Positions 1 to 64,000 of a stretch of 64,000 bases of DNA are shown in pieces; position 1 is the first letter of the stretch, and every line of letters begins with the position of its first letter. This DNA comes from Eledone cirrhosa. Taxonomy: Eukaryota. The stretch is from the NCBI GenBank assembly GCA_964016885.1, contig OZ024765.1:3224001-3288000 (forward strand), given 5' to 3'. The notes beneath the pieces were generated by a model, which made no database searches, was not told the origin of the DNA, and saw only the letters and a list, made by a program, of their open reading frames with translations. A program made the position numbers and the translations under genes.

Positions 1-29
1 ATATAGCATCATTCGAGGTAGCTTACCCA

Positions 30-347
30 CAGGGGTTCCTCAACTGGGCGGTTTCAACTGTTGGGTGGGCGATGAGCAGCTGAACAGAAAATTGAGGGCC
101 ATTGGAAACTTTGGTGGCCGATATAGAATTTTGAGATTTAAGAAGGTATGCTACCCGAAAACCTATTCAAGGAATATATGCAAAGAACCTGAATAAATAT
201 CAGGAAGCTAATTGGGAAAATTAAACCAGGAACAAACATTTACGAAACATATTTGGTATACTTTGGAATATTTACTATACAGGTGGCTGCTGGAACATTT
301 TTTCATGTGAATGTGGGAAATGACGCCAAAATATTTGGCAACCCTTG
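30..347. mobile_element. Decayed hAT-like (Charlie-type) non-autonomous element; repeated in each unit (e.g. 4594-4911)
   Basis: Termini CAGGGGTTCCTCAA ... TTTGGCAACCCTTG resemble hAT TIRs. Flanks gcttaccc(a)/gctcacac look like a degenerate 8-bp TSD. Confidence 0.5.
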
Positions 348-1559
348 GCTCACACCTTACTAAATGTTCTGGAGACAAGCCTCTTAGCTATATATCATAG
401 TTCTTCAATCCTTCATCTTCCACAGTTGGTGAAGTATTTCGATTTGATATGACGATCGCAGAGTTAGATTTAGGACGTGGTGGCGTTCATGGGTTTCTTA
501 GTGTTGTTACTAGAAAGGGTCGACTCTGTCTTTCACACTTCAGGTTTTTTCATGAATTAAATATCCATTTTCTTTCTGATCGGTCTAACAATGATTTGAA
601 CCTACAATGACTCCGTCTGTAATAATGTTCTCTTATTTGAAATATGCCATACCTAACTCCCGTGTCTGTGTGAAAAATATTCCAACTTAGAGCGACGTGC
701 CCGTAAATTGTTTAGCCCGATTCCTATATATAGATAATGTGTAATATTTGAACCTTCATGGAGGGTCTTTGCCGTAATTTCCCGTAACTCCGACTAGAAG
801 TCATTATGTAGTTTTTTCGTCCGTTAAAAATAATGATTAAAACAATTCTATATCCACCTCTTCATCACATATTATATTATTTCCACCAATAACTACACTA
901 TATCCTTAAATATGACACCAAGACATATAATTTGTAAATAAAAGATAAAATATTAAAACCTCAATTTTTAAATAATTTTACCCCCACCTTTGTGTTCTCA
1001 GTGTTTAGATTAACCCATAATTTTATGATTTTGGAGCATATAACTTATAGTACCAGTCATGTACTGGGATCAATTTAACGGATTGGTTCCTCCCCGCAAA
1101 TTACTTGACTTTTGCCTAAGTAAGACATACTCACAGAATGTATCGATGTATATGTATGAATGTATATATATATTAGTATATTTTATGTTTACAATAAAAA
1201 TAGACAAACAATTTAATGATAATATGAAATGAAATTATTATTATTTATTAATAATATTTTTATTGTTTTCACTGCATTAACTTCTGAGTGTGACTTTGTT
1301 TTTCTTACTATTTTCTACTGTAAATGGCGGCTTAATTGGATTATTACTAAGGTTTACTGGATTGTGGTGTTTCTTTATTGTTTTATATTTCAATCAGTGG
1401 ACATCAGGATAGCTTTCTATATACCTGGGATAAATGTAAACAGTACTGACTTTCATCTGCAGTTCAATGGTGATGTCTTCTTATATTTTCATTTACTTCT
1501 GCAATACTGTATATTGTAGTCTTTTCATTATTTTAAATATTTCTATCATGTCACTCGTT

Positions 1560-1990
1560 TGATATATCTCCCCGAAAGATATAGTTATTCAGAGCTTTAC
1601 ATTGGAATAGTGTACTACTATTTAAATATTAGTCCTTTAAATATATATTTCTATCATGTCCCCCCCCCCCCTCTTAGATTTATCTCCTCTAAATTTGCAA
1701 TCCCTAAAGTTTAACATCTTTCTTTAGAAGACAGATTTCTTAATAATTCTGGTGTTTTCTGTTTTGTTCTTTTCTGGATTCCTTCAATAGCTTCTCCGTA
1801 TTTTCTGAAGTCGTCTGACCATGCCCCCAAAACAATATTCTAGGTCGTATCACACATATCATTCAACTAGTGTTTTAGACCTCTCGACATTTAGCTAGGC
1901 AAAGGAATGTTTTATTATTCCTATCATCTGAATTCCTTTTTTTTCTTCAACATGTTTAGCCATCTTTAAAATCATATTCATACATATTCA
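1560..1990 (-). pseudogene. Degenerate CR1-clade LINE ORF2 C-terminal fragment, present in every unit
   Basis: Minus-strand reading gives ...IKHSFA*L...DLEYCFGAWSDDFRKYGEAIEGIQKRTKQKTPELLRNLSSKERC*TLGIANLEEINLRG/DMIEIY. This matches the CR1 pattern LEYC..AWSP...IE.VQRRATK..P.L..LSY.ERL..LGL..LE.RRLRGDMIE.Y, with stops and frameshifts. Confidence 0.8.
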
Positions 1991-2412
1991 CAATTCCTCG
2001 TGGAGGGGTATAAGAGACATGTATAAATATAGCTGCATATTACTACAAAATAACTTGAACCATATCGCGAAACATTTTGTAAAGTATCTCTGTAATTATT
2101 CTCATTTCGATTTTCTGTAGAATGTATTGACGTTTAAGATAGAGACAATTGCCCTTCTTCTAATAATCTCTTTGTCCATTCCATGTTTAGTCTCACAAAA
2201 TATTGTTAATGCAAGATTTTGCTCTAATGTAATAAATGTTACTTTTAAAAGACCGAAGTTCTCAATTTTCTTCTTTCTCTTGTATATTGATATCTAAAGG
2301 ATGACAAATGTATGAATTATGTGATAGGGAGGAAAAAAAAGCCACGACCTTCTTCTCTCGTTACAGAAGGCTAACTGACAACGTCTTTCGCAGGAGTGAC
2401 TAGTACTACTGC

Positions 2413-2422
2413 CTTTTATATA
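2413..2422 (-). promoter_or_regulatory. Candidate TATA box (TATATAAAAG on minus strand)
   Basis: Consensus TATA. The homologous position in the diverged copy reads TATAAATA (22741-22748, minus). No transcript evidence. Confidence 0.3.
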
Positions 2423-3055
2423 CCGTGACAACTGGAAAGACGTGACAAATAAGGATACACTCTGCTCTCCTTATCAACATTGTCCGAGTCTGAGGACCTT
2501 TCCTCCCTGGTTAAGGAGTGAGATAAAATATTAGGGATCAATCTCTAGCAATAATTTCATTAAATCATATTTAACCAGAGACTGTTATGTCGTGGTTGTT
2601 GCTATATTTTATAGTCGTGGTTTCAATGTTTAACAGGGGTTGTAGAATTAGCTTTATCTAATTATTATCAAACAAAACAGATTTATATATTGTCGCCGTT
2701 GTACGTTAAAATCACATATATATTTATATACACACCAAGGATGGAGGGACGACGGAATTGAAAACCATTATTGCTGAGTACATCACGGCAAGATCTAATA
2801 CACACACACTCTCCCGTATATATTTAATAATCAGCTATGACCATGAAGAAGGTCCCTGTAGATCATCTGGTTGTAGGATCTAATGAACCCGAAAGAAAGT
2901 GAAAATATATTTTATGAAAGCCCCAGAAGAATAAATGTAAACATTGACCCGATTATAGTAGAAATAACAATGAGAAAGCCATGAACGCCAGCACATCTAT
3001 TTTGCTTGGAAATTAAAAGTAGGTTTATAAATATTAATTTTTTCTTATGTTCTTG

Positions 3056-3120
3056 TATCTGTTTGGTAGGTGTTAGAGACTATGTAGACACTGATGTGGT
3101 GTTCAATCTCAGTCCGAATC
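3056..3120 (+). ncRNA. Pol III-like two-hairpin cassette, copy A (A box partly deleted; pseudogene-like)
   Basis: Preceded by GAAAGCCATGAACGCCAGCACATC (2974-2997) and AAAAGTAGGTTTATAAATATT (from 3015). Body is ...GGTAGGTGTTAGAGAC...GTTCAATCTCAG. Confidence 0.4.
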
Positions 3121-3184
3121 TGTACTATATATTTTTAAATTAAAATTTTTCTCTAGTAAAGTAAAAAATGAAATTATTATCTAT

Positions 3185-3260
3185 AGACTTTGACTGAAAT
3201 CGAAACCCAGAGCAGGTTCTCTACCGTCTCTAATACCTACCATTAGGCCACGGAGACAGA
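3185..3260 (-). ncRNA. Pol III-like two-hairpin cassette, copy B
   Basis: Minus strand TCTGTCTCCGTGGCCTAATGGTAGGTATTAGAGACGGT...GGGTTTCGATTTCAG has A box TGGCCTAATGG and a B-box-like motif. Upstream TTTATAAATATT at about -30. Confidence 0.55.
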
Positions 3261-3324
3261 TATGAAAACAGTGTGTAAATTAATATTTATAAAGTTACTT
3301 TTTTATTTTTGTTTTATACTATAA

Positions 3325-3414
3325 AAAATATAATACGACACACTGCCAGTGATTGAACCCCGGACCTGGACCTCCACCGGCTCTTATACTTACCACTAGG
3401 CTAAAGGGACGGTT
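3325..3414 (-). ncRNA. Pol III-like two-hairpin cassette, copy C
   Basis: Minus strand ACCGTCCCTTTAGCCTAGTGGTAAGTATAAGAGCCGGTGGAGGTCCAGGTCCGGGGTTCAATC... followed by a T6 run. Upstream AAAGTAGGTTTATAAATAT. Confidence 0.55.
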
Positions 3415-3460
3415 ACAGAAACTTACTTAAAAATTGATATTTATAAACCTACTTTTTCAT

Positions 3461-3635
3461 TACTAGAAAAAACCGGAAGTGGAGAAAATTGAAAAACATC
3501 TTCTTTTTCTTCCTCTGATTTTTTTTTATCCAAAATTTGGATTTAAGTCAGAGACGAGTTATCGTTCGTGGCAAAAATCAGAGGAAGAAAAAGAAGAAGT
3601 TTTTCAATATTCTCCACTTCCGGTTTTTTCTAGTA
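3461..3635. mobile_element. 63-bp inverted repeat (foldback / TA-flanked MITE-like); also at 8010-8184 and 12578-12752
   Basis: Arms 3461-3523 (TACTAGAAAAAACCGGAAGTGGAG...) and 3573-3635 (...CTCCACTTCCGGTTTTTTCTAGTA) have 2 mismatches (1 in units 2 and 3) and a 49-bp spacer. Confidence 0.8.
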
Positions 3636-3671
3636 TAGGTAAGTAAATATTAATTTTCAAAAAATTTTTGT

Positions 3672-3748
3672 AACCGTCCCTGTGGCCTAATGGTAAGCAC
3701 TAGAGACGGTGGAGATCCTGATTTAGGGTTCGATTTCCGTTAGCTTTT
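3672..3748 (+). ncRNA. Pol III-like two-hairpin cassette, copy D
   Basis: ACCGTCCCTGTGGCCTAATGGTAAGCACTAGAGACGGTGGAGATCCTGATTTAGGGTTCGATTTCCGTTAGCTTTT: A box, B box GGTTCGATTTC and a T4 run. Confidence 0.55.
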
Positions 3749-6700
3749 ATACTAATAACTGCGTATTTGTTTCTTTTATTAAGTAAGATTTGAACTAATA
3801 ATGCTGTACTTTGTAGTAATGTCCCATATTATATTCAACATATTTTAATTAGAATTTTTTTTTTTTATAAAAGAAAGAACAAAAAACCTTATTGAAATTA
3901 AGAAATGAATTTTATTCAGTAAAGTTGTTTTTATTTTGTTTTCACTTCATTAACTGCTGAATACGTCTTTTGTTTTTGTTTTTGATTCTTTCTAACCATT
4001 GTTTACTGTGAATGGTGACTGAACGAACCTGGATTATTACCAAGTTTCACTGGATGATTGTATTATTTTGTTGTCAGTGGACATCTGGACATCTATCTAA
4101 ATACCTGGAATAAACACAAGGTGTGTGTCTTACGTAACATTTCATTTTAATGTCTGATGTTCCTGTATTTCACATTTAAAATGTAACCAAAAATAAACAA
4201 GACAGGGACGCTACATCAAAATAAACCACACAGACGAGGTACGAATAATCTAAAATTAATTTTAACAAACTATAAACGATGTTTAAAGAGAGACGAACAT
4301 TAAAATAGGATTTCAAACAAACACGTAAACACAAAGACAATTACAGCCGCCATAATCTAATATCTGAAGATCAACATTTTTCACGATAGAAATAAAACTA
4401 AATAAGTAAAGTTTAGTGGCCCCTGATTTACTTGTTTTAATTTCATTTTGATAATCTGTATTCTGTAGACATATATTTATGATTTTAATGATGAAATTTC
4501 CTCTTGTCTTTAAAAGATTATTACTTATAAAAATTATAATAGTCACCTCCTCCTCTCGATTAATATATAGCATCATTCGAGGTAGCTTACCCACAGGGGT
4601 TCCTCAACTGGGCGGTTTCAACTGTTGGGTGGGCGATGAGCAGCTGAACAGAAAATTGAGGGCCATTGGAAACTTTGGTGGCCGATATAGAATTTTGAGA
4701 TTTAAGAAGGTATGCTACCCGAAAACCTATTCAAGGAATATATGCAAAGAACCTGAATAAATATCAGGAAGCTAATTGGGAAAATTAAACCAGGAACAAA
4801 CATTTACGAAACATATTTGGTATACTTTGGAATATTTACTATACAGGTGGCTGCTGGAACATTTTTTCATGTGAATGTGGGAAATGACGCCAAAATATTT
4901 GGCAACCCTTGGCTCACACCTTACTAAATGTTCTGGAGACAAGCCTCTTAGCTATATATCATAGTTCTTCAATCCTTCATCTTCCACAGTTGGTGAAGTA
5001 TTTCGATTTGATATGACGATCGCAGAGTTAGATTTAGGACGTGGTGGCGTTCATGGGTTTCTTAGTGTTGTTACTAGAAAGGGTCGACTCTGTCTTTCAC
5101 ACTTCAGGTTTTTTCATGAATTAAATATCCATTTTCTTTCTGATCGGTCTAACAATGATTTGAACCTACAATGACTCCGTCTGTAATAATGTTCTCTTAT
5201 TTGAAATATGCCATACCTAACTCCCGTGTCTGTGTGAAAAATATTCCAACTTAGAGCGACGTGCCCGTAAATTGTTTAGCCCGATTCCTATATATAGATA
5301 ATGTGTAATATTTGAACCTTCATGGAGGGTCTTTGCCGTAATTTCCCGTAACTCCGACTAGAAGTCATTATGTAGTTTTTTCGTCCGTTAAAAATAATGA
5401 TTAAAACAATTCTATATCCACCTCTTCATCACATATTATATTATTTCCACCAATAACTACACTATATCCTTAAATATGACACCAAGACATATAATTTGTA
5501 AATAAAAGATAAAATATTAAAACCTCAATTTTTAAATAATTTTACCCCCACCTTTGTGTTCTCAGTGTTTAGATTAACCCATAATTTTATGATTTTGGAG
5601 CATATAACTTATAGTACCAGTCATGTACTGGGATCAATTTAACGGATTGGTTCCTCCCCGCAAATTACTTGACTTTTGCCTAAGTAAGACATACTCACAG
5701 AATGTATCGATGTATATGTATGAATGTATATATATATTAGTATATTTTATGTTTACAATAAAAATAGACAAACAATTTAATGATAATATGAAATGAAATT
5801 ATTATTATTTATTAATAATATTTTTATTGTTTTCACTGCATTAACTTCTGAGTGTGACTTTGTTTTTCTTACTATTTTCTACTGTAAATGGCGGCTTAAT
5901 TGGATTATTACTAAGGTTTACTGGATTGTGGTGTTTCTTTATTGTTTTATATTTCAATCAGTGGACATCAGGATAGCTTTCTATATACCTGGGATAAATG
6001 TAAACAGTACTGACTTTCATCTGCAGTTCAATGGTGATGTCTTCTTATATTTTCATTTACTTCTGCAATACTGTATATTGTAGTCTTTTCATTATTTTAA
6101 ATATTTCTATCATGTCACTCGTTTGATATATCTCCCGGAAAGATATAGTTATTCAGAGCTTTACATTGGAATAGTGTACTACTATTTAAATATTAGTCCT
6201 TTAAATATATATTTCTATCATGTCCCCCCCCCCCTCTTAGATTGCAATCCCTAAAGTTTAACATCTTTCTTTAGAAGACAGATTTCTTAATAATTCTGGT
6301 GTTTTCTGTTTTGTTCTTTTCTGGATTCCTTCAATAGCTTCTCCGTATTTTCTGAAGTCGTCTGACCATGCCCCCAAAACAATATTCTAGGTCGTATCAC
6401 ACATATCATTCAACTAGTGTTTTAGACCTCTCGACATTTAGCTAGGCAAAGGAATGTTTTATTATTCTTATCATCTGAATTCCTTTTTTTTCTTCAACAT
6501 GTTTAGCCATCTTTAAAATCATATTCATACATATTCACAATTCCTCGTGGAGGGGTATAAGAGACATGTATAAATATAGCTGCATATTACTACAAAATAA
6601 CTTGAACCATATCGCGAAACATTTTGTAAAGTATCTCTGTAATTATTCTCATTTCGATTTTCTGTAGAATGTATTGACGTTTAAGATAGAGACAATTGCC

Positions 6701-7604
6701 CTTCTTCTAATAATCTCTTTGTCCATTCCATGTTTTAGTCTCACAAAATATTGTTAATGCAAGATTTTGCTCTAATGTAATAAATGTTACTTTTAAAAGA
6801 CCGAAGTTCTCAATTTTCTTCTTTCTCTTGTATATTGATATCTAAAGGATGACAAATGTATGAATTATGTGATAGGGAGGAAAAAAAAAGCCACGACCTT
6901 CTTCTCTCGTTACAGAAGGCTAACTGACAACGTCTTTCGCAGGAGTGACTAGTACTACTGCCTTTTATATACCGTGACAACTGGAAAGACGTGACAAATA
7001 AGGATACACTCTGCTCTCCTTATCAACATTGTCCGAGTCTGAGGACCTTTCCTCCCTGGTTAAGGAGTGAGATAAAATATTAGGGATCAATCTCTAGCAA
7101 TAATTTCATTAAATCATATTTAACCAGAGACTGTTATGTCGTGGTTGTTGCTATATTTTATAGTCGTGGTTTCAATGTTTAACAGGGGTTGTAGAATTAG
7201 CTTTATCTAATTATTATCAAACAAAACAGATTTATATATTGTCGCCGTTGTACGTTAAAATCACATATATATTTATATACACACCAAGGATGGAGGGACG
7301 ACGGAATTGAAAACCATTATTGCTGAGTACATCACGGCAAGATCTAATACACACACACTCTCCCGTATATATTTAATAATCAGCTATGACCATGAAGAAG
7401 GTCCCTGTAGATCATCTGGTTGTAGGATCTAATGAACCCGAAAGAAAGTGAAAATATATTTTATGAAAGCCCCAGAAGAATAAATGTAAACATTGACCCG
7501 ATTATAGTAGAAATAACAATGAGAAAGCCATGAACGCCAGCACATCTATTTTGCTTGGAAATTAAAAGTAGGTTTATAAATATTAATTTTTTCTTATGTT
7601 CTTG

Positions 7605-8297
7605 TATCTGTTTGGTAGGTGTTAGAGACTATGTAGACACTGATGTGGTGTTCAATCTCAGTCCGAATCTGTACTATATATTTTTAAATTAAATTTTTTC
7701 TCTAGTAAAGTAAAAAATGAAATTATTATCTATAGACTTTGACTGAAATCGAAACCCAGAGCAGGTTCTCCACCGTCTCTAATACCTACCATTAGGCCAC
7801 GGAGACAGATATGAAAACAGTGTGTAAATTAATATTTATAAAGTTACTTTTTTATTTTTGTTTTATACTATAAAAAATATAATACGACACACTGCCAGTG
7901 ATTGAACCCCGGACCTGGACCTCCACCGGCTCTTATACTTACCACTAGGCTAAAGGGACGGTTACAGAAACTTACTTAAAAATTGATATTTATAAACCTA
8001 CTTTTTCATTACTAGAAAAAACCGGAAGTGGAGAAAATTGAAAAACATCTTCTTTTTCTTCCTCTGATTTTTTTTTATCCAAAATTTGGATTTAAGTCAG
8101 AGACGAGTTATCGTTCGTGGCAAAAATCAGAGGAAGAAAAAGAAGAAGTTTTTCAATTTTCTCCACTTCCGGTTTTTTCTAGTATAGGTAAGTAAATATT
8201 AATTTTCAAAAAATTTTTGTAACCGTCCCTGTGGCCTAATGGTAAGCACTAGAGACGGTGGAGATCCTGATTTAGGGTTCGATTTCCGTTAGCCTTT
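7605..8297. ncRNA. Unit-2 copy of the four-cassette cluster (A+, B-, C-, hairpin, D+)
   Basis: Near-identical to 3056-3748. Confidence 0.55.
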
Positions 8298-11200
8298 ATA
8301 CTAATAACTGCGTATTTGTTTCTTTTATTAAGTAAGATTTGAACTAATAATGCTGTACTTTGTAGTAATGTCCCATATTATATTCAACATATTTTAATTA
8401 GAATTTTTTTTTTTTATAAAAGAAAGAACAAAAAACCTTATTGAAATTAAGAAATGAATTTTATTCAGTAAAGTTGTTTTTATTTTGTTTTCACTTCATT
8501 AACTGCTGAATACGTCTTTTGTTTTTGTTTTTGATTCTTTCTAACCATTGTTTACTGTGAATGGTGACTGCAACGAACCTGGATTATTACCAAGTTTCAC
8601 TGGATGATTGTATTATTTTGTTGTCAGTGGACATCTGGACATCTATCTAAATACCTGGAATAAACACAAGGTGTGTGTTTTACGTAACATTTCATTTTAA
8701 TGTCTGATGTTCCTGTATTTCACATTTAAAATGTAACCAAAAATAAACAAGACAGGGACGCTACATCAAAATAAACCACACAGACGAGGTACGAATAATC
8801 TAAAATTAATTTTAACAAACTATAAACGATGTTTAAAGAGAGACGAACATTAAAATAGGATTTCAAACAAACACGTAAACACAAAGACAATTACAGCCGC
8901 CATAATCTAATATCTGAAGATCAACATTTTTCACGATAGAAATAAAACTAAATATGTAAAGTTTAGTGGCCGCTGATTTACTTGCTTTTAATTTCATTTT
9001 GATAATCTGTATTCTGTAGACATATATTTATGATTTTAATGATGAAATTTCCTCTTGTCTTTAAAAGATTATTACTTATAAAAATTATAATAGTCACCTC
9101 CTCCTCTCGATTAATATGTAGCTTACCCACAGGGGTTCCTCAATTGGGCGGTTTCAACTGTTGGGTGGGCGATGAGCAGCTGAACAGAAAATTGAGGGCC
9201 ATTGGAAACTTTGGTGGCCGATATAGAATTTTGAGATTTAAGAAGGTATGCTACCCGAAAACCTATTCAAGGAATATATGCAAAGAACCTGAATAAATAT
9301 CAGGAAGCTAATTGGGAAAATTAAACCAGGAACAAACATTTACGAAACATATTTGGTATACTTTGGAATATTTACTATACAGGTGGCTGCTGGAACATTT
9401 TTTCATGTGAATGTGGGAAATGACGCCAAAATATTTGGCAACCCTTGGCTCACACCTTACTAAATGTTCTGGAGACAAGCCTCTTCGCTATATATCATAG
9501 TTCTTCAATCCTTCATCTTCCACAGTTGGTGAAGTATTTCGATTTGATATGACGATCGCAGAGTTAGATTTAGGACGTGGTGGCGTTCATGGGTTTCTTA
9601 GTGTTGTTACTAGAAAGGGTCGACTCTGTCTTTCACACTTCAGGTTTTTTCATGAATTAAATATCCATTTTCTTTCTGATCGGTCTAACAATGATTTGAA
9701 CCTACAATGACTCCGTCTGTAATAATGTTCTCTTATTTGAAATATGCCATACCTAACTCCCGTGTCTGTGTGTGTGAAAAATATTCCAACTTAGAGCGAC
9801 GTGCCCGTAAATTGTTTAGCCTGATTCCTATATAGAGATAATGTGTAATATTTGAACCTTCATGGAGGGCCTTTGCCGTAATTTCCCGTAACTCCGACTA
9901 GAAATCATTATGTAGTTTTTTCGTCCGTTAAAAATAATGATTAAAACAATTCTATATCCACAGTTATATACACCTCTTCATCACATATTATATTATTCCC
10001 ACCAATAACTACACTATATCCTTAAATATGACACCAAGACATATAATTTGTAAATAAAAGATAAAATATTAAAACCTCAATTTTTAAATAATTTTACCCC
10101 CACCTTTGTGTTCTCAGTGTTTAGATTAACCCATAATTTTATGATTTTGGAGCATATAACTTATAGTACCAGTCATGTACTGGGATCAATTTAACGGATT
10201 GGTTCCTCCCCGCAAATTACTTGACTTTTGCCTAAGTAAGACATACTCACAGGATGTATCGATGTATATGTATGAATGTATATATATATTAGTATATTTT
10301 ATGTTTACAATAAAAATAGACAAACAATTTAATGATAATATGAAATGAAATTATCATTATTTATTAATAATATTTTTATTGTTTTCACTGCATTAACTTC
10401 TGAGTGTGACTTTGTTTTTCTTACTATTTTCTACTGTAAATGGCGGCTTAATTGGATTATTACTAAGGTTTACTGGATTGTGGTGTTTCTTTATTGTTTT
10501 ATATTTCAATCAGTGGACATCAGGATAGCTTTCTATATACCTGGGATAAATGTAAACAGTACTGACTTTCATCTGCAGTTCAATGGTGATGTCTTCTTAT
10601 ATTTTCATTTACTTCTGCAATACTGTATATTGTAGTCTTTTCATTATTTTAAATATTTCTATCATGTCACTCGTTTGATATATCTCCCCGAAAGATATAG
10701 TTATTCAGAGCTTTACATTGGAATAGTGTACTACTATTTAAATATTAGTCCTTTAAATATATATTTCTATCATGCCCCCCCCCCCCTCTTAGATTTATCT
10801 CCTCTAAATCTGCAATCCCTAAAGTTTAACATCTTTCTTTAGAAGACAGATTTCTTAATAATTCTGGTGTTTTCTGTTTTGTTCTTTTCTGGATTCCTTC
10901 AATAGCTTCTCCGTATTTTCTTAAGTCGTCTGACCATGCCCCAAAACAATATTCTAGGTCGTATCACACACATCATTCAACTAGTGTTTTAGACCTCTCG
11001 ACATTTAGCTAGGCAAAGGAATGTTTTATTATTCCTATCATCTGAATTCCTTTTTTTTCTTCAACATGTTTAGCCATCTTTAAAATCATATTCATACATA
11101 TTCACAATTCCTCGTGGAGGGGTATAAGAGACATGTATAAATATAGCTGCATATTACTACAAAATAACTTGAACCATATCGCGAAACATTTTGTAAAGTA

Positions 11201-12172
11201 TCTCTGTAATTATTCTCATTTCGATTTTCTGTAGAATGTATTGACGTTTAAGATAGAGACAATTGCCCTTCTTCTAATAATCTCTTTGTCCATTCCATGT
11301 TTTAGTCTCACAAAATATTGTTAATGCAAGATTTTGCTCTAATGTAATAAATGTTACTTTTAAAAGACCGAAGTTCTCAATTTTCTTCTTTCTCTTGTAT
11401 ATTGATATCTAAAGGATGACAAATGTATGAATTATGTGATAGGGAGGGAAAAAAAAAAGCCACGACCTTCTTCTCTCGTTACAGAAGGCTAACTGACAAC
11501 GTCTTTCGCAGGAGTGACTAGTACTACTGCCTTTTATATACCGTGACAACTGGAAAGACGTGACAAATAAGGATACACTCTGCTCTCCTTATCAACATTG
11601 TCCGAGTCTGAGGACCTTTCCTCCCTGGTTAAGGAGTGAGATAAAATATTAGGGATCAATCTCTAGCAATAATTTCATTAAATCATATTTAACCAGAGAC
11701 TGTTATGTCGTGGTTGTTGCTATATTTTATAGTCGTGGTTTCAATGTTTAACAGGGGTTGTAGAATTAGCTTTATCTAATTATTATCAAACAAAACAGAT
11801 TTATATATTGTCGCCGTTGTACGTTAAAATCACATATATATTTATATACACACCAAGGATGGAGGGACGACGGAATTGAAAACCATTATTGCTGAGTACA
11901 TCACGGCAAGATCTAATACACACACACTCTCCCGTATATATTTAATAATCAGCTATGACCATGAAGAAGGTCCCTGTAGATCATCTGGTTGTAGGATCTA
12001 ATGAACCCGAAAGAAAGTGAAAATATATTTTATGAAAGCCCCAGAAGAATAAATGTAAACATTGACCCGATTATAGTAGAAATAACAATGAGAAAGCCAT
12101 GAACGCCAGCACATCTATTTTGCTTGGAAATTAAAAGTAGGTTTATAAATATTAATTTTTTCTTATGTTCTT

Positions 12173-12865
12173 GTATCTGTTTGGTAGGTGTTAGAGACTA
12201 TGTAGACACTGATGTGGTGTTCAATCTCAGTCCGAATCTGTACTATATATTTTTAAATTTAAATTTTTCTCTAGTAAAGTAAAAAATGAAATTATTATCT
12301 ATAGACTTTGACTGAAATCGAAACCCAGAGCAGGTTCTCCACCGTCTCTAATACCTACCATTAGGCCACGGAGACAGATATAAAAACAGTGTGAAAATTA
12401 ATATTTATAAAGTTACTTTTTTATTTTTGTTTTATACTATAAAAAATATAATACGACACACTGCCAGTGATTGAACCCCGGACCTGGACCTCCACCGGCT
12501 CTTATACTTACCACTAGGCTAAAGGGACGGTTACAGACACTTACTGAAAATTGATATTTATAAACCTACTTTTTCATTACTAGAAAAAACCGGAAGTGGA
12601 GAAAATTGAAAAACATCTTCTTTTTCTTCCTCTGATTTTTTTTTATCCAAAATTTGGATTTAAGTCAGAGACGAGTTATCGTTCGTGGCAAAAATCAGAG
12701 GAAGAAAAAGAAGAAGTTTTTCAATTTTCTCCACTTCCGGTTTTTTCTAGTATAGGTAAGTAAATATTAATTTTCAAAAAATTTTTGTAACCGTCCCTGT
12801 GGCCTAATGGTAAGCACTAGAGACGGTGGAGATCCTGATTTAGGGTTCGATTTCCGTTAGCTTTT
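12173..12865. ncRNA. Unit-3 copy of the four-cassette cluster
   Basis: Near-identical to 3056-3748. Confidence 0.55.
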
Positions 12866-15800
12866 ATACTAATAACTGCGTATTTGTTTCTTTTATTAAG
12901 TAAGATTTGAACTAATAATGCTGTACTTTGTAGTAATGTCCCATATTATATTCAACATATTTTAATTAAAATTTATTTTTTTTATAAAAGAAAGAACAAA
13001 AAACCTTATTGAAATTAAGAAATGAATTTTATTCAGTAAAGTTGTTTTTATTTTGTTTTCACTTCATTAACTGCTGAATACGTCTTTTGTTTTTGTTATT
13101 GATTCTTTCAAGAACCATTGTTTACTGTGAATGGTGACTGCAACGAACCTGGATTATTACCAAGTTTCACTGGATGATTGTATTATTTTGTTGTCAGTGG
13201 ACATCTGGACATCTATCTAAATACCTGGAATAAACACAAGGTGTGTGTTTTACGTAACATTTCATTTTAATGTCTGATGTTCCTGTATTTCACATTTAAA
13301 ATGTAACCAAAAATAAACAAGACAGGGACGCTACATCAAAATAAACCACACAGACGAGGTACGAATAATCTAAAATTAATTTTAACAAACTATAAACGAT
13401 GTTTAAAGAGAGACGAACATTAAAATAGGATTTCAAACAAACACGTAAACACAAAGACAATTACAGCCGCCATAATCTAATATCTGAAGATCAACATTTT
13501 TCACGATAGAAATAAAACTAAATATGTAAAGTTTAGTGGCCGCTGATTTACTTGCTTTTAATTTCATTTTGATAATCTGTATTCTGTAGACATATATTTA
13601 TGATTTTAATGATGAAATTTCCTCTTGTCTTTAAAAGATTATTACTTATAAAAATTATAATAGTCACCTCCTCCTCTCGATTAATATGTAGCTTACCCAC
13701 AGGGGTTCCTCAACTGGGCGTTTTCAACTGTTGGGTGGGTGATGAGCAGCTGAACAGAAAATTGAGGGCCATTGGAAACTTTGGTGGCCGATATAGAATT
13801 TTGAGATTTAAGAAGGTATGCTACCCGAAAACCTATTCAAGGAATATATGCAAAGAACCTGAATAAAAATCAGGAAGCTAATTGGGAAAATTAAACCAGG
13901 AACAAACATTTACGAAACATATTTGGTATACTTTGGAATATTTACTATACAGGTGGCTGGTGGAACATTTTTTCATGTGAATGTGGCAAATGACGCCAAA
14001 ATATTTGGCAACCCTTGGCTTACACCTTACTAAATGTTCTGGAGACAAGCCTCTTCGCTATATATCATAGTTCTTCAATCCTTCATCTTCCACAGTTGGT
14101 GAAGTATTTCGATTTGATATGACGATCGCAGAGTTAGATTTAGGACGTGGTGGCGTTCATGGGTTTCTTAGTGTTGTTACTAGAAAGGGTCGACTCTGTC
14201 TTTCACACTTCAGGTTTTTTCATGAATTAAATATCCATTTTCTTTCTGATCGGTCTAACAATGATTTGAACCTACAATGACTCCGTCTGTAATAATGTTC
14301 TCTTATTTGAAATATGCCATACCTAACTCCCGTGTCTGTGTGTGTGAAAAATATTCCAACTTAGAGCGACGTGCCCGTAAATTGTTTAGCCTGATTCCTA
14401 TATATAGATAATGTGTAATATTTGAACCTTCATGGAGGGTCTTTGCCGTAATTTCCCGTAACTCCGACTAGAAGTCATTATGTAGTTTTTTTCGTCCGTT
14501 AAAAATAATGATTAAAACAATTCTATATCCACAGTTATATACACCTCTTCATCACATATTATATTATTTCCACCAATAACTACATTATATCCTTAAATAT
14601 GACACCAAGACATATAATTTGTAAATAAAAGATAAAATATTTAAACCTCAATTTTTAAATAATTTTACCCCCACCTTTGTGTTCTCAGTGTTTAGATTAA
14701 CCCATAATTTTATGATTTTGGAGCATATAACTTATAGTACCAGTCATGTACTGGGATCAATTTAACGGATTGGTTCCTCCCCGCAAATTACTTGACTTTT
14801 GCCTAAGTAAGACATACTCACAGAATGTATCGATGTATATGTATGAATGTGTATATATATTAGTATATTTTATGTTTACAATAAAAATAGACAAACAATT
14901 TAATGATAATATGAAATGAAATTATTATTATTTATTAATAATATTTTTATTGTTTTCACTGCATTAACTTCTGAGTGTGACTTTGTTTTTCTTACTATTT
15001 TCTACTGTAAATGGCGGCTGAGAGGAAATTGGATTATTACTAACGTTTACTGGATTGTGGTGTTTCTTTATTGTTTTATATTTCAATTAGTGGACATCAG
15101 GATAGCAAAGTTGTAATTCTAAGTGTTTTTCCTTGGTATAGGTACTAATGTTGATATGTCCAAATCCTGACATTTATCTGGAATAACATAGTAATATTTG
15201 TCTTGCTGTTTTCTTTAACATGGTTCTTTAAATTCAAACTTATAGATATTAACAATTGATGGGGAGGGGTATATTTGGCGCCTATTTACCTCAAAATTCG
15301 ATGTCAAAACCTGCTTGCATTTTATATATTCAGGGTACGAATATAATAATTAAAGTATATATGTATATATATTCCATGAATAAATATAGTTGCATACTAA
15401 CTCTACCTCGGAACATTTGTTTTCAAAATACGTTTAGACTTATGTCCAGAAATTTATTGTAAAGTGTCTCTGTAAGGAATCCATTTCGATTTTCAGTAGA
15501 TTATATTGCTGTTGAAGATGCAGTCATTTGTCCTTCTTATAATAACCAATTTGTCTTGCAATGGTTCGTATTGTTGCTTCGTCCATTCCATGTTTAGTGT
15601 CCCAAAGTATCGTTAATTCAAAATTTCGTTCTAATGTAATAAATGTTATTTTTCAAAGTTTGACATTCTCACATTAATTCTTTCTCTTCTATATTGTTAT
15701 CTAATGGATTAAACAATGTTTGTTGTGAGAGGTAGGACTAACACGACCGTCTTTCACCGCTGCAGGCAGCTAACTGGCAGTGTGCTTAGCTGACAACGGT

Positions 15801-16431
15801 GAACATCACGTGTTTAGTGTTAGGTCCCAGCAAGCTGTTATTTCTATACTGCGTTAGCTAGAGTCGTATCAATAGAGTACACACCTGTCTTCTGATCAAT
15901 ATTCTTCGAATTCGAGTACCTTTCCTCCTTGAGAAAGTCGTGAGATAAAGTTACAGGATTTAATCCCTACCAAGAATTAAGTAAGTTATTTTAAACCAGA
16001 GACTCTTGTGTCGTCCGGGGCTTCAATCTTTAGTTAGGATTGTAGTATAAACAAAGACAAACAGATGTATATAGCGCCGTTGTACGTTCAAATCATAAAT
16101 ACACAGGCACACACGAAGGATTGGGGAGTCGTGATTGCTGAGAAAATATGTGAGATATAATCTAACAAGCAGACACATCTATGCCTTTAATGGTCAGGTA
16201 TGGCATTTGAAGAACATCTTTGCCGATCATCTGATTGTAGGATGAAATCAACCCTAGAGAGATGAAAAACAAAATCAAGCTCTATTTTATGAAAGCCCCA
16301 GAAAAATTAAGACCTATGTAGACCCCTTTGTAGCATTAAAAAGACCGAGAAAGTTATGAACGCCACCACATCAATTTTGTTTTCAAATAGAAAGTAGGTT
16401 TATAAATATCAATTTTCGGTATGTTTGTGTA

Positions 16432-16508
16432 GCCGTCTCGATAGCTTAGTAGTAAGTATTAGAGACGGGGGAGATCCTGCTCTGAGGTTCAATCTCTGTC
16501 AGGATTTA
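16432..16508 (+). ncRNA. Pol III-like two-hairpin cassette, copy E
   Basis: CCGTCTC-GATAGCTTAGTAGTAAGTATTA-GAGACGG hairpin, then ATCCTG-CTCTGAGGTTCAATCTCTGT-CAGGAT hairpin. Upstream AAAGTAGGTTTATAAATAT. Confidence 0.55.
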
Positions 16509-16596
16509 CACTACGGAGATCGTACTAAATTTTCTTCTCTTTTATTTTGTCTCATGAAATACGAGAAAAAAATGTGTAAGGTTTCTCCCTAATTGT

Positions 16597-16668
16597 AAAT
16601 CCTGCTTGAGATGGAACCCTAGACCAGGAGCTCCACCGTCTTCTCTACCTACCTCTGGGTCACCGAAA
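16597..16668 (-). ncRNA. Pol III-like cassette, copy F (convergent with E, more decayed)
   Basis: Minus strand ...GGTAGGTAGAGAAGACGGTGGAGCTCCTGGTCTAGGGTTCCATCTCAAGCAGGATTT. Confidence 0.4.
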
Positions 16669-17352
16669 ATTATAAACCGACTTGGAAAAAAATTGATGTA
16701 GTGGCGTCAATGCCTTTCCCAGTGTTATTGTTGATAAAAAAAAATGGTCGACGTTGTCTTTCATAATTCTGTTCCGTTTATTAAGTAAATCTTGACATTT
16801 TTCTTATAGCTCTAGGGTTGATTTGAACCTACAACGACTCCGTCTGCAATTATATTCACTAACTTCAAACCCGTCATACCTCGTTTGTGTGTGTGAGTCT
16901 GTGTATGTGACAGATTCCAAGTTCGTGTGACGTTCCAGTAAATTTAACATGATCCCTAGATATAGACATAGATAATATGTATGTGTGTAAGATTTGAACT
17001 TACAATGATGTCATTTGCAGCAATGTCCCATAACTTCAACTAGATGGCACTATGTAAATGTATTTTTTTCGTACTTTAAAAATAATAATTAAAAGAAATT
17101 CTATATCCCCACCTGAAGATTGAACTCCTGAGGTCAGCTTCTATTTCATAACGCCAATACCAACATTACAGACTAACAACTAAGCCACCGACACCAACTT
17201 TAACTAAACAATAAAGGATTAAAACCTCAATTTTTAATTTTAAAATTTTATTACTCCAACTTTTTCTGTTTACATTGCAAATCGTGCCGAGTTTAATTTT
17301 CCATTCTATGTTTTTGGAGAAGATAAAATATTGCACCAATCACGGACTGGGT

Positions 17353-17537
17353 GAATTTAATCGATTGGCTTCTTGACGTAAACTTTTTAGAATTTAATTG
17401 ATTGGCTTCTTGACGTAAACTTTTTAGAATTTAATTGATTGGCTTCTTGACGTAAACTTTTTAGAATTTAATTGATTGGCTTCTTGACGTAAACTTTTTA
17501 GAATTTAATTGATTGGCTTCTTGACGTAAACTTTTTA
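17353..17537. repeat. 37-bp minisatellite, 5 copies
   Basis: Unit GATTGGCTTCTTGACGTAAACTTTTTAGAATTTAATT. TTGACGTAAA recurs at 17373, 17410, 17447, 17484 and 17521. Confidence 0.95.
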
Positions 17538-17565
17538 ACTTTTGACTAAGAAAGATATACTTATA

Positions 17566-17608
<43 letters not shown>

Positions 17609-17734
17609 GGGTCCGTCGATCATTGAGTCGGGTAGGATCGATACAGATCGAACCTTGAGCTGATCAGTGGCGAAACGCGCGTCACCTACCAATAAATGTA
17701 ATTAAGGAGTAACCAATCGTCCTTGTTATCCTTT

Positions 17735-17771
<37 letters not shown>

Positions 17772-17840
17772 AACATCTCTCTATAAATACTTACATATAC
17801 ATGCATACATATTTGTATAATTTTATACATACACACACAA

Positions 17841-17883
<43 letters not shown>

Positions 17884-17905
17884 CCACTATATTACTTCGA
17901 CAGTC

Positions 17906-17956
17906 AGCTTCCTGATGATTTCTCATGAATGAAACAGTTCTAGTCCTGTAGAAGCT
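17906..17956 (+). ncRNA. Type I hammerhead ribozyme
   Basis: AGCTTC-CTGATGA-tTTCtcatGAAt-GAAA-CAG ttctagtc CTG-TA-GAAGCT: 6-bp helix I, intact core, GUA triplet. The first helix II pair is a mismatch. Confidence 0.8.
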
Positions 17957-18036
17957 TTTCTATATTAAATATTTATACTGCTTTGTATTGAGTAACTTAT
18001 TTACTGTGGTACCCCTGATTGAACCCAGGATGAACT

Positions 18037-18074
<38 letters not shown>

Positions 18075-18166
18075 CTTTCGTAATCTAAAATACTTTATTT
18101 AAATTTTAATTAAATTATGTTTGCAATAAACAAAAGAAAGGAATTAATGAAACAAAAACGTTATTA

Positions 18167-18400
18167 TTATTTAGTAATTATATTTTTTATTGTTTTCACT
18201 GCATTTACTGCTGGATAGCTCTTGTGTTTTTCTTTACCAGTTTCAACTGGAAATGGCGATTGCAACGAAATTGGATTATTACCAAGATTTACTGGATGAT
18301 GGATTTTCCTGATTGTATTATTTTGCAAACTGTGGACATCTGGACATCTATCCAAATACCTGGAGTAAACGTAAGGTGTGTCCTTTCCACAACAGTTCAT
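18167..18400 (-). pseudogene. Open remnant (77 aa) of a decayed multicopy ORF of unknown identity
   Basis: MNCCGKDTPYVYSRYLDRCPDVH...HHPVNLGNNP... has broken homologs at ~1245-1460 and ~3910-4145 (minus) in each unit. Confidence 0.35.
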
Positions 18401-18824
18401 TTTAATGTCTGATGTTCCAACAGATCACATTTAACCAATCTACGGAAGGAGTAGCGGCACAAATAAACATGACAGGGAGGCCGCATCAAAAGAAACCACA
18501 CAGACGAGGTACGAGTAACCCGAAATTAGTTTTAAAAATATCAACAATGTTTAAACAAAAGCATGAATATATGATTTCAATCAAACACACCAAAGACAAA
18601 AACAATCACAGCCACAATTTAATATCTGAAGATCTACATTTTCACGATATAAATAAAACTACATAGAGTTTAGTGATCCCCGATTTATTTACTCCTAACT
18701 TTATTTTAATAATCTATATTCTGTAGAGATATATTTTCGTTGGTGTATATTACGATTTTGTTGATGAAATTTTCTGTCTTTAGAGCATTAACAATTATTT
18801 TTATAAACAATATTTCTTATAAGC

Positions 18825-18918
18825 AGCTGTCTGAGTTCAAATCCTTACGGGATCAATAAAATAAAGTACCAGTAATACACTGGGATAATTGCTGGCCTTG
18901 TGCCAAAAGTAGAAACAA
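18825..18918 (+). mobile_element. Truncated tRNA-derived SINE
   Basis: GAGTTCAAATCC...ATAAAATAAAGTACCAG...TTGCTGGCCTTGTGCCAAAAGTAGAAAC, flanked by the direct repeat TTCTTATAAGCA. Confidence 0.85.
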
Positions 18919-19379
18919 TTCTTATAAGCAACATAACATATGTCTCCTTTAAATTTACAAGACAAACAGTAAAATATGATTTCAATCAAACACACAAAGG
19001 CCAAGACAATCACTGCCACAATTTAATGCCTAACGATCAACATTTTCACGATATAAATAAAACTAAAGATGTAGAGTTTAGTGACCTCCGATTTATTTGT
19101 TCCTAAATTTATTTTAATCATACATACTCTGTAGAGATATATTTTCGATGATGTATATTACGATTTTGTTGAAATTTTCTCTTGTCTTTAAAACATTATT
19201 TATCATAAGCAACATAATTGTTACTCCACTCTTAGATTTACATTTTCTGGAATATTCTATTAACATATTTCCAAGTCTATTATTTTAAATGTTTATTTAA
19301 TATACATTACGATTTTATTGATGGCTTTTTTCTCGCAATTTATAATTGTAGAAATGACATTACGTTCACTTACAATATA

Positions 19380-19475
19380 TAACTTTTGGCATTGGTCAGC
19401 AATTATCCCAGTGTATTACTGGTACTTTATTTTATCGACCCCGTCAGGATAAAAGGCAAAATTAACCTCGGCGAA
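19380..19475 (-). mobile_element. SINE 3' portion
   Basis: Reverse complement of the GCCTTTCATCC..GGGGTCGATAAAATAAAGTACCAG core. Confidence 0.85.
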
Positions 19476-19810
19476 TGATAATGAAAATGATTGTGTACAG
19501 TGCTCAGGTGCACTAAAACCCATCAAAGGTGCATGTATATTACATAGAATAATGTACAAATGTCAGGAAAGGGAACAGTGTATGAGTTATGATATACACA
19601 CAGACATGTGTGCGTGTGTATTGAGGGGAAATATCAGATGTAGAAATGCCGAATTTCGGGAAGCATGGAAGTTTTGAAGGGTGCCGTGTACCGACAGTTA
19701 ACAACTGATGCAGGTAGTTTGTTCCATGCTTCAGTAACTCAGCGTAAACAACATGTTTCCGAAAGTCCTGGGAGCTGTACTGTTTTCTGATTTTGTTAGT
19801 ATATCTCATG
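19476..19810 (-). mobile_element. CR1-clade LINE 3' end
   Basis: Encodes ..LRVTEAWNKLPASVVNC..TA.FKTSMLPE (CR1 RV...WN.LP..VV.....FK motif) plus 3' UTR. Same family as 27120-27545. Confidence 0.8.
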
Positions 19811-20122
19811 ACATTATCCTGATTGATATTATATGTTATAAACAGGAGATAAACAAATATACAACAAACACACATCGGAAATATTCAGTAAATAAAGACA
19901 TTAATAAAGGGAACTACACACAATCGTAATACATATCATAGAAAACTCAGCTCTTAAATATTATTAAAAATATACATTATTTAGAAAGAGTGAAGACTAA
20001 ATTGTAAGCAAACCTGGTAACTCTCCCCGTCCGTCGGGGAGATCTCCCAGTCACTTTGGGGTGGGTGAGAGATGTCTTCTCTTGTGAAGATGGGTTTAGC
20101 TTTCATTATGTAAAACCTCCCT

Positions 20123-20347
20123 GTCGCGGGTTCAAGTCCCTCTGCGGGCGTATAAGTTTTTAGGGCGATGGATTGGCAGTATCGGTAGAGTCGGATGCCA
20201 TGCTTTGACGCATAGACTTACGGCCGTTGCCATTCTGAGTTCAAATCCCGCCGAGGTTAACTTTGCCTTTCATCCTTACGGGGTCGATAAAATAAAGTAC
20301 CAGTAATGCACTGGGAAATTGCTGGCCTTGTGCCAAAACTAGAAACA
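20123..20347 (+). mobile_element. Full-length tRNA-derived SINE with a 5' tRNA-3'-half extension and 18-bp TSD
   Basis: TSD ATTATGTAAAACCTCCCT at 20105-20122 and 20348-20365. A box TGGCAGTATCGG, B box GAGTTCAAATCC and the SINE core are present. Confidence 0.9.
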
Positions 20348-20486
20348 ATTATGTAAAACCTCCCTAATTTGCCTCATTTCTTCCTGTTTTGGAACACTTT
20401 TTTTTCATGGTAATCTCCGTTTGGGTTTTTAGAGGTTGGCAGGTCTGATATATTTGTGTGTGTATATATATATATATATACATACA

Positions 20487-20520
<34 letters not shown>

Positions 20521-20566
20521 CATACATGTGTGTGTGTATATATATATCTATATATACATACATACA

Positions 20567-20663
<97 letters not shown>

Positions 20664-20741
20664 GTGTGTGTGTGAGAGACTAAATAAATTTTAGCCTGAT
20701 AGTGGGGTTTAGAACCCTCAAAGAAATGGAAAAAGTTGAGT

Positions 20742-20802
20742 ATTGACGTACACGGGAATCGAACCCACAACCTTGATTATCCAGACCACTGTGTTACCAT
20801 TA
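20742..20802 (-). pseudogene. tRNA pseudogene / tRNA-like fragment
   Basis: Minus strand TAATGGTAACACAGTGGTCTGGATAATCAAGGTTGTGGGTTCGATTCCCGTGTACGTCA has an intact T-arm. The 5' acceptor strand is not recognisable. Confidence 0.5.
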
Positions 20803-21519
20803 GTGTTTAGAGGGGTTAACAGGTCTGCCGTATGTTTAAGCCAGTTTAAACTAGAATGGTGGCGAGATTCATGTTTTTCTTTTAATAGTGTCATTCCAAG
20901 TTCAAATTAACCACAACGCTTCTTACTCGTTCATATTTAGTAGGAATTCTTCTCAAATACTGCATTTTGAAGTCCCTTCATAATATTAAATGTTTCTATC
21001 ATATCACTCGTGTGATTTCCCCCCTCTAAACTTGTAATAAAAAGAGTATTAAACTTTATATTTTCAGGTCTTTAAATCTATATTGACTAGTTTACAAATA
21101 TTTTAATATTTTCACATATTTCTATCACGTCTTCCCTTAGCTTTACGTTTTCCAAAGTTGTAATTCATGGGGGTGTTTACATTGGTATAGTGTACTAATA
21201 TATATATATATTCAAGTCTTTACATTTACCTGGAATAGTGTACTAATATATATATATATTCAAGTCTTTACATTTACCTGGAATAGTGTACTAATACTTA
21301 GCTGTTTTCTATCATGTCTCCCCCTTAGCTTTATCTTTTAATTTTTAAGGTGTTTACATTGGAATAATGTACTAATATATATATATATTTTCAAGTCTTT
21401 ACATTTATATTGACTAGAGTACTAATATTTTGATATTGTATATATTTTTATCCGGTCTCCTCATAGAATTATCCCCTCTAAAGTTCTGAGGGTTTTCACA
21501 TCAGAATATTTTCAACTTA

Positions 21520-21690
21520 CCGTATTTCCCGGCGCCGAAGACGCTTGGTCCTCAAAGACGCACTCTAATTTTGACAACCAAAAATTAAAAAGTAAATAAA
21601 TAAACAACCTTCGACCTCCAGGACGCATAGTAGATTTTTGAGACTTATTCTAGGGAAAAAAAGTAGCATTTTTGATGCCGGGAAATATGG
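21520..21690. mobile_element. Tc1/mariner-superfamily (Tc2/pogo-like) MITE
   Basis: TA-CCGTATTTCCCGGC ... GCCGGGAAATATGG-TA: TIRs with TA duplication. Confidence 0.8.
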
Positions 21691-23444
21691 TAAATGGAAC
21701 AGTGTGCTAATATTTAAATATTCTAATGGTGTGATTCGAAACTCTTTAAATCTCCCTTCACAGGACATATTTCGTAATAATTCTCATGTTTAATGTTTTG
21801 TTTTTCTCTGAATTCCTTCAATATTTTGTTAGTCTTTTCGGAGGTCGGATAACCTTGACCGTAAATATTTTTAATGTTGTCGCACATATCATTTAACTAA
21901 ACTTTTAAAATTTTCTGCACTTAGTAAGGAAAAGGAATGTTTAATTATGTCTATCATTTCACTTGCTTTTTTTCCTTAACCTTTTTACCCACCTTTAAAT
22001 TCAAATGTATGTATATTCCTAATTCTTCAGAGAGGGATGTACGAAGCTCCTTTTTACCTCAAAATTCGATGCCAAAATCTTGAATTTTATACATTCGATG
22101 TACGAATCTATTAATTAAACTAGATATGTATATACAAGCCATGTACATATATATATATGCATATTAACCCTTCTCCCAACTTTTGGTGGTTAAAAAAATA
22201 TGGGGCGCCTTTCTACCTCAAAATTCGATGTCAAAACATTTACGTTTTACACATTTACTGTACGAATATAATAATATATATGTATATACTAGCCATGTAT
22301 AAATATAATTGCATATTAACTCTCTTCAAATACATTTTTTTTTTTTTTTCAAAATAAGGGGAGTTTTATATCGCTAAAAATCCTGTATGAGGTCTCCGTA
22401 AGTGTTCCATTTCAATAAATTTCTCATTTCGATGTTCAGAAGATTATATTGCCGTTGAAGATGTAGTCAATTGTCTTAATAATAAACTTGCCTCGGAATT
22501 GTTCTTATTTTTGTCTCGTCCATTCCATGTTTAGTGTCACAAACTATCGTTAATTCAAAATGTTGTTCTAATGTAATAAAAGTTACTTTTCAAAATCTCA
22601 CATTGTCGCATTCATTCTTTCTCTTGTGTATTGTTATCTAATGAATAAAGAAAACAATGTGGTCTGTGAGAGGTAAAAATAACACGCCCTTCTTCCTCGG
22701 CTGGAAAAACCTTACTGGCGGTGTGGCGAACATCACGTGCTATTTATACTGCACGTTGATTGGAAAGACGCACCAACCCAGGATATACACCTTACTCCTT
22801 AAAATTCTCCGAGTTCCTTTCTTTCCTGAATAAACAGTGAGATAAAGTGACAGGGTTCAATCCCTGCCAAGAATTTCAGTAGGTTTATTTTTAAACAAGG
22901 GACTTTTATGTCGTCGTTACTTTAAAGTGTATTCAGGGTTTCAATCTTTAGTTGGGATTGTAGTATTACTTTTATTTAATTGTAAACAAACAAAGCAGGG
23001 TGTATATAGCTTCGTTGTACGTTCAAATTACACACACACAGAAATATATATATATATATGTATATATATTTCTATATCTATCTATCTATATATATATCTA
23101 TATAAAGGTTTGAGGGGTGGCAAAATTGAAGAGTCACTATTGCTGAGCACACTAATTTAAGATCAAATCTAACACACAGACACACACACATCTATGCCTT
23201 TAGTTGTCATGTATGACAGTTGAGGAACATCACTGCAGATCAGCTGGTCATAGGTTCAAATCAACCATAGATAGATTAAAAAAAAACAAGGGTTTTATTG
23301 TATTGAAGCCCCAGAAAAATAAAAGCCAATGTTGACCCCTTTGTAAATTTAATAATACTGAGAAAGCCATGAACGCCACCACATCAAGTTTGCTTCCAAA
23401 TAAAAAGTAGGTTCATAAATATTAATTTTCAGTGTATTTTTGTA

Positions 23445-23530
23445 GCCGTTTTCGGTGGCTTATGGTAGATATTAGAGACAGTGGAGATCCTGGTCTGAGG
23501 TTCGATCTCAGCGTGTCTGATCAAGTTTTT
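23445..23530 (+). ncRNA. Pol III-like two-hairpin cassette, copy G
   Basis: GCCGTTTTCGGTGGCTTATGGTAGATATTAGAGACAGTGGAGATCCTGGTCTGAGGTTCGATCTCAG...TTTTT. Upstream motif at 23362-23385 and AAAGTAGGTTCATAAATATT. Confidence 0.55.
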
Positions 23531-23559
23531 CACTTTTATATTTTACCACTAATAGAATA

Positions 23560-23646
23560 AAAAAAAAAACCGTAAGACACAGAAATTGAACCCCAGACCA
23601 GGATGTCCACCGTCTCTAATACCTACCAATAGGCCACCGAAACGGA
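23560..23646 (-). ncRNA. Pol III-like two-hairpin cassette, copy H (convergent with G)
   Basis: Minus strand CCGTTTCGGTGGCCTATTGGTAGGTATTAGAGACGGTGGACATCCTGGTCTGGGGTTCAATTTCTG...ACGG then a long T run. Confidence 0.55.
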
Positions 23647-23727
23647 TACAAAAGCACACTGAAAATTAATATTTATAAACCTACTTTATTTCCAAACAAA
23701 AATTGATGTAATGCCTTTCTCAGTGTC

Positions 23728-23830
23728 TTTGAGTTCAAATCCCGTCGAGATTAGCTTTGCCTTTCATCCTTACGGGGTCGATAAAATAAAGTACCAGTAC
23801 TTGCTGGCCGTGTGCCAAAAGTAGAAATAA
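23728..23830 (+). mobile_element. Truncated SINE
   Basis: GAGTTCAAATCCC...GCCTTTCATCCTTACGGGGTCGATAAAATAAAGTACCAG. Confidence 0.85.
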
Positions 23831-24040
23831 TTATTAATAGAAATGGTCGACCTTATCTTTAATCCTTCTGGTGCTTTGATAAAGTAAATCTGAAGTTTGT
23901 TTCTCATTGCTCTAGGGCTGATTTGAACCCACAATGACTGTGTGCAATAATGTTCACTGACATCAAATCTGTCATACCTAGTAACTATGATGTGTGTGTG
24001 TGTGTGTGTGTGTGTGAAAATCTCCAACTAAGCGCGACAT

Positions 24041-24760
24041 TGTGATTCCTGGACTCGCGCCGATATAAAGAATTGTTATCAATATTCAGTAGTTATATTT
24101 TTATTGTGGGCTTTCCTTGCATTTCCACAATGTACCCCTAGCCATATCCACCTCTAAAAACGCTTTTGGCGCTCCAAGACCACCTCTCCTCGTTTGGAAA
24201 CGCTCATGTGTAGAATTCGAAGTAGGGATGCTCATGGCTAGAACACCGACGAAGTTTTGAGGGTTTAAGCTATTTTTTTTTTCATTGTTCCAACAGTGAA
24301 CATACCCCACGGGACTCCGAATTCTGCTCATGTACAATCTCACCGTTCTACGGGAGAAAAGCTCAACGGTTTACTGTTATCGGAGATCAAACTGTTATCT
24401 CATCAACAGAGGGTTTGTGCATGCGCAGTCGAGGCAAACCCTTCCTCACCAAAAACATCTAGAACAAAAAAGACAGAAAGATAGAGGTACAAAAGAACTG
24501 AACTCAATACGTATATAATAGATTTTCATTAGATTTTATTAAAAGACATCTTAAGAAACTCCAGAAGGTTTTTACAGAATTTTCACAGGACCTACTTTGT
24601 CGTCTGCCATTTCTGAGGTGGAAATATTTTCACGATTATTCTCTTCTTTGGTGAATCGAACGAAGTGACGTAGGATATGGAAGAAGATGTTATAATAATG
24701 TAGATTATGGTCGATAATGTAGATTATGTTATAATATAGATTATGGTCAGGGATGTCACA
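24041..24760. mobile_element. Insertion with TGTGA...TCACA ends (solo-LTR-like)
   Basis: Short imperfect inverted termini and flanking CAT/CAT. Removing it restores gcgcgacatctgtaaa, similar to the empty site in paralogs (gagcgacgtgcccgtaaa, ~690). Confidence 0.5.
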
Positions 24761-24949
24761 CATCTGTAAAAGAAAATAAACAGGAGAATGAAAAGTAAAG
24801 AATAAAAGAAAGAGAGGAACGAGTGAAGGAGTGAAAACGAATGTCAACAAAAATGAGAAAGATAAATGGTTATATTGGTGTATGGAATAGATAGACTGGC
24901 TAGTCTCTCTCTGTCTCTCCTCCTCTTCCTCTGTCTCACTCCCCCTCTC

Positions 24950-25395
24950 TCTATATATGTATGTTATATATATATGTTATATATATAATATATATATAAT
25001 ATATATATGTATATATATAAATAATATATATAATATATATATAAAATATATAAATAATATATAATATATATATATATAATATATATATTATATATATATA
25101 AAGTATATATTATATATATTTTATATAAATATACATATATATATTTTATATTATATATACATATATAAAATATATATAATATATATATTTATATAAAATA
25201 TATATAATATATATATTTATATAAAATATATATAAAATATAATATATATATATATATAATATATATAATATATACATATATAATTTATAAATATAATATA
25301 TAATATATATATAATATATAAATATAATATATATATAATATATAAATATAATATATAATATATAATATATATATATATAATATATATATATAATA
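24950..25395. repeat. (TA)-rich microsatellite
   Basis: Direct inspection. Confidence 0.95.
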
Positions 25396-25399
25396 CATA

Positions 25400-25505
25400 C
25401 TGCCAAGGTTGACTTTGCTTTTCATCCTTACGGGGTTGATAAAATAAAGTACCAGTAATGCACTGGGGTAATTACTTGCCTTGTGTCAAAAGTAGAAGCA
25501 ATTAT
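25400..25505 (+). mobile_element. SINE 3' portion
   Basis: Same SINE core and tail. Confidence 0.85.
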
Positions 25506-26619
25506 TTATCTGAAAAATAAAAAATAAAAAATAAAAAATAAAAAAATAAAAATTAGTAAAAGAAAGTTAGAGCTCACGAAAGAGGTGTCCTCAAAAAACT
25601 GATGCACCCTGTTTTATATCATGTTATCTGCATTTGTAACAAAGATTTATGTTTCACCAATGTCAAGCAATTTCTTTCAGCCAAAAAAAAAAAAAAAAAG
25701 GAACTAACCTGGATATATCCTGACTATGTCTTGATATGCAAATCAGATTTGAAAGATGTCTGTAGTGTCTGAGCTATGAGAGGGAAGTTTCAATTTTTCA
25801 ATCCAGCCCAAAATTAGAAAGAGAATTAACATAACAAACGTTAATTCCTCCACTTTATTGCAAATGTTTTCATGATACAATAAAAAGTGATTCACTTGAA
25901 CGAAAAGAAAATCCATGGGAGAATTTCAGATTACGAATCTATAAAGCAGCATCTTCCATTTTGGGCATTGCTGGCTTTACCTACAAGCTAAATAAGCTGT
26001 AGCTTGGGGGTACACATCCAAGATGGTTTTCAAAATTAATTCAACCCTATGAACGTCGCCTTCTGTTAAATAAATTGAAACTTCTATATCGTAAAAGGGA
26101 AAGAAGTAAATTATAACTTCTTATCTAGAATTGAAAGACAAGGGAGATAACTCAAACGAGATTTTAAAAAATTCAATAAAGGGAAACAACTTGGGAGTGA
26201 AAAATTCTAAATAGAAGAATTGACACGGTCCAGAAGTATATAATGGATCGAAACTGCCAAATCCACCACAATCACCGATGACCCTGGGGTTCTGTGTCCT
26301 TCGTTTGTATTTTAATTTTTTTTTTTATAATTTTTTAAGGTTTCCTCTTAAAAAGTTGTTTTTCTTTCGTTGTCTTGTCCTCTCGTCTCTTACACCTTTC
26401 GACAGTGTTTGGCTTATGTCAGACGCTGTGACCCCGGATGGACTAGCAGTACCGTTGGTAGGGGTCGAAACTACCCTAGTCCATTTCAACGGCCGATGAC
26501 CTCAGTGTCCATCGATCGTATTTTTTTTCTTAAGGTTTCCCCTTAAAAAATTGTTTTTCGTTTTATTTCTGTTCGTTGTCTTCTCTTTTCTTTGGTAATT
26601 TTCTTACGTTTATATATAT

Positions 26620-27062
26620 ATCATCATCATCATCATCATTTTACGTCCGCTTTTCCCTGCTTGCAAGCGTTGGACGGGTCCTATTCAGCATCTCTCCACT
26701 TGTCACGGTTCTTCGTCATCTCCTCCATGAGCTTCAGCAATCTGAGGTCTGCTCTCACCACCTCCGCCCATGTTTTTCGTGGTCTTCCTCTACTGCGTCT
26801 TCCCCCCACTGGGACTTCCTGGCACTTCTTCACCCAGCGGTCATCCTCCATGCGCATCACATGTCCATACCATCGCAGTCTTCCCTCCGGCACACTAAAA
26901 CGTGTCCCTCTAATACACAGCTTCTCTCTCAACTCATCTTTGCTTGGTCGTTCACGCACATTGGCATTGCACATCCAACGAAGCATGCTAGCTTCATTTC
27001 TCTCCAGCCGTCGCATATCCTCTGCAGTGGCTGCCCATGTCTCACTACCATGCAGCATCCAG
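26620..27062 (-). mobile_element. RTE-clade LINE 3' end (ORF remnant 26681-27058) with (TGA)n tail
   Basis: MLHGSETWA...MLRWMC...RLRWYGHVMRM...RGRPRKTW motifs typical of the RTE ORF C-terminus. Confidence 0.9.
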
Positions 27063-27119
27063 CATAATATATATATTAATATTCATTCATATATGAAACT
27101 CAATATTAATATATATATC

Positions 27120-27545
27120 GCAGACATTTTTTCACGCTCAGAGTTGCTGAAGCATGGAACAAACTGCCTGCGTCAATTGTTAGCTGCCGAGACACTGCAT
27201 CCTTTAAGACACTCATGCTTCCCGAAATACACCAAAACTACACCTGATGTACCCCTTCCATACACATGCACACATGTGTGTATCATGATTCGTGCACTGT
27301 TCATTTTACTGATGTTTGTGCATTGCCCTATGTACTGTACATGCACTTTTTTGATGAGTTGTGGTGCACCTGGGCACTGTACACAATATTTCATTATTGT
27401 TATTGTTATTATATCATGACTCATACATTGTTCATTTTCCTGACATTTGTACATTATTCTATGTACTATACATGCACCTTTGATGAGTTGTAGTGCACCT
27501 GAGCACTGTACACAATAATTTCATTATTATTATTATTTATTATTA
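27120..27545 (+). mobile_element. CR1-clade LINE 3' end with duplicated 3' UTR and (ATT)n tail
   Basis: HFFTLRVAEAWNKLPASIVSCRDTASFKTLMLPEI. Confidence 0.8.
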
Positions 27546-27643
27546 ATATATATTAATATATATATATATATGAAACTCAATATTAATATATATATTAATA
27601 TATATTAATATATATATTAATATTAATATATATATTAATATTG

Positions 27644-27694
27644 AGTTTCAGAAGATCCCGTTAAGGGTGAAAGCAGCGATTCTTTGCTTAAACT
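27644..27694 (+). ncRNA. Degenerate type I hammerhead motif
   Basis: AGTTT-CAGAAGA-tCCCgttaaGGGt-GAAA-GCA...TGC-TT-AAACT. The core carries a U4>A change. Confidence 0.45.
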
Positions 27695-27809
27695 TTAAAC
27701 TGTTATTTTAATAAATATTTATTTGCTTTATGGTTTTTATATATTTGATATATATTTATCCTTATCGAGCCCCTTCGTATTTTAGTCTTCAAAATTAGTA
27801 TTATTACTA

Positions 27810-29350
<1,541 letters not shown>

Positions 29351-29543
29351 CCTGTGTGCACATCTAATATAAGCAAAAGCGGCGTTCCCACGACCTCATT
29401 TATCCCCAGCCCCACCCCAGTGCCATCCCGTAGCCACCCGTGTCACACCACCCCACCACCCATGCTATGCCGCCCCTCCCCCTATCTTTGTTATTGCATT
29501 CTACAGGCTCCTCCTTTACACACTTGCTACCCTCACATCACCT

Positions 29544-30315
29544 GTGGCGGCGGTGATGGTGGTGGTGGTGGTGGTGGTGGTCGTGGTGGTGGTGCTTGTG
29601 GTGCTTGTGGTGGTGGTGGTGGTGGTGGTGCTTGTGGCGGCGGTGGTGGTGGTGGTGGTGCTTGTGGTGGTGGTGGTGGTGGTGGTGGTGGTGGTGGCGG
29701 CGGCGGTGGTTGTGGTGGCGGTGGCGGTGGTGGTGGTGGTGCTTGTGGTGGTGGTGGTGGTGGTGGTGCTTGTGGTGGTGGCGGTGGTGGTGCTTGTGGT
29801 GGTGGCGGCGGTGCTTGTGGTGGCGGCGGTGGTGGTAGTGCTTGTGGCGGTGGTGGTGCTTGTGGTGGTGGCGGTGGTGGTGCTTGTGGTGGTGGCGGCG
29901 GTGCTTGTGGTGGCGGCGGTGGTGGTAGTGCTTGTGGCGGTGGTGGTGCTTGTGGTGGTGGTGCTTGTGGTGGTGGCGGTGGTGGTGCTTGTGGTGGTGG
30001 CGGCGGTGCTTGTGGTGGCGGCGGTGGTGGTAGTGCTTGTGGCGGTGGTGGTGCTTGTGGTGGTGGCGGCGGTGCTTGTGGTGGCGGCGGCGGCGGTGGC
30101 AGTGCTGGTGGTGTCGGTGGTGGTGCTTGTGGTGGATATGGTGGTGCTGGTGGTGGTTTTCGTGCGGATGGAGGTGGTGGTGGTGTTGACATGATGGCGG
30201 CGGTGGTGCTTGTGGTGGTACCATGGCGGCGGCGGCGGCGATTGTGGCGGTGGTGGCATGGTGGTGGCATGGCGGCGGTGCTGGTAGTGGTAATGGCATG
30301 GTGGCGCTGATGGTG
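29544..30315. repeat. (GGT/GGC)n repeat punctuated by GCTTGT
   Basis: Direct inspection. Open in several frames. Confidence 0.9.
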
Positions 30316-30334
30316 GCAACCATACGAAGCTGCA

Positions 30335-30540
30335 TCTCCTAATGATTAGAGGGATCGCAATGTTGTGGGTTCAATTCCTAGACAGGCCTGCTTCGTCGTG
30401 TTCTTGAACAAGACACTTTATTTCACTTCGCTCCAGTACACTCAGCTGATAGTGAGTACCAACTGTAGCTAGGGAGCTAATCCTGTGATAGTCCAGCGTC
30501 CTATCCAGGGAGATTCATGTACTCTCAATCGCTTCTTAAT
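30335..30540 (+). mobile_element. Second tRNA-derived SINE family
   Basis: B box GGTTCAATTCC followed by GTGTTCTTGAACAAGACACTT...CACTCAGCTG...GAGTACC, a typical SINE central domain. Confidence 0.65.
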
Positions 30541-30569
30541 CAAGCTTAAAGCAAAACTTCACAGGCAGT

Positions 30570-33500
30570 GAATGGTGGAGTGGTTAGAACGTCAGATAGA
30601 ATGGCACAGTGGTTAGAACGTCAGATAGAATGGTAGAGTGGTTAGAACGTCAGATAGAATGGTAGAGTGGTTAGAACGTCAGATAGAATGGTGGAGTGGT
30701 TAGAACGTCAGATAGAATGGTAGAGACGTTAGAACGTCAGATAGAATGGTGGAGTGGTTAGAACGTCAGATAGAATGGTAGAGACGTTAGAACGTCAGAT
30801 AGAATGGTGGAGTGGTTAGAATGTCAGATAGAATGGTAGAGTGGTTAGAACGTCAGATAGAATGGTAGAGTGGTTAGAACGTCAGATAGAATGGTGGAGT
30901 GGTTAGAACGTCAGATAGAATGGTGGAGTGGTTAGAACGTCAGATAGAATGGTGGAGTGGTTAGAACGTCAGATAGAATGGTGGAGTGGTTAGAACGTCA
31001 GATAGAATGGTGGAGTGGTTAGAACGTCAGATAGAATGGTGGAGTGGTTAGAACGTCTGATAGAATGGTAGAGTGGTTAGAACGTCAGATAGAATGGTAG
31101 AGTGGTTAGAACGTCTGATAGAATGGTGGAGTGGTTAGAACGTCTGATAGAATGGTAGAGTGGTTAGAACGTCAGATAGAATGGTGGAGTGGTTAGAACG
31201 TCAGATAGAATGGTAGAGTGGTTAGAACGTCAGATAGAATGGTGGAGTGGTTAGAACGTCAGATAGAATGGTGGAGTGGTTAGAACGTCAGATAGAATGG
31301 TAGAGTGGTTAGAACGTCAGATAGAATGGTAGAGTGGTTAGAACGTCAGATAGAATGGTAGAGTGGTTAGAACGTCAGATAGAATGGTGGAGTGGTTAGA
31401 ACGTCAGATAGAATGGTAGAGTGGTTAGAACGTCAGATAGAATGGTGGAGTGGTTAGAACGTCAGATAGAATGGTGGAGTGGTTAGAACGTCAGATAGAA
31501 TGGTGGAGTGGTTAGAACGTCAGATAGAATGGTAGAGTGGTTAGAACGTCTGATAGAATGGTAGAGTGGTTAGAACGTCAGATAGAATGGTAGAGTGGTT
31601 AGAACGTCAGATAGAATGGTAGAGTGGTTAGAACGTCAGATAGAATGGCACAGTGGTTAGAACGTCAGATAGAATGGTAGAGTGGTTAGAACGTCAGATA
31701 GAATGGTAGAGTGGTTAGAACGTCAGATAGAATGGTAGAGTGGTTAGAACGTCAGATAGAATGGTGGAGTGGTTAGAACGTCTGATAGAATGGTAGAGAC
31801 GTTAGAACGTCAGATAGAATGGTAGAGTGGTTAGAACGTCAGATAGAATGGTAGAGTGGTTAGAACGTCAGATAGAATGGTAGAGTGGTTAGAACGTCAG
31901 ATAGAATGGTAGAGTGGTTAGAACGTCAGATAGAATGGTGGAGTGGTTAGAACGTCAGATAGAATGGTAGAGTGGTTAGAACGTCAGATAGAATGGTAGA
32001 GTGGTTAGAACGTCAGATAGAATGGTAGAGTGGTTAGAACGTCAGATAGAATGGTGGAGTGGTTAGAACGTCAGATAGAATGGTGGAGTGGTTAGAACGT
32101 CTGATAGAATGGTAGAGTGGTTAGAACGTCAGATAGAATGGTGGAGTGGTTAGAACGTCAGATAGAATGGTAGAGTGGTTAGAACGTCAGATAGAATGGT
32201 GGAGTGGTTAGAACGTCAGATAGAATGGTGGAGTGGTTAGAACGTCTGATAGAATGGTAGAGACGTTAGAACGTCAGATAGAATGGTAGAGTGGTTAGAA
32301 CGTCAGATAGAATGGTGGAGTGGTTAGAACGTCAGATAGAATGGTAGAGTGGTTAGAACGTCAAATAGAATGGTGGAGTGGTTAGAACGTCAGATAGAAT
32401 GGTGGAGTGGTTAGAACGTCTGATAGAATGGTAGAGACGTTAGAACGTCAGATAGAATGGTGGAGTGGTTAGAACGTCAGATAGAATGGTGGAGTGGTTA
32501 GAACGTCTGATAGAATGGTGGAGTGGTTAGAACGTCTGATAGAATGGTAGAGACGTTAGAACGTCAGATAGAATGGTGGAGTGGTTAGAACGTCAGATAG
32601 AATGGTGGAGTGGTTAGAACGTCAGATAGAATGGTAGAGTGGTTAGAACGTCAGATAGAATGGTAGAGTGGTTAGAACGTCAGATAGAATGGTGGAGTGG
32701 TTAGAACGTCAGATAGAATGGTGGAGTGGTTAGAACGTCAGATAGAATGGTAGAGTGGTTAGAACGTCAGATAGAATGGTAGAGTGGTTAGAACGTCAGA
32801 TAGAATGGTAGAGTGGTTAGAACGTCAGATAGAATGGTGGAGTGGTTAGAACGTCAGATAGAATGGTGGAGTGGTTAGAACGTCTGATAGAATGGTAGAG
32901 ACGTTAGAACGTCAGATAGAATGGTGGAGTGGTTAGAACGTCAGATAGAATGGTGGAGTGGTTAGAACGTCTGATAGAATGGTGGAGTGGTTAGAACGTC
33001 TGATAGAATGGTGGAGTGGTTAGAACGTCTGATAGAATGGTGGAGTGGTTAGAACGTCTGATAGAATGGTAGAGACGTTAGAACGTCAGATTGAATGGTG
33101 GAGTGGTTAGAACGTCTGATAGAATGGTAGAGACGTTAGAACGTCAGATAGAATGGTGGAGTGGTTAGAACGTCTGATAGAATGGTGGAGTGGTTAGAAC
33201 GTCTGATAGAATGGTGGAGTGGTTAGAACGTCTGATAGAATGGTAGAGACGTTAGAACGTCTGATAGAATGGTGGAGTGGTTAGAACGTCAGATAGAATG
33301 GTGGAGTGGTTAGAACGTCTGATAGAATGGTGGAGTGGTTAGAACGTCTGATAGAATGGTAGAGACGTTAGAACGTCAGATAGAATGGTGGAGTGGTTAG
33401 AACGTCAGATAGAATGGTGGAGTGGTTAGAACGTCAGATAGAATGGTGGAGTGGTTAGAACGTCTGATAGAATGGTGGAGTGGTTAGAACGTCTGATAGA

Positions 33501-33708
33501 ATGGTAGAGACGTTAGAACGTCAGATAGAATGGTGGAGTGGTTAGAACGTCTGATAGAATGGTAGAGACGTTAGAACGTCAGATAGAATGGTGGAGTGGT
33601 TAGAACGTCTGATAGAATGGTAGAGACGTTAGAACGTCAGATAGAATGGTGGAGTGGTTAGAACGTCAGATAGAATGGTGGAGTGGTTAGAACGTCAGAT
33701 AGAATGGT
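30570..33708 (+). repeat. 29-bp satellite (~108 copies) expanded from a SINE head
   Basis: Unit GAATGGT(G/A)GAGTGGTTAGAACGTC(A/T)GATA. It continues directly into the SINE B box (33741) and core up to ~33825. Confidence 0.95.
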
Positions 33709-33937
33709 TTATGGTATTTGTTCCGGTTCTCTTCTCTCTCAGTTCAAATCCCACCAAGGTCAACTGTGCCTTTCATCCTTTTGAGGTCGATAAAATAAAG
33801 TACCAGTCAAGTACTGGGGTCAATTCTTCCTCTCTATCTCTCTCTCATTTCCTCTCTCTCACTCTATCTCTCCATATATTATATATATATATATATACGA
33901 TATTAATAAATGGAAACTATATTTATAAAACCATATT

Positions 33938-34002
33938 TATTTCATTATATATATTTCAAGGATACCAAGTTACATTATGGTATGCCTTCATCAGACAAAA
34001 TA
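33938..34002 (-). ncRNA. Type I hammerhead ribozyme with palindromic helix III
   Basis: Minus strand TATTTTGT-CTGATGA-AGGcATACCA...TGGTATCCTT-GAAA-TATATA-TA-ATGAAATA. Helix I has 8 pairs including 2 G-U. Confidence 0.65.
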
Positions 34003-34215
34003 CAATATATAACAGTTTTATAAATAGACATTGACGTACCCCTTTTTAAAAATTGACCGTTGTTTTTGGAGGCCATCAGGATAGTGATTTGTTTACTTTA
34101 GTAAGTCATAGTCCATTTATTAATATCGTATATCTATTCCAAATATTTGTCGAGTGCTTTATATCAGTTATAAAAATATTTGCTTGTTGTATCCCAACAA
34201 TTTAAATAAAACTTT

Positions 34216-34249
<34 letters not shown>

Positions 34250-34255
<6 letters not shown>

Positions 34256-34590
34256 AATGCTGAAGATGGCTCTGAACATTAATCAGTATTCACTCAGGAA
34301 AAACTCAGAGCTGTATGGGAGCCTCCCAAAAGTCAGCTCAAAAGTGACACAGAGGAGACTGAGGTTAGCTGGACATGCTCACCGACATCCAGAGTTGACA
34401 TTGCACTCAGTGCTCCTGTGGGAGCCCCTGCATGGAGACACTGGAAGAGGAAAGCCAAGGTTAACGTATGTTGATGCCCTAAGGACAGACACTGGTCTGT
34501 TGGAGACGCAGGAAATGGCAGCGATAATGAGGGACAGAGACCGCTGGAGAGAACTCGTCCATGGATCTTGGGAATTTTACCCGCCCTAGA
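34250..34590 (+). mobile_element. RTE-like LINE 3' fragment
   Basis: RMLKMALNI...NSELYGSLPKVS...RRLRLAGH..RH.E......LLWEP.HG...RGKP..TYVD.L..DTG. Confidence 0.85.
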
Positions 34591-34919
34591 GATATTTCAT
34601 AGATTGAGTTAGAAACTCAAAATAGTCTTTTACAATTAAATAGCTCAAGGAAGAGAATCTTTCCGAGCCGTGTAATATAATTGAATTTATGAGAAGGATT
34701 AACACCAATACAAGTATACATGTGTTCGAATTGCAAATGACCGGGTATCAAACGGCGATTGCCCAATATAGGTTTGTTATTTTTTATTGATTTATTACTT
34801 TAAATCGAGACAGGCAAACCATATTGTTTTAAATTAGTATTTTTCAACCTAGCTAACTTGGTCATTTGCAATCCGAACACATGTCTCGTTGTATTGGTGT
34901 TCATCCCGCTCATATATCC

Positions 34920-34976
<57 letters not shown>

Positions 34977-35331
34977 GTCCACCATTTACCTCCATTATGG
35001 ATCAACTCAGCAGTCTTGCTATATTAACACATATTGATCTGCTTATCTTCAAGAACTGTGCCTGTAAATAACATTATTTTTTCTTTCACATTGACTTATC
35101 ATTTGATAATGCATAAAAATGCTGAAACCGATAATAGACAATTATTAAATATATAAATAAATAAATAAATGCCATTGTTAATTAATAAATAAATCAACTA
35201 ATACCTTAACACTTCACACAAAGTAAAATATTTCGTTTTAATCATTTTCTAACCCAGAAAAAAAGAGAGAAAGAAATAAAAAGGGGAAAAAAAAATATTT
35301 TTCTTCCTAATAATCGTCTTTTTCTCCCTGT

Positions 35332-35399
<68 letters not shown>

Positions 35400-35883
35400 G
35401 TACATATATATATGTAAAGTACTAGTCTAGTACTGGGGTTGATTCTTCCTCTCTTTCTATCCTTCTTTGGAAGAAATCTGCTGTACTCAGACCTGGAGTG
35501 GGATGGGCCTCCGCTAGGTTTAAAATGCCCAAGAAATGCCGTATGTCAATATGGCACTCCTATGGCTTTATCAGGAGTTACGGGACCCTACATGTATACA
35601 AGAGATGGGCTCCGCCAAGTTTAAAATTGCCAAGACACGATGTATGCCACAACGATGTTCAAATTGAATGTTTGTTATTGTAAAATAAACATTGTTAACC
35701 CTATTTTTTTCATTTTTATTTCGCCAATTCATGAACTCAATACATTAGTACGGCGTCCACTCACCAATCTACAAGAGACCAACATTTTGTCTATCATATA
35801 TCGTATTTCTTTTCATGTTATTGTTATCATTTCTGTCACCACTGTTTTACACATCCACTTACTCACCATTATAACCCCCATAA

Positions 35884-36070
35884 TAGTGGACTGGCAGTAT
35901 CGGTAGAGGGTCGGACACCATGCTTTGCAGCAAAGAGTTATGGTCCCTTATGTTCTAAGTTCAAATCCCGCCGAGGTTAACTTTGCCTTTCATCCTTACG
36001 GGGTCGATAAAATAAAGTACCAGTAATGTACTGGATTAATTGCTGGCCTTGTGCCAAAAGTAGAAACAAT
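35884..36070 (+). mobile_element. Full-length tRNA-derived SINE
   Basis: TGGCAGTATCGGTAGAG...AGTTCAAATCCCGCCGAGG...core...GCCAAAAGTAGAAAC. Confidence 0.9.
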
Positions 36071-36284
36071 TATTGGTTTTATCATTCATCCCGAAAGGAA
36101 TACATTTATCCACTACAACTCCTTCAGGGGCTACAAGACTCTACCATACCAAAAGATGTTTGAATGAAATTTTAAATGTCTTTCCAATCACAAGGTCGTC
36201 GGTTCGAACTCTACGTTTGTCTCTATACATAGTCATTTTTCCAAAGTTCTTCTCCTTCTCCGTCTTTTTCTCCCTGTTATTCCT

Positions 36285-36655
36285 GATGTTGTCGTGGGGA
36301 CAGAGTCCTCAAACACTCCTTCCAGTGGGTCTTGTCAGAATCAGAAGCAACCGTCTCCAACTAATCCGACTGGATCCCCAGACTCATGGATGTTGTCCAA
36401 CCATATTGCTCGGAGACTACTCCTGGGTCTCCTACGTGTTAGTTTCGCTCATAAATCTGTCCAGTGAGTTTATCCTGAGACATTCTAATCACATGTCCAT
36501 AGTACCAGAGCTGTGATCTCTCAATTCATAGAAGTAGCAGCTCTACCTTGAGTGACTCTCTGATCTCTGAACTACAAATCTGTCCAGTGATACTTTCCTG
36601 GGACGTTCTAGCCACATTAGTATCAAAGCTGTGGTCCCTCAATTCGGAGAAGCTC
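36285..36655 (-). mobile_element. RTE LINE 3' fragment (family of 59385-61960) with two copies of the ~120-bp segment
   Basis: Shares cagagtcctcaaacactcc, ggatgttgtccaacca, acatgtccatagta..agagctgtgatctctcaattc. Confidence 0.8.
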
Positions 36656-36895
36656 TTCATACATTTCATCCCGGGTGACATTTGTCTATAAGTTTGAGAA
36701 TGATTTCAACTAAATGTTCTCCTTCCTCTATCTTCCCCGTTAAAAAAATGAAAACACATCACTTCAGACTAAATAATACACTACTTTTTAATTTTTACAC
36801 ACACACACATATATATATATATCCATATATATTTATCCATATATATATCATTTTTTTTATTAGATTTAGAAGTGACCAGGATACTAATAATTCTT

Positions 36896-36975
36896 CACCC
36901 GCTGATGAGCTAGGATTTTGGTATTCCTCTTCACAAATAATATGGCGAAACAGTATTATCAAAACTGTCCGGGTG
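36896..36975 (+). ncRNA. Type I hammerhead ribozyme, canonical core
   Basis: CACCCG-CTGATGA-GCT...GGC-GAAA-CAGT attatcaaa ACTG-TC-CGGGTG: perfect helix I, helix III and GUC triplet. Confidence 0.88.
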
Positions 36976-37239
36976 TTTGGTAGTTACCACAATTCTGGCT
37001 TGTATTTATTTTTCTTGATTTATTCCTAAATTGAGTCTAGCAAACCTTATTGTCTGTAGTTAGTATTCTTTTCACCTTAGCGAATCTGGTTCATTACGAT
37101 TTGAACACATATATGTATATGTCTGTGTTTCGTTTTTCTTTTTTGTTCAGTTATACTATACGGCTCGGAAAAACCTCTTTCCCTAGAGCTAATTTACAGC
37201 AATGAGACTATTTTGAGTTTCTAAGTCAATACATGCCTT

Positions 37240-37285
<46 letters not shown>

Positions 37286-37321
37286 ATATATATATATATA
37301 TCCATATATATATATATATGG

Positions 37322-37397
<76 letters not shown>

Positions 37398-37542
37398 TTA
37401 TGCAAGAAAGAAAAATGTCTACGACAATATTAACGACAGCGATGACGTCACAAATGTTAGAATTATGTTTACATAAAAAGCATCCGGTTTCTCTGCTGCT
37501 TGTTGAGTGTCAGCAACACATGCAGACACTGACACACACACA

Positions 37543-37587
<45 letters not shown>

Positions 37588-37660
37588 ACATACATTAACT
37601 TGTTTTTTGCGTGTATGTGTGTGTATATATATATATATATGGATATATATATATATATAC

Positions 37661-37749
<89 letters not shown>

Positions 37750-37756
37750 TATATCC

Positions 37757-37787
<31 letters not shown>

Positions 37788-37898
37788 TATCCATATATAT
37801 ATATATATACATATATCCATATATATATATATATATACATATATCCATATATATATATATATACATATATCCATATATATATATATATACATATATCC

Positions 37899-37929
<31 letters not shown>

Positions 37930-38197
37930 TATCCATATATATATATATGTATATATACATATATATATATATACATATATATATACATATATATATACAT
38001 ATATATATACATATATATCCATATATATATATATCTCGATATATATATATATCGATATATATATATATATATATCGATATATATATATATCGATATATAT
38101 ATATATATATATATCGATATATATATATCGATATATATATATATATATATCTATATATATATATATATGTGTGTGTGGACATATGTGTGTGTTTGTG

Positions 38198-38240
<43 letters not shown>

Positions 38241-38443
38241 CAGAAGACATATGTTTAACTGTGAGTGTCGATTGTGCATATGATACCTTGCATAAATGAT
38301 GTGCAGAAGTGCACTGTCCCTGGTTAGGTGGGGAGTTGTGTATTTCTGCATATATGATATGCATCTTAGATACAGACATATATATATATATATATATATA
38401 TTTATTTATATATATATATATAAATATAAATATATATATATAA

Positions 38444-38474
<31 letters not shown>

Positions 38475-38525
38475 AATATATATATTTATACATATATAAA
38501 TATTTATACATATATAAATAAATAA

Positions 38526-38558
<33 letters not shown>

Positions 38559-38674
38559 TAAATAAATATATATATATACATATATAAATAAATATATATA
38601 TATATATATATACATATATAAATAAATATATATATATATACATATATAAATAAATATATATATATATATATACA

Positions 38675-38708
<34 letters not shown>

Positions 38709-38821
38709 AATAAATATACATAAATAAATAAATATATATATATAAATAAATATACATAAATAAATAAATATATATATATAAATAAATATATATATATATA
38801 AATATATAAATAAATATATAA

Positions 38822-38878
<57 letters not shown>

Positions 38879-39416
38879 TATAATTAAATATAAATATATA
38901 TATTTATATATACATATATAAATAAATATATATATATATTTATATATATTCATTCACATAAACATACCGTTGCATTTCTGCAAGAATGAGTGTGTGCATG
39001 TATATATGTGTGTGCGTGTATATATCTGTGTATATGAGTATGTGTGTATGTGTATGTAAGTGTATGTATGTATGTATGTATGTGTGTATGTATATGTACG
39101 AATGTATGTGAATGTATGTGGATATATGTATATATGTATGTATGTGTGTGTGTGAGTATGTGTGTATGTGTGTGTACGAATGTATGTGTACGTATGTATG
39201 TATGTGTATGTATGTGTGTGTGTTACATTGTTATTGTCACCTTCACCTTGTATATGACCAGCAACGCCCCCTGGTGTTGTTTACACTGTTCAACACATGT
39301 TCGTGTTTTGTATATACACCTACCATAAGATATGTGTGTATATATATATATATATACATACATATATATATATATACATACATACATACATATATATATA
39401 TATACATACATACATA

Positions 39417-39457
<41 letters not shown>

Positions 39458-39513
39458 ATACATACATATATATATATATATACATACATATATATATATA
39501 TACACATACATAC

Positions 39514-39560
<47 letters not shown>

Positions 39561-39638
39561 CATACATATATATATATATACATACATATATATATATATA
39601 TATATACATACATACATATATATATACATACATACATA

Positions 39639-39679
<41 letters not shown>

Positions 39680-39781
39680 ACATACATATATATATATATA
39701 CATACATACATATATATATACATACATATATATATATATACATACATATATATATACATACATATATATATATATACATAC

Positions 39782-39816
<35 letters not shown>

Positions 39817-39832
39817 CATACATACATATATA

Positions 39833-39907
<75 letters not shown>

Positions 39908-39981
39908 ATACATACATACATATATATATACATACATATATATATATATACATATATATACATATATATATATACATATGC

Positions 39982-40012
<31 letters not shown>

Positions 40013-40447
40013 CATATATATATACACATATATATATACACATATATATACATGTATATATATATATACACATATATACATATATATATATATATACACA
40101 TATATATATATACACATATATATATATACACATATATATATACACATATATATATACACATATATATATACATATATATATACATATATATATATACATA
40201 TAAATATACATATATATATATATATATACATATAAAAATACATATATAAATATACATATATATATACATATATATATATATACATATATATATATACATA
40301 TATATATACATATATATATCCATATAAATATACATATATATATATACATATAAATATACATATATATATACATATATATATACATATATATATACATATA
40401 TATATATACATATATGTACATACATATATATATATACATATATATAT
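37240..40447. repeat. Compound (TA)/(GA)/(CA)/(TACA) microsatellite tract with short interruptions
   Basis: Direct inspection. Confidence 0.95.
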
Positions 40448-40875
40448 GGTGGCTGCCAACTCGTTTTCGAGTACGGCCACTACTTTATATCCATGTAGGA
40501 GAACCCCTACCGATGCGCTGAACGAGTGTGACGTTTTAGTCCAGCCAGCGACTTGAAAACTCTGGTACAAACACTACACTTGTGACAAATATTGACACAT
40601 AGTGCTGGGACCATGGTACCATGTGACGACAAGTGCAGAGAGATCTCCAGATATAAAGCAATGCCTGTGCCGTGAAGCTTTTATAGTGAGCAAAGGCACT
40701 GCACAAAGCCAGTCCCACTCTCTTAACCAAGATGATATTTACCAAAAAGAAGAACAAGTCAACATCATTGGATACCATCAGGGTTGCAGGTGTTATATCA
40801 GAGTTTTCCTTCTCCTAGAATTCTGCCTTGACAAAGGCTAAGGGGTCATCTCTCCCGGTGATTTTGGATGGCCAT
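40448..40875 (-). mobile_element. Partial copy of a ~610-bp interspersed element, inverted relative to 43877-44303
   Basis: ORF-track peptides at 40602+/43910- and 40536-/43973+ are near-identical. Confidence 0.85.
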
Positions 40876-40909
40876 ATATATGTATATATATATATACATA
40901 TATATATAC

Positions 40910-40941
<32 letters not shown>

Positions 40942-41323
40942 ATACATATATATATACATATATATACATATATATATACATATATATATACATATATATA
41001 TACATATATATATACATATATATATACATATATATATACATATATATATACATATATATATATATATACATATATACATATATACATATATATACATATA
41101 TACACATATATACATATATATATATACATATACATATATATATACATATACATATATATATACATATATATATACATATACATATATATATACATATATA
41201 TATATATACATATATATATACATATATATATACATATATATATACATATATATATACATACACATATACATATATATATACATATATATATACATATATA
41301 TATACATATATATATACATACAC

Positions 41324-41362
<39 letters not shown>

Positions 41363-41663
41363 TATATACATACACATATACATATATATATACATATATA
41401 TATACATACACATATACATACACATATACATATATACATACATATATACATATATATATACATATATATATACATACACATATACATATATACATATATA
41501 TATATATATACATATATATATAAGTATGCATGTATATATATGTATATATAGAGCAAGAATGAGGGGCTCATTCTACTGACATGGCTTTAAAAATGAGGCT
41601 TGTTTGCATAATTGCAAACGAATCGAATATTATTCTTAATATCTGAAAAACTCAGATTACATT

Positions 41664-41708
<45 letters not shown>

Positions 41709-42049
41709 CATTATAATGAAAGAAGAAACATTAGACATAAATAAAGAAATATATATACCCAATATTCTTCAACATCCTCGACTGCGCAGTTTCGTGGCTA
41801 CTTTGCAAAAACATTACATCATAGAGATGCAGTATTTTTGTGAGTTTTGCCAACTTATCAAGAGAATACCTCATTAAAGTTTCAAAACACGTCCGCAAGG
41901 CGTGAGAGAGAATCCCGGAAAGGCAGAGGGGGAACCTATCACGTGATACAGCGGTCAAGAAACAGAGTTAAGCCTCTTACAACCAAGAGAAAAATACCAC
42001 AAATGGCGGAGGGGGTATTAATATCTCGGATATATATATATATATATGT

Positions 42050-42802
42050 CTAGGGCGGGTAAAATTCCCGAGATTCATGGACGAGTTCTCTCCAGTGGCC
42101 TCTGTCCCTCATTATCGCTGCCATGTCCTGCGTCTCCAACAGACCAGTGTCTGTCCTTGGAGCATCAACATATGTCAACCTCGGTCTTCCTCTTCCAGTG
42201 TGTCCATGCAGGGGCTCCCACAGGATTACTGAGTGCAGTGTCAACTCTGGATGTCAGTGAGCATGTCCAGCTAACCTCAGTCTCCCTCTTCTAGTGTGTC
42301 CATGCAGGGGCTCCCACAGGAGCACTGAGTGCAGTGTCAACTCTGGATGTCGGTGAGCATGTCCAGCTAACCTCAGTCTCCCTCTTCTAGTGTGTCCATG
42401 TAGGGGCTCCCACAGGAGCACTGAGTGCAGTGTCAACTCTGGATGTCGGTGAGCATGTCCAGCTAACCTCAGTCTCCCTCTTCTAGTGTGTCCATGCAGG
42501 GGCTCCCACAGGAGCACTGAGTGCAGTGTCAACTCTGGATGTCGGTTTAGCATGTCCAGCTAACCTCAGTCTCCCTCTTCTAGTGTGTCCATGCAGGGGC
42601 TCCCACGGGAGCACTGAGTGCAGTGTCAACTCTGGATGTCGGTGAGCATGTCCAGCTAACCTCAGTCTCCCTCTTCTAGTGTGTCCATGCAGGGGCTCCC
42701 ACAGGAGCACTGAGTGCAGTGTCAACTCTGGATGTCGGTGAGCATGTCCAGCTAACCTCAGTCTCCTCTGTGCTACTCCCGAGCTGACTTTTGGAAGGCT
42801 CG
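42050..42802 (-). mobile_element. RTE-like 3' fragment containing ~6 tandem 96-bp repeats
   Basis: The 32-codon unit HRHPELTLHSVLLWEPLHGHTRRGRLRLAGHA is repeated. Same family as 34250-34590. Confidence 0.9.
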
Positions 42803-43011
42803 CGTATATATATGTGTACGTGTGTATATATGTATTTTTCTAACCACACTGACATCAAGTGGGCAGTTGACTTCTACAACAAAACCTATCTTTAATATGT
42901 GTTCCCCAGCCAAAGAATCAAATCTGCTGTCTTTTAATTTGGTGCCGTTTATTTTATTTCTAGGTTTCACCATTATTCCTTTATGCGTGTGTATGTATGT
43001 ATGTATGTATG

Positions 43012-43440
43012 TCGGGTCACTCTTGAATGCTACTGGTAACATGTAACCCAGTACAACCTGTCGCATGGTCGTGTCGTCGGCGACTAAACCGGCAACCCCA
43101 CCAAGTTTACTTGGTGAGGAGGGTGATTTGGGACACCCTGCAGGACAAAAAAACAAAACCTGACAAAGGGCGGAAGAACTCATAAGAGTCAACGTCCATC
43201 CGAAAGTGTGTAAATATGTATGTAGACATGTACCGCGCGGTTAAACCACTGGGAGTGAAGGACCCCTAGCCTTTTTCAGGGCATTCTTCTAGAAGAAGGC
43301 GACTCAGTAGTTACCGATGATCTTGATCATTTCTTCTTTTCAGGTTATAGCTACTGTCTCTCAGAGAGTGGGATTGGCTCAGTGCACAGTCTTTCCTCAC
43401 TTTAAAAAATATCTTCACGCACAGGCATTGCACGATAGAA
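43012..43440 (+). mobile_element. Diverged relative of the 43695-44303 element
   Basis: Shares tgctactggtaacatgta.cccagtacaacctgtc, ggtgaggagggtga and gaccc.tagcctt. Confidence 0.75.
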
Positions 43441-43694
43441 TTAATTAATAATTATTAATAATGGTATATCGTGCAATGGCCATACTCAATAACGAGGGGG
43501 CAGCCATCATGTATATATATATATGTATATATACATATGTATATATATTTGTATATATATTTATGTATGTATATATGTATATATATGTATGTATATATGT
43601 ATGTATATACATATGTATATAAATATATGTATGTATGTATATGTATATATGTATGTATAAATATATGTATGTATGTACATATGTATATATATTA

Positions 43695-44303
43695 TGGTCA
43701 GGTCACCAGTTGGTGCTACTGGTAACATGTATCCCAGTACAACCTGTCTCATGGTTGGGTCGTTGGCGACTAAACTGGTAACCCCACCAAGGTTTCTTGG
43801 TGAGGAGGGTGACTTTGGACATCCTGCAGGACTAAAAACAAAACCTGTCAAAGGGCAAAGGAGCTCTTAAGAGTCAATGGCCATCCAAATCACCGGGAGA
43901 GATGACCCCTTAGCCTTTGTCAAGGCAGAATTCTAGGAGAAGGAAAACTCTGATATAACACCTGCAACCCTGATGGTATCCAATGATGTTGACTTGTTCT
44001 TCTTTTTGGTAAATATCATCTTGGTTAAGACAGTGGGACTGGCTTTGTGCAATGCATTTGCTCACTATAAAAGCTTCACGACACAGACATTGCTTTATAT
44101 CTGGAGATCCCTCTGCACTTGTCGTCACATGGTACCATGGGCCCAGCACTATGTGTCAATAATTGTCACAAGTGTAGTGTTTGTACCAGAGTTTTCAAGT
44201 CGCTGGCTGGACTAAAAAGTCACACTCGTTCAGCGCATCGATAGGGGTTCTCCTACATGGATATAAAGTAGTGGCCGTACTCGAAAACGAGTTGGCAGCC
44301 ACC
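43695..44303 (+). mobile_element. ~610-bp interspersed element flanked by (TA)n; possibly LINE 5'-region derived
   Basis: Three related copies occur locally. Two end at the identical base (...GAGTTGGCAGCCACC). Family assignment is uncertain. Confidence 0.65.
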
Positions 44304-44304
44304 G

Positions 44305-44339
<35 letters not shown>

Positions 44340-44606
44340 ATGTCTAGATATATGTATGTATATATGTGTCTATATATGATCGCCATGTTTGTTTTAGGAA
44401 GGGAAGAAACACTTGGAGAACAATAAGTCCATTGTGTCAACTACTGATGATAGGGGCGAAGAAGGGTGGGTGGGGGGGGGGGGGCTTAAGATGGTGGTGG
44501 TGGTGGTGATGGAGGTGGTGGTGGTGGTGATGGAGGTGGTGGTGGTGAAGTCGCAGTAGCTCTCTATCTATGTGTGTATATGCATCTCTCTCTCTCTCTC
44601 TCTGTC

Positions 44607-44642
<36 letters not shown>

Positions 44643-44654
44643 TCCATATACATC

Positions 44655-44686
<32 letters not shown>

Positions 44687-44727
44687 GACAGACATATAAA
44701 TATATGTGTGTATATATATATAAACAC

Positions 44728-44779
<52 letters not shown>

Positions 44780-44987
44780 ACATACATACATACACACACA
44801 TATATATATATAAAAATAAATACATATATACACACAGACATATATATGTGTGTATGTGTGTGTATATATATATATATAAACACAGATAAATATATATATA
44901 TAAACACATACATACATACACACACATATATATATATATAAAAATAAATCATATATACACACAGACATATATATATGTGTGTGTGTA

Positions 44988-45024
<37 letters not shown>

Positions 45025-45097
45025 GTATTTATTTGTTTATATATATGTGAGCCTATGTATATATGTTTCGCTGTGTGTATGTATGTATATATATATA

Positions 45098-45149
<52 letters not shown>

Positions 45150-45219
45150 AGCCATTTTCCCCGCCGTCATCAATAGGGACATTGTGTTGTTTGTCAAAGA
45201 CACTCTTCCGGCTTTTTTG

Positions 45220-45261
45220 CTACTACTACCACTACTACTACTACTACTACTACCACTACTA

Positions 45262-45301
<40 letters not shown>

Positions 45302-46364
45302 CACTACTACTACTACTACTACCACTACTACTACCACTACTACTACTACTACTACTACCACTACTACTACCACTACTACTACTACTACCACTACTACTAC
45401 TACTACTACGACTACGACTACTACTACTACTACGACTACTACTACCACTACTACCACTACTACCACCACTACTACTACTACCACCACTACCACTACTACT
45501 ACCACTACTACCACTACTACTACCACTACTACTACCACTACTACTACCACTACTACTACTACTACCACTACCACTACTACCACTACTACTACCACTACCA
45601 CTACTACCACTACTACTACTACCACTACTACCACCACTACTACTACTACTACTACCACTACTACTACCACTACTACTACCACTACTACTACCACTACTAC
45701 TACTACTACTACTACCACTACCACTACCACTACCACTACTACCACTACTACCACCACTACTACTACTACCACCACTACCACTACTACTACCACTACTACC
45801 ACTACTACTACCACTACTACTACCACTACTACTACCACTACTACTACTACTACCACTACCACTACTACCACTACTACTACCACTACTACTACCACTACCA
45901 CTACTACCACTACTACTACTACCACTACTACTACCACTACTACTACCACTACTACTACCACTACTACTACCACTACTACTACCACTACTACTACCACTAC
46001 TACCACTACTACTACCACTACCACTACTACTACCACTACCACTACTACTACCACTACTACTACCACTACCACTACTACTACCACTACTACTACTACCACT
46101 ACTACCACTACTACTACTACTACTACTACCACTACTACTACTACCACTACTACCACTACTACTACTACTACTACTACCACTACTACTACCACTACTACTA
46201 CCACTACTACTACCACTACTACTACCACTACTACTACTACCACTACTACTACCACTACCACTACCACTACTACCACTACTACCACTACCACTACCACTAC
46301 TACTACTACCACTACCACTACTACCACCACTACCACTAGTACCACTACCACTACTACTACCACT

Positions 46365-46396
<32 letters not shown>

Positions 46397-46397
46397 C

Positions 46398-46438
<41 letters not shown>

Positions 46439-46655
46439 CACTACTACCACTACCACCACTACTACTACTACCACTACTACCACCACCACCACCACCACTA
46501 CTACTACCACCACCACCACTACTACCACTACTACCACCACCACCACTACTACTACTACTACCACCACCACCACCACTACTACTACCACCACTACCACTAC
46601 CACCACTACCACCACCACTACCACTACCACCACCACCACTACTACTACTACTACT
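45220..46655. repeat. (CTA/CCA)n trinucleotide tract
   Basis: Direct inspection. Confidence 0.97.
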
Positions 46656-46754
46656 TTTGTCGAACAGTTAGTAATGTATATCATAACTTTAGTCTTTTTT
46701 ATCGAAAAATTATAAATATCTGCATCCCTAAAACTGATGGGAGCAATATGCCTT

Positions 46755-49700
46755 GAAGGGTACCTCACTGCTATCTAGGGACAAGAAGTCCCCACCAAGG
46801 GGTACCTCACTGCTATCTAGGACAAGAAGTCCCCACCAAGGGGTACCTCACTGCTATCCAGGAACAAGAAGTCCCCACCTTGGGGTACCTCACTGCTATC
46901 TAGGGACAAGAAGTCCCCACCAAAGGTACCTCACTGCTATCCAGGAACAAGAAGTCCCCACCAAGAGTACCTCACTGCTATCCAGGAACAAGAAGTCCCC
47001 ACCAAGAGTACCTCACTGCTATCTAGGGACAAGAAGTCCCCACCAAGGGGTACCTCACTGCTATCTAGGGACAAGAAGTCCCCACCAAGGGGTACCTCAC
47101 TGCTATCTAGGGACAAGAAGTCCCCACCAAAGGTACCTCACTGCTATCTAGGGACAAGAAGTCCCCACCAAGGGGTACCTCACTGCTATCTAGGGACAAG
47201 AAGTCCCCACCAAGGGGTACCTCACTGCTATCTAGGGACAAGAAGTCCCCACCAAGGGGTACCTCACTGCTATCTAAGGACAAGAAGTCCCCACCAAGGG
47301 GTACCTCACTGCTATCTAGGACAAGAAGTCCCCACCAAGGGGTACCTCACTGCTATCTAGGGACAAGAAGTCCCCACCAAGGGGTACCTCACTGCTATCT
47401 AGGGACAAGAAGTCCCCACCAAGGGGTACCTCACTGCTATCTAGGGACAAGAAGTCCCCACCAAGGGGTACCTCACTGCTATCTAGGGACAAGAAGTCCC
47501 CACCAAAGGGTACCTCACTGCTATCTAGGGACAAGAAGTCCCCACCAAGGGGTACCTCACTGCTATCTAGGGACAAGAAGTCCCCACCAAGGGGTACCTC
47601 ACTGCTATCTAGGGACAAGAAGTCCCCACCAAGGGGTACCTCACTGCTATCTAGGGACAAGAAGTCCCCACCAAGGGGTACCTCACTGCTATCTAGGGAC
47701 AAGAAGTCCCCACCAAGGGGTACCTCACTGCTATCTAGGGACAAGAAGTCCCCACCAAGAGTACCTCACTGCTATCCAGGAACAAGAAGTCCCCACCAAG
47801 GGGTACCTCACTGCTATCCAGGAACAAGAAGTCCCCACCAAGGGGTACCTCACTGCTATCTAGGGACAAGAAGTCCCCACCAAGGGGTACCTCACTGCTA
47901 TCTAGGGACAAGAAGTCCCCACCAAGGGGTACCTCACTGCTATCTAGGGACAAGAAGTCCCCACCAAGGGGTACCTCACTGCTATCTAGGACAAGAAGTC
48001 CCCACCAAGGGGTACCTCACTGCTATCTAGGACAAGAAGTCCCCACCAAGGGGTACCTCACTGCTATCTAGGACAAGAAGTCCCCACCAAGAGTACCTCA
48101 CTGCTATCTAGGACAAGAAGTCCCCACCAAGGGGTACCTCACTGCTATCTAGGGACAAGAAGTCCCCACCAAGGGGTACCTCACTGCTATCTAGGACAAG
48201 AAGTCCCCACCAAGGGGTACCTCACTGCTATCTAGGGACAAGAAGTCCCCACCAAGGGGTACCTCACTGCTATCTAAGGACAAGAAGTCCCCACCAAGGG
48301 GTACCTCACTGCTATCTAGGGACAAGAAATTCCCACCAAGGGGTACCTCACTGCTATCTAGGGACAAGAAGTCCCCACCAAGGGGTACCTCACTGCTATC
48401 TAGGGACAAGAAATTCCCACCAAGGGGTACCTCACTGCTATCTAGGGACAAGAAGTCCCCACCAAGGGGTACCTCACTGCTATCTAGGGACAAGAAGTCC
48501 CCACCAAGAGTACCTCACTGCTATCTAGGAAAAGAAATTCCCACCAAGGGGTACCTCACTGCTATCTAGGGACAAGAAGTCCCCACCAAGGGGTACCTCA
48601 CTGCTATCTAGGGACAAGAAGTCCCCACCAAGGGGTACCTCACTGCTATCTAGGGACAAGAAGTCCCCACCAAGGGTACCTCACTGCTATCTAGGACAAG
48701 AAATTCCCACCAAGGGGTACCTCACTGCTATCCAAGACAAGAAGTCCCCACCAAGGGTACCTCACTGCTATCTAGGACAAGAAGTCCCCACCAAGGGGTA
48801 CCTCACTGCTATCTAGGACAAGAAGTCCCCACCAAGGGGTACCTCACTGCTATCCAGGAACAAGAAGTCCCCACCAAGGGGTGCCTCACTGCTATCTAGG
48901 GACAAGAAGTCCCCACCAAAGGTACCTCACTGCTATCCAGGAACAAGAAGTCCCCACCAAGAGTACCTCACTGCTATCCAGGAACAAGAAGTCCCCACCA
49001 AGAGTACCTCACTGCTATCTAGGGACAAGAAGTCCCCACCAAGGGGTACCTCACTGCTATCTAGGGACAAGAAGTCCCCACCAAGGGGTACCTCACTGCT
49101 ATCTAGGGACAAGAAGTCCCCACCAAAGGTACCTCACTGCTATCTAGGGACAAGAAGTCCCCACCAAGGGGTACCTCACTGCTATCTAGGGACAAGAAGT
49201 CCCCACCAAGGGGTACCTCACTGCTATCTAGGGACAAGAAGTCCCCACCAAGGGGTACCTCACTGCTATCTAAGGACAAGAAGTCCCCACCAAGGGGTAC
49301 CTCACTGCTATCTAGGACAAGAAGTCCCCACCAAGGGGTACCTCACTGCTATCTAGGGACAAGAAGTCCCCACCAAGGGGTACCTCACTGCTATCTAGGG
49401 ACAAGAAGTCCCCACCAAGGGGTACCTCACTGCTATCTAGGGACAAGAAGTCCCCACCAAGGGGTACCTCACTGCTATCTAGGGACAAGAAGTCCCCACC
49501 AAGGGGTACCTCACTGCTATCTAGGGACAAGAAGTCCCCACCAAGGGGTACCTCACTGCTATCTAGGGACAAGAAGTCCCCACCAAGGGGTACCTCACTG
49601 CTATCTAGGGACAAGAAGTCCCCACCAAGGGGTACCTCACTGCTATCTAGGGACAAGAAGTCCCCACCAAGGGGTACCTCACTGCTATCTAGGGACAAGA

Positions 49701-52700
49701 AGTCCCCACCAAGGGGTACCTCACTGCTATCTAGGGACAAGAAGTCCCCACCAAGAGTACCTCACTGCTATCCAGGAACAAGAAGTCCCCACCAAGGGGT
49801 ACCTCACTGCTATCCAGGAACAAGAAGTCCCCACCAAGGGGTACCTCACTGCTATCTAGGGACAAGAAGTCCCCACCAAGGGGTACCTCACTGCTATCTA
49901 GGGACAAGAAGTCCCCACCAAGGGGTACCTCACTGCTATCTAGGGACAAGAAGTCCCCACCAAGGGGTACCTCACTGCTATCTAGGACAAGAAGTCCCCA
50001 CCAAGGGGTACCTCACTGCTATCTAGGACAAGAAGTCCCCACCAAGGGGTACCTCACTGCTATCTAGGACAAGAAGTCCCCACCAAGAGTACCTCACTGC
50101 TATCTAGGACAAGAAGTCCCCACCAAGGGGTACCTCACTGCTATCTAGGGACAAGAAGTCCCCACCAAGGGGTACCTCACTGCTATCTAGGACAAGAAGT
50201 CCCCACCAAGGGGTACCTCACTGCTATCTAGGGACAAGAAGTCCCCACCAAGGGGTACCTCACTGCTATCTAAGGACAAGAAGTCCCCACCAAGGGGTAC
50301 CTCACTGCTATCTAGCGACAAGAAATTCCCACCAAGGGGTACCTCACTGCTATCTAGGGACAAGAAGTCCCCACCAAGGGGTACCTCACTGCTATCTAGG
50401 GACAAGAAATTCCCACCAAGGGGTACCTCACTGCTATCTAGGGACAAGAAGTCCCCACCAAGGGGTACCTCACTGCTATCTAGGGACAAGAAGTCCCCAC
50501 CAAGAGTACCTCACTGCTATCTAGGACAAGAAATTCCCACCAAGGGGTACCTCACTGCTATCTAGGGACAAGAAGTCCCCACCAAGGGGTACCTCACTGC
50601 TATCTAGGGACAAGAAGTCCCCACCAAGGGGTACCTCACTGCTATCTAGGGACAAGAAGTCCCCACCAAGGGTACCTCACTGCTATCTAGGACAAGAAAT
50701 TCCCACCAAGGGGTACCTCACTGCTATCCAAGACAAGAAGTCCCCACCAAGGGTACCTCACTGCTATCTAGGACAAGAAGTCCCCACCAAGGGGTACCTC
50801 ACTGCTATCTAGGACAAGAAGTCCCCACCAAGGGGTACCTCACTGCTATCCAGGAACAAGAAGTCCCCACCAAGGGGTACCTCACTGCTATCTAGGGACA
50901 AGAAGTCCCCACCAAAGGTACCTCACTGCTATCCAGGAACAAGAAGTCCCCACCAAGAGTACCTCACTGCTATCCAGGAACAAGAAGTCCCCACCAAGAG
51001 TACCTCACTGCTATCTAGGGACAAGAAGTCCCCACCAAGGGGTACCTCACTGCTATCTAGGGACAAGAAGTCCCCACCAAGGGGTACCTCACTGCTATCT
51101 AGGGACAAGAAGTCCCCACCAAAGGTACCTCACTGCTATCTAGGGACAAGAAGTCCCCACCAAGGGGTACCTCACTGCTATCTAGGGACAAGAAGTCCCC
51201 ACCAAGGGGTACCTCACTGCTATCTAGGGACAAGAAGTCCCCACCAAGGGGTACCTCACTGCTATCTCAGGACAAGAAGTCCCCACCAAGGGGTACCTCA
51301 CTGCTATCTAGGACAAGAAGTCCCCACCAAGGGGTACCTCACTGCTATCTAGGGACAAGAAGTCCCCACCAAGGGGTACCTCACTGCTATCTAGGGACAA
51401 GAAGTCCCCACCAAGGGGTACCTCACTGCTATCTAGGGACAAGAAGTCCCCACCAAGGGGTACCTCACTGCTATCTAGGGACAAGAAGTCCCCACCAAGG
51501 GGTACCTCACTGCTATCTAGGGACAAGAAGTCCCCACCAAGGGGTACCTCACTGCTATCTAGGGACAAGAAGTCCCCACCAAGGGGTACCTCACTGCTAT
51601 CTAGGGACAAGAAGTCCCCACCAAGGGGTACCTCACTGCTATCTAGGGACAAGAAGTCCCCACCAAGGGGTACCTCACTGCTATCTAGGGACAAGAAGTC
51701 CCCACCAAGAGTACCTCACTGCTATCCAGGAACAAGAAGTCCCCACCAAGGGGTACCTCACTGCTATCCAGGAACAAGAAGTCCCCACCAAGGGGTACCT
51801 CACTGCTATCTAGGGACAAGAAGTCCCCACCAAGGGGTACCTCACTGCTATCTAGGGACAAGAAGTCCCCACCAAGGGGTACCTCACTGCTATCTAGGGA
51901 CAAGAAGTCCCCACCAAGGGGTACCTCACTGCTATCTAGGACAAGAAGTCCCCACCAAGGGGTACCTCACTGCTATCTAGGACAAGAAGTCCCCACCAAG
52001 GGGTACCTCACTGCTATCTAGGACAAGAAGTCCCCACCAAGAGTACCTCACTGCTATCTAGGACAAGAAGTCCCCACCAAGGGGTACCTCACTGCTATCT
52101 AGGGACAAGAAGTCCCCACCAAGGGGTACCTCACTGCTATCTAGGACAAGAAGTCCCCACCAAGGGGTACCTCACTGCTATCTAGGGACAAGAAGTCCCC
52201 ACCAAGGGGTACCTCACTGCTATCTAAGGACAAGAAGTCCCCACCAAGGGGTACCTCACTGCTATCTAGGGACAAGAAATTCCCACCAAGGGGTACCTCA
52301 CTGCTATCTAGGGACAAGAAGTCCCCACCAAGGGGTACCTCACTGCTATCTAGGGACAAGAAATTCCCACCAAGGGGTACCTCACTGCTATCTAGGGACA
52401 AGAAGTCCCCACCAAGGGGTACCTCACTGATATATCTAGGGACAAGAAGTCCCCACCAAGAGTACCTCACTGCTATCTAGGACAAGAAATTCCCACCAAG
52501 GGGTACCTCACTGCTATCTAGGGACAAGAAGTCCCCACCAAGGGGTACCTCACTGCTATCTAGGGACAAGAAGTCCCCACCAAGGGGTACCTCACTGCTA
52601 TCTAGGGACAAGAAGTCCCCACCAAGGGTACCTCACTGCTATCTAGGACAAGAAATTCCCACCAAGGGGTACCTCACTGCTATCCAAGACAAGAAATTCC

Positions 52701-53607
52701 CACCAAGGGTACCTCGCTGCTATCTAGGAAGAAATCCCCACTAAGGACCTCACTGCTATCCAGGAACAAGAAGTCCCCACCAAGGGGTACCTCACTGCTA
52801 TCCAGGAACAAGAAGTCCCCACCAAGGGGTACCTCACTGCTATCCAGGAACAAGAAGTCCCCACCAAGGGGTACCTCACTGCTATCCAGGGACAAGAAGT
52901 CCCCACCAAGGGTACCTCACTGCTATCCAAGACAAGTCCCCACCAAGGGTACCTCACTGCTATCCAGGAACAAGAAGTCCCCACCAAGGGGTACCTCACT
53001 GCTATCCAGGAACAAGAAGTCCCCACCAAGGGGTACCCCACTGCTATCCAGGAACAAGAAGTCCCCACCAAGGGGTACCTCACTGCTATCCAGGGACAAG
53101 AAGTCCCCACCAAGGGTACCTCACTGCTATCTAGGACAAGAAATCCCCACCAAGGGTACCTCGCTGCTATCCAGGAACAAGAAGTCCCCACCAAGGGTAC
53201 CTCACTGCTATCCAGGAACAAGAAGTCCCCACCAAGGGTACCTCACTGCTATCCAGGAACAAGAAGTCCCCACCAAGGGTACCTCACTGCTATCTAGGAA
53301 GAAGAAGTCCCCACCAAGGGTACCTCGCTGCTATCCAGGAACAAGAAGTCCCCACCAAGGGTACCTCACTGCTATCCAGGAACAAGAAGTCCCCACCAAG
53401 GGTACCTCACTGCTATCCAGGAACAAGAAGTCCCCACCAAGGGTACCTCACTGCTATCCAGGAACAAGAAGTCCCCACCAAGGGTACCTCACTGCTATCT
53501 AGGACAAGAAATTCCCACCAAGGGGTACCTCACTACTATCTAGGACAAGAAATTCCCACCAAGGGGTACCTCACTGCTATCCAGGAACAAGAAGTCCCCA
53601 CCAAGGG
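46755..53607. repeat. 42-bp satellite (~160 units) with ~2-kb higher-order periodicity, derived from an R4/Dong-like LINE segment
   Basis: Unit GGGTACCTCACTGCTATC(T/C)AGG(G/A)ACAAGAAGTCCCCACCAAG. Identical ORF blocks at 47316, 49312 and 51308. Confidence 0.95.
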
Positions 53608-53700
53608 AACCTCCTGCACAAAAGAGGAAGGTCAACAGTTGACAATAAATGTCAGCTGTGCAAAACAAAGACTGAAGATGGCAACTTCATTGTCAACTAT
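53608..53700 (+). pseudogene. RLE-type (R4/Dong-like) LINE zinc-knuckle remnant
   Basis: EGYLTAIQEQEVPTK-LLHKRGRSTVDNKCQLCKTKTED resembles the EG...A.QDQ...T.....KCRLC....E pattern upstream of the restriction-like endonuclease. Confidence 0.65.
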
Positions 53701-53997
53701 GAAAAGAATGTCTTCTCGTCATCAGTTGCGAAAGAAGTTATATGGTGGACCAGGTGGAAAGGACTGAAGACAGACACTTTTCTCTTCGGCCAATCCCTCA
53801 TCAATCTCTTCAAGTTTCACCTGGAAAGGAAGGTGAGGGGGGTGGAGAGAGAAGTGCTCCACCCCCCACCCCCAGTACATTTGCAAAAAGGGGGATGAAT
53901 GAGGCGAGAATGGCCTGTGTGACTTCTAAATGTTTTTAATTAAACATACAGTATATTGTCAAATATGTTATATATACACATGAATGTATATATAATA

Positions 53998-54046
<49 letters not shown>

Positions 54047-54164
54047 ATATATATATATATATCTATATATATCTATATATATATCTATATATCTATATAT
54101 ATATCTATATATATATCTATATATATGAAATATATGAATCAAAGAACTGTTCAAAACATTATTG

Positions 54165-54211
54165 TGCTTACAGCTGTTTCCTCCAAACCGAGGTTTGGAT
54201 TCTTCGGAGCA
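54165..54211 (-). ncRNA. pLTR hammerhead motif (sense to ORF)
   Basis: TGCT-CCGAAGA-aTCCAAACCtcGGTTTGGAg-GAAA-CAGCTG-TA-AGCA. Palindromic helix III, core U4>C variant. Confidence 0.7.
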
Positions 54212-55656
54212 ATTTATTAATGCATGGACAGTTATATGACCTCCTTTTCAGCCGAGAGACATACCAATACATATTCAAACATTGATACATATTCAAACAT
54301 TGTGGGTCAACATTCATTACAGAATTTAGAGTGGCAGTACACACTTCGAGATTACATTTATATTAATAGGTACAATCAAAAAAATCAAAGATATAGGTTA
54401 AAGTACAACATGAAGATAAGTGGTTATATAGTGCAAATGTTATATGTGTGGCACGCATGTGCGTCTTGTTTATATAGTGTGGCAGAGAGATATGTGTGGT
54501 AGAGGCACTTAGGTAGGTAAATAAGAGTGTTAGGTTGGTAGATCTGGTGGCAAAGTCTTTATATGATTGATATAGTCTGTGTGTGGAGAAATATTATAAG
54601 CATTAAAGATAGTGCAAGCATTAAAAGTGTTATAAGTATTGGAGATGCACAGCGCAGGGATGTCAAGTAATTCATGTACTTCGGTATTTTCATGGTCAAG
54701 GGAGTGTATATTTCGATTATATGCCTTTCACATAATCCACGACAATCCAGTTAGAGATCGTAGTCTGGTGCTCTTTCGTTCGATACAGGTGGTTGTTACG
54801 TTTCGAGAGACGCCATTGAATACCGGAAGTGTGTGTGTGGCTAAGGGGAGTTAATGCATGCGGGGAGGTAACTCTGGGGTTTCTATATCTAGCCATTAAA
54901 ATGTGTCTCAATATAGACCCTAAATTCTATGGTGAGGTGCACCTTCCAAGAGAGACTTTTAAAGCATAAAGTGTACTAACTATAGAGTAGTTTAACTAAA
55001 TTATGCTGAAGGTGATCATATTATTATTAGGGTGGATTAACCCATCTTAAGGTGCTACAAATGGAAATTATAGATGATGAGCGAGGATTCTAAATTAATG
55101 ATCTCTATGGTTGTAGTCTGCTCATATGACCAGGCGCGGTGATTGCAGGATTGCTTCAGGACCCAATGATCTCTGGTAAGATCCGGGTCATCGCTTGCTA
55201 CATTGGATGTCGAAAGATAATCATCCCCAAGCAGGCCAAAGGTCAAGTCGCAGTCCTCGCGACCCCTCTCTGACCGTCAGATCATCCATATACGTACAAC
55301 CCGCACGGCAGTTGCATTGCATTCACTCACTGCGCTCAGCGGCCTGGTCCTACTGGTCAACAGCGCTACTCGATTAAATCATTTTACATCTGTCTAAGGA
55401 AGGTGTTTCCTCTGCCCAACACCATCCAACCGATCAATTGATGCTCAAATTACCCTTAGAGCGGCGTAGTGCCGTCCAGGTGGGTGGATGTTGTCACACC
55501 TGCCGTAGAGGTATAAATGGGTATTTTCCCTGCGAAGGGTTCCAGAGGGATGTCGTTGTTTGTGTTATAATGGATCAGCTAGTGTTGGGTATGTAGTATA
55601 GGGTGTGTCTCTGGTGTTTGATGCTAGATGTGGTGTTAGGTTCCAGTCCGACATTG

Positions 55657-57159
55657 CTATATATGGGGCTTAAAGTTTTGGAAGGAATGTCTGAGGCGGT
55701 GCTGGCAAGTTGCAAACACCTCAGATTTTTTGTTAAGTAGGTTACGGTTGGAGAAGATAATATTGTGTGTCTCTAGTATACAGAGGTTACAGAATTTATT
55801 AGGTGGTTTGTACGAGGTCGCGCTGCCTATCACTTCCCATTTGAGTGTGTATGGTTTATTTTTAGATTTTAGATAGTGAATGTAGCTAGAAAGTGAGGTG
55901 GAGTTGGCTAGGCTGTGCTTTTTGAACGAGTGGATGTGCGAGTTATATCTAATTTTGAAGCAGTTAGAAGTGGAGCCTACATAGGTTTCTGAAGAGTTAT
56001 TAGTCGTGACTGTGCATGAGTATATGACATCCTTGGTTAGGCATTTTTTATCTAAAGGGCAGGTTCTATTAGCTCTACAGTTACAATTATTCTGTGCGTT
56101 AGTCCGCTGGTTATAATGCAATGCGGAAGTCTGTGTGGTGGGTATAGGATTTTGGGTGTTCAGGTTGACAACCCTGGTGTTATTACTTATACTAGTGTTA
56201 TTTCCATTGTTACTGCCGTTGCTATTGTTGCTTGCTACAGTGGTATTTAGAGGGTTTGCATCCCGTTGCGATTTTGTTTGTTGGAAGTAAGAACTAATTT
56301 TACTATTATTGCTGCTAGCTATGTGGTATGCTAAGTTAGGCGTCGTGGAGTATGAGATTTTAATGGTGTTTTTGTTTAAGAGGTTGTGGTACTTGTGTCC
56401 TAGAGGGAAGTTTTTATCTAGTAGTGAGAAGAAAGCCCTAGGTATGTTGGTGGAGACATTTAGGTTGAAAGGAGGGTTGAAAAATGTATTATTTCTTCTT
56501 CTATTTTTGCTTTTAGTGTTTGGTGTGTTGCTTCCTCCTAAGGCCTCACAGTAGTTTCCATGGTAATGGTTACTTCCGGTGGCACCCTCCGCTTTGGTGT
56601 ACTTGTGGTTGCTATTCCTATTATTAGATTTCCTCATGGACATGTTGTGCGAGATGATGTTGTAGCTATGTGTTTTCTTAGGTAGGAACTCAATTTCTAT
56701 ATTATGGCCGGAGCTAGCTAATGCTTGATTGTAATATTGTGAGTTTTTGCTAAATATGTTTGCGTCATAGGACAGACTAGAGATTCTATTGGACACCCCC
56801 TTAGAGATAGAGTTTAATATTGATCTAGGGTGATTAGACTTGGTATCTACGTAAATAAGTTTCTCATTAGGCTTATGGAAGGGTGTATATATTTTTGAGT
56901 CTAGGTATAGTGTGGCGTCTAGGAAGTTAACATTTTTAGTGTTTTTGTCCATGGTGATACTAAGGTTAAAGTTTTTGAATGTCTTATGCAGTTGTTTTCT
57001 AGTTCTTTCTATATTAAATTTCTTATATTCTATGAGTAGAAGTGCATCATCGCGGTACAAACCACCTTTGAGGTAAGGGAGGTCTTTATGGATTTCATTG
57101 AGGAGGTATAGGCCGACCAAATCATGAATGTTGACCCACAATGTTTGAATATGTATCAA
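55657..57159 (-). CDS. Penelope-like reverse transcriptase (C-terminal part) + GIY-YIG endonuclease; true homology starts ~57123, the first ~10 codons come from the inverted pLTR
   Basis: LVGLYLL, GGLYRDD, VNFLDATL, KSNHP, FNPPF, CNCR...CPL...CL, VIY...YVG, C.LC..E, LLNK.SE...C.H. No internal stops over 500 aa. Confidence 0.92.
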   Translation of the reverse strand: MIHIQTLWVNIHDLVGLYLLNEIHKDLPYLKGGLYRDDALLLIEYKKFNIERTRKQLHKTFKNFNLSITMDKNTKNVNFLDATLYLDSKIYTPFHKPNEKLIYVDTKSNHPRSILNSISKGVSNRISSLSYDANIFSKNSQYYNQALASSGHNIEIEFLPKKTHSYNIISHNMSMRKSNNRNSNHKYTKAEGATGSNHYHGNYCEALGGSNTPNTKSKNRRRNNTFFNPPFNLNVSTNIPRAFFSLLDKNFPLGHKYHNLLNKNTIKISYSTTPNLAYHIASSNNSKISSYFQQTKSQRDANPLNTTVASNNSNGSNNGNNTSISNNTRVVNLNTQNPIPTTQTSALHYNQRTNAQNNCNCRANRTCPLDKKCLTKDVIYSCTVTTNNSSETYVGSTSNCFKIRYNSHIHSFKKHSLANSTSLSSYIHYLKSKNKPYTLKWEVIGSATSYKPPNKFCNLCILETHNIIFSNRNLLNKKSEVFATCQHRLRHSFQNFKPHI

Positions 57160-57229
57160 TGTTTGAATATGTATTGGTATGTCTCTCGGCTGAAAAGGAG
57201 GTCATATAACTGTCCATGCATTAATAAAT

Positions 57230-57276
57230 TGCTCCGAAGAATCCAAACCTCGGTTTGGAGGAAACAGCTGTAAGCA
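57230..57276 (+). ncRNA. Hammerhead motif in inverted pLTR copy
   Basis: Reverse complement of 54165-54211. Confidence 0.7.
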
Positions 57277-57480
57277 CAATAATGTTTTGAACAGTTCTTT
57301 GATTCATATATTTCATATAACTGCTCTGTAAATCATCTGATGTTTTTACATTGAGCTACTTAACTTACTGGTAATAAGGTAGTAATACATTACTGCCTAC
57401 CACTATTTAGGGTGTGTGTAAAATACTTACAACTGCTTAAGGTTTTGTGTTTACATAACCATAAATAGTATAACTAATAC

Positions 57481-57633
57481 TATATCTATATATATATATC
57501 TATATATATATCTATATATATATATATCTATATATATATCTATATATATATATATCTATATATATATCTATATATATATATATATCTATATATATATCTA
57601 TATATATATATATCTATATATATATCTATATAT

Positions 57634-57664
<31 letters not shown>

Positions 57665-57691
57665 TCTATATATATATCTATATATATATAT

Positions 57692-57722
<31 letters not shown>

Positions 57723-57831
57723 TCTATATATATATCTATATATATATATATCTATATATATATATATATCTATATATATATCTATATATATATATATCTA
57801 TATATATATCTATATATATATATATCTATAT

Positions 57832-57862
<31 letters not shown>

Positions 57863-58694
57863 TACTACATAGATATACATATATCTATATATATGTATAT
57901 CTATAAATTAGCCATTCAGTAATTTTGTTGGTGGCGGTTGAAGGTGATGGTGGTGGTGGTGGACGACGTGCTGTTGGTAGCGGTAATTGTGGTGATGGTG
58001 GTTGGGATGTTGGTGGTGGTTGTGGTGGTGGTGATTGTGGTGGAGGTGGTGTTGTTGTTGGTGGTGGTGGTGGAGGTGGTGGAGGTGGTGTTGTTGGTGT
58101 TCTTGGTATTGTTGTTGGTGCTGGAGGTGTTGTTGATGGTGGTAGTGGTGGAGGTGGTGGTGGAGGGGGTATTGGTGGTGGTGGTGGAGGAGGTGGTGTT
58201 GTCGGTGGTGGGGGGTGTTGTGGGGGTGGGGGTGGAGGTGATGGTGGAGGCGGTGTTGGTGGTGGAGGTGGTGGAGGTGGTGTTGTTGGTGGTGGAGGTG
58301 TTGGTGGTGTTGTTATTGTTGGTGGTGGTGTTGTTGGTGTTGGTGGTGGTGACTATTTTAATGAATTGCATCGTTAGGGGTCAGTAAGGAGCAACTGGAC
58401 AGTGTCACTAGAGAGGTCAAGCATTGTTTGAGGGGTCAGTCGGCCAGTCTTTGTCCAAGTCCCTGAAAGCTGGTCAAGAAAGGATTGACCAGCTTATATT
58501 GTTGATAAGACTACCGCTTACCTTTCACCACCACCCTCCCTCCCCCTCTCTATGTTAACCCCCCTCCCCCTCCCTCTCTATTTTACATACAAACACCACC
58601 AACCACCACCACCACCACTACAAACAACAACTGCACCAACAACACCGCTGTCTACGCGCCTGCTTCTGTGTATATGTGTGTATGTGTGTGTATT

Positions 58695-58740
<46 letters not shown>

Positions 58741-58809
58741 CATACACACACATATATACACACACACACACACATATACATACACACACACATATATATA
58801 TATATACAT

Positions 58810-58840
<31 letters not shown>

Positions 58841-58901
58841 CACACACATATATACATACACACACATATATATATACACACACACACATATATATATACA
58901 T

Positions 58902-58934
<33 letters not shown>

Positions 58935-58973
58935 CATACACACATATATATATACATACACACACACACATAT

Positions 58974-59008
<35 letters not shown>

Positions 59009-59053
59009 TATATACATACATACACACACACACATATATATATAATACATTTA

Positions 59054-59087
<34 letters not shown>

Positions 59088-59115
59088 AATATATATATGT
59101 ATGTATATATATGTG
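57481..59115. repeat. (TA/TATC)n, (GGT)n and (CA/TA)n simple repeats
   Basis: Direct inspection. Confidence 0.9.
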
Positions 59116-59574
59116 TTCCCGCCCTGCCTCCTCATCCGTGCCACTACCCCCTCCCCCGCGTCACCCACCCTCCCCACCCCAAACAAGATCCTCATGACAT
59201 CCGCTCTTTACGCATTAACGAGATTGCTGGAACAAAGAACTGTATTTAAGGATTCTTTACAGCCTCTTCTCTCTCCTACCTTTTCTTCATCTTCTTCTAC
59301 CTCTCCTACCTTTTCTTCATCTTCTTCTACCTCTCCTACCTTTTCTTCATCTACCTCTCCTACCTTTTCTTCTTCTTCGTATTCTGTTTCTTCTTCTTCA
59401 TGTGAGGGCCGTTGGGGCAGAGTCCTCAAACACTCCTCCCAGCGGGTCCTGTCAGAATCAGAAACATCCATCTCCAACTGATCTGGCTGGATCTTCAAGC
59501 CAGACTAGCCAAGCTCTTGGATGTTGTCCAACCATCTTGCTCGGTTTCTACCTCTGAATCTTTTGCCAGTGATT

Positions 59575-61130
59575 AAGACATTCTAACCACATGTCCATAG
59601 TATCAGAGCTGTGATCTCTCAATTCGGAGAAGTAGCAGCTCTACCTGAAGTGACTCTGTTCTCTGAGCTACAAATATGTCGTGATTCTTTCACGAGACAT
59701 TCTAACCACATGTCCATAGTATCAGAGCTGTGATCTCTCAATTCGGAGAAGTAACAGCTCTACCTGAAGTGACTGTTCTCTGAGCTACAAATATGTCGTG
59801 ATTCTTTCACGAGACATTCTAACCACATGTCCATAGTATCAGAGCTGTGATCTCTCAATTCGGAGAAGTAACAGCTCTACCTGAAGTGACTGTTCTCTGA
59901 GCTACAAATATGTCGTGATTCTTTCACGAGACATTCTAACCACATGTCCATAGTATCAGAGCTGTGATCTCTCAATTCGGAGAAGTAGCAGCTCTACCTG
60001 GAATGACTCTCTGATCTCCGAGCTACAAATATGTCCAGTGATTCTTTCTTGAGACATTCTAACCACATGTCCATAGTATCAGAGCTGTGATCTCTCAATT
60101 CAGAGAAGTAGCAGTTCTACCTGGAATGACTCTGTTCTCTGAGCTACAAATATGTCCAGTGATTCTTTCTTGAGACATTCTAACCACATGTCTATAGTAT
60201 CAGAGCTGTGATCTCTCAATTCGGAGAAGTGGCAGCTCTACCTGGAATGACTCTTTGATCTCCGAGCTACAAATATGTCCAGTGATTCTTTCTTGAGACA
60301 TTCTAACCACATGTCCATAGTATCAGAGCTGTGATCTCTTAATTCAGAGAAGTAGCAGCTCTACCTGGAATGACTCTGTTCTCTGAGATACAAATATGTC
60401 CAGTGATTCTTTCTTGAGACATTCTAACCACATGTCCATAGTATCGGAGCTGTGATCTCTTAATTCGGAGAAGTAGCAGCTCTACCTGGAGTTACCCTCT
60501 GTTCTCTGAGCTACAAATCTGTCCAGTGGTTCTTTCTTGAGACATTCTAACCACATGTCCATAGTATCAGAGCTGTGATCTCTCAATTCAGAGAAGTAGC
60601 AGCTCTACCTGGAGTGACTCTCTGATCTCCGAGCTACAAATATGTCCAGTGATTCTTTCCTGAGACATTCTAACCACATGTCCATAGTATCAGAGCTGTG
60701 ATCTCTCAATTCAGAGAAGTAGCAGCTCTACCTGGAGTGACTCTCTGAACTCCGAGCTACAAATATGTCCAGTGATTCTTTCCTGAGACATTCTAACCAC
60801 ATGTCCATAGTATCAGAGCTGTGATCTCTCAATTCAGAGAAGTAGCAGCTCTACCTGGAGTGACTCTCTGATCTCCGAGCTACAAATATGTCCAGTGATT
60901 CTTTCCTGAGACATTCTAACCACATGTCCATAGTATCAGAGCTGCGATCTCTCAATTCAGAGAAGGAACAGCTCTACCTGGTGTGACTCTCTGATCTCTG
61001 AGCTATAAATCTGTCCAGTGATTCTTTCCTAAGACATTCTAACCACATGTCCATAGTATCAGAGCTGTGATCTCTCAATTCAGAGAAGTAGCAGCTCTAC
61101 CTGGAGTGACTCTCTGATCTCCGAGCTACA
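59575..61130. repeat. 117-123-bp tandem repeat, 13 copies, inside the RTE ORF
   Basis: GACATTCTAACCACATGTC recurs at 59577, 59696, 59813, 59930, 60053, 60174, 60297, 60418, 60541, 60664, 60787, 60910 and 61033. Confidence 0.95.
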
Positions 61131-61585
61131 CAATCTATCGAGTAATGTTACTCCAAAGACCCTTCGGACAAACTCCATTTCGGCCGCTTGTATTCGCAAT
61201 CGTATTCTTTCTGTCATTATCCAAGATTCATGATCATATGTAAGGGTTGGCCTGAATACCAATTTGAAGACAGCGAGCTTGGTTTTTACGTTTTTTTCTT
61301 CTGAATACGGAATGCTGAAGCTGGAGTATTACTGCACCAGCTTTTGCAATCCTTGCAATTAATTCAGCCTCCTGCCTTCCATCACTCGTGAACACGGCCC
61401 CATGATACTTGAACTTCTCTACCTGCTTCAGTGGAACTCCACATGTAGAGAGCACTACTGAAGCTTCTCTCTGATGAGAAGTGTCTCAGTTTTCGTACCA
61501 CTCATTTCCATTCCAACCATGCAGAACTCGGCCTCAAACCTATCAAGTGCAGAGGGAAGATCACATTGTGAAGAGTGAAATATTT

Positions 61586-61865
61586 GTTTCCACTTTTTGG
61601 CACAAGGCCAGCAATTACCCCAGTGTATTACTGGTACCTTATTTTATCGACCCCGTAAGGATGAAAGGCAAAGTTAACCTCGGCGAGATTTAAACTCAGA
61701 ACGTAAAGGGCCGTGACTGTGCCGCAAAATAATTGTTTCTACATTTGACACAAGGCCAGCAATTTGGGAGCTGAGAGAAAATTCGCTTAAATCGATCCCA
61801 GTACATGACTGGTACTTTATTTTATCGACCCCGTAAGGATGAAAGGCAAAGTCAACCTTGGCAGC
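61586..61865 (-). mobile_element. Two tandem SINE copies
   Basis: Two reverse-complement cores CTGGTAC.TTATTTTATCGACCCCGTAAGGATGAAAGGCAAAG. Confidence 0.9.
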
Positions 61866-62065
61866 GTTGTCGTCTGAAAATTCCAGCTGACTGATCCTAC
61901 ACCCACAAGTCTCAATACCACTTCCGACACGTCTGCGCATGACAATCCTGTCCATGAAGATTAGGAACGGGAGGGGAGGAGGGGGGGTTATACTTTGCGG
62001 TAGTTATTTTAGCTTCTTGGAGGGAATTATACTTAATCTGTCGCCCAGTGTTGTAAGGTTGATAG

Positions 62066-63935
62066 TGATGGTGGCGGCGGTGGTGGTGGTGGTGGTGGTA
62101 GTGGTGGCGGTGGCGGTGGGGGTGGCGGTGGTGGTGGCGGCGGTGGTATTGTGATGATGAGGGTGGCGGCGGTGGTATTGTGATGATGAGGGTGGCGGTG
62201 GTGGTATTGTGATGATGGTGGTGGTGGCGGTGGTGGTGGTGGTGGCGGTGGTGGTGGTGGTGGCGGTGGTGGTGGTGGTGGTGGTGGTGGCGGTGGTGGT
62301 GGTGGTGGTGGCGGTGGCGGCGGTGGTGGCGGTGGCGGTGGTGGTGGTGGTGGTGGCGGTGGTGGTGGTGGTGGTGGTGGTGGTGGCGGTGGCGGCGGTG
62401 GTATTGTGATGATGGGGGTGGTGGCGGTGGTGGTGGTGGTGGTGGCGGTGGCGGTGGCGGCGGTGATATTGTGATGATGGGGGTGGCGGTGGTGGTATTG
62501 TGATGATGGGGGTGGTGGCGGTGGCGGTGGTGGTGGTGGTGGCGGTGGCGGTGGTGGCGGTGGCGGTGGTGGTGGTGGCGGTGGCGGCGGTGGTATTGTG
62601 ATGATGGGGGTGGTGGCGGTGATGTTGTTTTTAAGCTGGTGGGGGCGATACCCACCATCAACAACTACACTACCACTACTACGACCAACACCACCGTCAC
62701 CACCACCATTACAACAACCACACTACCACCACTACCACCACCACCACCAAAATACCATCACAATACCACCACCACCATTACAACAACCACACCACCACCA
62801 CCACCAAAATACCATCACAATACCACCACCATTACAACAACCACACCACCACCACCACCACCAAAATACCATCACAATACCACCACCACCATTACAACAA
62901 CCACACCACCACCACCACCAAAATACCATCACAATACCACCACCATTACAACAACCACACCACCACCACCACCAAAATACCATCACAATACCACCACCAC
63001 CACCACCAAAATACCATCACAATACCACCACCATTACAACAACCACACCACCACCACCACCAAAATACCATCACAATACCACCACCATTACAACAACCAC
63101 ACCACCACCACCACCAAAATACCATCACAATACCACCACCACCACCACCAAAATACCATCACAATACCACCACCATTACAACAACCACACCACCACCACC
63201 ACCAAAATACCATCACAATACCACCACCATTACAACAACCACACCACCACCACCACCAAAATACCATCACAATACCACCACCACCATTACAACAACCACA
63301 CCACCACCACCACCAAAATACCATCACAATACCACCACCACCATTACAACAACCACACCACCACCACCACCAAAATACCATCACAATACCACCACCATTA
63401 CAACAACCACACCACCACCACCACCAAAATACCATCACAATACCACCACCACCATTACAACAACCACACCACCACCACCACCAAAATACCATCACAATAC
63501 CACCACCACCATTACAACAACCACACCACCACCACCACCAAAATACCATCACAATACCACCACCATTACAACAACCACACCACCACCACCACCAAAATAC
63601 CATCACAATACCACCACCATTACAACAACCACACCACCACCACCACCAAAATACCATCACAATACCACCACCACCATTACAACAACCACACCACCACCAC
63701 CACCAAAATACCATCACAATACCACCACCACCATTACAACAACCACACCACCACCACCACCAAAATACCATCACAATACCACCACCACCATTACAACAAC
63801 CACACCACCACCACCACCAAAATACCATCACAATACCAACACCACCATTACAACAACCACACCACCACCACCACCACCAAAATACCATCACAATACCACC
63901 ACCATTACAACAACCACACCACCGCCACCACCATA
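62066..63935. repeat. (GGT)-rich tract followed by an oppositely oriented ~50-bp CCA/ACA minisatellite
   Basis: GGTGGTATTGTGATG motif on the left (62066-62625). CATCACAATACCACC motif on the right (62730-63935). Confidence 0.9.
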
Positions 63936-64000
63936 TAACTACTATGGGGTGAGTCTAATCAAATAAAAAGATTAACAACAATAGTGAGGGTGGCGGTGTA

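What the first reader, a model, noticed from the sequence alone, without database searches (positions are those of the whole stretch)
2974..23700. Multicopy family of ~80-nt Pol III-type cassettes that fold into two hairpins rather than a tRNA
Seen: about 16 related copies (4 per 4.56-kb unit x3, plus 16432/16597 and 23445/23560). Most have AAAGTAGGTTTATAAATATT ~30 nt upstream, an A box (TGGCCTAATGG-like), a B box (GGTTCRAT) and often a T-run. Several also have GAAAGCCATGAACGCCACCACATC at about -84 to -61. No acceptor or anticodon stems form. Instead hairpin 1 is CCGTYTC..GCYTA-NNNN-TARGT..GAGACGG, and the variants mostly keep pairing or G-U (GCTTA/TAAGT, GCCTA/TAGGT, CCGTTTC or CTGTCTC/GAGACGG). 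Hairpin 2 has the T-loop at its tip (ATCCTG..GAG-GTTCAAT-CTC..CAGGAT in copy E). Established: hybrid upstream plus internal Pol III promoters typify vault RNA, tRNA-Sec and viral EBER-like RNAs, and SINE copies do not normally carry shared upstream flanks. Inference: an unannotated small ncRNA gene family spread by DNA-level duplication.
Basis: partly seen in the sequence, partly recalled or inferred. Interest (0 to 1): 0.8.

Follow-up and report, generated by a model that had tools for sequence, protein, structure and literature searches.

The report
Transposon-spread tRNA-like small RNA genes
This octopus-like genome holds well over a thousand copies of a short, likely tRNA-derived gene with a TATA box, spread by DNA duplication and by a small DNA transposon; a few copies that look RNA-derived suggest it was once transcribed, and its promoter is better conserved than its predicted hairpins.

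Summary
The 16 cassettes are real and belong to a genome-wide family: at least 1,771 exact TATA-block matches against 0 for the control. Each full copy has a TATA block 30 nt before the predicted start, A and B boxes and a T-run. None has this genome's U6/tRNA-Sec PSE (0 of 368). The family is not tRNA, tRNA-Sec or vault RNA; the real vault cluster lies elsewhere and is unrelated. It is collinear with tRNA-Arg (small margin). Spread is at DNA level: tandem and segmental duplication, inverted pairs, and capture by a hAT-type MITE (14-bp TIR, 8-bp TSD). Seven of 90 sampled copies lack the upstream flank and start within about 3 nt of the predicted +1; four end in a LINE 3' tail. That is indirect evidence of past transcription. 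The two-hairpin fold is not shown to be selected: covariation is marginal, RNAalifold finds no structure, and the RNA body diverges as fast as its flanks while the TATA block does not. Verdict: new variant of the 4.5SH/4.5SI/snaR kind; the promoter is likely kept, an RNA function is unproven.

The parts
1..13700 (.). Last three units of a 4.56-kb tandem array, four cassettes per unit
   Evidence: 97-99.8% identity between units; array continues at least 30 kb upstream and is absent 44 kb upstream and beyond in 3 of 3 stretches tested
2974..3136 (+). Copy A: upstream 24-mer, TATA block 3016-3035, body with A box deleted (repeats at 7523-7685, 12092-12254)
3170..3301 (-). Copy B: TATA variant 3282-3301, predicted +1 at 3261; convergent with A (repeats at 7719-7850, 12288-12419)
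3323..3455 (-). Copy C: TATA block 3436-3455, predicted +1 at 3414 (repeats at 7872-8004, 12441-12572)
3632..3763 (+). Copy D: truncated TATA block, predicted +1 at 3672; closest to tRNA-Arg(CCG) of the 4 copies aligned (repeats at 8181-8312, 12749-12880)
16349..16535 (+). Copy E: 24-mer, TATA block 16391-16410, predicted +1 at 16431, A box +12, B box 16486-16493; best two-hairpin fold
   Evidence: (z=-3.21)
16582..16718 (-). Copy F: degraded, TATA-to-start spacer deleted; convergent with E
16235..16834 (.). Imperfect palindrome (63% arm identity) holding E and F
   Evidence: self-BLAST; long hairpin seen
23362..23535 (+). Copy G: 24-mer, TATA block 23404-23423, predicted +1 at 23444, B box 23499-23506, T5 at +83
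23556..23690 (-). Copy H: TATA block 23668-23687, predicted +1 at 23647, B box 23585-23592, long T-run at +79; convergent with G
23172..24009 (.). Imperfect palindrome (67-79% arm identity) holding G and H, interrupted by a SINE fragment at about 23730-23835
   Evidence: rows for L011, the window's own locus
15100..24950 (.). Older two-unit segmental-duplication block shared in part with loci on C15, C22, C24, C25 and C26; carries no MITE ends
   Evidence: 76-93% identity blocks; empty MITE matches only microsatellite in the window

Best explanation
A likely tRNA(Arg)-derived RNA polymerase III gene with a TATA block, A box, B box and T-run was multiplied at DNA level by inverted, tandem and segmental duplication and by capture in a hAT-type MITE, and what appears to be kept is its promoter rather than its predicted RNA fold. 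Predicted working: TFIIIC binds the A and B boxes, TFIIIB sits on the 28-bp TATA block, and Pol III starts about 28-30 nt downstream and stops at the T-run, giving a 75-100-nt RNA (inferred from anatomy and established type 2 promoter biology). Shown: anatomy, copy number, vehicle and conservation pattern. Inferred: past germ-line transcription, from flank-less copies that start at the predicted +1 and end in LINE or SINE tails. Most likely selected effect (inferred, untested): Pol III machinery occupancy or transcription at clustered copies, acting like a tDNA-type chromatin boundary; MITE-borne copies would be mostly neutral passengers.
For: TATA-to-A-box distance is 41 nt in 302 of 368 copies (78 of 95 non-redundant), putting TATA at -30 as in this genome's U6 and tRNA-Sec genes (-30/-31 in 9 of 12). 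Among 8 diverged window-type units the TATA blocks differ by 3.9-5.4% from the column majority, the RNA bodies by 16.2-16.5% and the flanks by 15.5-17.2%. In a 7-copy cluster on C4 mean pairwise identity is 0.94 for the TATA block, 0.70 for the body, 0.65 upstream. In 124 copies found by RNA body alone, the TATA block (0.81) and A box (0.86) exceed the whole body (0.73). Seven of 90 sampled copies lack the flank and begin at about -3 to +3; 4 end in a LINE 3' tail, 2 join a SINE, one with a 12-bp duplication. U6-LINE and U6-SINE chimeras form this way, including with RTE-like LINEs (PMC4476161, section 10 read). MITE: 8-bp TSD in 3 of 5 and 6 of 7 two-ended elements, 0 of 20 cross-pairs; empty MITEs exist. 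Copy D matches tRNA-Arg(CCG) at 46 of 69 collinear positions (my count).
Against: The units were partly found by BLAST seeds and 2 of the 7 C4 copies by an exact TATA pattern, which favours intact TATA blocks; an AT-rich block without CpG may also mutate slowly. In an ungapped set filtered for intact A/B boxes the TATA block was not more conserved than RNA positions (10.7-19.5% vs 6.7-20.9%). In MITE copies the right TATA block (4.2%) is barely below the MITE arm (5.5%). Two subfamilies show an excess of pair-keeping changes (p=0.024 and 0.001, uncorrected for CpG or relatedness), which favours some RNA constraint. Only 1 of 7 retrocopies is clearly nearest to window-type copies, 2 tie and 4 are nearest MITE-left copies. 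An eighth chimera (L280) starts near +8 inside a minisatellite. The tRNA-Arg margin is small (41.4 vs 39.3 and 39.0) in a set of 44 tRNAs enriched for Arg. The boundary role has no direct test here.
Confidence: 0.52

Rival explanations
1. A functional structured small RNA, like rodent 4.5SH or BC1, is made from a subset of master copies; the many decayed copies hide its covariation.
For: Hairpin 1 is 80.5% paired across 69 copies and far above slid controls. One pair (columns 16/25) changes C-G to U-A in 8 copies and G-U to G-C changes are common. Pair-keeping excess in two subfamilies. Retrocopies run to the T-run at about +89 to +94 in 2 cases. 4.5SH is a 94-nt RNA from hundreds of genes in 4-5-kb tandem units with a TATA-like box, and has a reported function (PMC10137851, passages).
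Against: Paired cells 75.1% vs 74.0% shuffled (7/500), covariation score 6/500, pair and type counts not significant (251/500, 22/500). RNAalifold gives no pairs. Paired sites vary as much as or more than unpaired ones in 4 of 4 subfamilies. The structure was read off these sequences, so beating slid controls is expected. The D-stem swap is ordinary tRNA heritage.
Confidence: 0.22
2. A wholly neutral tRNA pseudogene that hitch-hiked on duplications and a MITE; it was transcribed because it kept a promoter, and the TATA-block conservation reflects ascertainment, low mutability or gene conversion between palindrome arms.
For: RNA body diverges at flank rate and faster than the MITE arm (10.1% vs 5.5%). 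Deletions of A box, spacer or body are common. A second tRNA-like cassette in this genome is also dispersed with its flanks.
Against: TATA block stays near-invariant between old, same-strand neighbours whose equally AT-rich flanks have diverged (0.94 vs 0.62-0.65). Rearranged copies repeatedly break just upstream of the block.
Confidence: 0.2
3. It is the head of an already catalogued octopus repeat (OK, OR1, OR2 or a Repbase/Dfam entry).
For: tRNA-derived octopus SINEs are described (cited in PMC4824008 and PMC4758252, passages); that OR1/OR2 derive from tRNA-Arg is recalled.
Against: 83 of 90 sampled copies keep upstream flank and none of the 90 was seen to carry a shared SINE body; the 7 flank-less copies have different 3' junctions. 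The profile does not hit the common SINE in the window.
Confidence: 0.06

Closest known systems
Rodent 4.5SH RNA genes (PMC10137851, PMC3440375; passages read)
   Same: About 90-nt Pol III unit; A and B boxes plus TATA-like box at about -31/-24; hundreds of genes inside 4-5-kb tandem units; lineage-restricted.
   Different: 4.5SH derives from 7SL/B1, is proven expressed and has a reported function; no inverted pairs or DNA-transposon capture in the passages read.
Rodent 4.5SI and BC1 RNAs (same papers; BC1 structure known here only from a reference title)
   Same: tRNA-derived, type 2 promoter with upstream element, cloverleaf replaced by stem-loops.
   Different: One to three genes rather than thousands; BC1 is the master of a SINE, whereas here retrocopies are rare (7 of 90).
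Primate snaR genes (PMC3045588, passages read)
   Same: Pol III small RNA family spread mainly by segmental duplication into tandem arrays; fast-evolving.
   Different: Alu-derived; no TATA mentioned in the main text (0 occurrences); proven protein partner.
Helenus / Cassandra TRIMs (PMC10886601, passages read)
   Same: Mobile elements that carry a Pol III promoter derived from a small RNA gene together with its flanks.
   Different: Those are LTR retroelements with direct repeats, PBS and 4-5-bp TSD. Here the vehicle has terminal inverted repeats and an 8-bp TSD, and also exists without the cassette.
Vault RNA (RF00006)
   Same: Similar length, A box near the 5' end, TATA-like upstream, clustered genes.
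   Different: No model match; no conserved terminal stem; the genome's own vault cluster is a different sequence.

Membership tests
tRNA (RF00005) | Cloverleaf with acceptor and anticodon stems | tested here: not met
   ARAGORN 0; no tRNA hit even at E up to 10 on two short stretches; acceptor-like helix 55.6% paired
tRNA-derived element | A and B boxes at tRNA spacing, collinear with a tRNA | tested here: met
   46 of 69 identical to tRNA-Arg(CCG); mean score 41.4 vs 28.6 shuffled; isotype uncertain
Type 2 Pol III gene with TATA box (4.5SH/4.5SI kind) | TATA at about -30, A box at +12, B box, T-run | tested here: met
Type 2 Pol III gene with TATA box (4.5SH/4.5SI kind) | Discrete RNA made now by Pol III | not testable with these tools
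   no RNA run could be laid; retrocopies give only indirect, past evidence
Type 2 Pol III gene with TATA box (4.5SH/4.5SI kind) | Conserved RNA sequence or structure | tested here: inconclusive
U6 / tRNA-Sec (PSE-dependent) | PSE at about -78 to -60 | tested here: not met
   9 of 12 U6/tRNA-Sec loci have it, 0 of 368 cassettes; motif read by eye from those loci
Vault RNA | RF00006 match and terminal stem | tested here: not met
SINE | Copies start at +1 without shared flank and share a body and tail | tested here: not met
   83 of 90 keep upstream flank; 7 exceptions have unlike 3' junctions
SINE | Match to OK/OR1/OR2 or other library consensus | not testable with these tools
   Dfam, Repbase and SINEBase not available; the 1994 paper was not seen
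Non-autonomous hAT transposon (vehicle of the dispersed subfamily) | Short TIRs and 8-bp TSD (definition recalled) | tested here: met
   14-bp TIR; TSD within 1 mismatch in 3 of 5 and 6 of 7 (one is a TA run, one repeats a locus); 0 of 20 cross-pairs
Non-autonomous hAT transposon (vehicle of the dispersed subfamily) | A related autonomous element with hAT transposase | tested here: inconclusive
   longest ORFs of 6 long elements looked like LINE fragments or non-coding frames, judged by eye; partner not searched for
Non-autonomous hAT transposon (vehicle of the window copies) | TIRs or MITE arms around the window copies | tested here: not met

The most novel reading that the evidence does not exclude
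An undescribed cephalopod small-RNA gene family: a tRNA-Arg gene turned into a TATA-driven two-hairpin Pol III RNA, duplicated into convergent palindromic pairs and then broadcast to more than a thousand sites by a DNA transposon, so seeding the genome with TFIIIB/TFIIIC landing pads and long hairpins, while a core of clustered copies still makes a functional RNA or chromatin boundary.
Probability: 0.25. Interest if true: 0.8.

Novelty: new variant of a known kind. Interest (0 to 1): 0.55.

Why it matters
If the promoter is live, this is an invertebrate counterpart of the lineage-restricted Pol III RNAs (4.5SH, snaR, BC1) at far higher copy number, and a case of a DNA transposon, not a retroelement, dispersing complete Pol III genes. 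Such sites could act as boundaries or Pol III sinks in a genome known (recalled) for heavy rearrangement. The LINE-tailed retrocopies have the layout from which SINEs are thought to arise. The family is directly testable, with the start and end predicted to a few bases. I found no description of it in searches, but repeat libraries could not be checked.

Tried and rejected
No RNA holder listed for 16200-16900, so expression is untested. Two runs of unrecorded kind, held as contigs, were laid; they cover all 30 bins but may be the assembly's own source and are not counted as support. A metagenome scan for the TATA pattern gave 0 hits, so no other species could be compared. Earlier scan notes: none. 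Rfam at relaxed E-values gave plant miRNA hits due to palindromes and microsatellites, and no tRNA or vault hit on a cassette. Relaxed ARAGORN calls with introns on subfamily-2 loci were rejected as inconsistent. A protein-coding or transposase role for the duplicated unit: no Pfam hit better than E 0.07 in 4 frames tested. The 24-mer as PSE: rejected. Vault identity: rejected. Left-hand MITE rates were set aside because rearranged copies inflate them (17.8% body, 13.4% TATA, 24.2% upstream). L213 was flagged as flank-less by script but dropped by eye, as it keeps a partly deleted flank. For alignment A1 I used 69 of 95 non-redundant copies, leaving out those with large indels, mis-anchored starts or extra B boxes. 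A tree of 40 copies supports four clades (C4 cluster in part, subfamily 2, MITE-left, MITE-right) but does not resolve window-type copies or the order of events. A recalled likeness to silkworm tRNA upstream elements found no paper and is not used. No supplements were opened.
Full report
Observation. The window holds 16 related cassettes: four in each of three 4.56-kb tandem units, a pair at 16431+/16673- and a pair at 23444+/23647-. Twelve have the TATA 20-mer, six the upstream 24-mer and nine an exact GGTTCRAT; all eight copy types have a run of four or more T at +74 to +102. ARAGORN and Rfam at gathering score find nothing. The window lies on contig C26 of a 3.0-Gb genome that I take to be an octopus from its repeats (inference).

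The family is genome-wide. The 23-mer TATA block has 460 exact matches against 0 for the control and a degenerate 25-mer has 1,771 against 0. All 30 loci fetched for the 23-mer carry the cassette. The distance from the TATA to the A box is 41 nt in 302 of 368 copies kept from 422 profile hits. That places the TATA at -30, as in this genome's own U6 and tRNA-Sec genes. Those genes share a PSE at -76 to -79 in 9 of 12 loci; 0 of 368 cassettes have it. The promoter is therefore of the type 2 plus TATA kind described for 4.5SH and 4.5SI (PMC10137851, passages), not the U6 kind.

Origin. Among 44 distinct tRNA sequences from this genome the best match is tRNA-Arg(CCG), mean score 41.4 against 28.6 shuffled, followed by Arg(CCT) 39.3 and Ser 39.0; copy D is collinear with it at 46 of 69 positions by my count. 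The set was enriched for Arg by my own search, so tRNA origin is firm and the isotype tentative. It is not vault RNA: the genome has 14 vault matches over the cut-off on C3 that share nothing with the cassette.

How it spread. Most copies sit as convergent pairs in imperfect palindromes of 63-79% arm identity. Four settings were seen. (1) Window type: a 3.5-4.6-kb unit in tandem arrays and segmental duplicates on the smaller contigs. (2) Dense alternating clusters with two or three B boxes per copy. (3) A same-strand cluster of eight diverged copies on C4. (4) An interspersed element with 14-bp terminal inverted repeats. Its right end has 338 exact matches; 15 of 30 such loci carry cassettes within 1.5 kb. 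Target duplications of 8 bp were found in 3 of 5 and 6 of 7 two-ended elements, against 0 of 20 cross-pairs. These features define a non-autonomous hAT element (definition recalled). Empty versions exist (L144, L160, L169), and three composites have an inner and an outer right end with the duplication fitting the outer one (L174, L180, L185). So the MITE captured an existing pair and moved it. The window copies are not inside this MITE.

Was it transcribed? I examined 90 of 198 matches to an 18-mer at the 5' end of the body. Eighty-three keep upstream flank; seven do not, and these begin within about 3 nt of the predicted start, whereas DNA-level truncations are scattered over hundreds of bases. 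Four of the seven end in the short 3' tail of a LINE: two match the end of an RVT_1-coding element, one matches the LINE end at window 26623-26675, and one matches the same kind of tail in L085-L087. Two join a SINE, one with a 12-bp duplication; one has no recognised tail. Such chimeras are known for U6 with several LINE clades and SINEs (PMC4476161, abstract and section 10). Four are nearest to MITE-left copies, one to window-type copies and two tie. An eighth chimera starts near +8 and does not confirm the start. This is evidence of past germ-line transcription, not of present activity.

Is the fold selected? On 69 of 95 non-redundant copies the two-hairpin structure is 75.1% paired against 74.0% in shuffles (7/500), with covariation score 6/500 and non-significant pair and type counts; the tool warns that related sequences reach such values without structure. 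RNAalifold returns no pairs. Two of 14 single copies have z below -2. One-sided changes keep the pair in 36-43% of cases; this exceeds a simple neutral expectation in two of four subfamilies (p=0.024, 0.001; uncorrected), but paired sites are no less variable than unpaired ones in any. A cloverleaf-like alternative does worse.

What is conserved. In eight diverged window-type units the RNA bodies differ by 16.2-16.5%, the flanks by 15.5-17.2% and the TATA blocks by 3.9-5.4%. In seven C4 copies identity is 0.94 for the block, 0.70 for the body and 0.62-0.65 for its neighbours. In 124 copies found by the body alone the block (0.81) and A box (0.86) exceed the body (0.73). Against this: ascertainment favours the block; an ungapped set filtered on A/B boxes shows no excess; and in MITE copies the block is close to the arm (4.2% vs 5.5%) while the body decays faster (10.1%), as passengers would.

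Reading. The best account is a tRNA-derived Pol III unit whose promoter has been kept in old clusters while its product is loosely constrained, pointing to occupancy or transcription itself as the selected effect (0.52; the boundary role is inferred and untested). A functional RNA from a few master copies (0.22), pure neutrality (0.20) and an already catalogued repeat (0.06) remain open. It works like the 4.5SH/4.5SI/snaR class in promoter design and DNA-level amplification (PMC10137851, PMC3440375, PMC3045588; passages) but is a member of no Rfam family tested. It differs from Helenus-type elements (PMC10886601, passages) in riding a DNA transposon. Searches found no description; Dfam, Repbase and the 1994 octopus SINE paper were not seen.

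Noticed in passing
G000:C3:221183987-221251257 (L281-L286); also C4:22848500 and C2:223304784: A cluster of 14 vault RNA matches over the Rfam cut-off, with terminal stem, T-run and upstream TATA but no canonical B box; two further single copies just under the cut-off.
   Followed up: partly
L097, L099-L107, positions 1430-1600: Ten dispersed tRNA-like copies with varying anticodons share near-identical upstream and downstream flanks on six contigs: a second tRNA-like cassette apparently moved as DNA.
   Followed up: no
L046 (G000:C1:441186189-441189271): A tRNA-Ser(TGA) tandem array whose 1.68-kb unit includes the left half of the MITE and one cassette.
   Followed up: partly
L041:218-864: A cassette-bearing MITE lies about 640 bp upstream of one of the two intact tRNA-Sec genes.
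   Followed up: no
L033-L040 (G000:C19:31.78-31.84 Mb): A U6 tandem array; in 3 of 8 fetched copies a SINE replaces the PSE region.
   Followed up: no
L043, L044, L045 at about 1500: 5'-truncated tRNA-Sec copies without the promoter, two carrying the 3' trailer: likely retrocopies of the precursor.
   Followed up: no
window 1411-1497 (+, x3), 15915-15993 (+), 17090-17181 (-), 22812-22890 (+), 20750-20830 (-): Weaker A/B-box-like units inside the same duplicated block, perhaps older relatives or other decayed tRNAs (the last read by eye).
   Followed up: no
window 26623-27070 (-): 3' end of a LINE (open frame, stop, short tail with GAT repeats); RTE clade is recalled, no Pfam hit on this fragment.
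   Followed up: partly
L093:3172-3924 (-), L089: Pif1-like helicase fragments, possibly Helitron, beside subfamily-2 clusters (E 0.0018, under cut-off).
   Followed up: no
G000 C8, C10, C11, C13 (e.g. L085-L087): 10-27-kb periodic arrays, several near contig ends, each unit holding three cassettes and LINE fragments.
   Followed up: partly
window 30570-33708, 46758-53607, 59576-61130: Long minisatellites (29, 42 and 123 bp units); the 29-mer resembles an A-box-bearing tRNA 5' half (by eye).
   Followed up: no
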